Shown piece after piece: positions 1 through 64,000 of a stretch of DNA of 64,000 nt; the stretch's first letter is position 1, and the number at the start of each line of letters is the position of its first letter. The translations under genes were made by a program, and so were the position numbers. The notes beneath the pieces are model-generated. The model did no database searches. It saw only the letters and a program-made list of their open reading frames with translations, and was not told where the DNA came from. The DNA comes from a virus, in the IMG/VR virus record IMGVR_UViG_3300005573_000062, positions 62,099-126,098 of that record; one strand, written 5' to 3'.

Positions 1-15
1 CGGGAGAACCGTGAA

Positions 16-1380
16 TTGTACAACACTCTTAGTGTTCTCGGGATCTCTCCTAACCCTCTTTTCTATCTACGAAAAAAAATAGCTTCGCTAGCTAATGAAC
101 CTCAATACCTTTTCTCAGTAATGTCGAACCCTGAACAAACTTTTTTGGCTTTCTATCGAGGATTGCTTCCTAGAATAATAGAAACTCTGCAAGAAAGAAA
201 TATTCCGTTTGAAATACTGGATTACCGGGTAAAAGGAGAGTCTATCAACATCTTTATTAAACCTTCTGTCAATCTTTTCGACTATCAAAGCAGAGCATTA
301 GAGAAACTATCTAAATTAGAAAATGCAATTCTTGTATCTGAATGCGGTTCAGGAAAAACAGTAATGGGAGTAGCTTTAATAAGCACATTTAAAGTATCAA
401 CCTTAATTATTGTGCCAACTCTTCAAATTCAACAACAATGGAAAACTTCGCTGATAAAAATGACGGATATAAAAAGAAAAGATATAGGGATGATAGGACA
501 GGGGATATCTAATCTTTCTAAAATAACTATTTCTACTTATCAAAGTTTGGAAAGGATGGAACCGAAGCAATTAGAAGAATTAAATGCTAAATTTGGATGC
601 TTGATTGTAGACGAGGCCCATCGGGTATCTGCCAGGATTCTTTGTGAAGTAGCTAACAAATCTCCTGCTTTCTATCGTTTTGGATTTACTGCAACGCCAC
701 AAAGAAAAGATCAAAAAGACATACTTATATTTAATTCAATCAGCCATAATATTATCGACGTTAAATCTGAAGAACTACAAAAAGCAGGACGTCTAATTAT
801 TCCTTCTGTCAGATTTGTTAAAATAAATACAGGAATCCAGATTACTGAGTGTTATCGTTGGAATGGAGCTGAGAAGGTTGTTGAGAAAGATTGGACTACT
901 TTATTTACTAGACTGACCGAGTCTACAACTAGAACAAACATTATTTTGGACAATATAGAAAAAACAGTTTTAGAAAATCACATATGTTTAGTATTAACGA
1001 ATCGTAAAGCTTATTGCGAATATTTATCTAGAAAGTTAAATGAAAGAGGAATATCTTCAAATTACATAAATGGGCACATTGCAAAAAGCGATCGAGAAGC
1101 AATTTTAAAGAATATGGGATCTAAAATAAAAGTTTTATTTTCTACATACCAATTGGCGAGTGAAGGGCTGGATGTTCCAATTCTTTCTTGCCTGCATCTT
1201 ATTTCGCCAACTTCCAACGAGAACTTAGTCAAACAGGCATCAGGGAGAGTTCGTAGAGCAATCGAAGGCAAGAAAGCTTTAATAATAGATTATGTAGATG
1301 AGGATAGCAAAGAATTATTTAATATGTATAAGCTCAGACGACGTTATTACAAAAAATTTGGATTTGTCATTGAAAATTAA
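16..1380 (+). CDS. Superfamily 2 DEAH helicase (ResIII/XPB/UvsW-like); may be 5'-truncated by the window
   Basis: Q-motif LFDYQ, Walker A SECGSGKT, DEAH, motif III TAT, EGLDVP, QASGRVRR. Confidence 0.9.
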   Translation: MYNTLSVLGISPNPLFYLRKKIASLANEPQYLFSVMSNPEQTFLAFYRGLLPRIIETLQERNIPFEILDYRVKGESINIFIKPSVNLFDYQSRALEKLSKLENAILVSECGSGKTVMGVALISTFKVSTLIIVPTLQIQQQWKTSLIKMTDIKRKDIGMIGQGISNLSKITISTYQSLERMEPKQLEELNAKFGCLIVDEAHRVSARILCEVANKSPAFYRFGFTATPQRKDQKDILIFNSISHNIIDVKSEELQKAGRLIIPSVRFVKINTGIQITECYRWNGAEKVVEKDWTTLFTRLTESTTRTNIILDNIEKTVLENHICLVLTNRKAYCEYLSRKLNERGISSNYINGHIAKSDREAILKNMGSKIKVLFSTYQLASEGLDVPILSCLHLISPTSNENLVKQASGRVRRAIEGKKALIIDYVDEDSKELFNMYKLRRRYYKKFGFVIEN

Positions 1381-1398
1381 TTGAAATTCATATATAAT
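1370..1398 (+). promoter_or_regulatory. sigma70-type promoter
   Basis: TTGAAA-17-TATAAT, followed by AGGAGG RBS of ORF 1421. Confidence 0.75.
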
Positions 1399-1420
1399 AT
1401 CAAAGATAGTAGGAGGTTCA

Positions 1421-1669
1421 ATGGATGTAACGATAATAAAACATGGGGTTCCAATAAAAATAGAAGTAACGGAGAAAGAGTATCTAGACATATTGAGAAA
1501 GTGGATCAGTCTTGTGATATACAATATCAATAATATTCTAAGTCTTATCCCTGTGGATTGGTCTCCTGAACTAAGATCAGAAATAATAAGTAAAGCTATT
1601 AAACCGTTTCACTATTTTTTACAAGAGGAATTAGAGAGACAATATGACGTCAACAAAACACTTCTTTGA
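1421..1669 (+). CDS. hypothetical protein
   Basis: Strong RBS, first gene after a promoter. Confidence 0.7.
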   Translation: MDVTIIKHGVPIKIEVTEKEYLDILRKWISLVIYNINNILSLIPVDWSPELRSEIISKAIKPFHYFLQEELERQYDVNKTLL

Positions 1670-2420
1670 TTTACGTTCAGTCAGAAAAATCAACGTCAAT
1701 GAAAAAGTCATTGAATGTGAAGTTGAATGTGAAAAATGCCAGTATTTAAAATTATGCAATGAAATTTCTACTGAAAAATTTCAATATAAATTATTTTCTA
1801 AAACATTTGGAAGTTACTTGATTAAAAATAACGTCATATTTCCTGTTATTAAAGAAGATCAGAAAACAACTGAATTGATGTATAAAATGTTATTAAAAAT
1901 TTACATTTCAACTAATTATAATGAAAATGTTAATTCTTATACTCTTTCTAAGTTCTTGGAAATTTCTGTTTATTCTGTTAGACAATTGATAGAGAAGTTG
2001 AATAAATATATGGATACATCTAAAAATCGTTTTATTTACTCTTTTAATAAAGAGTGCGGCACTTTTGTGAAGCTTTATATCACTGAATTCAATAAACGGT
2101 TTAGTCATCCTCCTTTAGTTTCTGCGGTCGACGCTAATTTATTTATTCCATTAGTTAAAGATTATTCTCCTTTATTGTTAGAAAAGATAATCCAGGCCTT
2201 CTTTAATTCTACTGATCCTTTTGTGATTAATAGCGGTTTTTCTTTGAAGTCGTTATATTATAGGTTTAATTATTATCTTATTAAAGCCAACGCAGAAGTT
2301 TTATCTAAAATGTCTCCAGAAAAAATAAATGAATATTTAGAAGGCAAACGAAATGGAAGATGGACTGGCACCGAAGAATGGGCTAAACCTTACGAAGAAG
2401 CGCTTAAAAAGATGCTATGA
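1644..2420 (+). CDS. putative replication initiator / HTH DNA-binding protein
   Basis: Lies upstream of loader-helicase-primase; HTH-like segment SYTLSKFLEISVYSVRQLIEKL; N-terminal CxxCxxxxxC. Confidence 0.45.
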   Translation: MTSTKHFFDLRSVRKINVNEKVIECEVECEKCQYLKLCNEISTEKFQYKLFSKTFGSYLIKNNVIFPVIKEDQKTTELMYKMLLKIYISTNYNENVNSYTLSKFLEISVYSVRQLIEKLNKYMDTSKNRFIYSFNKECGTFVKLYITEFNKRFSHPPLVSAVDANLFIPLVKDYSPLLLEKIIQAFFNSTDPFVINSGFSLKSLYYRFNYYLIKANAEVLSKMSPEKINEYLEGKRNGRWTGTEEWAKPYEEALKKML

Positions 2421-3079
2421 ATAAAAAAGATTTTTTTGAAACTCTTAAAAAAGAGTTATTAAATTCGTGCACAACATGTGGGCATACTGGGTGGATAAAT
2501 CAATCAACGATGTGTCAGTGTTTGAAAAAATTAGATCGATATTGCACACTCGACGAGTCTGGGATAGCACGAGAATTCTGGGATATTGATATTGAGAAAT
2601 GGAACGGTTCTCCTTTAGTCAAAGATTCTTTTATCAGCATTTACAATAACATTCATAGTATGTATGACAACAATCGTAGTTTTCTTATGATTGGAGATCC
2701 TTCTATTGATAAAACCTTTCTCGGAATGTGTTTACTCATCAAACTTTTTGATTTAAATCATTCAATATTTTATAGTTCCATGATGGATTTTTCTAAGATC
2801 ATTAAAGATCGAATATCAAGTACTATAACAGGAGAAAGTTTTAGTGAAAATTATCTTTTTAAAGATGTTTTATGTATAGATGAGATAGGTCGAGAATATA
2901 CTCCTCCAACTGGAAATAATTTTTTAATTGCAGAATTTGGTTCGTTGCTGTCCAATAGATATAAAAATAGAAGGCCGACTATTTTAATTAGTGATTTTGA
3001 TGAGAGTTTTTTAAATCAAAAATATAACAATATTATTCCAGTTTCTCTTAGAACGTCATTGACTATAATTAATTTATGA
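2417..3079 (+). CDS. DnaC/IstB-like helicase loader (degenerate Walker A)
   Basis: N-terminal CxxC..CxC; GDPSIDKT; Walker B LCIDEIGRE; RYKNRRPTILIS. Confidence 0.8.
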   Translation: MNKKDFFETLKKELLNSCTTCGHTGWINQSTMCQCLKKLDRYCTLDESGIAREFWDIDIEKWNGSPLVKDSFISIYNNIHSMYDNNRSFLMIGDPSIDKTFLGMCLLIKLFDLNHSIFYSSMMDFSKIIKDRISSTITGESFSENYLFKDVLCIDEIGREYTPPTGNNFLIAEFGSLLSNRYKNRRPTILISDFDESFLNQKYNNIIPVSLRTSLTIINL

Positions 3080-4518
3080 TTGAAGCTATTGAAAAAAAAT
3101 TTTTATTATGTATATGTAGAGATCCTGAAAAAATACTCAAGGCGTATGCAGAGGTTCCTTTTAATACTTTACCTACTTCTGAGGGTCGATTTTTTTATGA
3201 AAAAATAATAGATCATTTTAATCAATATAAGACTCTTCCGACGAAAACAGTATTTAAAGTTTGGATTTCTAAGCTTGAGGATGTGGAATTTAAAAGTTCT
3301 TTGATCGCATATTTTGAATCTTTTTCTACGACTACAATTCAGGATGGTGAATTTCAATTTTATGTGGACTCTCTTAAAAAAAATAAAATATATAATGACG
3401 CTTTAGATACTATAGAAAGATTTTCTAATACGATAGAAAAAGATAAAATTGTAGATCAGATTAATGATCTTCAAAATGAATTATCTAGAATAGGATCATC
3501 TTCAAATAAAAAAGTAGATTATTACAATTTATCTGAGAACGTTAATGATCAAATACGATCTTTTCATTGCTCGACTGAAACAAATAAAGGAATCCCAACT
3601 CCTATTGAAGCACTAAATAATGCAATCGGAGGATTAAAACCTGCTCAACTTAATATTATTGCAGGGGTATCTGGTTCTGGAAAGTCCATCTTTCTATTAA
3701 ATTTTTCTGAGTATGCATATCGTTTGGGTTATAATGTTGCATATTTTACTATTGAAATGTCATATCAGGATTGTTTGAATCGCTATCATTCTTTGATAAC
3801 ACAGTTTCCAGCTAATTCAATTTTGCACTCAACTCTTTCAGATGAGGATAAGAGATTATTTTATCACAAATTATACGATTATCATATAATAGATAAAGGA
3901 TCTAAAAAGAAGTTAAATGAAATTTTTAAAAAAGATTTGACAGAACTTGGGATTTCTCCTACTGAGGAAGAAATTAAGATATATGGAAATGAGGCTAAAA
4001 AGTATTCAATAAATAGATTATTTGAGCATGTTAAAGATTTAACTTTTAGACCTAACAAATTTTTTATAATCGATGCTATGTTTGGTTTGTCTGCATATCA
4101 TTTAAAAAGTCATATAAATAATTTATCTAGAAAAGGGAATGTTGATTTAATAGTAGTAGATTATTTGAATCTGATGAATTCTGGATTGAGAGGACTGCAG
4201 GATTGGGAAGATGCTAAACATGTTTCTAGAGCTTTAAAAACTATAGCTAGAGAATTTAATCTTCCTGTTTTAACTGCAGTTCAATTGAATAATGCAACAA
4301 AAGGCGAAAAGATAACTCAGAATGATGTTAGATATAGCAAAGCAATTAATGAAAACGCAGATAATGTTATAGCCTTTAAGAGAAACGACAAGGATGAACT
4401 TCTCAATATAATAAGATTAGAATTGATTAAGCATAGACATGGTAAGTCTGAAATTATTACAGTCAAAGAAGATTTTAATAGGATATCAATACAGGACGTT
4501 AAAATCAATGGACATTAA
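3076..4518 (+). CDS. dnaB: replicative DnaB-family helicase
   Basis: AGVSGSGKS, FTIEMS, IVVDYLNLM, LKTIAREFNLPVLTAVQLN, ADNV, KHRHG. Confidence 0.92.
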   Translation: MIEAIEKKFLLCICRDPEKILKAYAEVPFNTLPTSEGRFFYEKIIDHFNQYKTLPTKTVFKVWISKLEDVEFKSSLIAYFESFSTTTIQDGEFQFYVDSLKKNKIYNDALDTIERFSNTIEKDKIVDQINDLQNELSRIGSSSNKKVDYYNLSENVNDQIRSFHCSTETNKGIPTPIEALNNAIGGLKPAQLNIIAGVSGSGKSIFLLNFSEYAYRLGYNVAYFTIEMSYQDCLNRYHSLITQFPANSILHSTLSDEDKRLFYHKLYDYHIIDKGSKKKLNEIFKKDLTELGISPTEEEIKIYGNEAKKYSINRLFEHVKDLTFRPNKFFIIDAMFGLSAYHLKSHINNLSRKGNVDLIVVDYLNLMNSGLRGLQDWEDAKHVSRALKTIAREFNLPVLTAVQLNNATKGEKITQNDVRYSKAINENADNVIAFKRNDKDELLNIIRLELIKHRHGKSEIITVKEDFNRISIQDVKINGH

Positions 4519-5467
4519 AGGAATATTAAAATCATATAATATCGAGATAAGCGGAGAAAGAGAATTTGACTATGATTGTTTTTGTCCATTTCATCCAGAT
4601 GATCATAGTTCTTTTTCAATACATAAAACAAAAGGCATTTGGTTGTGTAGAGCTGGGTGTGGTAGTGGAAATATTCGTCAATTTATAATGAGAATGGATA
4701 AATGTTCCAAGGAGGAAGCAGATAAAAAGATAGAAAAATTTTCAAATAAAGTAGATAATATAGTAGAAAGAATTCGATCAAAAAGACAATTAACTTTTAT
4801 TCCAACCGTTTTCGATCATCCTGTTGTGAAATTGCCAGATGAATTTATTCCATTTGAAAATATTCTAGAACCTACTCCATATCATAATTATATAAATGCT
4901 AGGATTGGTTTAGATACTGCAGTTAGATTTGGTTTAGGATATTGCCCTACTGGATTTTTTAAACATAGAATAATAATTCCAATAACTTTTGATAAAAAGA
5001 TAATAGGTTTCAGTGGAAGAAGTTTATATCATACTGGTGTTCGATATATGTTGTCTTATAGATTTCCTTCTAATTCTAGTTTATTTTGTTATGATGAACC
5101 CACAGATGGCACTGCTTATTTATCTGAATCAATATTTGATACCCTTACTTTATATCGTTGGGGTTTTTCTTCTGTATATGCAACATTTGGAGCTCGTATT
5201 TCTTATAATCACATTTTGTTATTGATACGAAAAGGAGTCAAACATTTAAAAATATTGTTTCACAATGATAAAGCTGGAATTGCTGGGGTTCAAAATGCTC
5301 TTCCTCTTTTAAAAGTTCATTTTTTAGTGGAGATAGGGATTCTTCCTTTGGATAGAGATATAAATGAAATGACATCTGATGAATTTAGTAGCATACAGTG
5401 GAAGAAAGTTAACGATAAAGTAAATAAGGTCAAAAGGAGATTGCAATGGAAACGAAACCAAAGCTGA
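4508..5467 (+). CDS. dnaG: DNA primase (CHC2 zinc finger + TOPRIM)
   Basis: CPFHPD...C..GCG; RIIIPI; ESIFD; start placed at ATG 4508. Confidence 0.88.
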   Translation: MDIKGILKSYNIEISGEREFDYDCFCPFHPDDHSSFSIHKTKGIWLCRAGCGSGNIRQFIMRMDKCSKEEADKKIEKFSNKVDNIVERIRSKRQLTFIPTVFDHPVVKLPDEFIPFENILEPTPYHNYINARIGLDTAVRFGLGYCPTGFFKHRIIIPITFDKKIIGFSGRSLYHTGVRYMLSYRFPSNSSLFCYDEPTDGTAYLSESIFDTLTLYRWGFSSVYATFGARISYNHILLLIRKGVKHLKILFHNDKAGIAGVQNALPLLKVHFLVEIGILPLDRDINEMTSDEFSSIQWKKVNDKVNKVKRRLQWKRNQS

Positions 5468-6210
5468 GAATTTCAGCTAGTGCGATTAATGATTTTAAGA
5501 GATGTCCATATTCGTTTAAATTAGGTTATATCGATAAAGTCAGACCTGTTTTTACTGATAATGTTTATACTGCATTTGGAAAAGCGATTCATTCTACCAT
5601 CCAAGAATTCGTGGATACAACTGACAAGGATTTTAAAGTGTTGGAAGAGTTATATAAGAAAAATTTTGAAAACAATAGAAAATTATTAAAACGTACTTCT
5701 GACATTGACAAATACGGAGAGTTTTTTGAAAAAGGATTAAAACATTTAAATACATATTATGAATATGAAGTGTTAAGTAACCGATATAAATATTTGTCTT
5801 TAAATGAAAAGAAGTTGACTGTTGATTTTCAAGATTTCATAGTTGTTGGTGTTATAGATCGTCTATATAGAAAAAATAACCAAATTGTTTTATTGGATTT
5901 TAAGACTGGGGCCAAATTTCCTACTCAAGAGGATTTAGATTCCAATGTTCAATTAACTATGTATTCTTTTCTGTTACACAAAAATTATGATTATATTCCT
6001 ACAGAATCTCGATTATTTTTTCTGGAGTCTAATTTAGTTATGAAGACGGTCCGGACTTTTGAAGATCTTTTAAAATTTGAGAAATATCTGATTGATTTTT
6101 ATAATACTGTGATCAATATGAAAGAGTGGGCATTTGATTCTACTAAATGTTTTTGGTGTGCTTTTTCTAAGAATTGTGATAAATGTGTAGAAAAAATTAA
6201 AATTTTGTAA
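5446..6210 (+). CDS. PD-(D/E)XK RecB/Cas4-like exonuclease
   Basis: SASAINDFKRCP, GKAIH, GVIDRL, LLDFKTG, QLTMY, C-terminal CxxCxxxxxC. Confidence 0.88.
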   Translation: METKPKLRISASAINDFKRCPYSFKLGYIDKVRPVFTDNVYTAFGKAIHSTIQEFVDTTDKDFKVLEELYKKNFENNRKLLKRTSDIDKYGEFFEKGLKHLNTYYEYEVLSNRYKYLSLNEKKLTVDFQDFIVVGVIDRLYRKNNQIVLLDFKTGAKFPTQEDLDSNVQLTMYSFLLHKNYDYIPTESRLFFLESNLVMKTVRTFEDLLKFEKYLIDFYNTVINMKEWAFDSTKCFWCAFSKNCDKCVEKIKIL

Positions 6211-6216
6211 TATCGA

Positions 6217-6245
6217 TTGAACGAATTGTGGATTTTTTATATAAT
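6217..6245 (+). promoter_or_regulatory. sigma70-type promoter
   Basis: TTGAAC-17-TATAAT. Confidence 0.75.
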
Positions 6246-6314
6246 AATAAACAGAACTATGTTGAAAAGTTTTTAGACGCAAATTGTAGTTTAGTAAAAG
6301 AAAGGAGGAAATAG

Positions 6315-6974
6315 ATGAGAGTAAAAGAGGACTTAAGGCCCCAGAAGTTATATCCTGAAGAGGGGAAAACACATTATGGGGTCATAACAGAGTATAAGTA
6401 TCAAACCTTTTCATCTAGAGCTACTGGAAAACCTTTAAAAGGTTTACGTATTATGATCAGACCAAATGATCCTAAATATACTTCAGTTACTGCTTTTGGA
6501 TGGATAGGAGAAGACGAACAAGGTCTTTATATATACAAGGGGTCTAGATTAGAAGAATGGATAAAAAGAATTTTAAATGTTCCAGATCTATCTAATATTC
6601 GTTTAGATTCTATTATTGGAGCACCTTGTTTATTTACAGTTAAGTTTACCCAAGGCGAAAACCCTGAAACTCATGCAGTGAGGCAATTTTGCAACGTCAG
6701 TGATATAATGTCATTACCTAACAACATTCCAGTTATGCCTACTATACCAACAGGAGTTAATCAGTCTTCTACTCCTGACATGAATGTATATTATCCAGGA
6801 ACACCAGCTCATCAGAACGTTGTTAATCCTGCTGTGCATACGGGTTCTCCGGTTAAACCTAATATTCCTGTTGCTCAAGTACCTCAGACCCCCCAAGTTC
6901 AGAGTCCTGTCCCAACTGGAATTCCTGTAAAAAATAAGGTTTCTGATGCTTTAAATGATGGAGATTTATTATGA
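6315..6974 (+). CDS. putative single-stranded DNA-binding protein
   Basis: Beta-rich N-terminus, Pro/Gln/Val linker, acidic-hydrophobic tail DGDLL; replication context. Confidence 0.55.
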   Translation: MRVKEDLRPQKLYPEEGKTHYGVITEYKYQTFSSRATGKPLKGLRIMIRPNDPKYTSVTAFGWIGEDEQGLYIYKGSRLEEWIKRILNVPDLSNIRLDSIIGAPCLFTVKFTQGENPETHAVRQFCNVSDIMSLPNNIPVMPTIPTGVNQSSTPDMNVYYPGTPAHQNVVNPAVHTGSPVKPNIPVAQVPQTPQVQSPVPTGIPVKNKVSDALNDGDLL

Positions 6975-7471
6975 CAGCTGAAGAACGAAAAGATAGATTA
7001 AACGAAATCTCTAAGTATACGGTTTCCATACCTTCAAATCCAGATACACAAGGTTACACTGCTTTGTTTCAAATACTAAGTGCCTTGTCGAGTTATTATG
7101 ATAGGGTTTGTAGTATCCTTAGAGAAGGGATAGAGGATAAATTCAGAGTTGAGAAACAAATAGCATTGGCCAGAGAAGAGTATGAGAATGAAAAAAATGC
7201 AATGTTATTAAAAGATGAAATTAGAATACTAAAATCATCTGAACTTCGTGTTGCTGCTGTAGACGTTCAACTTGTTAATAAAAGGAAGAAAATAACTCAA
7301 CATGAAATAGATCTGCAGGAAGTACAGACCTTTATTAACGAGGTTAGTCTCGTTTTTGAAGGGATAAAAGATAAGATACGAACGATAAAAAGACAGATCG
7401 AAATTGGAGTTCTGATGAACGGCATCGGAGAAATAGGAAAAAGTGATATAGATAAAAAAATAAGAATATAG
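6971..7471 (+). CDS. coiled-coil protein, possible UvsY-like recombination mediator
   Basis: All-helical; sits between the SSB-like gene and recA. Confidence 0.4.
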   Translation: MTAEERKDRLNEISKYTVSIPSNPDTQGYTALFQILSALSSYYDRVCSILREGIEDKFRVEKQIALAREEYENEKNAMLLKDEIRILKSSELRVAAVDVQLVNKRKKITQHEIDLQEVQTFINEVSLVFEGIKDKIRTIKRQIEIGVLMNGIGEIGKSDIDKKIRI

Positions 7472-7472
7472 T

Positions 7473-7506
7473 CCCCCTATTCGGGGGTCTTAATTGGCCC
7501 CCGAAT
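7473..7506 (+). promoter_or_regulatory. GC-rich hairpin with an alternative pairing, upstream of recA
   Basis: ATTCGGGGGTC/GGCCCCCGAAT stem; CCCCC at 7473-7477 can pair with the same G5. Confidence 0.5.
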
Positions 7507-7521
7507 CAACAAGAGATCAAT

Positions 7522-8496
7522 ATGGAAAAACACGACTTGAAAAAGTTATCTGAATATATAAAAGAAAAATACGGCGAAGATACATTAATTTTACCAGGAA
7601 CTAAGCATGAATTCTATTCAACTGGATCAATTGGTTTAGATATTGCGATAGGTGGTGGTCTTCCAAAAGGTAGAATATGTGATTATTATGGACTTCCTAG
7701 TGCAGGTAAAAGTATGCTTTCTTTATCTGCGATTGCTCAGGTTCAAAAGAATAATGGTGTTTGTGCTTATATCGATGCTGAAAATGCTTTTGATGAACGT
7801 TGGGCGAAAGTTTTGGGTGTAGATTTAAGTCCAGAAAGATTAATACGTATAAATCCATCACACGGAGAGCAAGTATTTGATTTGACAGAAGAGTTTATAA
7901 AATGCGGAATAGACTTAATTGTCATTGATTCGACTGCTGCTTTGATTCCTTTGGAATTAGTTGAAAGGTCAATGGAAGATGCTTCATTAATAGGATTACA
8001 AGCTAGGTTAATTTCAAAAGGGCTTCAAAAAATAACTCCTTTGGTTTCTAAAGCTAAATCGATAGTCTTGTTCGTTAACCAGGTGAGAAAAAACATCGGT
8101 GGGAATCCTTATTTGAGAGAAGAGGAAAGTCCCACCGGTGGTTTAGCTTTGGGATTTTATTCTTCAGTCAGAATTAAAATCACTAGAAAAGAACCGATAA
8201 AAGAGAAAGATATTTTATTGGGACATCGAATACACTGTCTGGTCAAGAAGAATAAAATTTCTCCTCCTTTAAAGGAAGCTACTTTTGATCTTTATTATGA
8301 TAAAGGAATCGACAATATTTCAGAACTTTTTGATGCTGCAATCAATCTAGGTATTATTGTTAGACCTCCCGATAGTATAAAATATCACTATGGGGATGTA
8401 GTTTTAAAGGGTCAGGAAAAAGTTAAAGAGTGGATAAAAGGCGATCCAAAAGTTCAGGAAGAATTAATTCAAAAAATAACATCTCTATTAAAATGA
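7522..8496 (+). CDS. recA: RecA recombinase
   Basis: STGSIGLDIAIGGGLPKGR, GLPSAGKS, IDAENA, IDSTAAL, NQVR, GG.AL.FYSSVR, KNKISPP. Confidence 0.96.
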   Translation: MEKHDLKKLSEYIKEKYGEDTLILPGTKHEFYSTGSIGLDIAIGGGLPKGRICDYYGLPSAGKSMLSLSAIAQVQKNNGVCAYIDAENAFDERWAKVLGVDLSPERLIRINPSHGEQVFDLTEEFIKCGIDLIVIDSTAALIPLELVERSMEDASLIGLQARLISKGLQKITPLVSKAKSIVLFVNQVRKNIGGNPYLREEESPTGGLALGFYSSVRIKITRKEPIKEKDILLGHRIHCLVKKNKISPPLKEATFDLYYDKGIDNISELFDAAINLGIIVRPPDSIKYHYGDVVLKGQEKVKEWIKGDPKVQEELIQKITSLLK

Positions 8497-9002
8497 AAAA
8501 AGATACATGGTATGTTTTAGAATTCGAAGGTTATAATTACGACAATTTAGCTATAATATATAGAATTTTGTCTGAAAAATTCGGTTCGGAAAATATATTC
8601 TATAAAACAGTTGACGCAAAAGTGTTAAATAATAAGAAAAGAACTTTTGTTACTAAGAAAATTCCAATCATTTCTAATTATATGTTTATTCGTAGTGATA
8701 ATCCTATTCAGATATTCGATAAAGTAAAAAAGTTATTTGCTAGAGTTAATATGTTAAAGAAAGTAGGAAGTGAAGAATATCAGGAAATATCGGATGAAGA
8801 AATTAATAACATGAAATGTGATTTTAAAGAGGAATCACGTATTTGGAAAAGAAATGATTTAGTTAAAATTATAACAGGTCCATATTCTGATTTTATAGGT
8901 ACAATTATATCAGTTAAAAAAGATTCAATTAAAGTTAAACTTATTATATTTGACAAAGAATTTAAAATTGTTTTTCCTAAAACAGACGTTGAATTAATAT
9001 GA
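8493..9002 (+). CDS. nusG: NusG-family transcription elongation/antitermination factor (NGN + KOW)
   Basis: WYVL start, PIISNYMFI, KOW DLVKIITGPYSDFIGTI, VKLIIFDKE; ATGA overlap with recA at 8493. Confidence 0.85.
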   Translation: MKKDTWYVLEFEGYNYDNLAIIYRILSEKFGSENIFYKTVDAKVLNNKKRTFVTKKIPIISNYMFIRSDNPIQIFDKVKKLFARVNMLKKVGSEEYQEISDEEINNMKCDFKEESRIWKRNDLVKIITGPYSDFIGTIISVKKDSIKVKLIIFDKEFKIVFPKTDVELI

Positions 9003-9859
9003 TAAAAGAAATTCATTTAACTAATTTTCAAAGCCATAAAGATACGATTTTAGAACTTCATGAAAATTTGAATGTTATAATTGGATCTTCAAATTCCGGA
9101 AAAAGTTCGATTGTTAGAGCTTTGAAATTTATCTTATTTGGAAAATGGGATCCTTCTTTTATTAAAGACGGTGAAAGTATTTCTAAAGTTTCAATTGTTT
9201 TAGATAATGGATATGCGATAGAAAGAGTAAAAGGAAATAAAAAGAATGAATTAAATATTATTTTTAATGGAACAACTAAGAAATATTCTGGATTCGGATC
9301 TACTGTTCCTCCTGAAGTAATAAAGATTATAGGTATAGTTCCATTGAATCTGTTAGATAAGGAAGAATTTTTAAATATTGCCGAACAGCACGATTCAATC
9401 TTTCTTTTAACTGAAGGTGGTTCTTTTAGAGCCAAGATATTGAGTAGTATATCTGGATTACATATATTAGATATGATTATAAAAGATTTAAATTCGGAGA
9501 TACGAAATATATCTACTGAGATAAATCGTTTAAAAGATGAAATAGATAAATTTCAAAAAAGGATAGATGATATAAAAGCAAAAGAATTGTTTTTTAATGA
9601 TATTCCTTTATTAAAAAAGCGGATAGATGAACAAAATGAGTTTAGAAGAAATAAAGATATATTTGTTAATCTTAAATATAAGGTTGATGAATATAATTCG
9701 AGAGTGAACGCTAGAAATAATTTATCTAATGAATTAGAAAAATTTAATATAGAAGCGTTGGAAAAGGAATTAGATAAAGCATTATTAGAAATACAAGTAT
9801 GCCCAACCTGTGGAAATAATATAAAGGAGGAAAATCTAAAATTCATAAAAAAATCATGA
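8999..9859 (+). CDS. SbcC/Rad50 N-terminal half (Walker A, coiled coil, zinc hook)
   Basis: LTNFQSH, GSSNSGKSS, Q-loop EQHD, coiled coil ending CPTCG. Confidence 0.88.
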   Translation: MIKEIHLTNFQSHKDTILELHENLNVIIGSSNSGKSSIVRALKFILFGKWDPSFIKDGESISKVSIVLDNGYAIERVKGNKKNELNIIFNGTTKKYSGFGSTVPPEVIKIIGIVPLNLLDKEEFLNIAEQHDSIFLLTEGGSFRAKILSSISGLHILDMIIKDLNSEIRNISTEINRLKDEIDKFQKRIDDIKAKELFFNDIPLLKKRIDEQNEFRRNKDIFVNLKYKVDEYNSRVNARNNLSNELEKFNIEALEKELDKALLEIQVCPTCGNNIKEENLKFIKKS

Positions 9860-10095
9860 AAAGCCATAATATTACAATTAAATACCCGATACATGAAGTA
9901 ATAGAAAGTTTTGTGGTTGATCGACGAAAGAATACTCTTATTCTATCGTTTCCATGTCAAAAGGTAAAAGAAATATATGTTAATAATAGGATAACAAATT
10001 CATATGGATTTGTTTCGCCTAATAAAATCATTTTGCCTTTGAAAAGTAAAATTAATTCAGTAGTCATTGTGAAATACCAAATTAAACATGTATAA
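9856..10095 (+). CDS. small beta-rich hypothetical protein
   Basis: Translationally coupled ORF within the sbc cluster. Confidence 0.55.
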   Translation: MKSHNITIKYPIHEVIESFVVDRRKNTLILSFPCQKVKEIYVNNRITNSYGFVSPNKIILPLKSKINSVVIVKYQIKHV

Positions 10096-11020
10096 TTTTC
10101 TTTATTTTACAGATTTGCACGCAGATGACGGCAATAACATATTTAATCGAATTGATGATTTCGGTGCTACTACTCTTGCTAAATTAGAAGAGTTGACTTT
10201 TAAAGCTAATGAATTAAATTGTGACATATACTGCGGTGGGGATTTAATTAATAATCCATATTTAAGTCATAGCTATATTAATAAAATAATAAAAATTCTT
10301 TCCAATTTTGATAATACTTTTTATTTAGTTCCAGGAAATCATGATATTTTAGGTAGGAATATTGATTCAGTGAATGAAACAACCATTGGTATTTTTGAAA
10401 AGTCTACAAGTTTTAGATTTAAATTATTAAGGATCGGTTATTTCGAAAGAGAAGGTTTCTATCTTATGAGTAATCCTTATAATGAAGATATTAAAGTTGG
10501 TGATTTTTCTGACATTTCAAATTTTAAATTTCCAGTCATTTTAGTAGATCATAATATGATAATTCCAGTCGATATGCCCTTTGAAGGGTTAAAGACAGAT
10601 TTATTATCTGGATATTTTAGAAGAGGGAGTTTAGTTTTATGTGGTCATTGGCATAGCCCTTTTCATAAGAAATATGATAATGTTGAATTTGTCAATATCG
10701 GTTCTGCGGGAAGATTAAATAGAAAATTAGATCAAAGAAATCCTCAATATATGATTGTAACTCTAGATTCTGGCAAATATAGTTATGATATTGTAAATTT
10801 TTCATGTGCTAAGTTATACAACGAAGTATTCAGACAAGACGATTCAGTACATATTAAATTAGAAGAATTGAATTTAAATAAGTATATTTCTGAGAATATT
10901 AATACATCTGATTTAATATCCATAGTAAAAACAGTGGGTGAGGATAAAAAGATAGATAATGATATTATCGAAGAATTAATTAAAAAAATAGAGTTTTTTC
11001 AGTCGAAATGCAAAGTTTAA
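10088..11020 (+). CDS. SbcD/Mre11 nuclease
   Basis: TDLH, GGDL, PGNHD, DHN, CGHWH, NIGS. Confidence 0.9.
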   Translation: MYNFLYFTDLHADDGNNIFNRIDDFGATTLAKLEELTFKANELNCDIYCGGDLINNPYLSHSYINKIIKILSNFDNTFYLVPGNHDILGRNIDSVNETTIGIFEKSTSFRFKLLRIGYFEREGFYLMSNPYNEDIKVGDFSDISNFKFPVILVDHNMIIPVDMPFEGLKTDLLSGYFRRGSLVLCGHWHSPFHKKYDNVEFVNIGSAGRLNRKLDQRNPQYMIVTLDSGKYSYDIVNFSCAKLYNEVFRQDDSVHIKLEELNLNKYISENINTSDLISIVKTVGEDKKIDNDIIEELIKKIEFFQSKCKV

Positions 11021-11874
11021 ATACTATGAAAACAAAGACAAATGATATTGAAACATTGTTAGAGTCTTTTAAGAAAAGTGTAACTAAATATAATGATTTA
11101 AAATCAAAAATAGAATTGCTGAACGATTTTATTTCTAAAGAAAAAGTAAAGATAAAAGAAGAGTTATCAAAATTAGGTATAGAAGATAGTAAAAAACTAG
11201 AATTAAAAATCAATGAATTAAATGAAAAAATACTGAATGATGTCGATTTTTTATCTCTTAGGGCTAAATATGATGATTTGATTAGGGAACAAAATAAATT
11301 ATTTGGTGAAATGAATACTTATAATACTTTAAAAAAAGAAAAAGAAAATAAAACAATAGAATTGAAAAAAAGATTAGAAAAAGTTGAAAAGATGATAGCT
11401 TTTGTTATAAATTTAAATGAAGTTATAAAAGTTAAATTAATAGGTTATATTGAAGAAGTTGTGACTAGATCACTTAATCAGATCTTTAAAGTTGATCATT
11501 TTAAATTTAGAATTTCATTCGATACCCATGGTTCTACTCCTATTTCTAATTTTTATTTGATAGAAAATGGGATAGAAAAAGATGTTATTAATTCTTTTGG
11601 TGGAGGGGTAGCAGACATTGTCGGAATTGTTCTTAGGCTTGTTCTTTTGGAATTACAATATCCTAAAAATACAGCGCCGATTGTTTTAGATGAAACTGGC
11701 AAATTTATTTCTAACGATTATCAAGCTAGTTTTTCTGACTTTTTAAAGAATTGGTCTATGACTTTTAAACGACAAATTATTATTATATCACATAAAACTG
11801 AAGTTATAGGATTTAGTGATAGAATTATTGAAATAAAGAAAGAGAAACATTCGTTTCCTATAATAAAAAAATGA
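11008..11874 (+). CDS. SbcC/Rad50 C-terminal half (coiled coil, ABC signature, Walker B)
   Basis: SFGGG signature, IVLDE, IIISH. Confidence 0.88.
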   Translation: MQSLNTMKTKTNDIETLLESFKKSVTKYNDLKSKIELLNDFISKEKVKIKEELSKLGIEDSKKLELKINELNEKILNDVDFLSLRAKYDDLIREQNKLFGEMNTYNTLKKEKENKTIELKKRLEKVEKMIAFVINLNEVIKVKLIGYIEEVVTRSLNQIFKVDHFKFRISFDTHGSTPISNFYLIENGIEKDVINSFGGGVADIVGIVLRLVLLELQYPKNTAPIVLDETGKFISNDYQASFSDFLKNWSMTFKRQIIIISHKTEVIGFSDRIIEIKKEKHSFPIIKK

Positions 11875-11896
11875 TATAACATACCTTTTAAATTAG

Positions 11897-12724
11897 ATGA
11901 AAAAGTTAAGAGCTCGTCATCTTGCTATCTTTGATCTTCATATTCCTCATCATGTTCATTTAGAAGAAGTTTATAAATTTATAAGATGGTATAAACCAAC
12001 AGATTTGATAATAGGTGGGGATTTTTTAAATTTAGAATGGGCAAGTCATTGGAATGCTCCTGATTTTCCTATTATTGGATTAAGTAAATTATCTAATTGG
12101 TTAAAAGAAGAGTTCGAGACTGGAAAAGAAATTTTAAATACACTTAGAAAAGTATCGAATAAAGATGTTGTTATCTATTATATTCCTGGAAACCATGAAA
12201 ATTGGTTAAGACAGATGGTAACAAAATATCCAAGTCTTTTGGATAATGTTCACTTAATGAATGTAGATGATATTAATTCAGAAACTGATTTTTCTAGCTA
12301 TTCTAAGCAGTTTTTAGCTTTGCTATTAAATTCAGTCCTAGAATTATATAAATTTAAGATAAAAGTGCTTCCTCTTGACGTTCCACTTTATCTTAATAGA
12401 ATATATTACATTCACGGTCATCAAGTTAGGGGAATGAATCCGGCTAAAAATGCAGTTGAAAAATTTAAAAAAACAATCGTTTTTGGACACTTTCATACTC
12501 ATTCTATTTATACTTCTACAAGTTTGATAGATAGCAAAGAGATACATCAGGGGATTTGTGTCCCGTGTTTATCAAATTTAGATCCAGGATACATCAGTTC
12601 TTTAGCTAACAACTGGCTAAATGGATTTTATATTGCTAATTGTTATGATGACTATTTTGTTTCAAATGTTATTCCTATTATTAATGGAAAAGTAAGTTTA
12701 TTAAATGGAAACTTATTAAGTTAA
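11897..12724 (+). CDS. calcineurin-like metallophosphoesterase
   Basis: DLHIP, GGDF, PGNHE, IHGH, FGHFH. Confidence 0.88.
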   Translation: MKKLRARHLAIFDLHIPHHVHLEEVYKFIRWYKPTDLIIGGDFLNLEWASHWNAPDFPIIGLSKLSNWLKEEFETGKEILNTLRKVSNKDVVIYYIPGNHENWLRQMVTKYPSLLDNVHLMNVDDINSETDFSSYSKQFLALLLNSVLELYKFKIKVLPLDVPLYLNRIYYIHGHQVRGMNPAKNAVEKFKKTIVFGHFHTHSIYTSTSLIDSKEIHQGICVPCLSNLDPGYISSLANNWLNGFYIANCYDDYFVSNVIPIINGKVSLLNGNLLS

Positions 12725-12734
12725 GGAGTTTTGT

Positions 12735-13694
12735 ATGAATATTGAAGAAATCATAAAAAAGATGATACAGGATGAATTTTCAGAAATCGATTGGACTGAA
12801 TCAACTGAGAAAATAGAAAAAGATCTCATAGATTCAGTTTCTAAAAAAATTGAGATGTATCCAGAAATGAAGAATACTAATATTAAAGAAATAGTTCAAA
12901 GATATGTCAAACAAATTGTATCTGAATTGGAGAAAATGGATCAATCTACAATCTTAAGATTGTTTAACAATTTTGTATACGATATTCAGAATTACGAACA
13001 TTTGCCTTATTCATTAGATCCTAATGAACAATTTGAATCTCTTTTTGATTTATTTTACAAACAATTTAATAATAATAAAATTTTAGAATACAAAGATGAG
13101 TTGAAAAAATATTATCTAAATTTAATGGAAGAATCTCCTGTAGTATCTGAAGTTAAAAATATACTAAAGGATACAGAAGATCTCAAAGATTTCTTAATTT
13201 CATCATTACATGACGAATTAGCTAATGATACAGAGGCTTTAGATATAAAATACGACGATGATAAAGATGTAGTAATAAATAAATTATATAAATATTTAAA
13301 AACGACAGAATTTTACAAAACATTAATTTCTAATTTTGGAATAACTGATGAATATCTCTATGAGTTTTTAGATTTAATATATCTTGATGTATTGAAACGA
13401 TTAGGAATTCCTAACGAAAATGTACAAAAAACACTTTCTAAGAAAGATGTTAGAGATAGAGCAGCAAAATTATTTCAAAGATATATGGAAATGATTCAAG
13501 ATCCAACTGCAGATAAAAAAGAATTGAATAAGCTTTTAACTCAATATAAATCTCTTATTTCAGAAGCTTCATTTAAATGTTTACTTGTTATGAAAGCAAT
13601 TATTGATGATGATTTAGATCATTCTTTTTTTAAACTTTCAAAAGAAGGTCAGATCGAAGTTATGTATTTAATTAAAAAAGCATTTCTACAATAA
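12735..13694 (+). CDS. acidic helical hypothetical protein
   Basis: 319-aa ORF with RBS. Confidence 0.7.
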   Translation: MNIEEIIKKMIQDEFSEIDWTESTEKIEKDLIDSVSKKIEMYPEMKNTNIKEIVQRYVKQIVSELEKMDQSTILRLFNNFVYDIQNYEHLPYSLDPNEQFESLFDLFYKQFNNNKILEYKDELKKYYLNLMEESPVVSEVKNILKDTEDLKDFLISSLHDELANDTEALDIKYDDDKDVVINKLYKYLKTTEFYKTLISNFGITDEYLYEFLDLIYLDVLKRLGIPNENVQKTLSKKDVRDRAAKLFQRYMEMIQDPTADKKELNKLLTQYKSLISEASFKCLLVMKAIIDDDLDHSFFKLSKEGQIEVMYLIKKAFLQ

Positions 13695-13705
13695 ATATAT
13701 TTTCA

Positions 13706-13734
13706 TTGAATAATTCTAAGAATTTATATATAAT
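13706..13734 (+). promoter_or_regulatory. sigma70-type promoter, probably leaderless transcript
   Basis: TTGAAT-17-TATAAT; ATG 7 nt after the -10 box, no SD. Confidence 0.75.
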
Positions 13735-13741
13735 ATATTAG

Positions 13742-14296
13742 ATGACAAAGTATAAAGTTATTTTAGCAGATCCACCTTGGCTATATAACGATAAAGGAAG
13801 TAACAAGCATCCTGGAGCCCCTAGAAAATATGATTGTTTGAATATAAATGAACTTCAATCTTTGTCGATGGATTTAATAGCTGATGACAATTGTGTCTTA
13901 TTTTTATGGTCAACGATGCCTATGCTCCCCAATGCTATAAGAGTAGTAGAATCCTGGGGTTTTAAGTATAAAACTATCGGTTTTGTTTGGGTTAAACGTA
14001 ATAAGAAGAAAAAAGATGGGTGGTTTTATGGGATGGGTAATTGGACGAGATCTAATCCGGAAGTTGTAATTTTGGCAGTTAAAGGTAAGCCTAAAAGAGT
14101 TTCAGCTGCTGTTCATAGTATTATAGAAGCCCCAGTAAGAATTCATAGTCAAAAGCCAGATGAGTTATATGAACGTATAGAGAAGTTATGTGGGGATGTT
14201 CCTAGAATTGAATTGTTTGCTAGAAAAAGACGGGAAGGATGGGATAGCATGGGGTATGAAATAGACGGGAAAGATATTAGAGAAATTCTAAAGTAA
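13742..14296 (+). CDS. MT-A70-family N6-adenine methyltransferase
   Basis: ILADPPW, LFLW, WGFKY, WVK, HSQKPD, RIELFAR. Confidence 0.93.
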   Translation: MTKYKVILADPPWLYNDKGSNKHPGAPRKYDCLNINELQSLSMDLIADDNCVLFLWSTMPMLPNAIRVVESWGFKYKTIGFVWVKRNKKKKDGWFYGMGNWTRSNPEVVILAVKGKPKRVSAAVHSIIEAPVRIHSQKPDELYERIEKLCGDVPRIELFARKRREGWDSMGYEIDGKDIREILK

Positions 14297-14307
14297 GGAG
14301 AATTAAC

Positions 14308-14712
14308 ATGGAAAATCAAGAAATTCTTTATTCATCTGTTACTTCTGATGATGAAAAATTAATAGATACGTTATTTTCTACTTTTAATAGATTTAGATTC
14401 ATCGAAAAGGAGCATCTTTTTATTGTATATAGTCATAAATCGTTTAAAGATCATATAAAAATAGTTAAAATTCCTTCATATCTTAGTCTTTTTTTACCTA
14501 AAAAGATTGCTATTATAATAGATAAAGAAAATTGGGGCTATTTAGATAAGAATGCTAAACTAGCTCTTTTATTTTCTGTCTTTCTTAGAATAACTCCAGG
14601 CAAAAAAGAGCAATATAAATTAATTCCTCCAGATTTAAAAGGTTTTAAAGAAGCTCTTAAACTTTTCGGTATAGATAATGAGAAAGCGAATGAAGTGTTT
14701 AAAACGATATGA
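14308..14712 (+). CDS. phage metallopeptidase-like fold protein lacking HExxH
   Basis: IIIDKENW..L....K.ALL and LIPPDL..F pattern. Confidence 0.4.
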   Translation: MENQEILYSSVTSDDEKLIDTLFSTFNRFRFIEKEHLFIVYSHKSFKDHIKIVKIPSYLSLFLPKKIAIIIDKENWGYLDKNAKLALLFSVFLRITPGKKEQYKLIPPDLKGFKEALKLFGIDNEKANEVFKTI

Positions 14713-16967
14713 AAAAAGTGTTGGATGGCTATTTTGATTCAGACTACGTATATTTAATTCAAAAGGATATAGTTGGTAAGTATGAAGAAAAGATTCCTTT
14801 TGATTGGTATTTTTATTCAGACTATTCTTTTATTGAATACATATTGAAAAATTCAAGTGTAGATTCTTTTAAAAAAGCTTTTAATATATCTAAAATCATT
14901 GTAAAAAAGCCATATTGTCAAATTTTTATTCCATACGAAAATTCCAAAAGTTTAATATCTACAATTGAAAGATATGGATTTAAAACATATGAGGGAGAAG
15001 TTGATCCAATTAAACGTTATATTATCGATTCAGAAGATTGTCAAATATCTGATGAATATAAAATATTATATTTTGATATAGAAACAGATGATAGACCAAA
15101 TGCAGATAATAGTACCGATATTATTGTAGGTTCTAAATCAATTCTTAGTATTTCTGGATATTGTTCGGAAACGGATTATTTTACTATTTGTGAGGATAGC
15201 GAAATAGAAGTTCTTAGAAAAGCATTGGAAAAATTTAAAGAGTATGATATTATCGTTGGTTGGAATTCTAAGAGTTTTGACTTACCTTATATTATTAATA
15301 GATTGAATTTTTATAAATCAAAAGGATTAGATATTGTTAAAGAAGTTAAGTTTGATTGGCATAGAATTATACATGTAGACTTAATGTGGAGATTTAAACA
15401 TGTATATCAGCATAATTCAGTTCTTACTTCTTTTAGTTTAAAGAGGGTTTCTGAATATTTTAAAGTAGGAGCAAAATTAGATTTAAATAATAGAAAGATT
15501 TATGATCTATTTATTAATGATAGAGAACTTTTAATGAAGTACAATCTTCAGGATTGTCGTTTGTTGTATGAACTTGAAAGTAAGTTAGGCATTATTCAGC
15601 ATATGATTAGCATGGCTATTTTTTGTAAAACTTTTTTATCTGATTTTTATATCACTGAGTTATTGAATAACATTTCATTAATATATTCAAACAAATATAA
15701 TATTAGATTGGAAACTAAAAAATTTATTAATGAAAAGAAGGAAGAGTATGTAGGAGGGTATGTTTTAGATCCAGTTTCCGGTCTTCATCGAAATGTCTAT
15801 ATCTTTGATTTTCAATCTCTTTATCCGAATATCATACGAACTTGGAATGTTTCTCCTGACACGCTTTTGAATGAATCGAATGGAGATTGTATAAAAAGTT
15901 GTTTAGATGGGGTATTTTTCAAGAAAGATAAAATGGGATTACTCCCGTCGATAGAAACATATCTTTTGAATTTGAGAAATGAATATAAAGAAAAGAAAAA
16001 AGCACTTAAAAAAGAAGGCAAGGAAAATTCAGTTGATTATTCTGTAGCAGATAGAAATGAAAAAATTATAAAAGAACTAGCAAATTCAGTGTATGGGGCT
16101 ACAGCAAACAATAGATCTAGATTCTTTGATCTTAGATTAGCTGAATCAATTACATTAGCTGGTCAAACATTAATTAAATTTGCTAAAAAATTTTTTACAG
16201 ATTTAGGATTCGTTGTTGTTTCTGGGGATACAGATTCTATTATGGTTTCTCTTAAAGATGGGTCAGACTATAAATTTTTATTAGATAAATTTCACGCTGA
16301 ATTGGACAAATTTTTATTTTCAACTTATAATACTTTGAATCCTACCACTCGTTTTAAATATGAAAAACGATTTGATAAATTTATTGTTATTAAGAAAAAA
16401 AATTATGTGGGTAGAGTAATAGATGATGGATCTCCATGCGATACAATTTACGCTAAAGGGTTAGAGTTGATTAAGAAAGATACGATAAAATATACTAGAG
16501 AAAGATTGTCAGAATTGATAAAGAATTTATTATACACTGATAATCCATTAGATTTCTATGTTAAATATATAGAAGACGAATGGGAAAAGATAAATACGAT
16601 TAATGTAAATCCAGAAGATATAGTAATAACTAAGAAGATTTCTAAAGATTTTTCTGAATATAAATCTCTTCCTATGCAGGTTAAAATTGCTAAAAAAGTC
16701 TGGAATTCTAACAATAAAGATTTTTTTATCGGAATGGACTTTCAATATGTGATTAAAGATTCTCTAGACAAAGAGAATAAAGCTATCTGGGTAGGTGAAT
16801 TTGATGGTAAATTCGATAGAAATTATTATTGGGAACACCTTATTTATCCACCTTTTAGGAGAATTTTAGAGGTCGTATTTCCATCGTATCAATGGGATAA
16901 GTATGAACATGGTAAATATTGGATTAAACCGAGTCGTTCCAGAAAAAAGGCATTGAAAAAAAGTTAA
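14709..16967 (+). CDS. family B DNA polymerase with proofreading exonuclease
   Basis: FDIET, GWNS.SFD, YNLQD, DFQSLYP, KELANSVYG, GDTDS, KKKNY. Confidence 0.96.
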   Translation: MKKVLDGYFDSDYVYLIQKDIVGKYEEKIPFDWYFYSDYSFIEYILKNSSVDSFKKAFNISKIIVKKPYCQIFIPYENSKSLISTIERYGFKTYEGEVDPIKRYIIDSEDCQISDEYKILYFDIETDDRPNADNSTDIIVGSKSILSISGYCSETDYFTICEDSEIEVLRKALEKFKEYDIIVGWNSKSFDLPYIINRLNFYKSKGLDIVKEVKFDWHRIIHVDLMWRFKHVYQHNSVLTSFSLKRVSEYFKVGAKLDLNNRKIYDLFINDRELLMKYNLQDCRLLYELESKLGIIQHMISMAIFCKTFLSDFYITELLNNISLIYSNKYNIRLETKKFINEKKEEYVGGYVLDPVSGLHRNVYIFDFQSLYPNIIRTWNVSPDTLLNESNGDCIKSCLDGVFFKKDKMGLLPSIETYLLNLRNEYKEKKKALKKEGKENSVDYSVADRNEKIIKELANSVYGATANNRSRFFDLRLAESITLAGQTLIKFAKKFFTDLGFVVVSGDTDSIMVSLKDGSDYKFLLDKFHAELDKFLFSTYNTLNPTTRFKYEKRFDKFIVIKKKNYVGRVIDDGSPCDTIYAKGLELIKKDTIKYTRERLSELIKNLLYTDNPLDFYVKYIEDEWEKINTINVNPEDIVITKKISKDFSEYKSLPMQVKIAKKVWNSNNKDFFIGMDFQYVIKDSLDKENKAIWVGEFDGKFDRNYYWEHLIYPPFRRILEVVFPSYQWDKYEHGKYWIKPSRSRKKALKKS

Positions 16968-16981
16968 AAACGTTATATAAT
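16953..16981 (+). promoter_or_regulatory. sigma70-type promoter of the nucleotide-modification operon
   Basis: TTGAAA-17-TATAAT; ATG 8 nt downstream. Confidence 0.75.
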
Positions 16982-16989
16982 ATAAACAT

Positions 16990-17685
16990 ATGAGAGAGTG
17001 TATAAGATGTGGGAAAAGTATTCCTAGTATTCCTGGAGTAGATAAATGTATAAGTTGTTATAATAAATCGAGAGATTTTAAAAAATTAAAAATTTCTGAA
17101 TACTTCGGTATGTTTCCTTTGGATTTTGGTTGGAGTTTTTATTTGACACCTGAGGAATATTCTTTAATTCCAGAAACGAGATCTCTAGGAATGTATTTTA
17201 AACCTTTTGTTTATGAGATATTAAATAAAATAGAAAAGAAAAATAAAATAGTAAAATTTTTTAAAGATATTGTTTTTAAATATAGTGAAATATCTACTTG
17301 TAATAGAAGAAAGGTTGGAGCAATTATTACCATTAATGATCGAATAATTTCAACTGGGACGAATGGTAGTGTATCAGGACTGCCTCATTGTGATGAAGAT
17401 GGGTGTTTAATAGAGGACAATCATTGTGTTAGGACTGTTCATGCTGAAATTAATGCAATATTAAATTGTGCAAATCTTGGAATTTCATTAAAAGATTCAA
17501 TATTATATTCTACTGATTTTCCTTGTTTTAGATGTATATCTGCTATTGGCAATTCAGTTATTAAGTCAGTTGTCTATTTTAGAGACTACAAGGATAAATA
17601 TAATAAAAAGATTTTATCTGGAATATCACATAGGATAAATTTTTATTATTTCGATGGTAATCTCATTAGGAGGAATAATGGATAG
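16990..17685 (+). CDS. dCMP deaminase with N-terminal zinc-ribbon extension
   Basis: STCNRRKVGA, HAEINA, PCFRC. Confidence 0.9.
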   Translation: MRECIRCGKSIPSIPGVDKCISCYNKSRDFKKLKISEYFGMFPLDFGWSFYLTPEEYSLIPETRSLGMYFKPFVYEILNKIEKKNKIVKFFKDIVFKYSEISTCNRRKVGAIITINDRIISTGTNGSVSGLPHCDEDGCLIEDNHCVRTVHAEINAILNCANLGISLKDSILYSTDFPCFRCISAIGNSVIKSVVYFRDYKDKYNKKILSGISHRINFYYFDGNLIRRNNG

Positions 17686-17941
17686 ATATAATATACCGAA
17701 AGGAAATAGTAATTTGAGTGAAATCCTTGGGTTGTTGAATACTAACGATTTCTATTTTCATATAACGTTAACGGCTCTCATTGAGCTATTAAAAGAAAAG
17801 AAAGGGCCGGACGGTAATCCTTTGATTACTGAGGAAGAAATAGAAATTAAAATCAAAGACGTTAGAGATAGAACAATGAATCAATTGAAAATAATTTCAC
17901 CAGCAGCTGGAAAGATAATAACTGATAAGGAGATAAAATGA
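17678..17941 (+). CDS. hypothetical protein
   Basis: AGGAGG RBS before ATG 17678. Confidence 0.65.
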   Translation: MDRYNIPKGNSNLSEILGLLNTNDFYFHITLTALIELLKEKKGPDGNPLITEEEIEIKIKDVRDRTMNQLKIISPAAGKIITDKEIK

Positions 17942-18336
17942 AAAAACTAATAGTAATAAGTATATTATTGATAGCATCTGCAGTAAAAGCAGAGATGTTT
18001 TCAAACCTGCAACCTGCATCATTTAGGGATGTTCAGCATGGAGTATGGTATTTTGGTGGTACTACTAATGTGTATAAATATAAAGTAGTATCACTTGATG
18101 TTGGTCTGATTAAAAATTCAGAGATCCAGGAGAATCTATTTCCAATTGGCGGTATCATGTTTTATGGAAGAGAATTTCTTGCAAATAATCCCAAATTAGC
18201 TAAATTGTCAGAAAGCATAGATTTTGACAAGAATCTACTTAAATATATTAACATTGGATTTTGGGGTGGAAAGAATTTTAACGTTAGTAAATGGATGTGG
18301 GGATTCTACTTTGGATTCAGAATTGAAATTAAATAA
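17938..18336 (+). CDS. secreted or outer-membrane beta-strand protein
   Basis: Signal peptide MKKLIVISILLIASAVKA; aromatic alternating C-terminal strand WGFYFGFRIEIK. Confidence 0.55.
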   Translation: MKKLIVISILLIASAVKAEMFSNLQPASFRDVQHGVWYFGGTTNVYKYKVVSLDVGLIKNSEIQENLFPIGGIMFYGREFLANNPKLAKLSESIDFDKNLLKYINIGFWGGKNFNVSKWMWGFYFGFRIEIK

Positions 18337-18674
18337 TGGAGAATAATATGGATATAGATAATACTCAAGCTAAATTAAAGGAATGGAGATCAAAAAATTT
18401 TAAGGAAATAACAGATCAACAACAATTGATGGGAATAATGGAAGAAGTAGGAGAGTTATCACACGCTATGCTTAAGTGGAAACAAGGGATCAGAGGATAT
18501 GATAAAAAAAGAGCATATGAAGAAATGCAGGATGCTATTGGAGATATGATTATATTTGCGATGGGATTGTGTGATGTTTATGGATGGAAGATGTCTGATA
18601 TAATTAAAAAGACTTCTGATTATGTTTTGACTAGGGATTGGAATAAAAATAAAATAGACGGGCATAATAAATGA
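18336..18674 (+). CDS. MazG-like nucleotide pyrophosphohydrolase
   Basis: MEEVGEL ... DAIGD. Confidence 0.88.
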   Translation: MENNMDIDNTQAKLKEWRSKNFKEITDQQQLMGIMEEVGELSHAMLKWKQGIRGYDKKRAYEEMQDAIGDMIIFAMGLCDVYGWKMSDIIKKTSDYVLTRDWNKNKIDGHNK

Positions 18675-19945
18675 CAATTATCGATACTATTATAATTGGG
18701 GCAGGGCCTACTGGATTGAGTGCCGCTTATCAACTAAATAAGTTAGGCAAAGATTTTGTTCTATTCGAAAGAACTAATAAAATTGGTGGATTATGCGGCA
18801 CTTTTGGGGATAGTATTATATTTGATAAAACTTCTCATATATTTTTTTCTAAAGATCCTGAGATTCTAAAATTAGTTAATGTTTTTGATCTTAATATATA
18901 TAATAGAAGAGCAGTTGTTAACGTTAATAAATATTTAATTCCTTTCCCTGTTCAAAATAATATTGGGTCCTTTCCAGATGAAATAAAAATTCAGATTTTA
19001 AAAGAAGTGTGTAGTTTAAAAAATAAGAAATCAAACAATTATAAAGATCATTTAATAAATACTTTTGGGAAAACTTTATTTTCAACTGTATTAAAAGATT
19101 ATAATAGTAAAGTTTGGAACTATGATTTATCTAAAATGGGGACATACTGGTTTGACGGTAGAATATGTTTGTTGACGATGGAGCAAATATTAAATTCAAT
19201 GATTAATAAGAAATCTTGGGGTCCTAATAGTATATTTTATTATCCAGTAGGATCTTTTTTTAATAGACTTTTTACTCCTCTTATAAAAGATATACCATCT
19301 GATCGAATATTATTTAATACAGTAATAACTAATATTGATCTCGTAAATAAGAAAGTAGTAGTTAATAATAAACATGAATTTAAATATAATAATTTAATAT
19401 CTACGATGCCTTTAGTTTCTCTTTGTAAAATGTTAAAACTAAAATGTGATTTTCCTTATACTGATGTCATAAATGATGCTATTAGTGTAAAATTGGATTC
19501 CCCAGTCGATCATAAATTTCATTGGATGTACTATTCAAATCCTAAATTTCCTTATTATCGAATTTTTAATTTATCTTCAGTCAATACTTCAATATCTAAC
19601 ACTGAATTACGATTTTTATGTGAAATCTCTTTTAAAGACAATTCTGTTCCATCACATAATGTTGAGGCTTTGTTAGGTCAAATTTTATATGATTTTGGTA
19701 TTATGCAACCTTATGAAGTTAAGATTGTTAATTCTTATCATGTTAAGTATGCTTATCCTATTCCAATAATAGGTTTAGAGAAAAGAGTTAAAAAGATTCT
19801 TGATTTTCTGGATTCTAAGAATATTTATTCAAGAGGAAGATTTGGTGCATGGAGTTATAAGTATGGCAACACTGACCATGCTATTAGATACGGTTTAGAT
19901 GTTGCTAATAGAATCGCAGAAAACAAAAAGGAGTCATTAGTATGA
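18671..19945 (+). CDS. FAD-dependent UDP-galactopyranose mutase-like enzyme
   Basis: GAGPTGLSAA; PFPVQNNI; WGPNSIFYYP; YR; SRGRFGAWSYKYGNTDH. Confidence 0.75.
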   Translation: MTIIDTIIIGAGPTGLSAAYQLNKLGKDFVLFERTNKIGGLCGTFGDSIIFDKTSHIFFSKDPEILKLVNVFDLNIYNRRAVVNVNKYLIPFPVQNNIGSFPDEIKIQILKEVCSLKNKKSNNYKDHLINTFGKTLFSTVLKDYNSKVWNYDLSKMGTYWFDGRICLLTMEQILNSMINKKSWGPNSIFYYPVGSFFNRLFTPLIKDIPSDRILFNTVITNIDLVNKKVVVNNKHEFKYNNLISTMPLVSLCKMLKLKCDFPYTDVINDAISVKLDSPVDHKFHWMYYSNPKFPYYRIFNLSSVNTSISNTELRFLCEISFKDNSVPSHNVEALLGQILYDFGIMQPYEVKIVNSYHVKYAYPIPIIGLEKRVKKILDFLDSKNIYSRGRFGAWSYKYGNTDHAIRYGLDVANRIAENKKESLV

Positions 19946-21063
19946 GAGTGGGATATTCTTTTTGGGGAATATTTTCTGAAGTAAACGTTGATATGCCATC
20001 GACCATAAATTCATACGTTCCTTGGATTATTCTTGGATTGCTTGAAAAAAAGTGTAAAGTATATCCTCTTCAAATCAATTTAGATGAACACTTTAGTAGA
20101 AAATTTAATAAAAAGATAAATTTTACATATTTATATGATTCATACTCTATCGAAAAAGTATATAAGCATCTTTTTGAAAATTCTACAATCATTCCTGGAA
20201 TATCACTTCCAGATTTAGATTTAGTGATAATAGATTGGAGATGGCCGATTCCAGGAAGAAATACTGAAAAAGATAGAAAATTTCCTGATTTTACTCCAGA
20301 TTTAGTTCGGCAGAATGAGATTTTGGAACATTATTCAAAAAGAAATACACAAATAATAGTGCTAGATCTTGATCATAAAGTTACAATAGAAGATGAAAAG
20401 AAATGGGAGTTTCACATCATAGAACCTGCTATTCAGCCTAAAAATCAATATATAAAAAGGGTTTCATCTGTTTTGCCTTATAAATTTTTTAAAATATATT
20501 ATCAGGGAATGAAAGATAGAAATTCTTTGATAACATATGTTGGAAACAATTATGAAAGAGAAAGAGCTATTAATGAATATATTTATCCAATATCGACAAA
20601 AGATAGATTTAAAAATAAAATAACTTTTTATGGAAATTGGATAAAATATGATAAAGTATATAAAGAGTTAATAACTAAATGGCCTTATTTTAATTATTTA
20701 GGTAAGGTAACAAAAGAAGATTATTTATATGTATATGGGAAAAGTTATACTACTCCATTGCTAGCTAAAGATAGTTATTATAAGTATGGTTTTATGACCC
20801 CTAGGCAGATTGAATCTGTATTGTATGGGTGTATTCCTGTTGGTTTTTCTGAGCATTTAGGTATTGATAAATTTATTCCAAAGAAATTTATTGTTAAAGA
20901 TTATAATGAGTATATTAATCTTTTAAATGAGTTATTATCTGTAACGGAAAGAGACTATAATAATTATCTTCATTCTTTTGAAGACTTTTTTCATATGTAT
21001 GATTATAAAAAGTTTGCAGATTTGTTACTAAAATTATGTGAGGAGGCTCCGTGCCTCTTATAA
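19942..21063 (+). CDS. GT-B glycosyltransferase, probably DNA base-modifying
   Basis: GYSFWG, WRWPIPGRN, DLDHK, YVGNNYER, FYGNW, RQIE..YGCIP; hmC-synthase context. Confidence 0.72.
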   Translation: MRVGYSFWGIFSEVNVDMPSTINSYVPWIILGLLEKKCKVYPLQINLDEHFSRKFNKKINFTYLYDSYSIEKVYKHLFENSTIIPGISLPDLDLVIIDWRWPIPGRNTEKDRKFPDFTPDLVRQNEILEHYSKRNTQIIVLDLDHKVTIEDEKKWEFHIIEPAIQPKNQYIKRVSSVLPYKFFKIYYQGMKDRNSLITYVGNNYERERAINEYIYPISTKDRFKNKITFYGNWIKYDKVYKELITKWPYFNYLGKVTKEDYLYVYGKSYTTPLLAKDSYYKYGFMTPRQIESVLYGCIPVGFSEHLGIDKFIPKKFIVKDYNEYINLLNELLSVTERDYNNYLHSFEDFFHMYDYKKFADLLLKLCEEAPCLL

Positions 21064-21587
21064 TTTTTGATTCTTATGATTGTGCAGGGAAAACGACTTT
21101 ACTTAATGAATTTATTAAAAAGACAAAGTACCCTATATCTGAATCGTTTTTAAATCAAAGACCGAAATTCAAGAACCCCGATGAGAATTATCTCTGGTCG
21201 AAAGCATGGCACTATGGTATTCTTGGAATTCTTAAATCCTGTGATATTAATTTAGTAGTCGATCGGTTTATAATGTCTGAATATTGTTATTCTATTGTTC
21301 TTAGAGGTTATAAAATTGATTACTTTGATGATTATATTAAAGAACTAAAAAAATGTAAAACCAGAGTGACCTGGGTTTACCCGACACTAAATAATAGTAA
21401 TTGGTTAAAGGAGCTTAAAAGAAGATATACTGATAAAAAAGAGGATTATATAAGTTTTAATAAGTTATTATCAGTGAAGAAAATGTATGATTCATTATTT
21501 CGCAGTTTTTCTTTAACTAAAATTAAGATTAATACTATGGAATCTATAGATAAGTGTATTGATAGATTAACAGGAGAGTTGTCATGA
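21051..21587 (+). CDS. thymidylate-kinase-like dNMP kinase
   Basis: IIFDSYDCAGKTT P-loop, VVDRF. Confidence 0.8.
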   Translation: MPLIIFDSYDCAGKTTLLNEFIKKTKYPISESFLNQRPKFKNPDENYLWSKAWHYGILGILKSCDINLVVDRFIMSEYCYSIVLRGYKIDYFDDYIKELKKCKTRVTWVYPTLNNSNWLKELKRRYTDKKEDYISFNKLLSVKKMYDSLFRSFSLTKIKINTMESIDKCIDRLTGELS

Positions 21588-22297
21588 AGATAATAAAGTT
21601 GGAAGAAATTGATATTAATAAATATACTAATTTTTCTTGGGATTTGCAAACTGATTTATTGAAATACGAGGATGACCTGATTTCTAAGGATGCTGCTTGC
21701 ATAGAAATGAGTAAATATAAATTTTCAGATTCCCGAGTACTTAATTTTTTGACTCTTACTTCTTTGCCTTTTTATACTAGAGAAGATGATATTCATTCTT
21801 CTATTCTATCCCTTCTGTGGGGATTTACTAAATGTTCTAAATGTGACACTACTGTAAAAAGATACACAGGTATTACGGGGAATCTAAAACCGAAATTTCT
21901 ATTTATAGGAGAGGCTCCAGGGGTAGGAGATGGGGAAAAATCTATAATGGATAGAACACTAGTATATGGTCCGACATCTCATTTAGTTCGTCAGACTCTA
22001 TTAGAACTTGGACTTATACAGTATAGTGCATTTACGAATTTATTAAAATGTTCTTTACCTAACAACAGACCAGGATATGCGAATGAATATTCTAATTGTC
22101 TTTATTTTCTTCAAAATGAAATAAATGCGCTAAATCCGAAAGTAGTTATTCTTTTCGGATCTCGAGTAAATACTTATTTATCTAAACATTTAACAGTTCC
22201 TTTTATTAAAATAAATCATCCGACCTATTATATTTATGAACATAAAGAGCATTTATTTAAAGAAGAATTAAATGCTAAAATAATTAAATATCGTTAA
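21584..22297 (+). CDS. uracil-DNA glycosylase superfamily (family 4-like)
   Basis: CSKC, FIGEAPG, TNLLKC, NNRP, LFG, HPTY. Confidence 0.85.
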   Translation: MKIIKLEEIDINKYTNFSWDLQTDLLKYEDDLISKDAACIEMSKYKFSDSRVLNFLTLTSLPFYTREDDIHSSILSLLWGFTKCSKCDTTVKRYTGITGNLKPKFLFIGEAPGVGDGEKSIMDRTLVYGPTSHLVRQTLLELGLIQYSAFTNLLKCSLPNNRPGYANEYSNCLYFLQNEINALNPKVVILFGSRVNTYLSKHLTVPFIKINHPTYYIYEHKEHLFKEELNAKIIKYR

Positions 22298-22311
22298 CAT
22301 TTGGAGGAACA

Positions 22312-23226
22312 ATGATTGAATATTTAAGTGTTGATAGAATTAATCATATAATACAAGGGTATAACATAAATGATGTTTTTTTAAAACTAGCAGAACATAT
22401 ACTTAGCAAAGGTAAAAAAGTTTCTCCTCGTGGTATAAATACATTAGAAGTTAGTCCTCTTATGACTATTATAGAAAAACCTTCTGATAATATTATTTTA
22501 TTTAAAGAGAGAAAGTTGAATAGATTATTTTCAGCAATGGAATTATGTTGGATTTTAAGTGGGGATGAGGATCCATGGATTATTGAATATTTAAAAACTT
22601 TAAATAATTATACTGATGAATTTGAAGGAAAAAGGTATCTAATGGGAGCGTATGGTCCTAGGATAAGAAAGTATACAGCAATTGATCCTATTACCAAAAA
22701 AGTGGATACTATTGATCAGTTGAAATATGTTGTAGATAAACTGTCAACGGATAAAGATAGTAGACAGGCTATTATAGTTATTTGGAATCCCACAGCAGAC
22801 ACAAGGAAAAATAAGGATATTCCCTGTACAAATCTTATGAAATTTTCAATTAGGGATAACAAACTTAATATGACAGTATTTATGAGAAGCAATGATTTAT
22901 ATCGTGGAAGTTGTTATGATTTTTTTAATTTTACTTCTATTCAATGTCTTTTAGCAGGTATTTTAAATGTTCAAATCGGAACTTACTATCATATTGCCGA
23001 TAGTCATCATATCTATGAGTCAGACATTTCAAAGATTGAAAATATTTTAAAAAATTCAGATACTATAAAAACAGATTTTCCTGAAATAATTAATTCTGAA
23101 AGATATATATCTATTGATGAATTAGATGCTGATCTAAAAGGTAGAAATGCTCCTTTGATACATAATAAATATATATCTAATCTTTATAGGTGGGTCGATG
23201 AAAATAAGAAAAAGAATTTGCTTTAA
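22312..23226 (+). CDS. thymidylate synthase homolog, predicted dCMP hydroxymethylase/methylase
   Basis: GAYGPR, DSRQA, IPCT, MRSND...GSCYD (Asp at the specificity position), SHHIYE. Confidence 0.85.
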   Translation: MIEYLSVDRINHIIQGYNINDVFLKLAEHILSKGKKVSPRGINTLEVSPLMTIIEKPSDNIILFKERKLNRLFSAMELCWILSGDEDPWIIEYLKTLNNYTDEFEGKRYLMGAYGPRIRKYTAIDPITKKVDTIDQLKYVVDKLSTDKDSRQAIIVIWNPTADTRKNKDIPCTNLMKFSIRDNKLNMTVFMRSNDLYRGSCYDFFNFTSIQCLLAGILNVQIGTYYHIADSHHIYESDISKIENILKNSDTIKTDFPEIINSERYISIDELDADLKGRNAPLIHNKYISNLYRWVDENKKKNLL

Positions 23227-23386
23227 CTGTGGGAAAGTTAAAAGTATTAAATATTTTACTTCTGATTTTAGAATTTGTAATACTTGTTTGAAAGAAAAAC
23301 TTGAGTATTCAATCAATCAAGTCAAAGAAAAGAGTAATGACATCTTGAGATATAACATAGCTTTTTTTAAGAGGAAATTGAAATGA
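23198..23386 (+). CDS. small zinc-finger protein
   Basis: CFNC...CNTC. Confidence 0.55.
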   Translation: MKIRKRICFNCGKVKSIKYFTSDFRICNTCLKEKLEYSINQVKEKSNDILRYNIAFFKRKLK

Positions 23387-23697
23387 AAAAGCTTTTCGAT
23401 TCAGCTAAAAAATATATAACCGAAAAAGATTTTGATTATTATCAAGACTATTTGCAACTTAGAAAAATGTTATATGAATTAATTGTTGAATTTAAGTATG
23501 AGTTGAAAAATCAAAATATTTCTTTAGTAGAAATTGCAGATATAAATACAATTTTAAAGGATTTTGATTCATACGTAGAAAGTATTGTTAAACACTCTCC
23601 AGATAATGAAAATGAGTTAGAAAATTATTTAGTTGAAAGATTAAAACATCTTTTTGGAGTAGAAAAATTTGATATTAATTTTGAAATAAAAAAATAA
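23383..23697 (+). CDS. hypothetical protein
   Basis: Coupled ORF. Confidence 0.6.
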   Translation: MKKLFDSAKKYITEKDFDYYQDYLQLRKMLYELIVEFKYELKNQNISLVEIADINTILKDFDSYVESIVKHSPDNENELENYLVERLKHLFGVEKFDINFEIKK

Positions 23698-23739
23698 CTG
23701 TGTACATAGTGTTGTAAAATTTGATATAATTTTAGAAAG

Positions 23740-24150
23740 ATGATCATAAAAGACTGGGATAATCACCTCCAATATCTAGTTAGGAAATTTTTTGAGTCTC
23801 CTTTAGATGACGCAACACTTAAGGAATACCTATTTAAAAAACACCAAATCGACGATACTGAAGAAAAAGACGAAAAAGTTAGAAAGCTTAAAATCATTTT
23901 TCATCTTTTGCACAATAATTTTTTCGCTCCTCAAGAAACTAAAGTATTGTCGCTATATCTAGGATGGATGAATGATCGTTGGATCAAACCTAGAAAAATA
24001 TCTGATATTGCTAAAATAATGGGTATTAGTCAGGCGGTTACTTACAACTATTTTATGAATGCAGTTAAGAAGTTAAGGAAGTATTTCTCGGTCGAAAATA
24101 ATAGGGAGGACTATTATGGTAATAAAAGAAGCCGAAAAGGTTCCGTTTGA
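23740..24150 (+). CDS. sigma70 region-4-like HTH protein
   Basis: ETKVLSLYLG...ISDIAKIMGISQAVTYNYFMNAVKKLR; preceded by extended -10 TGATATAAT. Confidence 0.75.
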   Translation: MIIKDWDNHLQYLVRKFFESPLDDATLKEYLFKKHQIDDTEEKDEKVRKLKIIFHLLHNNFFAPQETKVLSLYLGWMNDRWIKPRKISDIAKIMGISQAVTYNYFMNAVKKLRKYFSVENNREDYYGNKRSRKGSV

Positions 24151-25783
24151 GACATTTCAGTTAGCTAAAAAGTATATAAAAGGAGATCCAGAAGGAAGTT
24201 ACGAAAAATTTTTAGATATAAGATCTGCTATTTATGAAGCTACAAATGAAGCGATTTCTGATCTGATAAGTAATAAAGGAATATATGTAGATAGAAAAAA
24301 ATTATCAGATTTTGATGAATTTTTAAGAGATTTTATTTCTAATTCTCCAAATGATCCATCACAACTCGATTCTTATATTGATGATAAAATTTTTAAATAT
24401 TTGACTTCGACTATTGGTACTTCAAAAAGGAGAGTAACAAAAGAAAAGAAACCAGTTGTCGAAGAGGTTGAGAAAAAACCGGTTGAAGAAAAAGAAGTTG
24501 CCAAAAAAGTTAGAGAAAAAGGAATAGATCCTTATGAAGTGGAAACTCGAAAAATAATAAAAGATATAAGAGATGGAGTGAATTACGATGAAAACCTTTC
24601 CAAATTATTTGAAATGTATATAGATATGATTAAAAATATTGTATATAAGCATCCAGGCTTAGTTGAATTTTCAGCAAGAGAATCTGAAGGATATAAAAAA
24701 GAAAAGATACCTGGTTCTGTTTATATCGATCCTAAGATAGAAGACATTATTGCAGAAGCAATCGATCCATTTATGAAAGCGATTAAAGATTTTGATTTAG
24801 AAGGAGACACGAAATTTTCTACTTTTTTATATACCTATGTTGATCAATATTTTAAGAATTTGTATACTACTAAACAAATTTCAAAACTGCGCCAAGAAGG
24901 TGAGTTTGATTTTGTTTTAACTCGTGATACCGGAAAAATAGATAAATTAGAAGATTATAATTCAGCGAAATTAATAGGATTCAATATTGAGGAAAGTAAA
25001 ATAATAGATAGCACTGGGAAAGAATATATTGAAAATAAGGATTATAAGTTTGATGGTACAGAGATAGAATGGATTGGAGATTCTCCTAAAGAAGGAAATG
25101 AATATCAAATTTTTATTGAAACATCTAAACCATACAAAGAGATTAGCTTATCTTCTCCTCTATCAGAGGATGAAGAATCTGAATCAACTTTAGAAGAAAC
25201 TATTCCTGAATCTTCTGTAGATATTTTAAAATTATTAGAATCCGAAGCTGATAAGATAAGAGAACAATATGCTCAGTCTGTTGGGTATGATTTAAGTGAA
25301 GAAGATAAAGACATGGGAGATCTAATAAATAAAATATGGGTGGCGATACGCGCCGAAGAGGAAGACAAAAAAAGAAGATTAGAGGACAAAGAAATTAAGG
25401 ATATAATTTTGAAAATGATAGAAAATTCTACTGGAATAGCAATTAGTGATCTTGATTTAGAAGATACAGAAGAAAAAATTTTATATGATAAATTAGTATC
25501 GGCTGTTGATGAAATTTATAACTATCTTGTAAAAGAAAAATTAACGATTACTGATGCTAAAAAGAAAATGACTTTTTTTGATTTAATACAAGATTACGAT
25601 GAAGGAACAGCTAGAAGGATAATGATGGATAGGTTTGGAGTTATTCCTTCTACCCTGACAGAGTGGCTAAGTAGGCATGTGAATCCTAGTATCGCTAAAG
25701 TGCTAGGGATAGAATTTAATACCCCAGATGGTAAATTATCATCTGAACATTTATACCAATTAATAAAAACTCAAGCTAAATAA
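24116..25783 (+). CDS. large sigma70-like transcription factor
   Basis: Region 2: FMKAIKDFD..GDTKFSTFLYTYV; region 3.2-like ISLSSPL..TLEETI; C-terminal HTH RFGVIPSTLTEW. Confidence 0.7.
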   Translation: MVIKEAEKVPFETFQLAKKYIKGDPEGSYEKFLDIRSAIYEATNEAISDLISNKGIYVDRKKLSDFDEFLRDFISNSPNDPSQLDSYIDDKIFKYLTSTIGTSKRRVTKEKKPVVEEVEKKPVEEKEVAKKVREKGIDPYEVETRKIIKDIRDGVNYDENLSKLFEMYIDMIKNIVYKHPGLVEFSARESEGYKKEKIPGSVYIDPKIEDIIAEAIDPFMKAIKDFDLEGDTKFSTFLYTYVDQYFKNLYTTKQISKLRQEGEFDFVLTRDTGKIDKLEDYNSAKLIGFNIEESKIIDSTGKEYIENKDYKFDGTEIEWIGDSPKEGNEYQIFIETSKPYKEISLSSPLSEDEESESTLEETIPESSVDILKLLESEADKIREQYAQSVGYDLSEEDKDMGDLINKIWVAIRAEEEDKKRRLEDKEIKDIILKMIENSTGIAISDLDLEDTEEKILYDKLVSAVDEIYNYLVKEKLTITDAKKKMTFFDLIQDYDEGTARRIMMDRFGVIPSTLTEWLSRHVNPSIAKVLGIEFNTPDGKLSSEHLYQLIKTQAK

Positions 25784-25785
25784 AT

Positions 25786-26463
25786 ATGGATCAGAAAATT
25801 AAAAATGAGATTTTTCTTTTACCTTCTGATGTTCAGTATGACATAAATGCTTGGATAGTTGAAGGACACAAACCTGCTAAGATAGACGAATTACTTCACA
25901 ACAAATGGGAATCAAAGATTGGCACTTTCCCTTCGAAAAGTCAACTTTATAAATATATCGCATGGTTTAAAAATTCAGAGGAAGGCAAAAAAATAAAACA
26001 AGAATTCGAAGTATCCATTACAGATGAAGAATCGACCGAGATGTTAAAAAAATTGAAAAATGATACGATATCGATTGGAGATAAAAAGAAGATTCTTCAG
26101 TTATTAATACATAAATCAATGTTAAGAATTAAGAAAATAGAAACGATACAGGATCAATCTCTTATACCTGCCATGGAAAATTGTTTGATTAAACATCAAT
26201 CTGAAATAAGAGAATTTATTGAGTTGTTAGCTGAGCTTGATAAAGAAATGGCCCCGGAGAAAGAAGTAATTGTAAATATAATAGATACTCGACTTCTTCC
26301 TATTATACATGCTTTTTATCGTGTAGTTCAAACTGTGGTTCCTGAAAAGTTAGAAACAATTAAAGTTAGATTAAAAGAAGAACTTCAAAAAATATTTTCA
26401 TCCGACCGGAATTCAATAATCGAACAAAAACTTCTGGAGAATGATAATGTTAAAAAAGATTAA
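25786..26463 (+). CDS. putative Mu gp27/DUF3486-like (small terminase-like) protein
   Basis: LLPSDVQYDINAWI ... PSKSQLYKY N-terminal HTH pattern. Confidence 0.4.
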   Translation: MDQKIKNEIFLLPSDVQYDINAWIVEGHKPAKIDELLHNKWESKIGTFPSKSQLYKYIAWFKNSEEGKKIKQEFEVSITDEESTEMLKKLKNDTISIGDKKKILQLLIHKSMLRIKKIETIQDQSLIPAMENCLIKHQSEIREFIELLAELDKEMAPEKEVIVNIIDTRLLPIIHAFYRVVQTVVPEKLETIKVRLKEELQKIFSSDRNSIIEQKLLENDNVKKD

Positions 26464-26707
26464 ATTCTTTTTTCATATATTATCTTTTTTTAAAGATTTG
26501 CTTCCCATTTTAAAGGATAAATCTGAGGTCATCCTTAAGATTAAAGTAGATAATAGTATACATATTATAGACTATTCTATTAATCGAGAAAATGTTTTAT
26601 CGTCTTTGAAATTTCTTCCGGGGTCTGAGTTGCCTAATAGTTTTAAAGTAGATTTTATTAAAACTTTTGGAAGAATTGCATCGAAATCAAATTTGAAATC
26701 TCAGTAA
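26441..26707 (+). CDS. hypothetical protein
   Basis: ORF in operon. Confidence 0.5.
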   Translation: MIMLKKIKFFFHILSFFKDLLPILKDKSEVILKIKVDNSIHIIDYSINRENVLSSLKFLPGSELPNSFKVDFIKTFGRIASKSNLKSQ

Positions 26708-26738
26708 TATAACATTACTTTTAATATTAGGAGGGCGG

Positions 26739-27041
26739 ATGTATCATCTTGTTGATGTTTTAGGCAGTTTTGGAGATAGTAAATCTCATTATATTGAGGA
26801 AGCATACGAAGTTATCAGATTAGCATATCCTTATAAAAAATTTACAGTTAAGAAGATACACCAAATAGTTAAAAAATATTTAGATTACGGATTGCTGAAA
26901 AAAGAAAAGGATGATTTATTTAAAGGTTATTTTAAAGTGACAATTACAAAGAAAGGATTAGAAGCGCTAGAATATTATAGAAACGGGCAAGGTTATAAGA
27001 AATTAGAAGAGGGAGTTCTTAAAAATCCTATTGGAGGATAA
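26739..27041 (+). CDS. winged-helix DNA-binding protein
   Basis: YGLLKK...VTITKKGLEAL. Confidence 0.65.
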   Translation: MYHLVDVLGSFGDSKSHYIEEAYEVIRLAYPYKKFTVKKIHQIVKKYLDYGLLKKEKDDLFKGYFKVTITKKGLEALEYYRNGQGYKKLEEGVLKNPIGG

Positions 27042-27043
27042 CG

Positions 27044-27679
27044 ATGGATCTATTATCAAGTCTTTTTAACGACGAAATAAATAACGAAGTTAGCAATGAA
27101 ACGGTGATTGAGAAATATGCTAAAAGGCATTCTTCAAATATAGAAAAAGAGGAACCTGGGACTATTCAAGATTTGCTTATACAAATGAAAGAAGAATTTT
27201 TAAATGGTCTTTCTAATGACAATCTTGCCCAACTTTATACTGAAATTAAATTAAGTAAAGAGGATAAAAGCGTTTCATTGAATTTTAAAGAAGAATATGA
27301 TAAAGCAATAGAAGAGACAAATAAGAATAGAGCCAAAATTATAGACTATATTGTTAAAAACATGCCAGAAGAAAGACTCGGGAAAACTGCTTCTATATCT
27401 CCTTTGTGGACAGTTTCTAGGGTTAACGGTCAAGATGTTATAGTTCGACTTTATGGAGATCCTTTTGAGACGGTTGAGGATCCAAATGATTATTCAATGA
27501 AATTATTGACTAATCTGGGGATTCTTAATCAAGGGGATATGGTTGAAACTGCTAGCTTAAATGGAGAATTTGTAGGAATTTGTAATTCTTTTAGTCCTTA
27601 TATACTAGTTAAGTCTTCAACTCAATTCGAGAGAATTAGACCTTCTGAAATAATTAGGATTTATGGAAAAGCTGATTAA
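27044..27679 (+). CDS. hypothetical protein
   Basis: GGAGG RBS, 211 aa. Confidence 0.7.
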   Translation: MDLLSSLFNDEINNEVSNETVIEKYAKRHSSNIEKEEPGTIQDLLIQMKEEFLNGLSNDNLAQLYTEIKLSKEDKSVSLNFKEEYDKAIEETNKNRAKIIDYIVKNMPEERLGKTASISPLWTVSRVNGQDVIVRLYGDPFETVEDPNDYSMKLLTNLGILNQGDMVETASLNGEFVGICNSFSPYILVKSSTQFERIRPSEIIRIYGKAD

Positions 27680-29369
27680 ACTTTTCAACAATTTTAGAAG
27701 TGCTTTAATAGAAGATCTTCGAGATTCTTATAATAATTCTGAAGCTAATTTTGATAAATCTGAAGAAGCTCTTAAAGAGTTACAAGCATTAACTATTTCA
27801 TCTAGGCGTCCTAAACTTTACGATGAAGTTATAGATGCATTAGTTGAGTCTATTAAGGGTGAATTCAATGAATTGAAGGGAGACGTTATAAAATATTTAG
27901 GTAGAGAGAACAGAAATAAAGAAGGTTATGTAAACGGAATAAATTCTTCGTTAGATAAGATGTATAACGTATTTAAAGACTTTATTAAAGGAGCAGAACC
28001 CGGACGTATTTTATTAGACTATTTTTCTCTTATAGATCCTATCGAAAGAAAAGATGAGTCTTCTTTGGCTGAGTTTTGTAATTTTGTATATAAAGTAGAC
28101 AACGAACTAGCAGAAATAGAAAAGAGTATTCTTGAATTTTCGAAAGAAACAGTAGATGTGGATTTTCTTAATTTAATAGGAAAAAAAATAGAAGGAGTTG
28201 AATTAGATATTGAGAATGAAATAAAATATTCTCATATTCCTAATTTTTCTATTATGTTAGAAGAACGTAGAAGAGGAGGTTTTAATCCTACGGAGTATCT
28301 GATAAATGCTTTATCGATAGTTAGGAGAATTGTAGGTACTTTCTTTTCGACTAATCTAATAGATAGTTTGGAAACGTCTGAGGATGTTGAGAAATTTTTA
28401 AATCTTTTTTTAAATGATCTTTTAAAAATTCAAAAAATTTTTAATGAATTAACTAAGTATTGTAAACCTATAGATTTAACAGCTGATAATAAAATTAATA
28501 TGATAAAAAAATCTTTACACAATTTAAGCGAGTATTTTAAAACTAAAGAACATTTTAAAGGAAATTCTTCGATAGATGAACTTAAAAAGTCTTTAGAAAA
28601 AATAAATAATTATTTGACATTTGATAAAAAATCAGAATTAACAACAGATCCTTTTATAGAAGCACGCAACGCTTTGGAAGACGTCATTTCTAAACTTAAA
28701 TATTCCGATGACTTCATTGACAAAAGTCTATTTTCGACTTTATCTATACTAAACGATTTAGTTAAAGAAAAGTCTAGTAAAACTTCTCAGAATTTGGATT
28801 CACCCCAACACCAGATTCCAGCAGTATATCGTACGCCAGATCAAGATTTCACTAAGAATACAAAAGATTTTGGAGAGATTCAAAACTATACTGCAACGTA
28901 TCCAGAGAAGATAAGTAAATTAAAATCTAATTTGAGTTGTACTAAATTAGGAAACAATACTTTTTATTATAAAGATACTGGAAATAATAGGAAATTAGTT
29001 AGACTACTAGCTGATACTTCTTTTGAAAAGCCGACAAATATATATCTAGTTAATAAAGATGATGAAATTGAAGAGACAAATATACTAATAGAGAAGCCTG
29101 AAGAAAATGAATATATAGTTAACGTTGATAAGATTGATGAATACTTAGATAATCCATATTGTTTAAATGTTGTACTTAAACCGATTAGAATTATAAACGC
29201 TAAGCAATTATATTTTAATGATGTAAATGTTCAGGAATATAATAAGAGAAAAGTACTTTCTAATCATGGAGAAGTTATTAGTGAATCTCCGGATGGTTAT
29301 TATGTAAGAACGCCTGAAGCAGATTATAATATTTATGTTCACAAAGTGGATGTAATCAAAGAGGAATGA
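27663..29369 (+). CDS. large hypothetical protein
   Basis: 568-aa ORF. Confidence 0.75.
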   Translation: MEKLIKLFNNFRSALIEDLRDSYNNSEANFDKSEEALKELQALTISSRRPKLYDEVIDALVESIKGEFNELKGDVIKYLGRENRNKEGYVNGINSSLDKMYNVFKDFIKGAEPGRILLDYFSLIDPIERKDESSLAEFCNFVYKVDNELAEIEKSILEFSKETVDVDFLNLIGKKIEGVELDIENEIKYSHIPNFSIMLEERRRGGFNPTEYLINALSIVRRIVGTFFSTNLIDSLETSEDVEKFLNLFLNDLLKIQKIFNELTKYCKPIDLTADNKINMIKKSLHNLSEYFKTKEHFKGNSSIDELKKSLEKINNYLTFDKKSELTTDPFIEARNALEDVISKLKYSDDFIDKSLFSTLSILNDLVKEKSSKTSQNLDSPQHQIPAVYRTPDQDFTKNTKDFGEIQNYTATYPEKISKLKSNLSCTKLGNNTFYYKDTGNNRKLVRLLADTSFEKPTNIYLVNKDDEIEETNILIEKPEENEYIVNVDKIDEYLDNPYCLNVVLKPIRIINAKQLYFNDVNVQEYNKRKVLSNHGEVISESPDGYYVRTPEADYNIYVHKVDVIKEE

Positions 29370-31387
29370 TAGGAGAGATTATGTATAAATTAAATGATTT
29401 TTTAAATTCTTTATCAATTGAAAAAGTATCTAAATATTTCAATGTTAATTACTCTAATGGAAAAATAGAGAAAATAGGTATTGGTAGAAGGGATGGGGAA
29501 GCCTGGGTAGTACAAGAATTTGATGTATATGAATTTGAATTAGACCCAAAAGTTAAAAAAATTTTGGAAGATGAAAAAATAGATGTCGATGAAAAACTTA
29601 AAAAGATAAAGAATAGAATAATTGAATTATATGATGATAAAAAAGAGATGGATATAAAGGAAGTTGATTGGGATAAACCTAAATGGGACGAAAAGGAAAT
29701 ATCTGAATGGGTTGATGAGCAACTTGAAGAATTAAAAGAAGGAAAAGAAATACAGGGAGATATTGAACTTAAAGAATTATTTGCTAAACCAAAAATATCT
29801 ATTAAATCTTTTCTTGATCCTAAGAAAATAGAAGATCTAAAAAAAGAGATAAAAGAATTTAATGATTATCATATTTTAAAAACAATTAATAATTTTTCAG
29901 AAGAGGATAAATCTGAGTTAAGAAATTCTTTTACAGATGATGAAAAGAAAAAAGCTATTGAAAATGCTTTGAATAATGGTAGTATATATGAAGCTTCTGA
30001 TTTAGCTGATTTTTTTGGAATGGATCAAAAAGAAGCAGGAGATATAATATCAGATGCTTTAGTTTCTAATTTTGATTGGTATAATGAAGAACCTATATAT
30101 ATTGTATGGATGTATAATAGAAATCCATATATCTTTAGAGGTATACTTAAAAAAATTCCTATTGATAAAAAAGACTTAGAAGAAATTTTATACAATGGTT
30201 ATGAACAAGCTATTCATGATAATAATTTTGTATCTGATGCTGAAAAATTAGCTAAAGAAATGGGATTACTTGATATCTTTAAAAAGAAATTTATAGAAAA
30301 GAATTCTAGTCAAAAAATATCTATTAAATCTGAAACACTTTATGTTTCAGAAGATAATACTGAGGTCAAAAAACCAATAGACTTTAATATTACAGACGAT
30401 GTTAATTCTCCTGAAGAGATTAAAACAAAAGAAGGGAAGATATATAAGAAAGTTAAAAAAGAAGCTAATTTAGATTCAGATTTAACTATAAAGAGAATAG
30501 AATTGCAGAGTATTGAAAATTCATCTTCCTATATCGATAAAATTATAAAAGAGTATGATAATAAAAACATAAGAGAAAGAATAAAAATTATTCAAGAAAT
30601 AGGAAAGTTGTTAGATACACCTAAAAGAATTCCAGAATTGGAATCAAAGCTTAATAGAATAGAAGAAAAAGCAGAGTATGCAGTAAGAGTAGCAAATCAA
30701 AGATTTCCTGAATGGGAAAAAGAATTTAAAGAAAATAACCTTGTATTCTCTTTGCCTTATTCTGAATACTTTGGATTGAAAGATGAATGGATAAATGAAA
30801 GATTACAAAATTATATTAATAACAAAAATATCGAAGGTATATTACATCTTATATCTGTATTTAGATTGAATATAGATATTGATGAATTTAATGACTTAAT
30901 ACAAAAAAATATAGAAAATCCAGCTACTGCTTATTTTTATGCTAAATTGTTAATAACACAGAAAAATAAAGATATTAAAGATATTTCTGATAATGTAATA
31001 AAAGCAATAGCACAAGATTTAGGAGCTGCGTATTCTTTTGCTACATTTATAATAGAATCGTTAAAAAGGTCAGTTGAAGAAATTCCGCAAGATTTAATAA
31101 AAGCAATAGCACAGGATTCGAAATTCGCTTATTCGTTTTCAGTTGTTTTAATTGAAAATCCAAATATATCAATTAAAGATATTCCAGAAGATATAGTAAA
31201 GGTAGTAGCTCAGGATCCAGAATCTTCTTATAAATTTGCAGTGTTTTCAAAATATAATAAGAAAGACGTTCCAGAAATTATTATCAAAACCGTGTTGAAT
31301 TCAGAATATAAAGATAAATATTTGAATTTTTTAAAGCAACACAATCTACCTTTACCTGAAATGAGTGAAAAAAAAGATGGAAAATAA
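29366..31387 (+). CDS. large acidic protein with C-terminal helical repeats
   Basis: Three to four ~33-aa repeats (IKAIAQD...AYSF); two KISIKS motifs. Confidence 0.75.
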   Translation: MIGEIMYKLNDFLNSLSIEKVSKYFNVNYSNGKIEKIGIGRRDGEAWVVQEFDVYEFELDPKVKKILEDEKIDVDEKLKKIKNRIIELYDDKKEMDIKEVDWDKPKWDEKEISEWVDEQLEELKEGKEIQGDIELKELFAKPKISIKSFLDPKKIEDLKKEIKEFNDYHILKTINNFSEEDKSELRNSFTDDEKKKAIENALNNGSIYEASDLADFFGMDQKEAGDIISDALVSNFDWYNEEPIYIVWMYNRNPYIFRGILKKIPIDKKDLEEILYNGYEQAIHDNNFVSDAEKLAKEMGLLDIFKKKFIEKNSSQKISIKSETLYVSEDNTEVKKPIDFNITDDVNSPEEIKTKEGKIYKKVKKEANLDSDLTIKRIELQSIENSSSYIDKIIKEYDNKNIRERIKIIQEIGKLLDTPKRIPELESKLNRIEEKAEYAVRVANQRFPEWEKEFKENNLVFSLPYSEYFGLKDEWINERLQNYINNKNIEGILHLISVFRLNIDIDEFNDLIQKNIENPATAYFYAKLLITQKNKDIKDISDNVIKAIAQDLGAAYSFATFIIESLKRSVEEIPQDLIKAIAQDSKFAYSFSVVLIENPNISIKDIPEDIVKVVAQDPESSYKFAVFSKYNKKDVPEIIIKTVLNSEYKDKYLNFLKQHNLPLPEMSEKKDGK

Positions 31388-32267
31388 TATTGTTTTTATC
31401 GATACTTCTGATTCACTTAAAACGATTATTCTTAATTTTTTAAATGATAAATCTGTCCTTGAGCTTTTTGAGAAATATGAAGTTGATCATAGTATAATTA
31501 GTCATTTAATTGTTGTTGAAAAAGCAAAGAATAATCTATATGCAGAAACAGACTTTAAAAGAGGAATAATTTATTTTAATCCTAAGTTCGTTGTAAATGC
31601 AACGGCTTCTTTAATTGAAGAAGTTTTCTTTCATGAGTTAGTCCATTATATAAGATATATTACTGGAAATTCAGAGATAAAAGACAATGATAGTCGGTTC
31701 GGCAAAGAAGAGTTAGAAGTACTGAAAGAGGATGTTAATAGACTTAGAAATAATGGATATGATAACGATGCAATAATAAAATATCTTAAGGAAAGATACA
31801 ACTTCGCTATTCCTGATGAGGTTATACAGGAAATAATATCTCCTCCTATAGTTGATTCTGGAACAAACGTTGGGAATCCTCCTCATATATATCCATCTTG
31901 TTTAGAAGATTTTACGGTTATTTCAATGCCTTTAGGACTTTTTGCATATTATCAGAAAGAAGGAGTTAGTGATGAAGCAATTCGCTATTTTGAAAAATTT
32001 ATTAATAGATTACTTGATGCTTTTACTATTCTTGAAGACTCTTGTTTTCCTAACGAAAAGAGTTTAATAAAAGAATGGATAGATGAATTGAGAAATTTTA
32101 AAATAGACACCGATAATTATACTAATCAGATAAATGATTTATTAGAGAATCTTTTAAAATTTTTAAATGCTTTTAAATCTTTGGATTCTAGACTTGGATA
32201 TCTCTCATATCAAATTAAAAATCTAAATTCATCAATTGAAAGATTAACGGGGAAAATCAATGAATAA
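31365..32267 (+). CDS. HExxH zincin-like metallopeptidase domain protein
   Basis: IYFNPKF...FFHELVHY. Confidence 0.6.
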   Translation: MKKKMENNIVFIDTSDSLKTIILNFLNDKSVLELFEKYEVDHSIISHLIVVEKAKNNLYAETDFKRGIIYFNPKFVVNATASLIEEVFFHELVHYIRYITGNSEIKDNDSRFGKEELEVLKEDVNRLRNNGYDNDAIIKYLKERYNFAIPDEVIQEIISPPIVDSGTNVGNPPHIYPSCLEDFTVISMPLGLFAYYQKEGVSDEAIRYFEKFINRLLDAFTILEDSCFPNEKSLIKEWIDELRNFKIDTDNYTNQINDLLENLLKFLNAFKSLDSRLGYLSYQIKNLNSSIERLTGKINE

Positions 32268-32967
32268 TTTTTTTGTAAAATCTCTTTTTTCTGAACCTCT
32301 AGACATCAACAGAACAAAAACAAATGACATGCTAGAGAGTCCAGGAGAAGAGGGGGCCCCTCAGGAGTTTACTAGATTTCAGAATCCAGAGTATTCGTTA
32401 TTAGTCTCTATTTCGCCCGAAAGATCTTATGGAAGTGAAGGAAAGCCTCCTAAAGGTATCTATTGGCTAAATGAGGTTTTATATAACCTATTAAATGCGA
32501 AGGAGAAACCTGAAGAAGATAAACCGATTGACATTCCTAATTCTATTCCTCCGAGTGATTGGGATAATCCCGGTCATGATCCATATAAGAGATCAATGAA
32601 TTATATCATATATGATAATAAAGTTTATCTGGGTGTGTCCAGTACACTCCAGGCATTAAATAAGATAGCAGAATTAAATCCTGTTTTCTTAGGAGAATTT
32701 AAAATAATTAATTCTAAAACTAAAAGAGAGATCTATGTTGAGTGCTCAAAAATAAATCGGGGTCTTCTCATATCAGCCCGGATAGATCCGTTACTAGAAA
32801 CAACAATGGAAACACGTTGGAATGCTGACGAAACAGACGACCCCGATTCAGCGTATCCTCATAAGTGGTTTACAGTAACCGAGGTTCCTTCTGACCCGAT
32901 TAAAGAAATTCTAAAAAGGATGGGATTTGAACATGAAGATAAAAAAGAAATTGAAAAAGAAAAGTAG
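32260..32967 (+). CDS. hypothetical protein
   Basis: 235-aa ORF. Confidence 0.65.
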   Translation: MNNFFVKSLFSEPLDINRTKTNDMLESPGEEGAPQEFTRFQNPEYSLLVSISPERSYGSEGKPPKGIYWLNEVLYNLLNAKEKPEEDKPIDIPNSIPPSDWDNPGHDPYKRSMNYIIYDNKVYLGVSSTLQALNKIAELNPVFLGEFKIINSKTKREIYVECSKINRGLLISARIDPLLETTMETRWNADETDDPDSAYPHKWFTVTEVPSDPIKEILKRMGFEHEDKKEIEKEK

Positions 32968-32982
32968 AATTGTAGTTGATAT

Positions 32983-33204
32983 TTGGGGGTGCTGGTACCT
33001 AATGAAATGAAGATGATCGATCTGATAGATTTGTTGTCTAATGAAACAGATTTAGATCTTCCTCATGTCTACGATTTGGCGAAAGAGATTTTTCAAATTT
33101 TAGAAGAACATGAAATCGTTGAATCTAAGAATATTCTAAAAAATAGATTCAACATTCCAGATGAACTTTTAGGTAGAATATTAAATTTAAAGAGAGGTCC
33201 ATAA
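32983..33204 (+). CDS. hypothetical protein (start uncertain)
   Basis: Last ORF of the + strand block. Confidence 0.5.
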   Translation: MGVLVPNEMKMIDLIDLLSNETDLDLPHVYDLAKEIFQILEEHEIVESKNILKNRFNIPDELLGRILNLKRGP

Positions 33205-33270
33205 CCTCCTGATAATTTCGATTATCAGGGTTAAAATTCATCCGTTATGGACCCCCTTTTTTTTTTTTTT
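33196..33270 (+). terminator. structured terminator between convergent blocks
   Basis: GGTCCATAAC/GTTATGGACC enclosing CCTGATAAT-TTCG-ATTATCAGG, then a T14 run. Confidence 0.7.
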
Positions 33271-33586
33271 AGTATCCCTTTCTCCATTTTTCTCTTTCTA
33301 ATTCAAATATTTTTTCTTTTAATCTTTCGTTCTCTTTTTTTAATTCTTCACTAGCCACTCTTCTTAATAACATTCCTTCTGGATTACAAGTATTAAAAAT
33401 TCTACCGTCCTTTGCGTCTAAAGTAAACCCAGGTCCAGATGAGTTTTCTGGTTTGGCCCAACCTACAGTTGAACCGTTTTTATCTAATACCTTGTATTCT
33501 CCCCATGATTCTTTAATTATATAGCCAAGTAGATTTCCATACTTGTCTCTTACTTGTCTTTCATTTGGATCACTTTCCCATGACAT
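33269..33586 (-). CDS. small beta-hairpin repeat protein
   Basis: Repeats VRDKYGNLLGYI / VLDKNGSTVGW. Confidence 0.65.
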   Translation of the reverse strand: MSWESDPNERQVRDKYGNLLGYIIKESWGEYKVLDKNGSTVGWAKPENSSGPGFTLDAKDGRIFNTCNPEGMLLRRVASEELKKENERLKEKIFELEREKWRKGY

Positions 33587-33596
33587 AATGTCCTCC

Positions 33597-34394
33597 TTAT
33601 ATCGGTGGATATAATAATCTTCTTATTTCCATGATATTCATTCGTGATACCCCAGAATTATTTCCGTTCCAAATCAATTCTTCTGATTCTTTTTTTCTTT
33701 TTTCGTCCATAATTGATCCTATTTTTTCATGAGAATAAGAATCTAATGAATTTAGCAAGTTTTCTTTATCTATAAATTTCATACTTATATAGTGTCTTTC
33801 AAGTATCATTGCTAAAAATAAAGCTTCGTCTTTATCATTAATATCTGATACTCTTTTTGGTAGTTCTTTGAATTCTATATATTTTGCTTTATATAAATGA
33901 TCTGAGTCTTTTTCCAAAAAATGTTGTTCTCTTCTATAAAAGATTTGTTCTTTTATTATTTTTGTATTGTTGAAAATTTCAACATATAAATCCTTTTTGA
34001 AGCTTTTTTCACGTTTATCTTCTAAATCTATCTTTTCAAATACACTCACTTTTAATTTCATTTCTTCTATTTTTATTTTTTTGTATTTTAAATATTTTTT
34101 CTTTAACCAACTTAAATTTTCATAAGGGGTATATGGTATTTCTCTGTAAATAAATCCATCTTCAAGACTATAACCTTTTAATTCGTAAAAGTTATTTTGA
34201 TATTTTATAAATATTCTATCTTCGACAAACGAAATTCCAATTAAATTGTAATCTAAATCTGGATCTGGTTTTTGTTTTTGTAATTTTTCGATTATTACAT
34301 TATGATTTTCTTTTATTCCTTTGTAAATATGCATGATTAAATTAGATTGAATAAGTTCTTTTAGAAATTCAATTGTAAAAGGTCTGTATAACAT
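33597..34394 (-). CDS. hypothetical protein
   Basis: ORF with RBS. Confidence 0.65.
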   Translation of the reverse strand: MLYRPFTIEFLKELIQSNLIMHIYKGIKENHNVIIEKLQKQKPDPDLDYNLIGISFVEDRIFIKYQNNFYELKGYSLEDGFIYREIPYTPYENLSWLKKKYLKYKKIKIEEMKLKVSVFEKIDLEDKREKSFKKDLYVEIFNNTKIIKEQIFYRREQHFLEKDSDHLYKAKYIEFKELPKRVSDINDKDEALFLAMILERHYISMKFIDKENLLNSLDSYSHEKIGSIMDEKRKKESEELIWNGNNSGVSRMNIMEIRRLLYPPI

Positions 34395-34402
34395 AAAACC
34401 TC

Positions 34403-34684
34403 CTATATGATATTTTTTTCTATTAATAATTTAATCGCTAATAATATTTCTATACTCAACTCTTCTAATTTTATTTTTTCTAATTTTCCATTTGAGTGTT
34501 TTACTTTAATATCATTTTTTGAAATTTCTAGTATCTTTATTTTCTGTGATTCTAAATTGACCGAATTTCTGAGATCGATTTTATTTACTTTATTTTTTTT
34601 AAGATAGTCAGCTATATCCATTTTAACAATAGGAGATAGAATTTCTGCTAGCTGATACTTTAATATTATATCAAGATCTTTCAT
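34403..34684 (-). CDS. hypothetical protein
   Basis: ORF with RBS. Confidence 0.6.
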   Translation of the reverse strand: MKDLDIILKYQLAEILSPIVKMDIADYLKKNKVNKIDLRNSVNLESQKIKILEISKNDIKVKHSNGKLEKIKLEELSIEILLAIKLLIEKNII

Positions 34685-34693
34685 TTTTTCCTC

Positions 34694-35986
34694 CTATAAT
34701 ATTATTGTAGGTTTAAATCTGGATACTAATTCTATTTCTTTTTCGACAGCAGACCAAAAATTTCCTGTTTCTATTAATTTCATCATTCTTTTTTTAATTA
34801 TTTTTTGTCTTACTTCGTCAAAATTATTCATTAATACTATATCTAATGTAATCATGTCCTTTTCGGACAAATTATATCTATTTTCTCTTATAAAATTTTT
34901 TATTATTTCAATTTGGTGTTCTGAAATAATTGGTAAATAAAATTCATATATATTCGTTTTTAATAACGTTTTTAATTCCTTCAAAAAATTCAGATACAAT
35001 TTTTTAGGTATTAATAGAACGGTTTGATCCAATTCCAATTCAATATCTTCTTCTTTGAGTGTTTGTTCTTTTATTTCTTTTTTTATTGGAGTAGGGTCAT
35101 CAGCTTTAAAAGCTTGAGCTCTTACAAGTCTAATCCCTGTTTTTATTAACATATCTCCTTTAAAACTTAGATTTTCCGCTCCTCCCATATCTAATATTAT
35201 TCTAGAATCTATTTTGGAAGAAACTTTTAGTGATATTCTTGCATCTATATTTGCTTTTAAATCTCCTTTAAGTATACTAGCAGAAGGTCTCTGGGTCGAT
35301 ATAATAACATGAAAGTTAAAAGCTCTTCCCATTTGAAGTATAGATCTTAATTCCTGGTATCCTTCTTTATCTAACTTCAATTCTGCAAACTCGTCAATTA
35401 TTAAAAAGTAATGTTTGCTTGGAGAAAAACCATTTAAAATATATTCTTGATGTCGTTTCATTTCATTATAAAATCTTTTAATTTCTAGAATTGCTGTATC
35501 GTTATCAGTAATCATATTTATTTTATCTTTATAGTTGATAAAGTCAATTAATTTGAAATCTATCAATGTAATTTGGCATTCAGTTTTAAGTAATTCATTA
35601 ATGATTAATTTTATTAAATTAGTTTTTCCTGTTCCTGTTGCACCTCCTATTAATAGATGAGGGAATTTAGAAAAATCTAAGCTAATTACTTCATCTTCGA
35701 TTGTTTTACCTATTTTAACTGTTGTTTCTGGGTTATTAGTTTCTTTACCTGTTGATTTTTTGGGAATTTGTATAGATAATTCATTTGATTCTGGAACGAA
35801 AGTATTCACGTTTATTCTGCCTGGAGACTTTACTTCTCTTTCAATAAATTCAATTTGAGATTTTGAAAGTTGTATTGGCGTATTGCAGGTAAAAAAAGCC
35901 TGATAAGATTGTTCATTTTCTATTATTCTTGTAATTTTAATAGTGAATCCTAATTTATTAAATACTTCTATAATTGTTTCCTTCAT
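34694..35986 (-). CDS. FtsK/SpoIIIE-family ATPase
   Basis: PHLLIGGATGTGKT, LIDFK, IIDEFAEL, GRA, STQRPS, DSRIILD..GAENL..KGDML. Confidence 0.92.
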   Translation of the reverse strand: MKETIIEVFNKLGFTIKITRIIENEQSYQAFFTCNTPIQLSKSQIEFIEREVKSPGRINVNTFVPESNELSIQIPKKSTGKETNNPETTVKIGKTIEDEVISLDFSKFPHLLIGGATGTGKTNLIKLIINELLKTECQITLIDFKLIDFINYKDKINMITDNDTAILEIKRFYNEMKRHQEYILNGFSPSKHYFLIIDEFAELKLDKEGYQELRSILQMGRAFNFHVIISTQRPSASILKGDLKANIDARISLKVSSKIDSRIILDMGGAENLSFKGDMLIKTGIRLVRAQAFKADDPTPIKKEIKEQTLKEEDIELELDQTVLLIPKKLYLNFLKELKTLLKTNIYEFYLPIISEHQIEIIKNFIRENRYNLSEKDMITLDIVLMNNFDEVRQKIIKKRMMKLIETGNFWSAVEKEIELVSRFKPTIIL

Positions 35987-36002
35987 AATAGTCCCCCTTA
36001 GA

Positions 36003-36266
36003 CTATTCTAAAAGTTTAGTTTCTTTGAGTTCTCCTTTTTCATATATAAATAATATTTTATTTATTGATATTTGAACTGTTTCTCCATCCATCTTTTCGA
36101 TACGAGGAGTGTATATTTTTATTAATTCATTTAATATAACTCTAAATGTTGCTTTCATTATAGATTTTTCAATATTATATCTTATATTAGATATTATAAA
36201 TCCAACAAATAATCCACTTGCAATTATTAAGATAATATCTATTAGTTTGAATGAGTAGTAGTTCAT
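36003..36266 (-). CDS. small membrane protein (leaderless)
   Basis: N-terminal TM helix; ATG 6 nt after the -10 box. Confidence 0.65.
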   Translation of the reverse strand: MNYYSFKLIDIILIIASGLFVGFIISNIRYNIEKSIMKATFRVILNELIKIYTPRIEKMDGETVQISINKILFIYEKGELKETKLLE

Positions 36267-36272
36267 GTATAT

Positions 36273-36301
36273 ATTATATAACGATTGTGTTTAGAATTCA
36301 A
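36273..36301 (-). promoter_or_regulatory. sigma70-type promoter
   Basis: TTGAAT-17-TATAAT on the minus strand. Confidence 0.75.
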
Positions 36302-36714
36302 TCTATTTTTGTGAAACCCCAGGGAGCTAATTGATATATTATTCCGTTTTCTTTTATATTTTGATTGAATGAACATATTATCATAGATGTTTTTCCTACT
36401 TTATGAAATCGAATTGGTTTTTCTATTTCTATGTTGTTTGAATTTGAAATAAAAAATCCAGTGATTCTATTGTGTTTAGTAGACGGGAGAATCGTATAGT
36501 TATTTATTTCAATGTTTTTATACCAAGATTTAGCATATATCAATTCACCGTAGATAGAGTTAAAATCTTTTTGTATATTTTTAAAAAGATCTTTATGAAA
36601 TTGAACAATTATCTTTAACCCAGGTTTAGATAAATTTATAACATTGAAAAATTTGTACGTTGGATTCCATCTCGGTTTTTCTAACTTTATGTTAAAAAAT
36701 ATATTATTATTCAT
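36298..36714 (-). CDS. hypothetical protein
   Basis: Coupled ORF. Confidence 0.55.
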   Translation of the reverse strand: MNNNIFFNIKLEKPRWNPTYKFFNVINLSKPGLKIIVQFHKDLFKNIQKDFNSIYGELIYAKSWYKNIEINNYTILPSTKHNRITGFFISNSNNIEIEKPIRFHKVGKTSMIICSFNQNIKENGIIYQLAPWGFTKID

Positions 36715-37228
36715 TCGAGCGTTTTTTAGATTCCATCGAGTATTTTTGAAAATAGTATCTTGCTATTAAAAGACTGTCGCCTTTTCCATCTTTTATTTTA
36801 TCTTCAATTTCAGGGAATATTCTTTTTGCTACCATATCTGAAGCTTGTTTTAGTTCTCCTTTTTCTAATCCTGCTGGTAACATTACCTTTTGCCATTCCT
36901 TGCTATCTATAAATAGATAAGGAATTTTATAAATTTTTAAACATATAAGTTCTGCTTCAAGAGCTCTTAAAGCGCTAGTTGTAGATTTGAAACGCATCGG
37001 GTTGACCATTGGACGTTCCATAATAGCGATACTTTCGTCTGGAAACGGGATGTATTCTGAAAATATTAATAATAGTTTTTCAACATTAATTCTATTTATA
37101 AATTGTTTTGTTTTTGTATAATTTAGATCTTTAAATATTGGAATAGAATCAAAAAATTTCAGTTTTCCATCTTCTAGAATAGTGATAGATCCAGTGACTC
37201 CATTATCTATGGCGATAGTATATTTCAT
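36707..37228 (-). CDS. RuvC-like Holliday junction resolvase
   Basis: IAIDNGVTGSI, IMERP, KEWQK, DSLLIA. Confidence 0.78.
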   Translation of the reverse strand: MKYTIAIDNGVTGSITILEDGKLKFFDSIPIFKDLNYTKTKQFINRINVEKLLLIFSEYIPFPDESIAIMERPMVNPMRFKSTTSALRALEAELICLKIYKIPYLFIDSKEWQKVMLPAGLEKGELKQASDMVAKRIFPEIEDKIKDGKGDSLLIARYYFQKYSMESKKRSNE

Positions 37229-37248
37229 GATTTCCTTAAAAATTATTT

Positions 37249-37278
37249 ACCGGGGTCCTTTATTTTAAGAACCCCGGT
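37249..37278 (-). terminator. putative intrinsic terminator hairpin
   Basis: ACCGGGGT...ACCCCGGT stem downstream of ORF 37290-37520. Confidence 0.55.
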
Positions 37279-37289
37279 TGTATTTTAGA

Positions 37290-37520
37290 TTATGACGTTT
37301 TTGTCATTAATTCTTTTATTTGGGCAGCTAGTTCTTTGCGTCTTTTAACTCCTTCTCTTACTTTTTCTACTATTTCCTTTTTCTGTTCTTTAGGAGCTTC
37401 TTTATATCCTTCCAACAGTTTTTTGTTTTCCATGCTTATCTTTTTTCTCAATTCTCTAAGTTGTTTTATTTCCTGAGATTTTGAGTTCTGATTTTGATTT
37501 TCTTCCATACTGTCCTCCAT
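37290..37520 (-). CDS. small basic coiled-coil protein
   Basis: Has its own promoter and RBS. Confidence 0.65.
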   Translation of the reverse strand: MEDSMEENQNQNSKSQEIKQLRELRKKISMENKKLLEGYKEAPKEQKKEIVEKVREGVKRRKELAAQIKELMTKTS

Positions 37521-37526
37521 AATAGT

Positions 37527-37555
37527 ATTATATAAGATTTCCTAGAAACGTTCAA
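37527..37555 (-). promoter_or_regulatory. sigma70-type promoter
   Basis: TTGAAC-17-TATAAT. Confidence 0.75.
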
Positions 37556-37746
37556 CCGGATTTTTGAGTTTTCTTTTCCAAGAGTATTCGCTGTATTATT
37601 AACTTTATCTTCTCAGGAATATTTTTTCTTCTGGAGAGATCCTGCAATACTTCGATCGGAAGATTTGCCGGCACCTTTTTTACTTTTTCTGGATTTTTAT
37701 TTATATTAATCCAGAAATCTAATACTTTTTTGTTAATCTTCGACAT
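37552..37746 (-). CDS. hypothetical protein
   Basis: Small ORF in operon. Confidence 0.5.
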   Translation of the reverse strand: MSKINKKVLDFWININKNPEKVKKVPANLPIEVLQDLSRRKNIPEKIKLIIQRILLEKKTQKSG

Positions 37747-37978
37747 ACTTTTATTACCTTTAGTTCTTCTTTTCGTGTTAGTTTCAAATTAGAGCATATC
37801 TCTAATAATTTGATATATCCTTTTAATGTATCTATTGGGTTCGATGAATTTAAGAAAGAAGGTATGTTCGTCTTTAATACGTCTTTTATTGCCAATTTTA
37901 TTTTCTTATTGCTGATTATCTTGTCTAATCTTTTTAATGCATTCATGTGATATATTATATATTTTTTTACAAAAGAAT

Positions 37979-38173
37979 TCAATCTTTTCTTTTCATTGTG
38001 GTGAGAAGATCTACGTCGTAGTATGTATTGCACGATTCGCAATGATAAAATGCTCGTCTCAATTGAATAATCTTATTAGGGTCGTTTTCTCCACAGACCG
38101 GGCAGCTTCCTCGTTTTAATTTATTATGTTGTTTATATTTAGTTCTTTTAGGATTTAATCCATTATTACTCAT
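37979..38173 (-). CDS. small zinc-ribbon protein
   Basis: CPVCG...CESC; GGAGG RBS. Confidence 0.65.
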   Translation of the reverse strand: MSNNGLNPKRTKYKQHNKLKRGSCPVCGENDPNKIIQLRRAFYHCESCNTYYDVDLLTTMKRKD

Positions 38174-38184
38174 TTTTCCTCCTT

Positions 38185-38577
38185 TTAATCTTTTACGCTT
38201 GATTTTTTCGAATATACGGTATTTACGACTTCTAAATAATTAAAAGAATCGTCGAATATTTCGTTTGTCGTTTCTCCGTTTAATTCTTTAAGAACATATT
38301 TTAAATTATTATTGTCCCATTTAACTTCGTATTTTGAGAAGTCGTTTTTGACAATGTCTCCTTCGTATACCTCTTTTCCATTTTTATCTCTTTTTCCCGT
38401 CCAGCGCATTATAACATATTTTCTAGGATCTAAATATTTCAATGTTGTAGTGGCACAGTATTTTACAAATACATATTTATATAAATCCCCAGCATTTGAA
38501 ATAAAAAACTGGGGTGAATCTATATCGCCTGGATAATAAGTTTCTTTTTTCTCTATATCAAATATTCTGTATTTCAT
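38185..38577 (-). CDS. YopX-family protein
   Basis: KYRIFD, MRWTGKRDKNGKEVYEGDIV, LEVVNTVY. Confidence 0.9.
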   Translation of the reverse strand: MKYRIFDIEKKETYYPGDIDSPQFFISNAGDLYKYVFVKYCATTTLKYLDPRKYVIMRWTGKRDKNGKEVYEGDIVKNDFSKYEVKWDNNNLKYVLKELNGETTNEIFDDSFNYLEVVNTVYSKKSSVKD

Positions 38578-38972
38578 TTTTCCTCCTCTAATCCTTTAAC
38601 TGAAATTGTATGACTTTCAAGTATGAAGTCTATGAACTGTTTTGCTATTGTTGTTGAAAAGTTTTGTGTGTCATATACCCATTTTTCTTTGTAAGAAGGT
38701 TTTAGATTTCCTGTTAATACTTCAGCCGATTTTAGAGTTAGAGCTTTGTCCAGTTTTAAGAATATTCCTTCTTGATATAATCTTAATAGTCTGAATCCAA
38801 AATTTACCGTTTCTATCTTGGTTAATCTTGTTCCTTTAAGTGGATTAAACAGTCTTTTTTCGGGAGGAATTATGTCGGAAGCTAGATCGGTGCACAGTTT
38901 CCATAAAGGACCAAATTGATTTACATCAAATTCGATAGTATTATCTTTTTCATTCTTGACTGTTATTTTCAT
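38574..38972 (-). CDS. hypothetical protein
   Basis: ORF with RBS. Confidence 0.6.
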   Translation of the reverse strand: MKITVKNEKDNTIEFDVNQFGPLWKLCTDLASDIIPPEKRLFNPLKGTRLTKIETVNFGFRLLRLYQEGIFLKLDKALTLKSAEVLTGNLKPSYKEKWVYDTQNFSTTIAKQFIDFILESHTISVKGLEEEK

Positions 38973-39128
38973 ACTTTTCTCCTTCTAGAATTTAATTGTT
39001 ATTCGTATGCCTATCCAATCTTTTTTGAATAACATTTTTAGCAATTCACGAAGTAAAGTAGTTTCAAGAATTCTAACTTTCCCTGAATCCTTTATTTCTT
39101 CGATTGTTATTTTCATTTGTCTTCTTTT

Positions 39129-39157
39129 ATTATATACTTTTTATTTCTTTCGTTCAA
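39129..39157 (-). promoter_or_regulatory. sigma70-type promoter
   Basis: TTGAAC-17-TATAAT. Confidence 0.72.
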
Positions 39158-39173
39158 TTTATCTTGAATCGTT

Positions 39174-39413
39174 TTAATATTTTATAAGCAAGTAGTCAAG
39201 GAAAGAATCTGGGTTATCCATTAAAAGAGCTTCTGTATTCTTGCGAATCAATACTATTCCGTTTACATTATTGTCTGATAGTATTCGATTGAATTCTTTT
39301 TTAAGTTTTGAAGCATATTCCACTATATATTTTCCTTCTAGATTGCGATAATTGATTATACTTTTTATTAATCGTTCAAATTCTTCATTTGTCATTATCA
39401 CTGCTTTGTTCAT
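39174..39413 (-). CDS. hypothetical protein
   Basis: ORF with RBS. Confidence 0.55.
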   Translation of the reverse strand: MNKAVIMTNEEFERLIKSIINYRNLEGKYIVEYASKLKKEFNRILSDNNVNGIVLIRKNTEALLMDNPDSFLDYLLIKY

Positions 39414-39434
39414 ATAATTTTCTCCTTTTTGAAT

Positions 39435-40373
39435 TTATTTTGTTATCTTGTTTATTCTATTGAAGTAGTTTTCTAAGTTTTTATATTGATTATTTATGAA
39501 ATTCTTTATAATCTCTAAATTTTTAGGTTTCAATGATTCTTTTACCGTTTTGTTTAGAGATCTTTTAAGTATAAATAGTAGTCTTTTTTGTTCTTCAAGA
39601 TTTTTCTTAATTTTATTTTCTGCTTTTTTTCTTCGTTTTGTTGAAAAATCTATTGCATTGTAATAATCCCTCATTGCTGATAGTAGTTTAGAGTTTGTAT
39701 TTTTGTATTTATTGGTTATAGGGTTTATTATTTTAGGAAGCAGATGGAATGGGTATTCTGAAATATTATTTCTTAATCTTTTATTTTTTTCTTTTATGAA
39801 TTCAGTTGTTAGATATTTTCCAATGGTGCTATCTTTGTCGTTGTTTTCGTAATTAGCATTTTTATATTTTTCTAGTATTTTTTCATGTTTTTCTATTATT
39901 TTTAGAATTTTAGAAGAATGGTATTTGCTGTTAATTTTTAGTTGTTTTATTTTGTTTAGTTCTGGTTTTATGTTTATTTTTGTATATTTTTCGCAAATGG
40001 TGTAGTAAGCATTTTTTAATATTTTTTCGAATTCTTTTTTGTTTTTGAAGTATTTTTTTACGTATTTGTTTAATGTTTTTGATGCATATCCGTAGTAATT
40101 TTTGAATATTTCTTCGGCAGGTTTGTCGTCCATGGTTGCGTATCGTTGTTCCGGTCCGTAGATTGAATTTTCTTCAGCCTCTTCCCAAGTTTGAAAGTTG
40201 AAAGAAGGTTTTGAGTAGTTTAGTTTTTCCTTGAATTTTTCTTCTCCTATAAAGTTGTCCCAGTCGTATTTGAGGTATATCCAAGGAGTATTGAATATTT
40301 TTTTAAGTGTTTTAATTGTTTCGGTTTTTAGGTATGTAGTTTGATTGATTAGATCGTTAGAGATTGTTTTCAT
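39435..40373 (-). CDS. Lys/Asn-rich hypothetical protein
   Basis: 312 aa, GGAGG RBS. Confidence 0.65.
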   Translation of the reverse strand: MKTISNDLINQTTYLKTETIKTLKKIFNTPWIYLKYDWDNFIGEEKFKEKLNYSKPSFNFQTWEEAEENSIYGPEQRYATMDDKPAEEIFKNYYGYASKTLNKYVKKYFKNKKEFEKILKNAYYTICEKYTKINIKPELNKIKQLKINSKYHSSKILKIIEKHEKILEKYKNANYENNDKDSTIGKYLTTEFIKEKNKRLRNNISEYPFHLLPKIINPITNKYKNTNSKLLSAMRDYYNAIDFSTKRRKKAENKIKKNLEEQKRLLFILKRSLNKTVKESLKPKNLEIIKNFINNQYKNLENYFNRINKITK

Positions 40374-40415
40374 TAGTCCTCCTATTAGATATTATATATG
40401 AGTTCTTAGAATCTT

Positions 40416-41297
40416 TTAGATAATTGTTAGATTTTTTTCCTTTAAGATTTCGTTGCATTTATCTATGATTCTTTTTTTGAATTTTTTTATTTTGAATAGG
40501 AAATCTAGTATTTTTTTATGTCCGTATCTAGCTGTATAGTAGTAGATATATTCTTTTACTGGATTTATGTTTGCTCCACGTTTTATTAGAAATTTGAGTA
40601 GTTCTAGGTCTCCGTTTAATATTGTGGATGCTGTTAGTGAAGTATTATTTTTTACGTTTAATCCATGTTTTACTAGTAATTTAGTTATTTTATTTAGTTT
40701 TGATTCATTTTCTGGTATCGCTTCGTTTCCTTTAATTAGGTGTACGTCTGCCCCTTTTTCTATTAATAACTCAATTATGTTGTAGTGTCCTTGTTTGATT
40801 GCATTTTTGAGAGCGCTTGCATTATATCCGTTGGGATCCGTTCCTTTTTCTAATAGGTATTTGACTATGTTGTATTTTCCTCTTTCTGCAGTTTCCATAA
40901 GTAGGTAGTCGTTGTCCTGTTTAGATCCGCATTTTTCCAGGAATTTTACTACTTCTAGGTGTCCGTTTAAAGCAGCGAATTTCAAAGCTTCGTCGTTTAT
41001 TTCATGTACATCTGCTCCATTTTCCACTAAAAATTTGACTACGTCAAGGTGGCCTCTGCTAGCGGCTATTCTGAGTGGAGCGTTCATTTGAGCATCTATA
41101 TGGGATCCTCGTTTTAGTAGAAATTTTATGATATTTAGATGTCCTGTTTCTGCAGCTATTACTAAAGCCATGTCATGTTCAGCGTGTATGTCTGTTCCTT
41201 TTTCTATTAATTGTTTAATCTTTTTCAGGTTTCCCTGTTTAATTGAATCCCAGAGTAGGTATTTGTTTTCAGTAGTTTGATCTGTGTATTGTTTCAT
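40416..41297 (-). CDS. ankyrin-repeat protein
   Basis: Repeated AL..AA..GHL.VVKFL.E.GADVH. Confidence 0.92.
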   Translation of the reverse strand: MKQYTDQTTENKYLLWDSIKQGNLKKIKQLIEKGTDIHAEHDMALVIAAETGHLNIIKFLLKRGSHIDAQMNAPLRIAASRGHLDVVKFLVENGADVHEINDEALKFAALNGHLEVVKFLEKCGSKQDNDYLLMETAERGKYNIVKYLLEKGTDPNGYNASALKNAIKQGHYNIIELLIEKGADVHLIKGNEAIPENESKLNKITKLLVKHGLNVKNNTSLTASTILNGDLELLKFLIKRGANINPVKEYIYYYTARYGHKKILDFLFKIKKFKKRIIDKCNEILKEKNLTII

Positions 41298-41728
41298 TTT
41301 TGTCTCCTAGAACAGATCGTTTTATTTAAATTTTTTAGGAACATTTGATCTGTTATTTTGCCAAGGATTCCTAGTATATCTATTAGTATATCCTTGCCTT
41401 CCCACTTATCTTTAATTTTTGCTTTTAGCTATATATTTGGCATATTCATAAGTTAACCAAGAGTCTTTAACTACTGGGATTAATAATTCAGTTAATTTTT
41501 TTGTCTCTTCTATTTATAGCATATTTTAATTTCATTTTTTCTCCATAAAGAAATAACGGCCACCAGCTTTATAACATATTGGAACTCGAACAACCTCTTG
41601 ATGTATATAGACTTCTGGAGGATCGTCAACATAAATAATCTTACCTTTTTTAAATTTGTTTTTCATCTTTATATGGCAGCATTTATTACCATATATTGAA
41701 TTCTTACATCTTGAACATCCTAATGTTT

Positions 41729-42259
41729 TCATTTTTCCTCCCTTAAGTATCTTTCTTTTACTTCTTTAGGGTAATTACCCTTATTTAGTAAATACTTAAC
41801 TATTTTCAAATGGCCGTTATTAGCAGACCAGCGTAAAACACACTCTCCTTCTGTATGTATATCAGCTCCTTTGTTAACAAGATATTTAACTACTTCAAGA
41901 TGCCCATTTTCCGAAGCCCACCGTAGGGCAGTTTCATCACCAGCATTAACATTTGCTCCTTCTTTAATAAGCATATCTAAAACCTTTGTATTGAGTATTT
42001 TACCTATATATTTTAACCTAATCTTTTTTGCTTTATATTTTTTGGGCGTCCCTGGATTTTCATAGATTTCGCTTAATGGCTCTACCTCGTAAAGTTTTGT
42101 TCCACAATCTATGAATGTAAGTATATCTTCTTTAGCAAAGTATATCCCTCCAGGTTGGCAATCGCCAGAAGGATTGAACGGTAAAGGGTCTTCGTTTATA
42201 CCTTCTTTATAAACTAAACCGTGGTGTCCTTTCGGGTTTACTATTTTATAGTATTTCAT
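41729..42259 (-). CDS. ankyrin-repeat protein with N-terminal phage domain
   Basis: ALRWASENGHLEVVKYLV repeats; N-terminal GDCQPGGIYF. Confidence 0.88.
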   Translation of the reverse strand: MKYYKIVNPKGHHGLVYKEGINEDPLPFNPSGDCQPGGIYFAKEDILTFIDCGTKLYEVEPLSEIYENPGTPKKYKAKKIRLKYIGKILNTKVLDMLIKEGANVNAGDETALRWASENGHLEVVKYLVNKGADIHTEGECVLRWSANNGHLKIVKYLLNKGNYPKEVKERYLREEK

Positions 42260-42806
42260 ATTTTTCTCCTAATGGATTTTTCTTTGTATTGTTTAGTTTA
42301 ATTTCGATATCCGTTCTAGATGCCAGGTAGTCTGCGATGTGGACGATCATTTCAATATTATTTCTCGGTTGTAGTTCCCATTTTCCGTTGTGTCTAGATG
42401 CTATTTCTAGAATTTTTTGGTGCCAGTTTCCCGGTTGGAATTGTTTGGCGAATTCTGTTAGTGCGGCCCCGTGTTTTTTGAAGGCAGTTTTCCCGATTTC
42501 TGAGTATGTATCTATAGAGTCGTCGCCGTATTTGAGGATGTCGTGTATGATGCATGCAGCTATGATTAAGTCTTTATCTGTGGAGTTTATTTCGTATATA
42601 TTGCATAGGTAGGATGCTATTTTTATTACTTTTTTTGTATGTATGATTAGCCCGCCTTCTTTTTGTTCATCTTCCGGGTGGTATTTCCCGGTGATAGAGG
42701 CTGGGAGTATCCAGAATTTTTTAGGTGCCTTTTCCAATATTTCAAAAGTTGCTTTTGCAATTTCTGGATTCGAGATTAGTTTTAATTCTTTGTCGAGGTT
42801 GTTCAT
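42246..42806 (-). CDS. HD-domain phosphohydrolase
   Basis: PASITGKYH, GGLIIHT, IIHDILK, RHNG, HIADYLAS. Confidence 0.9.
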   Translation of the reverse strand: MNNLDKELKLISNPEIAKATFEILEKAPKKFWILPASITGKYHPEDEQKEGGLIIHTKKVIKIASYLCNIYEINSTDKDLIIAACIIHDILKYGDDSIDTYSEIGKTAFKKHGAALTEFAKQFQPGNWHQKILEIASRHNGKWELQPRNNIEMIVHIADYLASRTDIEIKLNNTKKNPLGEKYEIL

Positions 42807-42815
42807 AATTTTTTC

Positions 42816-43328
42816 CTATTTTAGTAGATTTAGTATATCTTTTTCCTTTATATCCAGAAAGGTGCCGCAGACTGGGCAAGAGTATTTGAAGTCGCACTTT
42901 ATAGTTCCCTTTTTGTGGTATATGATTTGTTCGTCTTCGTATTTCATGTTGTAGTATGCATTTTCAGTTTTTACACATTGTATATCCTTCAGAGATTTGA
43001 ATATTTTGTTACAGTTTTTGCATTTTAATTCTTTTTTTAGGTAGTTGTTTTTTTCGACGAAGATGTTTTCGAATAGTTCTTTTAGCATCGTGAATATTTC
43101 TCCATTTATTTTTATTATATAGTCTCCTTCTTTTGCAGTATATAATATATTATCTTTTTTGAATTCTAGGTGTAAAGGTAGTCCAGTCTTTTCCTTTTCA
43201 TTGGTTCCTGGATTTGCTCTTGATATAGTAGGGTTGAATATATTAGGAATTAGATTCAGGATTTCCTTTCTGTTTGCTACATTTAGTTGGATTGCTTTTA
43301 TTTCGATGTCGCTTTTATATATTTTCAT
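42816..43328 (-). CDS. conserved phage protein with C-terminal zinc ribbon
   Basis: KAIQL...AKEGDYIIK; CKNC...CPVC. Confidence 0.65.
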   Translation of the reverse strand: MKIYKSDIEIKAIQLNVANRKEILNLIPNIFNPTISRANPGTNEKEKTGLPLHLEFKKDNILYTAKEGDYIIKINGEIFTMLKELFENIFVEKNNYLKKELKCKNCNKIFKSLKDIQCVKTENAYYNMKYEDEQIIYHKKGTIKCDFKYSCPVCGTFLDIKEKDILNLLK

Positions 43329-43418
43329 ATTTCCTCCTTTATGTTGTTTATGATTTTAACATCTATAGTATATATTTCTATAGGGGTTAGTTCCTTTCCC
43401 CCTGAATATTTTTTGATT

Positions 43419-43989
43419 TTAGATTCTTCCATTTTTTTCCTTGCAAGATTTTTCTATGGTATATTTTTTAATTAAGTTTGAGATTTCCTCTATAATTTTT
43501 TCAGTAGGTTGGTTTTCGTCTATATTATTTTCTGTGTTTGTTATTAACCCCATTGGTTTTGTGAATATAGCTAGTTCACATTTTTCTATAGTAGGGAATA
43601 TTAATAATCCCATAGAATCCGAGGTCCATTCCCATATTTCTACATTCCATTTTTTTCTTAATCCCCTTAGTATTTCTCCTCTTTTTTTGTTTTTCCTGTA
43701 GGTTTTCCCTTACCAGTTGGTCTACCATCATATCCTTGATTCCCGGTAGTCTTGTGTCGTTGTTTTTAAGTTTTACGTACCATTCTTTGTTGTCCTTGTA
43801 GATTTGGTATCCTACTCTATTTTCCTCTTCATTCCAGATGTTTTCAGGATCGAAGAATTCCTTTAGTATTTCTTTTTTTCCTTTTATTTTGATTATAGCC
43901 ATTCCGTCTCCTGAATCCATGGTATATATTGCTATAGGGGTTAGTCCCTTTTCCCTGAATATTTTTTTGATTTTCTTAGAATCTTTCAT
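43419..43989 (-). pseudogene. frameshifted paralog of ORFs 54132/54739
   Basis: Similarity continues from ORF 43989 into the +1 frame (EILRGLRKKWNVEIWEW) across an A7 run near 43682-43688. Confidence 0.55.
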
Positions 43990-43996
43990 TTTCTTT

Positions 43997-44224
43997 TTAT
44001 TTGATTGTGAATTTTACTATTTGTGCAAAGAAGCCCAGTATTCCAAGTAATCCTAGTGTTAGTCCTCCTATGAGAAGGTAGTTGTACAAGATTCCCAGTA
44101 GTATTTCTTTTAATTTTTTAATTTCCCCTTTAGGTTTGATTATGGTTCCTATTATTAATAATATAATAGAGGTAGCTAGATAGGTTTGATAGTGTATAGC
44201 TATGTCTTTTGCTAATTCTTTCAT
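43997..44224 (-). CDS. two-TM membrane protein
   Basis: Two hydrophobic helices. Confidence 0.6.
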   Translation of the reverse strand: MKELAKDIAIHYQTYLATSIILLIIGTIIKPKGEIKKLKEILLGILYNYLLIGGLTLGLLGILGFFAQIVKFTIK

Positions 44225-44451
44225 TTCTCCTCTTTAGAAATTATTACTGTATATTTTTTACCACGGAATTCTTTTAAGCACATATTAGTTTTTTTAGGTG
44301 AGGTGCCCCGTAAAGTAGTATTGAATAGACAGCAAAGATGTTCTTCGTAATTACCAAATTCCCCATTACAAGATGTTGAATTTAAAAAAGGGCAAGATAA
44401 GCATTCTTTACCCTCAGGTATTTTTAATTTTTTTATTATAATATTTTTCAT
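44221..44451 (-). CDS. small Cys-rich protein
   Basis: CLSCPF...CCLF...C. Confidence 0.6.
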   Translation of the reverse strand: MKNIIIKKLKIPEGKECLSCPFLNSTSCNGEFGNYEEHLCCLFNTTLRGTSPKKTNMCLKEFRGKKYTVIISKEEK

Positions 44452-44473
44452 ACTTTTGCTCCTAGCTTTTTAA

Positions 44474-44502
44474 ATTATATACCCCCAGCCCCTTTTGTTC
44501 AA
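44474..44502 (-). promoter_or_regulatory. sigma70-type promoter
   Basis: TTGAAC-17-TATAAT. Confidence 0.72.
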
Positions 44503-44635
44503 CGGAATCTAGTACCTCTGGTCACCAAGCTTCTATTCCCTTTTAAAAAAAGTCCAGGGGACCTCTTATTTTATATTTTTATCATAGTTATCTTTAATCT
44601 TCTTTTTTTATGGTGCTCTGAATTCTATATTTCTT

Positions 44636-45010
44636 TCTTTGATTACTCCTAGAATCTTTATTTGGTTTATTCTATATTCTTTTAATTGCCCCGGAATCTT
44701 TCTTTTTGATTACCCTATATCTTTTTAATTACTCCATATTCTTTTTGATTACTCCCCGAATCCTTCTTTCTTTTTTGGTTTCTCTGTATTCTTTTTGGTT
44801 ACCCTAGACTCTTTCTTTTTGATTACCTCCAAAATCCTTCTTTTGGCTATCCTCAGAATCCTTTCTTTTAGTTACCCCAGAGTCTTTTCTTTTTGATTTA
44901 CTCCAGAACATTTCTTTTTTTTTTTGGTTATCCCCGGAATCTTTCTTTTGATTACCCCAGAATCCTTCTTTGGTTTCTCCGGGAATACTTCTTTTTTGGT
45001 TTCTCCGGGA
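44636..45010. repeat. degenerate tandem repeat, roughly 16-17 units of ~20-26 bp
   Basis: Consensus TTTTG[A/G]TTACCCC[A/G]GAATC[C/T]TTC. Confidence 0.85.
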
Positions 45011-45333
45011 GAGGGGTTCCCAGGATTGTTCCCTCCTGTATGTTGAGATCGTGTGTATATTGTGGTTTCCTGTGCGGTATAATGCTTGGTATAATAGAGG
45101 AGGGTGACCCGTTGATGGTAGATCGTATTGGGGTTCCTGATCTTAGATTTCTTAGAGAGAGTAATCCTTGAGAGTTCTTAGAATCCGTTTAGTCTGGTTA
45201 ATCCCCGATGATGCCAGGTTAATTTTTGTATTCCTTGTGATAGAAATCTTATCCTTAGCTCTGGCCTGTAGCCGGGAGTGACCTGGGTGTTGGGGGATTT
45301 GAGAGAGCCTGTTTAGAAATACGCTATAATATA

Positions 45334-45612
45334 TTATTTAAATTTTATTGAGATCCCTTCGTTTCTAGTGAACATTTGGATGGGGGCCCAGTTGTAGTTG
45401 AAGTCTTCTGGAGTTTTAGAATTAGCAAGGATGCTGAATAGTCTGGATAGTATGTCGAAGGCGTTCTCGTTTAGAATCTTTTTAAGCTCTGGAAGATGTT
45501 TATTTAGTGTAGAGATGGCTTCATCTTTTAATTCTTCGAAGTGAGATTCTCTTTGGGATACTGGGTATTTATTCCAGGTTTTTGAAAGATCTATTATATA
45601 TCTTGGTTTCAT
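45334..45612 (-). CDS. hypothetical protein, paralog of 45667-45957
   Basis: IIDLSKTWNKYP vs LTIDVSKPWNKYP; FNYNW vs FNHYW. Confidence 0.7.
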   Translation of the reverse strand: MKPRYIIDLSKTWNKYPVSQRESHFEELKDEAISTLNKHLPELKKILNENAFDILSRLFSILANSKTPEDFNYNWAPIQMFTRNEGISIKFK

Positions 45613-45666
45613 TTGAATTTTCCTTCTTTGTATAGGGTTTTAACCCGGTCCATTTTAGATCTCTAG

Positions 45667-45957
45667 TTAGAACTTTGAAGTTTTGACCCATATTCTGACG
45701 TTGTCTGCGAAGTCGTAGAATTGGTTCCAGTAGTGGTTGAAGGTGTTGAGTGATTTGGATTTTGAGAGTTCTTTGATTATCTCGTCGTAGGATGGCAGGT
45801 AGTCTGGACCGAGTTGGGTTTTGATTGCATCTCTATAATTTTTTAATATAGAGACGATTTCTTTCTTTACTTCCTGGAATATTTTTGGATCGTGTATAGA
45901 GTCGCTTGGGTATTTATTCCAGGGTTTTGAGACGTCTATTGTTAGTTTCCAGTTCAT
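45667..45957 (-). CDS. hypothetical protein, paralog of 45334-45612
   Basis: Shared motifs; GGAGG RBS. Confidence 0.72.
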   Translation of the reverse strand: MNWKLTIDVSKPWNKYPSDSIHDPKIFQEVKKEIVSILKNYRDAIKTQLGPDYLPSYDEIIKELSKSKSLNTFNHYWNQFYDFADNVRIWVKTSKF

Positions 45958-45971
45958 TTTGGATTCCTCCT

Positions 45972-46169
45972 TTATTTGAATTTTCCTTCTTTGTATAATT
46001 GTTTGATTCTGTTTATGTAGAATTTAATTAATTCTTTTTTTGTGCCGAGGTGAGGATTCTGTACTGCGAAAGTTTTAGCTTCAGGTATATAATATTTAAG
46101 AATCTGTTGAAATGTCTTTTCACCTTTAAAAAGTTTGAAGTAGTTGGGGATTCTCAAATTTATTTTCAT
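45972..46169 (-). CDS. hypothetical protein
   Basis: GGAGG RBS. Confidence 0.6.
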   Translation of the reverse strand: MKINLRIPNYFKLFKGEKTFQQILKYYIPEAKTFAVQNPHLGTKKELIKFYINRIKQLYKEGKFK

Positions 46170-46189
46170 ACACCCTCCTATAACTCACT

Positions 46190-46592
46190 TTTGTAGCGCG
46201 CGTCACACGTATTAATATGTCAGTGACTTTGAAGAAGAGAACCTCTTGGGATCTAGAGAAATTCAAGTCTGGAGTATATCCCAGGGTGAATTGTTGAACC
46301 CTATCTATAAGATAGGGTTGATCGAGAATATCCAGAGTAGAGTGAAAAAGAAGAAATTTAGTTGAGAAGAACCTTAGATGAAAGTATCTGGATATATAAT
46401 TGAACCCTATGCATAGCATAGGGTTTCTAATCTGAGAATGAAAAAATAACAATTCTAACTACTTAAAAGTCCTTTGGGCTATATGCCAGAGATGAAATTC
46501 TGAACCCTATATTATATATAGGGTTTGACGGGAGGATCGGGAATAATTTCTGGGTTTTATGAAAAAAGATAAAGAGAACATCTGATCCTCCC
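46190..46592 (-). ncRNA. candidate structured ncRNA or long leader with three repeated hairpins
   Basis: Promoter at 46599-46627; three 23-nt palindromes AACCCTATNN-3nt-NNATAGGGTT; 5' stem GGGAGGATC/GATCCTCCC. Confidence 0.5.
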
Positions 46593-46598
46593 TAGTAC

Positions 46599-46627
46599 AT
46601 TATATATCAAAACTAACAGGGATTCAA
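46599..46627 (-). promoter_or_regulatory. sigma70-type promoter
   Basis: TTGAAT-17-TATAAT. Confidence 0.72.
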
Positions 46628-46678
46628 TTTGTTCTTTAAGCTTTTCTCCATAAGTATGACACCATAACTCTGACTTTT

Positions 46679-46963
46679 TCATACACGCCTCTTTGTTTGA
46701 CATGCAGGACAGACAACCCGATTATCTCTACGTTCCCATCCATTGGTGTCTGCGATGTACTGAGCTTCTTGAAGAGTAGTAAAGAGAGTAACAAACTGAT
46801 TCTTACAACGATCACACTTTATCCTAAAATATCTAGCAGAAGAGACTTTAGATTCGTCGAGAATCAAGTCGTGCTCCTTGATCGCCTCTTTCAACTCTTC
46901 TATGGAATCAAAGACGACAGAACCGAAACTCTTATAGGAATATCCGGTGAATTCTTCTATCAT
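46679..46963 (-). CDS. zinc-ribbon protein
   Basis: CDRC...GW...CPAC. Confidence 0.65.
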   Translation of the reverse strand: MIEEFTGYSYKSFGSVVFDSIEELKEAIKEHDLILDESKVSSARYFRIKCDRCKNQFVTLFTTLQEAQYIADTNGWERRDNRVVCPACQTKRRV

Positions 46964-47610
46964 CTTTCCTCCACTAAACTATCTTTCAATTCTGCTATCT
47001 TAACATCTATCTCTTCAACGACTTTCTCGATTACCTTCTTATCATAAGGATCGTCTGCAGAGATCCAGATGTCGAGGTCTTTTATTCCAACTAAGTATAT
47101 CTCTCCTTGCATCGCTTTTATCCAGTTGTCTAGCGTATCATTGAATACCTTTTTAGCAAGAGCCTTAGTGTACTTTCCATGGATCTTCTTCACTGCTTCC
47201 TTTGTAATTCCAATAAAACCTAAACAACCCGAATCCCAGGGATCATTGAAAGAAGAAGTACTAAACTGCAATCCAGAATGATCTAGCAAGTGTATCTTGG
47301 AATATACTACACACCTCTTTGCTACCTCCTTCTCCATCTCGTCGAAAGATGAGAAGTCGTTAGGATTAAGACCGAGAGTATTGGGGAAAGAATATCTCTT
47401 GTGGAAAAGTGCGAATTCCAAATACTCTTCTGCATCCTGGATCAAATACTCAATCTCGGTATCATCTTGCTCCACATCTAAGTCTTTTGTCCCATCTTGA
47501 AGATTCTTTTTCAACTCCTCTAACTCGACGATCTTCTTCCTTACCTCTTCATTTACGTCTTTTACTAACTCCTGCACCTTTCTTTTCTTTACTTCTATGT
47601 TTATGTTCAT
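46960..47610 (-). CDS. conserved phage hypothetical protein
   Basis: LLDHSGL..ST..F.DPWDSG.LGFI motif. Confidence 0.7.
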   Translation of the reverse strand: MNINIEVKKRKVQELVKDVNEEVRKKIVELEELKKNLQDGTKDLDVEQDDTEIEYLIQDAEEYLEFALFHKRYSFPNTLGLNPNDFSSFDEMEKEVAKRCVVYSKIHLLDHSGLQFSTSSFNDPWDSGCLGFIGITKEAVKKIHGKYTKALAKKVFNDTLDNWIKAMQGEIYLVGIKDLDIWISADDPYDKKVIEKVVEEIDVKIAELKDSLVEER

Positions 47611-47619
47611 ACTACCTCC

Positions 47620-48234
47620 TTATATTAATCTTTTTAACAAAAACTTTTTTAAACGGTCTTCTAAACTATCGCTGATCTTAAACCTTTTATTCGTATAAAA
47701 ATCTTGGACATAATTATTAATTATATCGAATGAATGCTTTCCAATTATATAACCTGTTTGAGTATAAAAACATCCGAGATTTTTCAAAATATTTAAAACT
47801 TTAGTTTTATCTGGATCTCTTTTTTTCAAATGCTCAAATTTTATATCATTCACTTCTTTCTTAAATTGCTCATTTTCAGTAATATCAATTCGAATTAAAT
47901 CATCAACTAAAGATATACTATTAAACTTTTTTACATCTTCTATACTGCCTTTTACATCTACACATATCCTACTATTTATTCTATTAACCCCTACAATTAG
48001 TAGATCACGCCAAAGAGGATAAACTTTTAATTCATTAAATTCAAGAACGCCCAAATCTAATTTATTAAGATATACCTTATCTTCATCTGTTATAACATAC
48101 AAGTTACTTTTAAATAAGAATGCTTTTCTGATGCTAAATTTTAATTCTTTTCTGATTTCTGATGCATTCTTTCTTACCAGATGTTCAATTACTTCTGCAT
48201 AACCCTTTAGATTAGCGATTTCTTTTAATTTCAT
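47620..48234 (-). CDS. paralog-array hypothetical protein
   Basis: IRKAF..LYVIT.. L.IVGV..V.VKG pattern. Confidence 0.7.
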   Translation of the reverse strand: MKLKEIANLKGYAEVIEHLVRKNASEIRKELKFSIRKAFLFKSNLYVITDEDKVYLNKLDLGVLEFNELKVYPLWRDLLIVGVNRINSRICVDVKGSIEDVKKFNSISLVDDLIRIDITENEQFKKEVNDIKFEHLKKRDPDKTKVLNILKNLGCFYTQTGYIIGKHSFDIINNYVQDFYTNKRFKISDSLEDRLKKFLLKRLI

Positions 48235-48863
48235 ACTGACTCCTTTATTATATATTTTTTTACTCTTTGTTCTATTTCGTCTATTGACATACAGTATTTT
48301 AATGATAATTCACCGACCTTTATATTATTTTTCTTGAATGTTAATAGCCTTTCAAATAAATAGAAGTGGTCTTTATCAGCTTTTATGTTATCTTTAAGGT
48401 ATTCTAATATCTCGTTTATTTTATTACACTTCTCTATTTCTTTTTTATTACTGTTTATTTTATCAATTATTCTTGCTTTTGTATATATATCATGTATCTC
48501 TTTATTATCAGATTTTATCCAATATTCGTTATCATTAATTTTTCTAGTTATATTTAATTCTTCTAATTTCTCTTCTTTACAAATTATTCTTACCTCGTTT
48601 CCAAATACTTTATCTATTACCATTTTTTTATAAGTACGAGATGTAATATCTATCTTATTTTTATCTATAGGATCGAATATCGGAATTTCTAAAACTCGAT
48701 CATCATTTGTAATTAGGAAATACGACTGTTGATTTGAATATAAAGAGTCCCCCATGAAATAATCTTTTACTATATAATCTTTAAGAATTTTATTTGCTTC
48801 ATTTTTATGAGTTCCTTCTGTTGCTATTGCTTTCCCATCTTTAATTGATAGAACTAATTTCAT
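48231..48863 (-). CDS. paralog-array hypothetical protein
   Basis: FLITNDD...YKKMVIDKV. Confidence 0.65.
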   Translation of the reverse strand: MKLVLSIKDGKAIATEGTHKNEANKILKDYIVKDYFMGDSLYSNQQSYFLITNDDRVLEIPIFDPIDKNKIDITSRTYKKMVIDKVFGNEVRIICKEEKLEELNITRKINDNEYWIKSDNKEIHDIYTKARIIDKINSNKKEIEKCNKINEILEYLKDNIKADKDHFYLFERLLTFKKNNIKVGELSLKYCMSIDEIEQRVKKYIIKESV

Positions 48864-49480
48864 AACACTCCTCCCATTAAGTATCTATCTATATACCTAT
48901 CTAAATTTTTTCTTATTACTACACTTTCTCCAACTTCAAAATTATTTTCATCTTTAATTACTACTGTTACTTTCTTATTTATAATTACCCTATTTTTATT
49001 AATATATATACAATCATATTTTTCTAACTCGGGTATTTTTCTTGCTTCTTTCTTATGATAATTGGATATAAGAGGGACTAGAAAAGAGTCATTTACATCT
49101 GTATAAATTTTTATCCCACTATTGGATACTTCTACGTTGTTGTCTGTGTAATAAGGAAGAAGCCGTTTTACTAAGACTGATAGAGTGCCAAGGAGTTCAA
49201 TAGTAATATTATTTACAGAGAAAATTATATATGCATCAATTACAAATCCATCTATTACTAATTTTCTGAAAGTAGGGGGTCGCAGTGTATTGTTTTCTAG
49301 TATATAAAACTTATCTTTTGTTATTACCCCAATGACTTCGTCATAAAAAATAATATCGTAAATAGGTTCTTTAGTTAATTGAGAAAGATCGACTTTTTTA
49401 AGGAACTCTTCTTTTATAATATCATAAAGTCTATTTATTGAAGAAACATTACTGTTTTTTACAATTTGTGTGATTTCCAT
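48860..49480 (-). CDS. paralog-array hypothetical protein
   Basis: IYDII..VITKD. Confidence 0.65.
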   Translation of the reverse strand: MEITQIVKNSNVSSINRLYDIIKEEFLKKVDLSQLTKEPIYDIIFYDEVIGVITKDKFYILENNTLRPPTFRKLVIDGFVIDAYIIFSVNNITIELLGTLSVLVKRLLPYYTDNNVEVSNSGIKIYTDVNDSFLVPLISNYHKKEARKIPELEKYDCIYINKNRVIINKKVTVVIKDENNFEVGESVVIRKNLDRYIDRYLMGGVL

Positions 49481-49488
49481 TTTTCCTC

Positions 49489-50145
49489 CTATGAAAGTCC
49501 TAATTTTATAATTGCTTTCTTAAGTCTCTCTTCGAATTTTTCATCTCTGATTACTTTTATAGTTCTGTCTATTAAGAAACTATTAGATCGAACTTTTACT
49601 TCGTGATTTCCGTAATATAACGTATGACTGTATACATAGAATCCGAATTTTTTTATTATATCTTTTTCTTGTTGGGTAAGTCCCAAAAAATCGCCGTGTA
49701 TATCTATTGATAAAGGTTGTAATTCCTTCTTTATTATATAATTGTTTGTGATGTCCAGAAGCAATCCGCTTAATGTATCATAATATATTGGAACTTCAAG
49801 AGCGATAATGTCTTTTAAATCTCCTTTTACTGACAGATATATTTTCTTATCTTCTTTATATATGCCTTCTACTATTAAATTTTTATACAATCGATAGGAC
49901 AGATCAAATATTTCTGTTTCAAAGCCAGTACTATTTTTTTCAAGTATAATTTCTTTGGCTTCGTTGTCTTGTGTAATGATATATAAATATTGTTTGTATA
50001 TAAATGCTTTTTTTATTGTATATCCTTTTAGTTTATCTTTCAATTTAGAAGCATATATTCTAATTAACGCTTTACTTGTGTACGAGTCTTCTGTATTTAT
50101 CAATACACTAGTATTTTTTAAACACTCTTCATATAATTTATTCAT
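49489..50145 (-). CDS. paralog-array hypothetical protein
   Basis: IKKAF..LYIITQD..LYKNLIVEG..LSVKGDLKDI. Confidence 0.7.
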   Translation of the reverse strand: MNKLYEECLKNTSVLINTEDSYTSKALIRIYASKLKDKLKGYTIKKAFIYKQYLYIITQDNEAKEIILEKNSTGFETEIFDLSYRLYKNLIVEGIYKEDKKIYLSVKGDLKDIIALEVPIYYDTLSGLLLDITNNYIIKKELQPLSIDIHGDFLGLTQQEKDIIKKFGFYVYSHTLYYGNHEVKVRSNSFLIDRTIKVIRDEKFEERLKKAIIKLGLS

Positions 50146-50804
50146 ACCACGTCTCCTTTTATTAATTCAGGAATTCTTTTTATGTGTATGGATTTATTTG
50201 GTCCTCCTTTTATTATTTTTGCAGTTTTTCTACTACTATTAATTTTGAATGTATAATTATTTGTCCAGATTTTAGGATGAGCGTATACATATTTTAATCC
50301 TTTTAGATGTTCTGCAATATCTTGATTGTTTTCGTTGTTTACTCCTGTTATTTCTGGCAACAGTATGTCATCTTCTGACGAAATGTCAAATGTAATTTTA
50401 TATGTTATTTCTTTTATTTCTGCTTTTAAATTTAGATTTTTTATGGTTGTCAATACTCTTTCTGGAGTTCCATGTATCCCTATTCTAAATTTATCTCCAA
50501 CTTTATCGACACGCACTATTGCAAGATTTTTAATAACTGGGATATCGTTCGTCCTGTTTATACTTGGAGCAATATTAAAACGATCATTGTAATATAATTT
50601 CCAGACTGCTTTTTTTGTTATGATTATCGTTGTCATGTCGTCTATAATGATGTCAATTATGCCCTCTTTTTTAGGTTGATCTAATTTATCGAGATTTTTT
50701 AAGATCATTTCTTTAAATTTATATTTGCGATAAATTTCAATTGCTTCTGTCTGATTCGAAGTTTGTTTGGATATTTCTTTAAAGATCTCCGTTACTTCGT
50801 CCAT
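50142..50804 (-). CDS. paralog-array hypothetical protein
   Basis: IIDII..IIITK..KNLAIVRV..IGIHG. Confidence 0.65.
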   Translation of the reverse strand: MDEVTEIFKEISKQTSNQTEAIEIYRKYKFKEMILKNLDKLDQPKKEGIIDIIIDDMTTIIITKKAVWKLYYNDRFNIAPSINRTNDIPVIKNLAIVRVDKVGDKFRIGIHGTPERVLTTIKNLNLKAEIKEITYKITFDISSEDDILLPEITGVNNENNQDIAEHLKGLKYVYAHPKIWTNNYTFKINSSRKTAKIIKGGPNKSIHIKRIPELIKGDVV

Positions 50805-51226
50805 GGCTCCTCCTTTTCTAATTCTTTTATTAAATCGAATTCTGTTTGTATTTCTAATTCGTAAAAAGAGTATACCGTAATTTCAAGATGTGGATAAATA
50901 GGATGTCGTTTGAGTCTATTTATTATTCTTAAAACGTTTCCTTCGAACTCGTATACTATTTTTCCATCTTTTTCAACTTTTTCTACTGCGAATCCATTTG
51001 TTATCTTTTTCTTTTCACATATTGGACCATCAGGATATCCGGCATATTTATAGTCCTTCGACAAGAGTATAAAAACGAAATCATTTAAAAGGCGTTCTGG
51101 ATATATATCGTAAATTTTTCCGTGTTCTTTTCTGAATTTTATTATTTTTTCCTTATTATTCAAAAGTAGTTGTTTAAATTTAGCTATTGCTAAATCGTTA
51201 TATATTAGATCAGGATTCCAATACAT
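50792..51226 (-). CDS. paralog-array hypothetical protein (short)
   Basis: IYDIY..ILLSKD..FAVEKV..YEFEG. Confidence 0.6.
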   Translation of the reverse strand: MYWNPDLIYNDLAIAKFKQLLLNNKEKIIKFRKEHGKIYDIYPERLLNDFVFILLSKDYKYAGYPDGPICEKKKITNGFAVEKVEKDGKIVYEFEGNVLRIINRLKRHPIYPHLEITVYSFYELEIQTEFDLIKELEKEEPWTK

Positions 51227-51239
51227 TTTAGCCTCCTCT

Positions 51240-51905
51240 TCATTGAGAGATTAAGAATTTTTTGATTTTATACTCTATATTTTCTTCTTTAGGTTCTTTT
51301 ATCTTATATTCATTTATTGATATGTTTCTATTATCATTTTGCCCTGTGATAAGAATTTCGTCTGTTCCATTGAATGAGCAGTGATATTTACCGTATAAAT
51401 ACATATACAATCCATATCCGTGTATTTTAAGATCAAATTTCTTGAGAATTTTAAATGTCATTTTTATTTTGTGCATTTCAATTTCATATACTCTGTTTAG
51501 TAAAAGATCATTTATTTCCTTTTGAACTTTTTTGTCATCTGTTATATCTATTTTTACCTCATATTCATCTATTTTGTATGGAAGATTTAATGCTTTTATG
51601 TCATCTATTCTTCCATTTACGACTGCAATTGTTCTTTTTTCTTTTAGGACTGTTATTATTCTTAGATCTTTATATAGATAATAATCGACGTATTTATAAT
51701 CATCTTTGGGCTTATCTATTGCTATTTGTATTAAATCATCTTTGCTAGTAATTGCAAACCAATAGTATCTATCTCTAAATATCTTTCTAATTTTGTGCCA
51801 CTCCATAAACAGTCCAAGTTCTTTTAAACTTGTTTGAGAGATACCCATTGCTTCTATTTTTTCGTTATTAATCACTTCTTTCATTAATAGGTTCCATTTA
51901 TTCAT
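51240..51905 (-). CDS. paralog-array hypothetical protein
   Basis: IRKIF..FAITSKD..LYKDLRI..VVNGRIDDI. Confidence 0.7.
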   Translation of the reverse strand: MNKWNLLMKEVINNEKIEAMGISQTSLKELGLFMEWHKIRKIFRDRYYWFAITSKDDLIQIAIDKPKDDYKYVDYYLYKDLRIITVLKEKRTIAVVNGRIDDIKALNLPYKIDEYEVKIDITDDKKVQKEINDLLLNRVYEIEMHKIKMTFKILKKFDLKIHGYGLYMYLYGKYHCSFNGTDEILITGQNDNRNISINEYKIKEPKEENIEYKIKKFLISQ

Positions 51906-51914
51906 TAATTCCTC

Positions 51915-53084
51915 CTATTCCGGAATTTCTACGACTAATCCGAAGGGAGGTTTTATTTCATTCCCTTCGTAGGTAACCCAGATCGTTTTAGGTTTTGGGG
52001 TCCAGTCTGGGTATGTGCCTGCTAGATCTGAAAGATAGATTACAAGATCTGCTTTTAGTTGTTCTGCTCTTTCAAAAGCAGGTATAAAAGAGGTTCCACC
52101 TCCTATTTCTATTGATTTTATTTTATTGACAGAAGAGAGGGGATATTCCCTATATATTTGATCGTGTACTTCTAATACTTTTACTTCTTTTTCCTCTTTG
52201 AGAATTCCTCTTAGTTCTCCTATCAATTTTTCGAGCATTGAGTACATCGACCCTGAGACATCTAAGGCTACTACTACGTTTGTCCCTTTATTTTTTATTC
52301 TACCTGCTAGAAGATCTGTTGTTCTATTTTCTCTACTCCAACTTCTAGATCTTCTGAGAGGTTTGCTATTCTTGATGTACCTTTTCAGGATAGCTCTCCA
52401 GTTGCATTTACTTATCATTTCAAGGATCTTCTTTCCTAGTTCAGGTTGACCTCCTGTTCCATACTTTCTTATACCTTCTTCTAAGCGATCTTTTATTTTA
52501 TCTGCAAGAGTAGGATCTATTTCTTGTATGTCAATCTCAATTTCCTTTCCTTCCTCATCTGTTATCTTTATTCTTTTCTTACTGGTATTTCCTATTGTGA
52601 TTGTTATTGTTTGGAATTTGAAATTGTTATTTCTAAGGAGTTTTATATAGTCTTCCATCGCTAGACCTTTAGGAAATTTTTTGAACATACCATATCCTGG
52701 TGCGATCCCCACTTCATTAGTTAGAAGAAGTGTTAATTGACCTTCTATCATGGTGTTTATCGCGAGGTCTGCTGCAACGTTATCTAGTTCGTGATTTCCG
52801 GTTCCTCTTCCGTTGTGCACCAGGAGATGGTGCATCAACTCATGTGTTAATATACCAGTCATTTCTCTCATGGGCAGATATTTTAGGAAAGTTTCACTGA
52901 TGTATATTGTAGTGTCGTTTATTGCTGCAGTATCTACCTCGTTTCCTATTTTCTCTTTGAAGTCTAGAATCGTTACTGCAAATCCTGGATTGTCTTTGAG
53001 GTAGAATGCTTTTACTGTCTCCCATTTTTTCTGAAGATCTTCTGTTGTTGGGGGACCGAATATTTTTTCTAATATTTCTTTCAT
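51915..53084 (-). CDS. DUF2201-type metallopeptidase (HExxH) + vWA domain protein
   Basis: TAAIN, LTHELMH, NVAADLAIN, DVSGSM MIDAS, GGGTSF, YLSD. Confidence 0.9.
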   Translation of the reverse strand: MKEILEKIFGPPTTEDLQKKWETVKAFYLKDNPGFAVTILDFKEKIGNEVDTAAINDTTIYISETFLKYLPMREMTGILTHELMHHLLVHNGRGTGNHELDNVAADLAINTMIEGQLTLLLTNEVGIAPGYGMFKKFPKGLAMEDYIKLLRNNNFKFQTITITIGNTSKKRIKITDEEGKEIEIDIQEIDPTLADKIKDRLEEGIRKYGTGGQPELGKKILEMISKCNWRAILKRYIKNSKPLRRSRSWSRENRTTDLLAGRIKNKGTNVVVALDVSGSMYSMLEKLIGELRGILKEEKEVKVLEVHDQIYREYPLSSVNKIKSIEIGGGTSFIPAFERAEQLKADLVIYLSDLAGTYPDWTPKPKTIWVTYEGNEIKPPFGLVVEIPE

Positions 53085-53085
53085 T

Positions 53086-54081
53086 TTATCCCTCCTTGTT
53101 TATTTTTTGGAATATAGGGAAAAGTAGATTTGTGAGCTCCTTGTTGTTGAGGATTTTAGATCTTACATCCTCTTTCAATTTCTTTACGAATGCTACTTTC
53201 ATCTCTTCTCTGAGGTCTGGTATTAATCTAAGGGTTAGTCTTATTAGTTCTTTTGTAATCTTTTCATTAAGAGCTAATGCAGCTTGATTGACGACATCTA
53301 ACTGTTTTTCAGGAGACATTTCTTTTATCCTGTATTTCTCGTAGTTTTCAATGAGATCTTTAATTTTGACTCTTTCGAATCTCTCCTTAGCATATCCCTC
53401 GAAGGTGTATGCAACCTCAGTTCCCAAGATCCCTTTGGTGTATTTTCCTTCGAAGTACCCTAGTTCGAGAAGATTCGAGACTCTTTCCCAGCCTCTTGGA
53501 GTAGGAGCTATCTTATCTGCCTTATTATTAGGGCAGAAATTTTCTGGGAACTGAGTTAAGAAAGATATGACTACATCGTTTATTCCAGCTTTGACTGCCC
53601 ATCGTTTCCAATCCTCTAGATCTGGTTCTACCTCTATTGGAACTACTCTATCCCAGAGAGCAGGATCCAGATCACCTACTTTATAAACCCCATTGTCAGG
53701 GTTGATTGCTATAGCGATTCTGACTTTGTCATCTAGTTTAAATCCGTGGATGCTTCTATATAACGGAATCTCCATGAATGCGTTTAAGGTCTCTGATGAG
53801 GCTCTATTTAGTTCGTCGAAGAAGAGTCCGTCAGAATCGAACCAGAAAGGTTTTAGCCATTCTACTTTGTTGATTGTAGTGCTCCTTTGAGGCATACCTC
53901 CTACGTCCTCTGGGAGTACTTGAGCGAGCATTATCTGATTTATCTTTTGACACCCTACCTCCTTTAGGGCGTCTAAGGTGATCGCTGATTTGCCGATGCC
54001 ATGCTTTCCTATTAGCATTGGAACAGTTTTATTCTGCTTGAGGAGGTCAAGCAGGAATTTTTTGGTTTCTTCTATTTTCAC
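53086..54081 (-). CDS. MoxR-like AAA+ ATPase
   Basis: GKHGIGKS, LFFDELNRA, AINP, LDPALWDR, TPRGWE. Confidence 0.92.
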   Translation of the reverse strand: MKIEETKKFLLDLLKQNKTVPMLIGKHGIGKSAITLDALKEVGCQKINQIMLAQVLPEDVGGMPQRSTTINKVEWLKPFWFDSDGLFFDELNRASSETLNAFMEIPLYRSIHGFKLDDKVRIAIAINPDNGVYKVGDLDPALWDRVVPIEVEPDLEDWKRWAVKAGINDVVISFLTQFPENFCPNNKADKIAPTPRGWERVSNLLELGYFEGKYTKGILGTEVAYTFEGYAKERFERVKIKDLIENYEKYRIKEMSPEKQLDVVNQAALALNEKITKELIRLTLRLIPDLREEMKVAFVKKLKEDVRSKILNNKELTNLLFPIFQKINKEG

Positions 54082-54097
54082 TTTACCTCCTTTCCTT

Positions 54098-54123
54098 GCC
54101 TGTTCTCAAAGAATCAGGACTTA
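54098..54123 (-). repeat. bulged-A leader hairpin, copy 1
   Basis: TAAGTCCTG-A-TTCT-TTG-AGAA-CAGGC, then RBS. Confidence 0.8.
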
Positions 54124-54131
54124 CAGAAATT

Positions 54132-54683
54132 TTATTGTGCATTGATTTTGATTACTGCTTTCTTGATTCGTTCCTCTAATATTTTTTCTAGGTTTGGGGT
54201 ATTCAACTTATAGTACTCCTCGTCTCCGTCTTCATCGTACATCTTTAGAGTTACCTCTTCGATGTAATCATATATATACAATGCTGCATTTTCGAATACA
54301 GGTCTATATACCGATGATGGGTTTGTAGCACTGTCATTCCAATCTTCAATTACGAGGGTGTCGAACTTCTCAGAGAGGTACTTTATTATTTCTCTGTGCC
54401 TTTCAACCATTACTTTCTTTAGCATATTCTCTAGCATTGCTTTTTTCAAGGTTGGAACTATTGGATCATCTAATGGAATGTCTGCATACCACTCTGATAT
54501 CCCGCTCATAGTGAATTCATTATTTGCGAAGGCGCCAAAGATCTTATATTGTGGGAATTCTCGTTTGAATTCCTCTAAATCATTTTCAGCACCTTTGAAG
54601 TGGAAGTAATGTTTTTCTTCCATATTGTCAGTAGATACAAAGTCGTACGACACAATGCAATTTTCTATTAATTCTTTATTCAT
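54132..54683 (-). CDS. acidic hypothetical protein, paralog of 54739
   Basis: F.FKG...L.EF; DDP.VP.LKK. Confidence 0.72.
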   Translation of the reverse strand: MNKELIENCIVSYDFVSTDNMEEKHYFHFKGAENDLEEFKREFPQYKIFGAFANNEFTMSGISEWYADIPLDDPIVPTLKKAMLENMLKKVMVERHREIIKYLSEKFDTLVIEDWNDSATNPSSVYRPVFENAALYIYDYIEEVTLKMYDEDGDEEYYKLNTPNLEKILEERIKKAVIKINAQ

Positions 54684-54700
54684 TTATCCTCCATTTCCTT

Positions 54701-54730
54701 GCCTGCTCTTATTGAAAGAGTCAGGACTTA
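54701..54730 (-). repeat. bulged-A leader hairpin, copy 2
   Basis: TAAGTCCTG-A-CTCTT-TCAAT-AAGAG-CAGGC. Confidence 0.8.
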
Positions 54731-54738
54731 TAGGAAAA

Positions 54739-55278
54739 CTACTTTTCTATTATTGCTTTCTTTATAATGTTGACGACTTCTTCAATTGGAGTATCTTCGT
54801 CGATCTCAATGTCGTCTCCGACCATAAAAGTTGGAGCGTCAAAGAGGTCGGGGTCTACAGCGAAGACGAATCCTTCTATGTGAGGATCGATCGCTATTTG
54901 GAACCCTTCTTCTGAATACTCTTTGATTTCCACACGAAAGTTGTTTTTGAGAGCCTTTAGCATTTCAGCTCTCTTTTTATTTTTTTCTTCTAGCTTTTTG
55001 ATGAAGAAGTCGAGAGCCATTTTTTTCAACTCAGGGATTCTAGGATCATCCTTATTCAGCAAGATGAATCCTTCTTCTCCCCCATAGAAAGATATTTCTT
55101 CGTTGTCTTCTACTGAAGCACCATGAGGAAATAATTTCCAGTCATATACCTCATCGAAGAATTTCTTCAAGGCTTTTTGAGAGCCTTGCATTCTGAATAT
55201 TACTTTCCCGTCTTTTTCTTGATCTAGCAGGGCGACGGGATATATCCCTGTTTTCTTTAGCTCGTTTTCTAAGTCCAT
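54739..55278 (-). CDS. acidic hypothetical protein, paralog of 54132
   Basis: FRMQG...LKKFF; DDPRIPELKK. Confidence 0.72.
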   Translation of the reverse strand: MDLENELKKTGIYPVALLDQEKDGKVIFRMQGSQKALKKFFDEVYDWKLFPHGASVEDNEEISFYGGEEGFILLNKDDPRIPELKKMALDFFIKKLEEKNKKRAEMLKALKNNFRVEIKEYSEEGFQIAIDPHIEGFVFAVDPDLFDAPTFMVGDDIEIDEDTPIEEVVNIIKKAIIEK

Positions 55279-55288
55279 TTGGACCTCC

Positions 55289-55681
55289 TTATTTTATTCT
55301 AATTATTCGAGTCCTTATGACCTTGATCCCAGGGATGATGATTCCGTTCTTTATATCCTGGGAGATTTTGCCTCTGTCAGGGGAGCAATACTCTCTAGGA
55401 ACTGCTCTTTCGCTTTCGATGACATATCCTTGGTGACTTACTACTGAATGGTGGACTCCAAGAGGAGGTTCCCCAAAGTCTCCATACATAGAGAGAAGAC
55501 TTGTCTTGAGAACTTCTATTCTATTTTCCACATTCTTTTTCTCTTCTTCGAGTTTATTTAACTCCTCGAAGAAGCCTTTATACTTCTCCTCAAGAAGTTT
55601 CTTTTCGAGCTCCTTTTCTTTTTTAGCGATCGATGCTCTGAAGAGCTGGGCATCTATTTTTCTGATTTCGTTCTCGTTCAC
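55289..55681 (-). CDS. siphovirus Gp157-like protein
   Basis: Coiled coil plus VIES..AVPREY..PDRGKI...IKNG..IPG. Confidence 0.6.
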   Translation of the reverse strand: MNENEIRKIDAQLFRASIAKKEKELEKKLLEEKYKGFFEELNKLEEEKKNVENRIEVLKTSLLSMYGDFGEPPLGVHHSVVSHQGYVIESERAVPREYCSPDRGKISQDIKNGIIIPGIKVIRTRIIRIK

Positions 55682-55700
55682 TTTTTTCCTCCATCTCCTT

Positions 55701-55726
55701 GCCTGCTCTCAAAGAGTCAGGTCTTA
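55701..55726 (-). repeat. bulged-A leader hairpin, copy 3
   Basis: TAAGACCTG-A-CTCT-TTG-AGAG-CAGGC. Confidence 0.8.
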
Positions 55727-55730
55727 CAGG

Positions 55731-55882
55731 ATTCCGCTCTAATAGACCGGCCCTCTTTAAACTCTAGAGGACCGGTCCAAGAACGGAGGTCTAGATTTGA
55801 ATGAGGACTCCCTCAAAGAATCTTCACTTAAATCCAGACTTGGAGGGGAGACTTACTCACTCCCCTCCTTCTGGAAATCAGG
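55731..55882 (-). ncRNA. candidate multi-stem structured RNA or RNase III-type processing element
   Basis: Three long stems; most mismatches become G-U pairs only on the minus strand. Confidence 0.55.
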
Positions 55883-56197
55883 CTATTTTACTTCAAAAGT
55901 CCACTTTTTAACATCCACAAGAGGACGCTGCTCAGGCAATGCATAGAGCGCTGGGGCTCTATGTGAGTCCTTTGTCTTGAATTTTATAATCTCTCCGCTC
56001 TGTCTCAAAGCCTCTAGGAGACCCCAACCCTCTGAAGGACTGATTCCCAATCTTGCCTCAACAAGAACCATCTGAGGTCCAGTGAGGGGCTTACCCTCTT
56101 TCTTTACTTCCTCTAGGAGAGCTAACGCTCTCTCTAACTGCTCTTCCGCTCTCTTTTCTTTTGCGACCTCTTCTGCAGTCTTTTCTTTTATTTCCAT
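55883..56197 (-). CDS. hypothetical (possible winged-helix) protein, first gene of the minus block
   Basis: GGAGG RBS; LGIS..E...LL..L...GEI. Confidence 0.65.
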   Translation of the reverse strand: MEIKEKTAEEVAKEKRAEEQLERALALLEEVKKEGKPLTGPQMVLVEARLGISPSEGWGLLEALRQSGEIIKFKTKDSHRAPALYALPEQRPLVDVKKWTFEVK

Positions 56198-56218
56198 ACT
56201 ACCTCCGTTCTACCTCCG

Positions 56219-56254
56219 GCCTGCCGCTCTAGGAAGGACAACGGTCAGGACTTA
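56219..56254 (-). repeat. bulged-A leader hairpin, copy 4
   Basis: TAAGTCCTG-A-CCG-loop-CGG-CAGGC. Confidence 0.7.
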
Positions 56255-56260
56255 GGGAGG

Positions 56261-56493
56261 AAAATTTAAATTTATTTATTTTTTTAATTTTTTTTAAATT
56301 TTAAATTTTTTAATTTATTTTTTTAAATATATTTTTAATTTTTTTTTAATTTTTTTAAATTTTAAATATATATTAAAAATTTAATATATATTTAATTTAT
56401 ATATATATATTATATATAAATTTATAAAATAAAATTTTTTAATTTTAAAAATAAATAATTTTAATATAAAAAATTTTTTATTATTAAAAAAAT
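56261..56493. other. A/T-only tract with inverted repeats (candidate origin or genome end)
   Basis: About 230 bp without G/C; 16-bp inverted repeat 56362-56395; lies at the divergence point of transcription. Confidence 0.6.
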
Positions 56494-56952
56494 GAACAAA
56501 CCCCCCTCTCTCCCGGAAATCCCCCACCACTTTTTAGATTCCCGGTCCAGATTTACGGGGGTATCCTTTTTTTTTTATTCGTGGTTTTAAAGTGTTTTAG
56601 ATTGGGCCGATTGTTTTTAATATTTTGATTCTCCTGGCCAAAGTTAAGTAGAATGTTTTTAGATTGCGGGAGCATTCCTTTTTAGATTCGTTGTTTTAAG
56701 TGTTTTCGGTTTTATTTTCAGATTGGTTCTGGTTTTTTATTTATTTTGGTTCCCCCCCCCCGGGAAAAAAAGTTAGAGATTTTAGAATATGTGTTAGGGT
56801 GTGTCCGGTGTTGTAAAAGATATAAGGATGATAATTTATATAAAAAGTGATAGAAAGTTAATCCGGGTGAACCCAGATTAACCTGGGGTATGTATTTGGT
56901 GTTGTTTGGCTGGAGGAGTTGAAGAAATATTTTTGTTAGTTTAAAAAAGGGG

Positions 56953-56981
56953 TTGAACGAATTTTGAAAGAGATATATAAT
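56953..56981 (+). promoter_or_regulatory. sigma70-type promoter upstream of tnpB
   Basis: TTGAAC-17-TATAAT. Confidence 0.75.
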
Positions 56982-57010
56982 GTAGATATGAATACGTATA
57001 GGAACAGAAA

Positions 57011-58009
57011 ATGATATTAACATATAAAATAAAACATAATCGTGATTTTAAAGAAGAGTTGAAGAAAGCAAAAGAAGTAGCTATTTTTGCTATAAATAAT
57101 AGAGATAAATTGTCTAGTAAATATGTTAAGTATATTGGATTAAATTCAGTTATATCGTGTCAGATATTAAGAAAATACGGTAGAAATAGAAAAGCAAAAT
57201 TTATTAAATCTGTAAAATTAACTATTCCAAGTCAAGGAATAAAAATAAATAAAGAAGAAAAAACTTTATATATACCAAGTTTAAAATTAAAGAATATTAA
57301 ATATTACTTTCCAAACAATTTTCAAAAAGTAAATCAAATAGAAGCAGATAATAAACATTTATATGTATCAGTTCAGTATCAGGAACCCCCAATTATTCAA
57401 ACAAGTGATTTTTTAGGAGTTGACCTAAATACTACTGGACACTGTGCTGTAGTATCTATTCCTAAAACAGGGGAAGTATATAAATTTGGAAAGAAAGCAT
57501 TGTACATACACAATAAATATAAAGAGATAAGAAGAGATCTTCAAAAGAAAAAGAAGTACAAGTTGTTAAAGAAAATTAAAAATAGAGAGTATCATATCAT
57601 AAAAGATTTAAATCATAAAATTAGTAAAAAAATAATAGATATAGCAGTTAAAAATAAATGTCATGTTAATATGGAAAATTTGAAAGGAATAAGAAAAGCT
57701 AGGTCGAATAGGTCATTCCGATATTCCTTAAACTCTTGGTCTTTCTATCAGATATTACAAATGATAAGCTATAAGGCCAAAAAGAATGGAATACTTGTAA
57801 CTTTAATTGATCCTAGATATACAAGTCAAAGATGTAGTAGATGTGGATCTTTAGGTGAAAGGAATGACAAATTTTTTAAGTGTCCAGAATGCGGGCACGT
57901 TGATCATGCTGATGTTAATGCTGCATTTAATATAGCACTAGCATCATATAGCATAGATCGATCAACTATAGACAGAGATATAGTTGAAGGGCATAATGAT
58001 ACCCCTTAA
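57011..58009 (+). CDS. tnpB: TnpB RNA-guided nuclease (IS200/IS605 family), no TnpA
   Basis: RuvC GVDLN, MENL, HADVNAAFNI; YTSQRCSRCG..CPECG; DLNHKISK. Confidence 0.93.
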   Translation: MILTYKIKHNRDFKEELKKAKEVAIFAINNRDKLSSKYVKYIGLNSVISCQILRKYGRNRKAKFIKSVKLTIPSQGIKINKEEKTLYIPSLKLKNIKYYFPNNFQKVNQIEADNKHLYVSVQYQEPPIIQTSDFLGVDLNTTGHCAVVSIPKTGEVYKFGKKALYIHNKYKEIRRDLQKKKKYKLLKKIKNREYHIIKDLNHKISKKIIDIAVKNKCHVNMENLKGIRKARSNRSFRYSLNSWSFYQILQMISYKAKKNGILVTLIDPRYTSQRCSRCGSLGERNDKFFKCPECGHVDHADVNAAFNIALASYSIDRSTIDRDIVEGHNDTP

Positions 58010-58021
58010 AGAGGCTACTCT

Positions 58022-58384
58022 ATGAATGCTAGAGACCTTAAAACCAATGACATGCCTTTTGGTATCATCGACGACCCCCTTGATAAGAAAATAATATTTC
58101 ACGGAAAAAATTGGAAAAAAGAATTCCGTGAATATGAATGTATACATGATATAAATAAGGATTATGAAATAAGAAAGATGATGTTTACATTCCTATTAGA
58201 TAATGCAATTCGTTTTAAAGATAAATACTGGGAAACTGAGTTGTATAAAAGAATGACAAAATCTTTCTATTTAGATTGTAACGATAAAGTAAAGTTGTTG
58301 GACCTACTTCATGATGCGATCGTAAAAGAAGACGAACTTGCTATTTACTTTTTAAAATGTCTTTTTATTAGTAAATTTAAATAG
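58022..58384 (+). CDS. hypothetical protein (start uncertain; overlaps the putative omegaRNA)
   Basis: 120-aa ORF. Confidence 0.5.
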   Translation: MNARDLKTNDMPFGIIDDPLDKKIIFHGKNWKKEFREYECIHDINKDYEIRKMMFTFLLDNAIRFKDKYWETELYKRMTKSFYLDCNDKVKLLDLLHDAIVKEDELAIYFLKCLFISKFK

Positions 58385-58409
58385 GAAGCAAAATGTTATA
58401 GGAGAAGAA

Positions 58410-58724
58410 ATGTTTACATTAAAAGAAGAATTATTGAAGCGAGCAAAAAATCTAGCTAAAAAAAGAAATTCAAAAAATCTACAATCTTCTTTTGAATATA
58501 ACTTATTAAATCTCGTGGAACTTGCATACGATTCTGGCTTTCATGATGGGTGGTATGAAGGGATAGAAAAATGGAGTAATACAAATTCTATGAAATTTAA
58601 ATTAAAACAAACATTAAAAATATTTAATAGAATTAATTGGCGCAATGTATTCGCATGGATTATTTTACCTTTAATACCATGGGGACTCATTATTTTTTTG
58701 ATAATAAAGAGGTTCTTCAAATGA
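58410..58724 (+). CDS. C-terminally anchored membrane protein
   Basis: TM helix near the C-terminus. Confidence 0.6.
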   Translation: MFTLKEELLKRAKNLAKKRNSKNLQSSFEYNLLNLVELAYDSGFHDGWYEGIEKWSNTNSMKFKLKQTLKIFNRINWRNVFAWIILPLIPWGLIIFLIIKRFFK

Positions 58725-59185
58725 TTCATTACACCAAAGGAAATATTCTTGAAAGTTCTGCCAAAGTGTTGGTTAACCCTGTCAATACTGTGGGAGTAAT
58801 GGGGAAAGGATTAGCTCTACAATTCAAAAAAGAATATCCATTTAATTTTTCAGAGTACAAAGAAGTATGCAAAGAAAAAAAATTAAATATAGGCGGATAT
58901 TTAGCTGTAAAAGAGAAAAATAAAATAATATTAAATATTCCTACAAAAGAAGATTGGAGGAATCCTTCAAAATATGAATATGTTGAAGCAGGATTAAAAG
59001 CTATATCAAAATTTTTAAAGGAACGACCATTTGGCGATAATGATCCTGAAGCTAAAATTGACTCCATTGCCATCCCTCCACTAGGGTGCGGGAATGGAGG
59101 ATTAGAATGGGAGAAAGTAAAACAGTTAATAGAATCATATTTAGGTAATATAAATTTAAATATTTTGGTATACGTTCCAAATTGA
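58721..59185 (+). CDS. DarG-like macrodomain (ADP-ribosyl hydrolase)
   Basis: GNILES, LVNPVNTVGVMGKGLALQFK, PTKEDW, AIPPLGCGNGGLEW; start at ATG 58721. Confidence 0.92.
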   Translation: MIHYTKGNILESSAKVLVNPVNTVGVMGKGLALQFKKEYPFNFSEYKEVCKEKKLNIGGYLAVKEKNKIILNIPTKEDWRNPSKYEYVEAGLKAISKFLKERPFGDNDPEAKIDSIAIPPLGCGNGGLEWEKVKQLIESYLGNINLNILVYVPN

Positions 59186-59233
59186 TGCTTGACAAAACTT
59201 TTAAAAAAATTGTATACATAAAAGGAGGATTGT

Positions 59234-59827
59234 ATGAAAAGTAAATTAAAAGAATGTAGAGATGAATATATTTCAAGTAAAGTAAGTTATTATAGTTTTG
59301 AAGATATAGAAAATATTACAAGGGAAATTGATAATTTTATTAATTATTGTAATGCCGATGTTAAAGGCATTGAAGGATTACTTAAATGTAAACATGATTA
59401 CATATCTGCATTAAAAGATGATGATAAACAATTGGAACGTTCTAAAATTATTGATTTATTTCTCCTCTATTTTGAGAAACAATACTTACCAAGAAAGAAT
59501 AATCCTATAGTTAAGGTAAGAGTAAAAAATGGAAAAGATACATTAGAATTTGATTCGCTTAATTATGGCGAAATTATAGATATGCTGTTGAATATTGAAA
59601 AATCTTATAACGAACATTCTAATTTTAAAATAATACATGGATTAATAGGAATGCTAATTAGTTTATCATATCATTTAAAAAAGGTAAATAAAAGAAATAT
59701 CAATGTTGCACAAGCTAAAGAATATTTTAGAAAACAATCTCCCGAGAATATACTTACTCTATTTCAAAATATTATCAATATTGAACGAAAAGAATTTGTA
59801 ATAATTAATGAAATTAATAATAAATGA
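59234..59827 (+). CDS. hypothetical protein
   Basis: AAGGAGG RBS; upstream TTGACA. Confidence 0.65.
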   Translation: MKSKLKECRDEYISSKVSYYSFEDIENITREIDNFINYCNADVKGIEGLLKCKHDYISALKDDDKQLERSKIIDLFLLYFEKQYLPRKNNPIVKVRVKNGKDTLEFDSLNYGEIIDMLLNIEKSYNEHSNFKIIHGLIGMLISLSYHLKKVNKRNINVAQAKEYFRKQSPENILTLFQNIINIERKEFVIINEINNK

Positions 59828-59845
59828 ATATTATAGGAGGAGAAA

Positions 59846-60079
59846 ATGGAAAAAGTATTATATAAAAGTCAGGTCTTATCTATGTTACAAACTTATTATG
59901 GGAAAAACATTGTATTAATAGATGACAAAGAATTACGAGATTGGTTTGAAAATTCAAATTATAAAAAATTAATAATCAAAGACAAAATGGGGGATGAAGA
60001 AACGATAGTTGATAAAGATCATTTTGCTGACTTTATGAGAGAACAGATAAATATATACAGACTAGTAACTGGAGAATAA
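59846..60079 (+). CDS. hypothetical protein, near-identical to 61411-61644
   Basis: 77-aa duplicate. Confidence 0.75.
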   Translation: MEKVLYKSQVLSMLQTYYGKNIVLIDDKELRDWFENSNYKKLIIKDKMGDEETIVDKDHFADFMREQINIYRLVTGE

Positions 60080-60276
60080 TAATGAGGAATGGAAAGTAAC
60101 AAAATTCGATGAATACAAACTCACAGATGCAGAAAGTCATAGAAGTGCTATAATAACAATAAAGGATGGGGTCTTCGATGAGTGTGAATTTCATGTGAAA
60201 GCTAATCCGTATAATTTAGAAGATTGGAAATTTCTATATAAAGTTGCTAAAAAAATTTTAGATCTAGAGAAAACGA

Positions 60277-60305
60277 TTGAAAGAATTTAGAAATTTATAT
60301 ATAAT
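60277..60305 (+). promoter_or_regulatory. sigma70-type promoter, leaderless
   Basis: TTGAAA-17-TATAAT; ATG 6 nt later. Confidence 0.75.
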
Positions 60306-60311
60306 ATACCT

Positions 60312-60527
60312 ATGATTAGGACATATTGGGGTGAAATTTGTGAGATAATAGCAGCAGATTTAAAAGCAGGATGCTGTGATATTATATTTCAGGATAAAAA
60401 AATAGGACATGTCATGATTAGTGATTTACTTTTCGATGAAGAAGATGCCAGATATATAAAAAATAAAATCTGGGAAAAACCTGATTGCACTAATTGTAGT
60501 CTAAATTGCCAATATAGAAGAAAATGA
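60312..60527 (+). CDS. small Cys-rich protein
   Basis: Leaderless start. Confidence 0.55.
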   Translation: MIRTYWGEICEIIAADLKAGCCDIIFQDKKIGHVMISDLLFDEEDARYIKNKIWEKPDCTNCSLNCQYRRK

Positions 60528-60544
60528 AAAATAAGGAGTAAAAT

Positions 60545-60721
60545 ATGAAGAAAAAAATAACATATAGAGAACCACCTGATGGCTATACATTTGCGACTTG
60601 TGAAATATGTGGTTGTGACATTACTGAAGGTGATGAATGTTGGTATGTTGGTGATGGAACATACATTTGCGATAACGATGAATGTATAAAAGAATGGGAA
60701 AATGATAAGGAGGAAAAATAA
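60545..60721 (+). CDS. small zinc-finger protein (not in ORF track)
   Basis: AAGGAG RBS; MKKKITY...CEICG...ICDNDEC. Confidence 0.6.
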   Translation: MKKKITYREPPDGYTFATCEICGCDITEGDECWYVGDGTYICDNDECIKEWENDKEEK

Positions 60722-61008
60722 AAAAATATAAAGAAGTCGTTTTAAACAAATGTCAAGGGGGCTTCGGATTGTCTGAAATTGCGCACAAAAAATTAATTAA
60801 ATTGGGTATTCCAGCTGCGCAGTTGTATTACGAGCCAATTGATAGAGAGGATCCTCGGCTTATTAAAGTAGTTAAAAAGTTGGGGGAAAAAGCAAATGGC
60901 CCTCTTGCTAACTTAAAAATTGTTAAAATTCCAGCAGATATTAAATATGAAATAGAGGAGTGCAATGGTGTTGAATGGTTGGTAGATGAACATAGATTTT
61001 GGAAATGA
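60718..61008 (+). CDS. conserved phage hypothetical protein, probable ATA start
   Basis: VVLNKCQGGFGLS...REDPRLIKVV..LGEKANG..A.LKIV.IP motif extends upstream of the TTG at 60769. Confidence 0.6.
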   Translation: MKKYKEVVLNKCQGGFGLSEIAHKKLIKLGIPAAQLYYEPIDREDPRLIKVVKKLGEKANGPLANLKIVKIPADIKYEIEECNGVEWLVDEHRFWK

Positions 61009-61038
61009 GACCAATTAAATTATTTAAGGAGTAAAAAC

Positions 61039-61317
61039 ATGTCAAAAGAATTAGAACCAAAAGAAATATTTAAAGAAGAATTTCAAAAAGCTTTGTCGAA
61101 ACTTGAAAAACAATTTGATTTGTCCTATTTTGGAATAAAAATAATACTAACTGAATATTCTGAAAGTTTTGAGAAATGGAAAGAAGAAATTATTATAGAC
61201 ACTAATGAAAAATCGTATTGTGCTTTTTGTGGAAAGGAAACGCATTTTCACGATTATGATAAACATATTTATATTTGTGCAAAATGTTATGGAGATTTGA
61301 ATGGTTCAAAAAATTAA
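61039..61317 (+). CDS. zinc-finger hypothetical protein
   Basis: CAFCG...ICAKC. Confidence 0.6.
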   Translation: MSKELEPKEIFKEEFQKALSKLEKQFDLSYFGIKIILTEYSESFEKWKEEIIIDTNEKSYCAFCGKETHFHDYDKHIYICAKCYGDLNGSKN

Positions 61318-61410
61318 AAATTTGAATATAAACAAATTAATTAAAAAATTAAATAAAATGTATAGAACTGATTGGGAACTTAGCACAAATTAATGTTATA
61401 GGAGGAGAAA

Positions 61411-61644
61411 ATGGAAAAAGCATTATATAAAAGCCAAGTATTTTCTATGTTACAAACTTATTATGAAAAAGATATTGTATTAATAGATGACAAAGAATTA
61501 CAAGATTGGTTTGAACATTCAAATTATAAAAAATTAATTATCAAAGATAAAATGGGAGATGAAGAAACGATAGTTGATAAAGATCATTTTGCTGAATATA
61601 TGAGAGAACAAATAAATATATATAGATTAATAACTGGAGAATAA
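61411..61644 (+). CDS. hypothetical protein, near-identical to 59846-60079
   Basis: 77-aa duplicate. Confidence 0.75.
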   Translation: MEKALYKSQVFSMLQTYYEKDIVLIDDKELQDWFEHSNYKKLIIKDKMGDEETIVDKDHFAEYMREQINIYRLITGE

Positions 61645-61656
61645 TCAGGAGGGAAA

Positions 61657-62046
61657 ATGAAAAAATTAACTAATAAATACATCTACTATAAACCAGCTAG
61701 TATAATTGCGTGGGATATTTTTAGGATAATAAAAGATAAGGTAGATTTAGGTACCCCAATAAATGAAGCTAAAAAAGATCTTGCATTTATAAATAATATA
61801 CATGAGAGTATTAAAATAATGTCAGTACTCTCTAAACAAAATTTAAATAAGGAAATAATAAATATATCTAATTGGTATCCAGTTCAACAGATTATTGAAG
61901 ATATTTCAAAAAATATTACAGAAAAAGTCAATTCAGGAATTAGTTTTAATATAGCAAAAAAAGACACTTTAAAAGACCTAAATGAAGTTATTAAAGCTAT
62001 CAAGATTCTTACTAATATAAATATAGATCTATGGATAAAAAAATAA
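61657..62046 (+). CDS. hypothetical protein with internal duplication
   Basis: AKKDLAF..SIKIM / AKKDTLK..AIKIL. Confidence 0.6.
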   Translation: MKKLTNKYIYYKPASIIAWDIFRIIKDKVDLGTPINEAKKDLAFINNIHESIKIMSVLSKQNLNKEIINISNWYPVQQIIEDISKNITEKVNSGISFNIAKKDTLKDLNEVIKAIKILTNINIDLWIKK

Positions 62047-62076
62047 ATATGTTGAATTTTTTAGGAGGAGGAATAT

Positions 62077-62289
62077 ATGAAATCCAATAAATCTAAATTC
62101 GTAACAATTTCATTTCCTAATATAGACAATGAAAAAATGAAATATATGATAGAGGCAGAACAAGCTTTAATAAAAGCAGGAATCCATTTTGATACAGGAT
62201 ATGATAGTTGTGAGAAAAGAAGGGATTGGTTTTTTGATTGGTCGTTAAAAGGAGCAATTGTAAAAGAACAAAAAAATAATCTGTCATGA
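62077..62289 (+). CDS. small conserved phage protein
   Basis: GIHFDTG...RDW..DWSLKG. Confidence 0.65.
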   Translation: MKSNKSKFVTISFPNIDNEKMKYMIEAEQALIKAGIHFDTGYDSCEKRRDWFFDWSLKGAIVKEQKNNLS

Positions 62290-63299
62290 GGGTTAACATG
62301 GATATTAATTTAGCCACAATTCAAATTATTAAAGACATTCAACCAATCCCTAATGCTGATTCAATTGAAGTAGCAACTGTTCTTGGTTGGAAAGTAGTTG
62401 TTAAAAAAGGAGAATTTAAAATAGGGGATAAGATTATCTATTGTGAAATAGATAGTTGGATTCCGAATAATATTGCTCCTTTTCTTTCTAAAGGGCAATC
62501 ACCAAAAGAATATAATGGAATTCTTGGAGAAAGATTAAAGACCGTTAAATTAAGAGGACAAATATCACAAGGATTAATATTGCCTTTATCCATTCTGCCA
62601 AATAAAGAATATAAAGAAGGGGATGATGTTACCCAAGAATTAGGGATATTGAAATGGATAAAACCTGTCCCTATTAATATGCGTGGTTTAATAAAAGGAG
62701 ATTTTCCATCGTTTATACCTAAAACAGATGAAATAAGAATACAATCAAAACTTGAACTTTTAAAAGAAATAAAAGGAAAAGATATTTATGTTACCCAAAA
62801 AATTGATGGCACATCTGCTACCTATTATATCAAAGATGGAAATTTTGGAGTGTGTAGTAGAAATTTAGAATTAAAAGAAGGGGATAATATATATTGGAAT
62901 ATTGCTAAAAAGTATGATATAGAGAATAAATTGAGAAAATTAAATAAAAATATTGCTTTACAAGGAGAAATTGCAGGACCGGGGATACAAAAGAATCCAA
63001 TGAAATTATTTGAAGTAGGTATATTCTTTTTTAATGCATTTGACATAGATTCATATAAGTATTACAATTACACCCAATTAAATAATTTACTGATGCAACT
63101 AGAATTGCAAATGGTTCCATTGGTATCTATGTATTATGCTTTGCCTATTGAGTGGAGTATTGATATTATGTTAAAAATGGCTGAAATAAAATATGACTCA
63201 GGGGCGATAGGCGAAGGAATTGTTGTGCGTACTATGGATAACCCTTTGATCTCTTTTAAAGTGCTAAATAATAAATATTTATTAAAAAACGATGAATAG
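62286..63299 (+). CDS. RNA ligase (DRB0094/Rnl5-type, N-terminal OB fold)
   Basis: PIPNADSIE, YCEIDS, LRGQISQG, PKTDE, KIDGTS, CSRN, QGE, EGIVVR, SFKV. Confidence 0.92.
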   Translation: MRVNMDINLATIQIIKDIQPIPNADSIEVATVLGWKVVVKKGEFKIGDKIIYCEIDSWIPNNIAPFLSKGQSPKEYNGILGERLKTVKLRGQISQGLILPLSILPNKEYKEGDDVTQELGILKWIKPVPINMRGLIKGDFPSFIPKTDEIRIQSKLELLKEIKGKDIYVTQKIDGTSATYYIKDGNFGVCSRNLELKEGDNIYWNIAKKYDIENKLRKLNKNIALQGEIAGPGIQKNPMKLFEVGIFFFNAFDIDSYKYYNYTQLNNLLMQLELQMVPLVSMYYALPIEWSIDIMLKMAEIKYDSGAIGEGIVVRTMDNPLISFKVLNNKYLLKNDE

Positions 63300-63301
63300 A
63301 A

Positions 63302-63427
63302 GTCTGCAGACACCTATGAGAGGACTACCAAAAGGTCTCGTCCTGCGGGAATGCCTCTCTAAAAAAGGTACCTTCCCTCCAACAAAAGCCTGCAAGGCTT
63401 TTCCTGATAGGGATAGGGGGGAAGGTC
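63302..63427 (+). ncRNA. candidate structured RNA downstream of the RNA ligase
   Basis: GC-rich island with several nested stems. Confidence 0.4.
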
Positions 63428-63684
63428 AAAAAATAAAGAGGGAAAAATGGAAAAATTGGAATGTTATAAATGGAGTAGATGTTTTACAATCCATATGGAA
63501 TATTCTTATCAGAATAATAAAATGATTAATATTTCTACTAGTAATATTAATTCTACTAGTAGTGGTAATATATCTTATTCTTACTGTCCAAAATGTGGGG
63601 CATTAGTCAAACACAATGAAGTACATCAATGCATACTAACTAGTTCAAGAACAGATGATTTAATTGGAGTTTAAAAATAAAACA

Positions 63685-64000
63685 ATGAGAAAACTAGATC
63701 GAATTAAAGAAATTTACAATATGGAAAATATGGACGAAGTGATTTCTTTTCTCCTTCGGCATAAATTTTTGATTCCAACTTTGTTGAGATTACCTACATA
63801 CATTTCAAAAATATATAAAAATAAAATAGATCTATGGCTTGAAGTTGATACAGATCCAGAATCAGGAGATCAAGAATTGTTTGTTTTGGTTAAGGATAAT
63901 CTTCCTATTGATGAATCAGAAAAACTACTTTATAAATTATGCAACAAATTTTATTTTAAATTGGATAGGAAAATAATAATGAGGTTGAATATTTCAAATG
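63685..64000 (+). CDS. hypothetical protein, 3'-truncated by the window
   Basis: Open frame MRKLDRIKEIY...LEVDTDPE. Confidence 0.6.
   Translation, partial: MRKLDRIKEIYNMENMDEVISFLLRHKFLIPTLLRLPTYISKIYKNKIDLWLEVDTDPESGDQELFVLVKDNLPIDESEKLLYKLCNKFYFKLDRKIIMRLNISN

Follow-up and report, generated by a model that had tools for sequence, protein, structure and literature searches.

A phage gene block with a predicted pathway to galactofuranosylated 5-hydroxymethylcytosine DNA

The window analysed here, a stretch of 64,000 nucleotides of an uncultured phage from the IMG/VR virus record IMGVR_UViG_3300005573_000062, contains at positions 16990-23226 on the plus strand a run of tightly packed genes leading from a dCMP deaminase to a thymidylate synthase (TS) homolog. 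According to the ORF list and the family searches, the following features are found:

16990..17685, plus strand: dCMP deaminase with a Cys-rich, zinc-ribbon-like N-terminal extension of ~85 aa (Pfam PF00383, E 1.2e-17, residues 98-197)
17654..17941, plus strand: ORF of 95 aa, overlapping both neighbours, no family above noise in Pfam and PHROG
17938..18336, plus strand: ORF of 132 aa with a signal-peptide-like N-terminus, no family match in Pfam and PHROG
18336..18674, plus strand: MazG-like NTP pyrophosphohydrolase (phrog_715, E 1.1e-7)
18671..19945, plus strand: homolog of eukaryote-type UDP-galactopyranose mutases (UGM), an FAD enzyme (phmmer against PDB; NCBIfam PRK07208, E 4.9e-40)
19942..21063, plus strand: GT-B glycosyltransferase (GT) of 373 aa, T4 beta-glucosyltransferase (BGT)-like family (AlphaFold2 model, hhalign)
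21051..21587, plus strand: TMK-like P-loop nucleotide kinase (TIGR00041, E 5.6e-7, below the cut-off; phrog_761, E 3e-8)
21584..22297, plus strand: family-4 uracil-DNA glycosylase (UDG)-like protein with an N-terminal extension of ~80 aa (PF03167, E 2.2e-11)
22312..23226, plus strand: TS homolog with a dCMP hydroxymethylase signature (Pfam PF00303, E 1.9e-30)

From the deaminase through to the ORF that follows the TS homolog, adjacent genes overlap by 1 to 32 bases or are 14 bases apart; the UGM and GT genes overlap by 4 bases, the GT and kinase genes by 13 bases, and only 22 bases separate the end of polB from the start of the deaminase gene. The seven genes named in the original prediction were all present in the ORF list, on the plus strand and at the positions claimed, while the two ORFs of 95 and 132 aa between the deaminase and MazG-like genes had been omitted from it. 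A single promoter for the whole block, as had been proposed, could not be confirmed: a TTGAAA-17-TATAAT match at 16953-16981 agrees with the consensus at 11 of 12 positions, but the region contains 135 promoter-like sites compared to 123.6 +/- 11.4 in shuffles, and the match is therefore no better than expected by chance. As the phage record is only ~71% complete, features missing from it count little as evidence.

The best PDB match of the TS homolog is the CMP 5-hydroxymethylase MilA (5b6d, E 4.7e-25), whereas no true TS matched better than 7.5e-17. An alignment to E. coli ThyA, T4 gp42, RB69 gp48 and RL38J1 gp216 revealed residues Asp143, Cys146, Arg166, Asp169 and Asp177, confirming that the position of E. 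coli Asn177 is occupied by the dCMP-type Asp. The Asp143/Asp169/Asp177 signature of T4 gp42 is identical in the TS homolog. Lee et al. (NAR 2026, PMC13326640; cited throughout from a partial text) report that D169N marks 5-hydroxycytosine (5hoC) synthases and link a bulky hydrophobic residue at position 143 to methylation. Residue 169 is Asn in RB69 gp48 and RL38J1 gp216, which are both proven 5hodCMP synthases, whereas the TS homolog of the window lacks this substitution. The D/E143-C146-R166-D169-D177 signature is present in 32 of 33 TS ORFs linked to the GT family described below, that is, in all 32 complete ones, the 33rd being truncated where its contig ends; the window and four near-duplicate loci are among those counted. 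The signature is that of a dCMP hydroxymethylase and not of a 5-hydroxylase, which supports the predicted replacement of C by 5-hydroxymethylcytosine (5hmC). It is highly improbable that the TS homolog is instead a 5-hydroxy-dCMP synthase or a dCMP methylase, yielding glycosyl-5hoC, as in the Rhizobium phage RL38J1, or 5mC. In RL38J1, which makes 5hoC, a TS homolog likewise occurs together with a kinase, GTs and a UGM, and MilA is the best structural match of its gp216 as well (PMC13326640), but Asp169 in the window and in all complete GT-linked homologs argues against 5hoC, and Asp143, which is not a bulky hydrophobic residue, against 5mC.

In phmmer searches against the PDB, the UGM homolog matched T. 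cruzi UGM (4dsg) over its full length (residues 6-415, E 4.3e-45) and the A. fumigatus UGMs at about 1e-38 (3ute, 2e-38), whereas bacterial UGMs aligned only to its N-terminal 155 aa; a Pfam search gave no match to GLF (PF03275). With the eukaryote-type enzymes 4dsg and 3ute it shares the Rossmann motif, the loop histidine and a C-terminal SRGRFGxWxYxxGNxDH block, but it is about 60-90 residues shorter, is phage-encoded and lies inside a nucleotide-metabolism operon. The invariant or near-invariant columns H56, R164, W183-G-P-N186, R297, Y362, R388, R390, Y396 and N400 of a 42-sequence alignment are kept, as are the positions matching the sugar- and diphosphate-binding residues of solved UGMs. 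We therefore predict, from its sequence, that the homolog produces UDP-galactofuranose. A further difference to the eukaryote-type enzymes lies directly before the loop histidine, where the window's protein and two close homologs (3 of 42) have Thr-Ser and the other 39 mostly Gly-Gly. Due to this replacement, the activity or substrate of the enzyme may be altered, and one might speculate that 5hmC is glycosylated with a different furanose, the homolog acting on UDP-L-arabinose, UDP-GalNAc or a 6-deoxy sugar. UGMs accept UDP-L-arabinose too, and sister clades of the GT pair with RGP/GT75-type mutases (Pfam PF03214), of which plant members act on UDP-arabinose. We consider a different furanose possible but unlikely, given the conserved binding positions, a GalE-like epimerase gene elsewhere on the same record and the grouping of the window's GT with Glf-linked rather than RGP-linked GTs.

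The GT belongs to no curated family, with no match in Pfam or NCBIfam and no meaningful one in PHROG. Its AlphaFold2 model (pLDDT 81.5, pTM 0.84) has a GT-B fold, and the top structural match in VIA-align is T4 BGT (1nzd; Z 20.8, rmsd 3.6, 301 aligned residues, 15-16% identity), although other GT-B enzymes nearly tie with it (Z differs by <1); T4 alpha-GT scored Z 19.2. BGT was also recovered by hhalign (probability 78%, E 1.9e-5, 187 columns), and the family-invariant residues R206, R288 and E291 align with BGT R195, R269 and E272. No kinship with RL38J1 gp215 was detected (probability 0.2). Among 1.84 billion proteins the family has 566 representatives (E <= 1e-3), and it is almost confined to viral or metagenomic contigs; only three relatives were found in 185,579 species genomes, all on MAG contigs. 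The near-tied match to BGT, the hhalign result and the TS homologs and kinases neighbouring the GT in dozens of phage loci are in agreement with a function in DNA modification, as originally suggested, and on the basis of sequence and model we predict that the GT is a DNA (5hmC) furanosyltransferase. It appears very unlikely that the sugar is added to the nucleotide before its incorporation, or that the acceptor is not DNA but, for example, a protein or surface glycan. The kinase directly adjoins the GT in this family, and the data of Lee et al. do not distinguish between the mononucleotide and DNA as acceptor of the first arabinose (PMC13326640), which would be compatible with the former. Both alternatives are at odds with the DNA-acting T4 BGT as best structural and profile match, with the location of the family among replication and nucleotide-metabolism genes, and with its near absence from species genomes.

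A neighbourhood search revealed the co-occurrence of mutase, GT and TS homologs with the Asp signature that had been suggested as a check. The 91 GT-bearing loci formed 77 clusters at 95% identity, of which 26 distinct clusters extended for 4 kb or more to either side of the GT (long loci). Of these 26, 21 encode a mutase no more than 6 kb from the GT (GT75/RGP in 14, bacterial Glf in six and the eukaryote type in one, the window itself), and 25 a TMK-like kinase within the same distance; dCMP deaminases are present in 18, and only 14 have a TS homolog within 10 kb. Five of the long loci have no mutase. Three loci were inspected: in L075 and L086, two of these five, the slot is occupied by an SDR epimerase or a radical-SAM enzyme, and L093, which does not belong to the 26, carries another GT gene upstream of the kinase gene. 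Because of such loci, the GT family is not tied to furanoses as such. In a GT tree from a quick search with 68 rows, the GTs linked to RGP fall into a single clade (36 rows, SH-aLRT 97), and three changes of the mutase label suffice among 37 labelled rows. The window's GT falls on the UGM-linked side; its branch is long (1.42), and it pairs with L001 at a support of 93, which is not starred. The presence of three mutase kinds in the slot beside this GT family supports a furanose donor made by the phage's own mutase. It seems quite unlikely that 5hmC carries an ordinary pyranose, glucose or galactose, and that the UGM homolog serves a second sugar or the remodelling of host or phage glycans. 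T4 BGT, the closest solved relative, uses UDP-glucose according to PDB titles, and the mutase-less loci would fit a pyranose, but the mutase and GT genes overlap by 4 bases, the mutase kinds recur in one slot and follow the GT phylogeny, and a PF00534 search found no further GT on the record.

We read the computed results, namely which genes are present, their active-site signatures and the conserved linkage of GT, kinase, hydroxymethylase-type TS homolog and mutase as a T4-style module for cytosine replacement and glycosylation with galactofuranosyl-5hmC DNA as the product, to which we assign a probability of roughly 55%. Each chemical step is inferred, as are galactofuranose, rather than L-arabinofuranose or another furanose, and DNA, rather than a nucleotide, as the acceptor. 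To this end, the TS homolog would convert dCMP to 5-hydroxymethyl-dCMP with methylene-tetrahydrofolate. The TMK-like kinase, whose best PDB match is SPbeta YorR (2axp, E 0.002), is a predicted 5hm-dCMP kinase and, followed by the host NDP kinase, would provide the triphosphate, which the family-B polymerase encoded just upstream of the block would incorporate into DNA. The MazG-like protein, a candidate dCTPase, would probably destroy dCTP; its translation has an EExxE...ExxD motif (EEVGE...EEMQD), its Pfam E-values of 0.003-0.005 are under the cut-offs, and L019 and L020, two close relatives, retain its gene. The dCMP deaminase (phrog_174, E 2.6e-37; HAE and PCxxC motifs) would supply dUMP for dTTP in a genome with 72% A+T. 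In the next steps, the eukaryote-type UGM would convert host UDP-galactopyranose to UDP-galactofuranose, and the translationally coupled GT would transfer the furanose onto the hydroxymethyl group of 5hmC in phage DNA. The family-4 UDG (NF040953, E 2.7e-16; GEAPG and HPT motifs), which matches PDB 4zbx (E 7.3e-12) with the Cys positions of CxxC and KC..NNR aligned, may also have a role in this process. If 5hmC indeed carries the sugar, phage DNA would be shielded from restriction and CRISPR nucleases, a variant of the sugar camouflage of T4.

The T-even glucosyl-5hmC pathway consists of the gp42 dCMP hydroxymethylase, Cd, the gp56 dCTPase, the gp1 dNMP kinase and alpha- and beta-glucosyltransferases. 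The window likewise encodes a TS homolog with Asp143/Asp169/Asp177, a dCMP deaminase, a kinase, an NTP pyrophosphatase and a GT-B transferase. However, its kinase is TMK-like and its pyrophosphatase MazG-like, so that by name neither is a homolog of gp1 or gp56, its GT is no more than a remote match to BGT (15-16% identity), and a family-4 UDG belongs to the block. As a UGM gene is located directly upstream of the GT gene, the donor should be a furanose and not UDP-glucose.

That the combination is not a characterised pathway, as originally stated, has in part been overtaken. A furanose on a C5-substituted cytosine in phage DNA has been chemically established by NMR, namely arabinofuranosyl-5-hydroxycytosine in RB69, DLP3 and HY126 (Lee et al., 2026, PMC13326640). 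In these phages the base is 5hoC and the sugar is D-arabinofuranose, derived from ribulose-5-phosphate by an isomerase, a kinase/uridylyltransferase and a phosphatase rather than by a pyranose/furanose mutase. Lee et al. also propose that the phage mutase of RL38J1 (Pootjesviridae) produces UDP-galactofuranose (PMC13326640). The pathway logic is therefore partly in print, whereas the 5hmC version is a prediction. RL38J1 encodes, like the window's phage, a TS homolog (gp216, the 5hodCMP synthase), a GT (gp215), a TMK-like kinase (gp214) and a UGM (gp084) in one genome, but gp216 has Asn169 and makes 5hoC, and the parts are not orthologous: the RL38J1 UGM is of the bacterial Glf type, with 25% identity confined to the N-terminal 150 aa, the TS homologs are 28% identical, and similarity between the GTs and between the kinases is not detectable. 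The RL38J1 UGM gene is located ~60 kb from the TS-GT-kinase genes, whereas that of the window overlaps the GT gene.

The putative DNA-modification block at window positions 16990-23226 consists of nine ORFs on the plus strand, which according to the ORF calls are joined by overlaps of 1-32 bases or by a gap of 14 bases. It directly follows a family-B DNA polymerase gene (14709-16967), whose nearest isolate matches are 25-28% identical at best. The following genes were called:

16990-17685, plus strand: dCMP deaminase (PF00383, E 1.2e-17)
between the deaminase and MazG-like genes, plus strand: a 95-aa and a 132-aa ORF from the ORF calls, function unassigned
18336-18674, plus strand: MazG-like protein, with PHROG-level support (E 1.1e-7)
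18671-19945, plus strand: flavoenzyme of 424 aa with homology to UGM-type sugar mutases
19942-21063, plus strand: 373-aa protein without a curated family, modelled as a GT-B glycosyltransferase (GT)
21051-21587, plus strand: TMK-like P-loop kinase, scoring under the curated cut-offs
21584-22297, plus strand: family-4 UDG (PF03167, E 2.2e-11)
22312-23226, plus strand: TS homolog (PF00303, E 1.9e-30)

The original prediction had placed the seven genes with an assigned family or fold behind one promoter, by which a TTGAAA-17-TATAAT match at 16953-16981 was probably meant. The named genes are indeed present; the single promoter is not confirmed, as 135 promoter-like sites were found compared with 123.6 +/- 11.4 in shuffled sequence. 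Two DNA runs, both labelled hot springs metagenome, match 14000-24500 exactly or nearly exactly: an 11,424-base contig of one run, possibly the source of the record, spans 17451-24500 without a difference, and exact pieces from the second cover the block with some junctions unbridged (contigs compared over 14000-24500). Skip joints in this comparison, with sides of just 20-24 letters, were not taken as real. The record has 126,098 bases, is estimated to be about 71% complete and has the window as its second half. Neither ThyX, a PF00534 GT, a dUTPase nor a second TS homolog was found on it; given the incomplete record, little can be concluded from these absences. The block had no blastn match among 50,697 phage records, and the only hints to the host seen were the G+C content of the window of about 28% and a Shine-Dalgarno-like GGAG before most genes.

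The TS homolog suggests which base is made. It keeps the columns of the catalytic residues Cys146 and Arg166 (E. coli ThyA numbering), and we aligned it with E. coli ThyA, T4 gp42, RB69 gp48 and gp216 of the Rhizobium phage RL38J1, all taken from annotated records. In this alignment, MRSNDLYRGSCYD of the TS homolog is placed against QRSCDVFLGLPFN of E. coli and MRSNDVVFGFRND of T4, with an Asp at the position of E. coli Asn177, which confirms the dCMP-type Asp that had been claimed for this protein. A further Asp, within KDIPC, occupies the position of E. coli Leu143, where an acidic residue allows water access and hence the formation of a hydroxymethyl instead of a methyl group. Asp169 is retained as well, so that Asp143, Asp169 and Asp177 reproduce the pattern of T4 gp42, and the best solved relative is the CMP 5-hydroxymethylase MilA (E 4.7e-25), the best true thymidylate synthase reaching 7.5e-17. 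According to a recent study, the Asp at the Asn177 position confers specificity for cytosine, RB69 gp48 and RL38J1 gp216 produce 5-hydroxy-dCMP with the help of a flavin, and D169N is proposed as diagnostic of this synthase activity (Lee et al., NAR 2026, PMC13326640). The TS homolog is unlikely to be such a 5-hydroxy-dCMP synthase, since RB69 gp48 and RL38J1 gp216 both have Asn in column 169 and the window protein has Asp. By the rule of Lee et al., the retained Asp169 makes the TS homolog a predicted hydroxymethylase, not a hydroxylase.

The flavoenzyme resembles UGMs of the eukaryotic type. When phmmer was run against PDB sequences, the T. cruzi UGM 4dsg matched residues 6-415 of 424 (E 4.3e-45) and the A. 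fumigatus UGMs matched at about 1e-38 in two stretches, whereas bacterial Glf-type UGMs matched the first 155 residues only. The FAD-binding Rossmann motif GxGxxG is present as IIIGAGPTGL at residues 7-16 (PF13450, E 7.2e-13), and Pfam coverage is confined to this FAD-binding part. PF03275 (GLF) gave no match in the flavoenzyme at E <= 0.1 but does match the Glf enzymes of L001, L009 and L010, three other loci bearing relatives of the GT; the model may simply not cover eukaryote-type UGMs. In an alignment of 42 homologs, five residues do not vary (R297, Y362, R388, R390 and Y396) and R164 hardly varies; all six align with T. cruzi UGM and presumably bind the UDP-sugar. The flavoenzyme keeps the invariant and near-invariant columns, including the loop His, two Arg, WGPN, YPxP and SRGRFGxWxY..GN.DH, with the exception of the Gly-Gly before the His. 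Gly-Gly-His forms the histidine loop of UGMs: His56 is retained, but the preceding residues are Thr-Ser in the window protein and two close homologs (72-75% identical), and mostly Gly-Gly in the other 39. By tblastn, 14 of the 50,697 phage records matched the flavoenzyme, most of them just in the N-terminal Rossmann part.

For the 373-aa GT, a word-indexed search of 5.8 billion proteins returned five other proteins and no more. The structure modelled from this alignment (pLDDT 81.5, pTM 0.84) has a GT-B fold, and Foldseek found 306 PDB matches at E <= 0.001, those listed being GT-B type glycosyltransferases. The top match in VIA-align is T4 beta-glucosyltransferase (BGT), with a Z score of 20.8, an rmsd of 3.6 over 301 residues and 15-16% identity, although BshA, TarM and PimA are almost tied with it at Z about 20, within 1 Z unit. 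Blastp between the GT and T4 BGT gave no significant match, whereas the family profile aligned with the C-domain of BGT over 187 columns (hhalign probability 78%, E 1.9e-5). The family-invariant residues R206, R288 and E291 are aligned with BGT R195, R269 and E272, the residues of that enzyme that bind UDP. The N-domain was not aligned by hhalign, and the conserved [D/E]98-W-R-W-P-I-P stretch is only a candidate for a catalytic base like Asp100 of BGT. A tblastn search of the 50,697 phage records with the GT gave no match at E <= 0.01.

Pattern scans for the GT yielded 10 viral loci and 267 metagenomic relatives, 80 of which were kept for analysis, and when 1.84 billion representative proteins were searched with a profile, 566 belonged to the family at E <= 1e-3, of which 156 reached E <= 1e-30. 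In 185,579 species genomes, relatives were present on 3 MAG contigs only. We scanned all ORFs of 90 loci and the window with HMMs built from the window proteins and the first relatives. Clustering at 95% identity reduced the resulting 91 GT-bearing loci to 77 clusters, 26 of which have at least 4 kb on both sides of the GT (long clusters).

Table. Genes near the GT, in all clusters and in long clusters
any mutase, within 6 kb: 39/77; 21/26
RGP/GT75-type mutase (PF03214): 20/77; 14/26
bacterial Glf-type mutase (PF03275): 17/77; 6/26
eukaryote-type UGM: 2/77; 1/26 (the window)
TMK-like kinase, within 6 kb: 52/77; 25/26
TS homolog, within 10 kb: 28/77; 14/26
dCMP deaminase, within 10 kb: 34/77; 18/26
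UDG-like protein, within 6 kb: 8/77; 3/26

The association of mutase, GT and Asp-bearing TS homolog for which the original prediction had suggested looking was recovered. The signature D/E143-C146-R166-D169-D177 is found in 32/32 complete TS ORFs of the GT loci; these 32 include that of the window and also four from near-duplicates, and the 33rd ORF is truncated at the end of its contig. Pfam confirmed the partner mutases as RGP (E 5e-36 to 2e-46) or Glf (E 1e-34 to 5.5e-68). The RGP-type proteins are homologs of plant-type RGP/UDP-arabinopyranose mutases and lie one or two genes upstream of the GT, for example at L004:7179-8165, L005:8402-9490 and L007:8205-9263. Five of the long clusters have no mutase (L032, L075, L086, L096 and L098). 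We inspected three loci: between kinase and GT, L075 carries an SDR epimerase (7042-8004) and L086 a radical-SAM/SPASM enzyme (7133-8017), and L093, with under 4 kb of contig left after the GT and therefore outside the 26, has a GT47-like protein (6378-7442) upstream of the kinase. As mutases, an epimerase and a radical-SAM enzyme are found in the same slot, the position adjoining the GT holds a variable sugar-tailoring enzyme, and the contents of L075, L086 and L093 suggest further, different sugar modifications.

The kind of mutase tracks the GT lineage, as 3 changes are enough to account for the mutase labels on 37 rows of a GT tree (quick IQ-TREE search, 68 rows, 14 near-duplicates and all GTs below 330 aa left out). 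The RGP-linked GTs are held by one clade of 36 rows, 18 labelled RGP and 18 unlabelled (SH-aLRT 97). The Glf-linked rows, 16 in total, are all in a starred set that also includes the window GT and a single RGP row. The window GT and that of L020 (81% identical) stand beside the Glf-linked L001 on a long branch (support 93). Such tracking would be expected if the donor specificity of the GT and the mutase go together. Several loci have additional features: L009:11094-13151 encodes a 685-aa protein between the GT and the dCMP deaminase, the first 350 residues of which are a Glf-type UGM (PF03275, E 5.5e-68) and the C-terminal half of which has no Pfam match. In L005, an IMPDH/GMP-reductase family gene (11088-12140; PF00478, E 5e-94) directly follows the GT, and next comes a gene for a 409-aa protein with a dCMP deaminase as its C-terminal part (12483-13712). 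Tandem GT paralogs beside a Glf-type mutase (L044:2196-3356 and 4172-5287; L048:6609-7748 and 7989-9143) hint at di-glycosylation in those phages.

We propose that the TS homolog converts dCMP to 5hm-dCMP, which would be phosphorylated to the diphosphate by the kinase and then to the triphosphate by the host, and be incorporated into DNA. The MazG-like protein is a candidate dCTPase, and the dCMP deaminase would feed dTTP synthesis. The flavoenzyme would turn UDP-Galp into UDP-Galf, from which the GT would transfer Galf onto 5hmC in DNA. We assign this mechanism in full, all chemical steps of which we infer, a probability of roughly 55%. It is weakened by the unusual His loop in the UGM, by the faint resemblance of the GT to BGT with its near ties, by MazG and kinase matches that stay under the cut-offs, by the relatives lacking a mutase and by the incomplete record. 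The MazG-like protein reaches 17-18 bits in Pfam against cut-offs of 22-27, with an EExxE...ExxD metal motif in its translation, and the kinase scores 29.5 bits for TIGR00041 (cut-off 83) and contains AGKTT and DRF.

The overall logic of this pathway is the same as in T4, and the idea of a furanose on phage DNA is no longer unprecedented. In the study of Lee et al. (2026, PMC13326640), D-arabinofuranosyl-5-hydroxycytosine is proved in RB69 and DLP3, and a phage Glf is proposed to make UDP-Galf for galactosyl-glucosyl-5-hydroxycytosine in RL38J1. The window differs in its base, the signature being that of a predicted hydroxymethyl rather than a hydroxy modification, in its mutase, which is of eukaryote type instead of the Glf of RL38J1, in its GT family and in the tight coupling of UGM and GT. 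Orthology with the parts of RL38J1 was rejected by direct sequence comparison and by the GT family profile, which gave no match to the RL38J1 GT gp215. In the literature searched, PMC13326640 alone connects phage DNA modification with a sugar mutase, and no paper was found that describes a furanosyl-5hmC base, an RGP-type mutase among clustered genes for phage DNA modification or a link of RGP/GT75 to phages. In two other papers, a galactofuranosyltransferase-like ORF in Enterococcus phages is a matter of speculation only (PMC4999554) and a phage UGM is listed as a host-benefit gene (PMC6630229). The original prediction of hydroxymethylcytosine carrying a furanose is thus supported at the level of genes; its remark that the combination was not known as a pathway applies, in the literature searched, to furanosyl-5hmC, whereas furanoses on modified cytosine, and the supply of a DNA GT by a phage UGM, are in print for 5-hydroxycytosine phages (PMC13326640).

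More tentatively, and with slightly less than an even chance in our estimation, the largely virus-restricted, T4-BGT-like family might consist of 5hmC-capping DNA furanosyltransferases whose sugar is set by an exchangeable adjacent gene. The slot would have been filled independently by bacterial Glf, a eukaryote-type UGM (here) and metal-dependent GT75/RGP, elsewhere by an epimerase or a radical-SAM enzyme, and the phage would carry galactofuranosyl-5hmC, a DNA base so far unseen chemically. If confirmed, furanosyl-oxymethyl-cytosine would be a new natural base in the phage hypermodification repertoire, the mutase and DNA furanosyltransferase would be a ready enzyme pair for 5hmC labelling, and phages would diversify their DNA sugars by swapping one donor-tailoring gene beside a conserved transferase. 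Such swapping bears on the escape from restriction enzymes, CRISPR nucleases and type IV enzymes recognising glucosyl-hmC. The value of these findings is tempered by the furanose on C5-modified cytosine and the phage UGM feeding a DNA GT already in print for 5-hydroxycytosine phages.

The UDG carries motif A as GEAPG and motif B in NHPTYY. Three positions of its Fe-S cysteines (CxxC, KC) align with both 4zbx and TM0511, the fourth, before YFL, with TM0511 only. UDG-like genes recur within the module in 8 of the 77 clusters, usually between kinase and mutase (window 21584-22297, L010, L021, L035, L047, L076, L084 and L089), with GEAPG or GDAPG and HP[ST]; some members have lost the cysteines, that of L010 retaining almost none. 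We speculate that the family-4 UDG recurring in the module may guard DNA with such a furanosylated base against uracil or deaminated bases. About 75 kb from the block, the record also encodes a 320-aa SDR NDP-sugar epimerase/dehydratase on the minus strand (approximately 5772-6734 of the record, L017:880-1842). It is GalE-like with a zinc-ribbon CxxC...CxxC insert, and among PDB entries it matches UDP-glucose 4-epimerases best (4zrm, E 7.8e-15). It could be a source of UDP-galactose for the mutase or have an unrelated role; an amidase-like gene adjoins it. Within the block, the N-terminal extension of the deaminase (16990-17240, about 85 aa) has two zinc-ribbon-like CxxC pairs with weak matches to DksA/TraR-type zinc fingers (E 0.025-0.076). 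The 132-aa protein (17938-18336) has a signal-peptide-like N-terminus in the midst of nucleotide-metabolism genes, and a 62-aa CxxC...CxxC ORF (23198-23386) shares 29 bases with the 3' end of the TS homolog.

Follow-up and report, generated by a model that had tools for sequence, protein, structure and literature searches.

The structured leaders that control early phage genes are in most cases restricted to one lineage and accompanied by a protein of their own. The MS2 and PP7 operators are hairpins whose loop residues are essential and which include the start codon. In phage T7, RNase III signals (R0.3 to R1.3) lie between early genes, each a coaxial double helix of about two turns broken by an internal loop, and RNase III needs no conserved loop sequence; SP82, a relative of SPO1, has RNase III sites of this T7-like type. 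Known small ribozymes combine a conserved core with variable helices, are associated with phages, occur in few copies per genome and have no linked protein. In a kink-turn, tandem sheared G-A pairs follow a bulge of three nucleotides. Among DNA sites, integron attC lies between gene cassettes and is built from an outer and an inner helix, the latter with an extrahelical base, together with an unpaired spacer and a terminal structure that varies. It is described as a folded single-stranded DNA site (PMC5737381). Hairpins for Aca1/Aca2 are reported from the 5' UTRs of phage acr-aca operons, where they provide translational control (PMC13551039). The survey of Weinberg et al. 2010 lists a GUCCY-hairpin candidate from Bacteroidetes and Proteobacteria, marked doubtful as an RNA and given there without an Rfam accession (PMC2864571).

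The locus considered here lies in a 64-kb stretch of DNA from a hot-spring phage, the whole of which was analysed and is called the window below. Four minus-strand copies of TAAG(T/A)CCTG-A-(stem-loop)-CAGGC were found exactly where the original prediction had placed them (56254-56219, 55726-55701, 54730-54701 and 54123-54098). Its reading of the copies was also accurate: the upper stems are CCG(U)/(G)CGG, CUCU/AGAG, CUCUU/AAGAG and UUCU/AGAA, the loops differ among copies, and the A bulge is found in 4/4. A GGAGG had been noted within about 10 nt of every copy. It lies 7-8 nt past CAGGC in copies 2-4; in copy 1 one GGAGG lies 1 nt past CAGGC and the real SD follows after 12 nt.

The element is larger than first described. 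Each copy has, in addition, an outer helix made of a pyrimidine run 5' of TAAG and a purine block 3' of CAGGC, which gives an element of about 40 nt running from P1 through an internal loop, P2 and a bulged A to P3. P1, the outer helix (3-6 bp), encloses an asymmetric internal loop with 5' R-UAAG-W opposite 3' C-A; P2 is CCUG/CAGG; and P3 is a variable stem, often with a GNRA cap. Together, P1, P2 and P3 come to about 11-15 bp. The copies and the surrounding genes are listed below, with bit scores from covariance models R1 and R2.

56263..56480, minus strand: stretch of extreme A+T richness on the 5' side of copy 1 that contains several sigma-70-like matches (e.g. a -10 ending at 56298); judged by these consensus matches, the probable promoter region of the operon
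56211..56262, minus strand: motif copy 1, in the operon 5' leader (R1 44.4 bits, R2 39.5 bits); P1 56260-56256/56217-56213 (CCUCC/GGAGG), loop C-UAAG-U 56255-56250, P2 56249-56246/56223-56220, bulged A 56245, P3 56244-56241/56227-56224 with a long loop; then SD GGAGG 56206-56202 and ATG 56197-56195
55883..56197, minus strand: first operon gene, 104 aa, no Pfam or PHROG match; copy 1 ahead
55693..55734, minus strand: motif copy 2 (R1 53.7 bits); P1 55731-55728/55699-55696 (UCCU/AGGA), UAAG 55726-55723, P2 55721-55718/55705-55702, bulged A 55717, P3 55716-55713/55709-55706 with loop UUG; then SD 55692-55688 and GTG 55681-55679
55289..55681, minus strand: Sipho_Gp157 / Mu Gam-like gene (PF05565, E 3.4e-11; phrog_253); copy 2 ahead
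54739..55278, minus strand: 179-aa gene without the motif, its SD directly after the upstream stop codon; paralogue of the gene at 54132..54683
54693..54738, minus strand: motif copy 3 (R1 55.4 bits); P1 54737-54732/54699-54694 (UUUCCU/AGGAAA), UAAG 54730-54727, P2 54725-54722/54705-54702, bulged A 54721, P3 54720-54716/54710-54706; then SD 54692-54688 and ATG 54683-54681
54132..54683, minus strand: 183-aa gene, function unassigned; copy 3 ahead
54091..54131, minus strand: motif copy 4 (R1 53.6 bits); P1 54129-54125/54096-54092 (UUUCU/AGGAA, one G-U pair), UAAG 54123-54120, P2 54118-54115/54102-54099, bulged A 54114, P3 54113-54110/54106-54103 with loop UUG; then SD 54090-54086 and GTG 54081-54079
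53086..54081, minus strand: AAA_5-type ATPase (phrog_1297); copy 4 ahead
51915..53084, minus strand: DUF2201_N metallopeptidase-like and VWA-like protein, its start abutting the ATPase stop codon; without the motif

The pattern CCTGAN{6,30}CAGGC occurs four times in the window, where chance alone would give 0.32 occurrences, and 0/100 shuffles of the window reach four. A regular-expression search of the 126,098-bp genome found the TAAG head with a short hairpin in these four copies only; two extra CCTGA..CAGGC matches have gaps of 38-39 nt and no TAAG, and a lone TAAGACCTG at window positions 59870-59878 has no hairpin. The covariance-model scan that had been proposed returned four genomic copies and further loci, and the comparison with Rfam no family. 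R1 run over the whole genome at E<=10 recovers the same four copies and nothing further; in the window with filters off, the next best match scores 11.7 bits against at least 44 bits for the four copies.

Other loci add comparative evidence. In the relative L002, copy 2 has an orthologue (L002:193-232), and copy 4 has one at L002:1703-1742 in which a P2 pair has changed from G-C to U-A in a compensatory manner with the A bulge kept; L102, which was found by the covariance model alone, carries C-G at that same pair. The junction orthologous to copy 3 lacks the motif in L002, so copy 3 is dispensable there. Searching viral contigs with the ATPase gene gave no close relatives of the window, and BLASTN of the motif region against phage records gave no match. 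L001 and L031 were set aside as chance matches.

The proposed helices are supported by covariation. For the six seed copies, 93.4% of 76 cells pair, 8/13 pairs have changed on both sides and 0/500 shuffles equal this value; for 46 distinct copies, 89.9% of 536 cells pair, 9/12 pairs show compensatory changes on both sides, 0/500 shuffles reach the observed pairing and slid controls stay at or below 47.4% paired. One P1 column (8/69) alone contains CG 11, GC 10, AU 4, UA 4 and UG 4 times. The A bulge is present in 46/46 distinct copies and in all 14 rows that were not pattern-selected, a distinction that matters since much of the apparent invariance is imposed by the search patterns and by model selection of copies; the 14 rows outside pattern selection keep the core, six of them being the model seeds and eight found by those models. 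P3 loops vary freely in length and sequence. Where tetraloops cap P3, GNRA occurs in 10/25 against roughly 1 in 32 expected, an enrichment that reads as an RNA-type signature in these sequences. Pairing statistics do not identify the folded strand, because G-U and A-C cells are equally frequent (13 vs 12, no strand asymmetry). A kink-turn was rejected on inspection of the alignment, as the loop strands R-UAAG-W / C-A allow no tandem G-A.

Pattern scans and covariance models together yielded 52 copies (46 distinct) at 33/34 loci. These come from MAG contigs and from phages and prophages unrelated to one another, and Patescibacteria, Bacillota and Ignavibacteriales are among the named hosts; locus L050 is from the isolate genome of Cohnella thermotolerans DSM 17683. 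The core is almost letter-identical across phages of different phyla, with G+C from 27% to 57%. Downstream genes are heterogeneous (SSB, exonuclease, ATPase, primase and many of unassigned function), and some genomes have tandem copies, of which the first lacks an SD of its own. Searches of five host genomes returned already known copies only and no host-native one, and did not find the motif before ordinary host genes, which speaks against a general ribosome enhancer, since hosts could make use of one too. Targeted searches were likewise negative: the covariance model has no match in phage SPO1, nothing above 12.4 bits in the five Firmicutes phages with the SSB closest to that of L050, and nothing above 12.1 bits in the DUF3150, VWA and ssb modules of two conjugative plasmids, one of type IncC and one from Geobacter. 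A single motif copy, compared by BLAST with 50,697 phage records, had no match among them, although BLAST is ill suited to a motif in separate pieces.

At least two CRISPR arrays contain spacers against the motif. The hairpin core without its UAAG head (CCTGACC..GGCAGGCA), which has at least 120 matches in viral contigs, was considered and set aside: among the matches listed, TAAGW stood upstream in 0/117 new loci and nine loci had an SD-like string, which looks like chance. The matches are taken as chance in G+C-rich DNA, and no variant members came from them.

By script, 46/52 copies of the element lie 2-16 nt ahead of the start codon of an ORF of at least 40 aa, and two more have a visible start codon. 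The end of P1 is 0-3 nt from the 16S-complementary stretch in 40 of the 48 copies that have one (51 analysed), and in all copies the motif is oriented like the downstream gene. Near-consensus sigma-70 promoters end 17-42 nt upstream of at least eight copies, and others follow terminator-like T runs; because of these promoters and T runs directly upstream, the element would often stand at the 5' end of a transcript, and the consensus promoters immediately upstream would place the motif inside transcripts.

These observations bear on whether the element works as DNA. It might be a single-stranded DNA hairpin serving as a recombination or cassette-boundary site (attC/REP-like), or a loading site for RNA polymerase or antitermination. 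Its general layout is attC-like (P1 would correspond to the R box, the loop to the unpaired spacer, the bulge to the extrahelical base and P3 to the variable terminal structure), it sits at gene boundaries, it comes and goes between close relatives, as with copy 3, and the G-U and A-C counts lack strand asymmetry. However, SD spacing is tightly constrained, the motif is always co-oriented with the gene, GNRA tetraloops are enriched and BLASTP found no shared recombinase or other protein; for antitermination, one signal would suffice, yet the operon has four copies. We consider this reading highly improbable. A cassette-boundary recombination site, which the original prediction had offered as an alternative, is disfavoured by the fixed SD spacing and the GNRA enrichment.

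A second question is whether the element hides or exposes the SD. In L048 and L059, the 3' strand of P1 appears to double as the SD. In most copies the SD is outside P1, and P1 strands of the GCCG type are unable to pair with GGAGG. The accessibility predicted for the SD is 0.61 for native and 0.56 for shuffled sequences, with the native value higher in 25/42. The element could in principle be a small riboswitch in which the internal loop and bulged A bind a metabolite or ion reporting host state, thereby stabilising P1 and tuning initiation. Its compact and highly conserved core with variable helices would suit such a role, as would its abutting the SD, the tandem copies in some genomes and the apparent use of P1 as SD in L048 and L059. 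Against it, the genes downstream differ widely in function, an alternative fold that would generally sequester the SD is not visible, predicted SD accessibility is not clearly changed and the motif was not found before ordinary host genes; a riboswitch is thus highly improbable in our view. Other positional ideas were unsupported or were rejected. An SD insulator is without support from accessibility (0.61 vs 0.56, where the regular expression may sometimes take the P1 purine strand as the SD). P1 does not as a rule stack coaxially on the SD/anti-SD helix, since the gap is 0-1 nt in only 20/48 copies. The idea that the motif's UAA terminates the upstream gene was rejected, as a frame of 60 codons or more ends there in only 1/45 copies.

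No catalogued RNA family was found to match the element. With Rfam 15 at gathering scores, the whole window gave no matches, and 13 related loci gave only a group II intron elsewhere in L050; at E<=10, the region 53900-56700 gave chance-level matches only, none on a motif copy, and L050:4980-5180 (201 nt) gave none. The families covered include hammerhead, twister, pistol, hatchet, riboswitch classes, STAXI and phage leaders, none of which matched. In the literature, the core string was found only in unrelated primer and p53 papers, and searches by descriptive terms returned no account of the motif. The earlier view of an undescribed cis-regulatory RNA motif is thus supported, computationally, by the lack of an Rfam match or of a literature description in these searches, by covariation, and by the co-oriented position just 5' of the SD.

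The search for a partner was made at the protein level. BLASTP found no protein family common to more than 3/31 motif loci, a result that fast-evolving small proteins could escape, nor any common to more than 2/6 motif-bearing viral records; the complete 34-kb record G004 shares no protein with the other motif-bearing viral records by the same method. One candidate role is that of an operator for a phage-encoded RNA-binding repressor or activator, comparable to Aca1/Aca2, the MS2 coat protein or T4 RegA. Here, ORF 55883-56197 and the NusG paralog would be candidates, and the first operon gene indeed encodes a small protein of unassigned function. Position in the initiation region and architecture resemble the Aca-bound hairpins as described (PMC13551039). 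But no protein family is shared by more than three of the 31 loci or two of the six viral records, and the same core sequence is found in phages of different phyla, which leaves an operator of this kind improbable. The two local candidates, which had been proposed for binding tests, are not favoured because unrelated motif-bearing phages share no protein family with this phage. Mimicry of rRNA was also tried and rejected: the E. coli sequence of 16S helix 21 (the S8 site) shares short strings only, and R2 against the E. coli rrn operon, filters off, reaches at best 6.5 bits (E 3).

Taken together, we hold with somewhat more belief than doubt that the four hairpins are members of an mRNA leader family, widespread and uncatalogued, on phages, prophages and other mobile DNA, acting in cis on the downstream cistron. 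The analysis shows the sequence family, its covarying structure and where it stands with respect to the SD and start codon. From there we infer that the element acts as RNA and on initiation: the near-invariant loop and bulge, held by covarying helices, would form a recognition surface at the translation initiation region, and the cis effect would come about through 30S loading, mRNA processing or 5'-end stability. Because no protein family travels with the element, the partner would most likely be supplied by every bacterial host (the 30S subunit, a ribosomal protein or a universal RNase), or the RNA would act by itself. In this phage, it would equip every independently initiated cistron of an early, higher-G+C ATPase/VWA operon.

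Cleavage deserves separate mention. As an RNA processing or stabilising site, the element would be cut in or near its internal loop by a host endoribonuclease or as a self-cleaving ribozyme, releasing the cistron with a 5' hairpin ahead of the SD. Copies are repeated between cistrons of one operon, and the conserved core, variable peripheral helices, phage link, few copies per genome, occasional tandems and absence of a linked protein make a small-ribozyme-like pattern; independence from host phylum fits self-cleavage or a universal RNase. On the other hand, no Rfam ribozyme family matches, and many copies are at the predicted 5' ends of primary transcripts, with no upstream cistron to separate. 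A coaxial helix of about 11-15 bp is also short for RNase III, which would not explain the conserved sequence. Processing is unlikely in our view. A bolder version of the leader family, distinctly unlikely as we see it, is a new autonomous RNA device used by phages across phyla, either a self-cleaving ribozyme of about 40 nt or a 30S-docking module beside the SD. The ribozyme would free each cistron with a protected 5' hairpin; the docking form would recruit or hold the 30S subunit, as a bacterial counterpart of viral IRES-like enhancers. Either would explain a core kept in unrelated phages without a protein and unused by hosts.

For the leader family as a whole, a near-identical core across host groups with no shared protein suggests that it is most likely read either by some conserved part of the bacterial cell or by the RNA on its own. 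Identifying that reader could reveal a general route to privileged or timed translation for mobile DNA. In addition, the element might serve as a compact, host-independent part for expression control, and it provides a sequence marker of phage early/replication modules.

How, then, does the element compare with the known systems? The likeness to attC lies in the general layout. Compared with attC, the motif described here is smaller, lacks core sequences of the attC type, keeps a fixed SD distance and carries GNRA loops; its hairpin base is a covarying CCN/NGG helix rather than attC-type core sites. Going by its name, the GUCCY-hairpin would have GUCCY as a conserved sequence, and GUCCU occurs in the core of the present motif, a comparison made with the table listing of that candidate (PMC2864571).

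Among RNA signals, the T7 sites R0.3-R1.3 are likewise repeated hairpins that resemble one another, contain an internal loop and lie between early cistrons, immediately before the next ribosome-binding site. They are roughly twice as long, the ~11-15 bp here falling short of about two turns, and unlike them many copies of the present motif stand at the predicted 5' ends of primary transcripts. The MS2 and PP7 operators, too, place a small hairpin with an adenine bulged from its stem at the translation initiation region. Of their features, the single bulged purine is found here, while the conserved loop and the start-codon overlap are not: loops vary, the recognition features are in the internal loop below the bulge and the start codon is 15-25 nt downstream.

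The Aca hairpins, as far as their published description goes, resemble the present motif in being short, in belonging to early phage operons and in lying just past the transcription start, upstream of the start codon; the two also agree in a lower stem that is conserved, one or two bases left unpaired and an upper stem that covaries (PMC13551039). In that description, Aca motifs are lineage-specific and the cognate HTH gene is always in the same operon, whereas the present motif crosses phyla and has no shared partner gene by BLASTP. Unlike the Aca hairpins described there, it also has an extra internal loop and an outer helix, and it abuts the SD.

The original prediction placed four copies of the pattern TAAG(T/A)CCTG-A-[stem-loop]-CAGGC on the minus strand, and all four are present with exact coordinates, each ahead of a gene:

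56254-56219, minus strand: copy 1, before a 104-aa gene without a family match
55726-55701, minus strand: copy 2, before a Sipho_Gp157 / Mu Gam-like gene
54730-54701, minus strand: copy 3, before a 183-aa gene with no assigned function
54123-54098, minus strand: copy 4, before an AAA_5 ATPase gene

A single contig of 126,098 bp (30% G+C) makes up the virus record, and the window covers its second half; two runs labelled hot springs metagenome contain DNA of this record. CCTGAN{6,30}CAGGC occurs four times in the window against 0.32 expected, a number reached by 0 of 100 shuffles, and a TAAG head followed by a short hairpin is found only at these four sites in the whole 126,098-bp record. R1, a covariance model of the element, recovers the same four copies and nothing else at E<=10. 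With filters off, the copies score at least 44 bits with R1 and the next best match in the window 11.7 bits.

Folding each copy with its flanks exposes an outer helix, P1, which the original prediction had not described. Pyrimidine runs ahead of TAAG (UCCU, UUUCCU, UUUCU and CCUCC) pair with a purine block immediately after CAGGC (AGGA, AGGAAA, AGGAA and GGAGG), so that the full element consists of P1, an asymmetric internal loop (5' R-UAAG-W opposite 3' C-A), P2 (CCUG/CAGG), the bulged A and P3 with a variable loop. In the window copies, the working Shine-Dalgarno (SD) sequence, GGAGG, is outside P1 on its 3' side, with 4-6 nt between it and the start codon.

This fold is supported by covariation. 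Of 76 cells in the six seed copies, 93.4% are paired, 8 of 13 pairs show two-sided changes, and none of 500 shuffles reaches the observed covariation. In an alignment of 46 distinct copies, which was fitted to the model, 89.9% of 536 cells are paired, two-sided changes occur in 9 of 12 pairs (86 cells) and again 0/500 shuffles equal the observed value. Sliding the 3' partners lowers pairing to 25-47%. Pairing reaches 99% of cells in P2 and P3 taken together and 77% in P1, whose closing position shows four Watson-Crick types. Many of the 46 were picked by patterns fixing TAAGWCCTGA(C) and (G)CAGGCA, so the invariance of these letters is partly built in. Fourteen rows free of pattern selection (six seeds from which the models were built and eight found by those models) keep U, A, A, G (G in 13/14), CCUG (its G in 13/14), the bulged A, CAGG (its C in 13/14) and the 3' C (13/14). 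GNRA sequences make up 10 of 25 P3 tetraloops, a share consistent with the element folding as RNA; G-U and A-C cells (13 vs 12) do not separate the strands by count.

Sampling of the family was pattern-driven: a degenerate pattern of the conserved halves and a second pattern, combined with the models. The first pattern retrieved 28 viral contigs, seven of which hold nine matches of at least 26 bits to R1; one of these (L031) was dropped as a chance match. The second retrieved further viral contigs and 37 contigs of species-representative genomes, of which 18 carry 21 matches of at least 28 bits to a second model, R2. At E<=0.01, a combined search recovers 52 matches (46 distinct) across 33 of the 34 loci. 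Among the named hosts are Saccharibacteria, Paceibacterota, Doudnabacteria, other Patescibacteria, Desulfosporosinus, Cohnella thermotolerans, Tissierellaceae, Ignavibacteriales and a Deltaproteobacteria MAG, and locus G+C spans 27% to 57%. Whole viral records carry one or two copies; a Saccharibacteria contig (L047) and a viral contig (L084) have four or five. Model searches of samples of 151 genomes detected the motif in two genomes of the class of genome G006 and three of the phylum of genome G008, each count including a centre genome already known as a carrier; the three new carriers were found without any pattern. Five host genomes held no copies beyond those already known, which suggests that the motif belongs to mobile DNA, with no host-native version found.

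In a Thermodesulfovibrionales MAG (L055:98-137) and a Clostridia MAG (L076:3928-3968), the motif is flanked by identical direct repeats and thus lies inside a CRISPR spacer. That is, hosts have acquired spacers against the conserved leader.

Placement relative to genes is strict in strand and position. A script places 46 of the 52 copies 2-16 nt ahead of an ORF that encodes 40 aa or more, and two further copies (L067 and L033:1553) have a visible SD and start codon. Of the other four rows, two are the CRISPR spacers and two are the leading copy of a single tandem pair, recorded from both L084 and L085, which represent one phage. From the end of P1 to the stretch complementary to the 16S tail, the gap is 0-3 nt in 40/48 copies. 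At least eight copies (L014 twice, L046 twice, L062, L063, L069 and L071) have a near-consensus sigma-70 promoter that ends 17-42 nt upstream; several copies come after terminator-like T runs, and others sit 8-25 nt past the preceding gene's stop codon. These contexts point to a leader that stands at the start of a transcript in some cases and between cistrons in others. Tandem copies about 10 nt apart (L084:74-169 and L047:5892-5991) directly follow a terminator-like hairpin and T run, with an SD only behind the second copy.

In the operon of the window, the two genes lacking the motif begin directly at or after the preceding stop codon (a DUF2201 metallopeptidase/VWA gene begins immediately next to the AAA_5 ATPase stop codon), so each independently initiated cistron has a copy. 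Adjacent paralogues at 54132-54683 and 54739-55278 have a copy only before the downstream one. The operon forms a G+C island of 38-39% against 26-29% in its surroundings. Taken over window 52000-56000 and L002:1-4000, the island has 38-41% G+C in a genome of 26-30%, both here and in the relative, which suggests acquisition from a different phage lineage. Upstream of the operon lies a highly A+T-rich region holding matches that resemble promoters.

Comparison with one related contig, L002 (ATPase 86% identical), shows a copy before the Gp157-like gene, where the motif UAA is the upstream gene's stop codon. The copy before the ATPase gene has CCUU/AAGG as its P2, where U-A replaces G-C as a compensatory change, and it keeps the A bulge; the L002 counterpart of the third motif-bearing gene has no copy. 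A spacer of about 150 nt before copy 2 is missing in L002. Further observations concern this neighbourhood:

55735-55882, minus strand: that spacer, between the first gene and copy 2, with two strong hairpins (9-bp G+C-rich stem, 55868-55842; ~12-bp stem, 55778-55745); it may be an inserted small element, sRNA or terminator
L002:642-1703: the homologue of 54739-55278 reads TAG in frame at a position that is TGG in the window, and that of 54132-54683 is fragmented; gene decay, assembly errors or recoding may account for this
47620-51905, minus strand: run of paralogous ~205-220-aa genes without family match (47620-48234, 49489-50145, 51240-51905 and neighbours), conserved as one block in L002
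57011-58009, plus strand: TnpB/Cas12f-like gene (TNB domain, E 1.1e-25), divergent to the operon
56480-56600: G+C-rich structured block just upstream of that gene, beside the A+T-rich stretch
40416-42259 (minus), 58637-59185 (plus) and 62286-63299 (plus): near-operon genes, which include two putative ankyrin-repeat proteins and a putative RNA ligase (translations read by eye) and a Pfam-confirmed macro-domain protein

Across the family, downstream genes are varied yet typical of early, replication or recombination modules. They encode SSB (four loci: L024, L050, L078 and L100), AAA_5 ATPases (window, L002 and L047), a YqaJ exonuclease, a CobT-like VWA protein, a DnaG-type primase, DUF3150, a Gp3-like recombination directionality factor, DUF7666/Imm5-like and DUF7447 proteins, and many small proteins with no assigned function. 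IncC conjugative plasmids (L222, pRMH760; see also L047) group AAA ATPase, VWA/CobT-like, DUF3150, SSB and exonuclease genes, families found behind the motif in different phages, as one block; within it, no motif match exceeds 12.1 bits.

When the ORFs of 31 motif loci were all clustered by BLASTP, no family occurred in more than three loci, and six motif-bearing viral records, one a complete 34-kb phage, had none common to more than two. By this measure of co-occurrence, the motif appears to have no recognisable dedicated protein companion.

Judged from sequence, the element would act as an RNA at the initiation region, and its conserved loop and bulged A would have to be read by some partner. 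The motif has no phage protein that accompanies it, and it occurs in hosts of different phyla; the most likely reader is therefore either a component that all hosts share, such as the 30S subunit, a ribosomal protein or an RNase, or else the RNA itself. We lean, by a little over even chances, towards a leader that acts in cis to control how the downstream cistron is initiated or processed, through a host or intrinsic partner, whether as enhancer, repressor site or processing site. In thermodynamic predictions, no simple unmasking of the SD is seen. The main argument against a plain ribosome enhancer is the motif's absence from host genes, which keeps self-cleaving or phage-specific readings alive.

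The motif had been put forward as undescribed, and it has no match in Rfam 15. T7 RNase III signals, MS2-type operators, nut/put sites, attC sites, kink-turns and small ribozymes each fail at least one defining feature, as these systems are commonly defined, and rRNA mimicry is not supported. PMC2864571 lists a GUCCY-hairpin candidate. The Aca1/Aca2 RNA hairpins (PMC13551039) are lineage-specific and accompanied by a regulator gene; unlike them, the present motif occurs across phyla, with no shared partner gene found by BLASTP. They are nonetheless the closest published analogues found, with a layout and position in common with the present motif.
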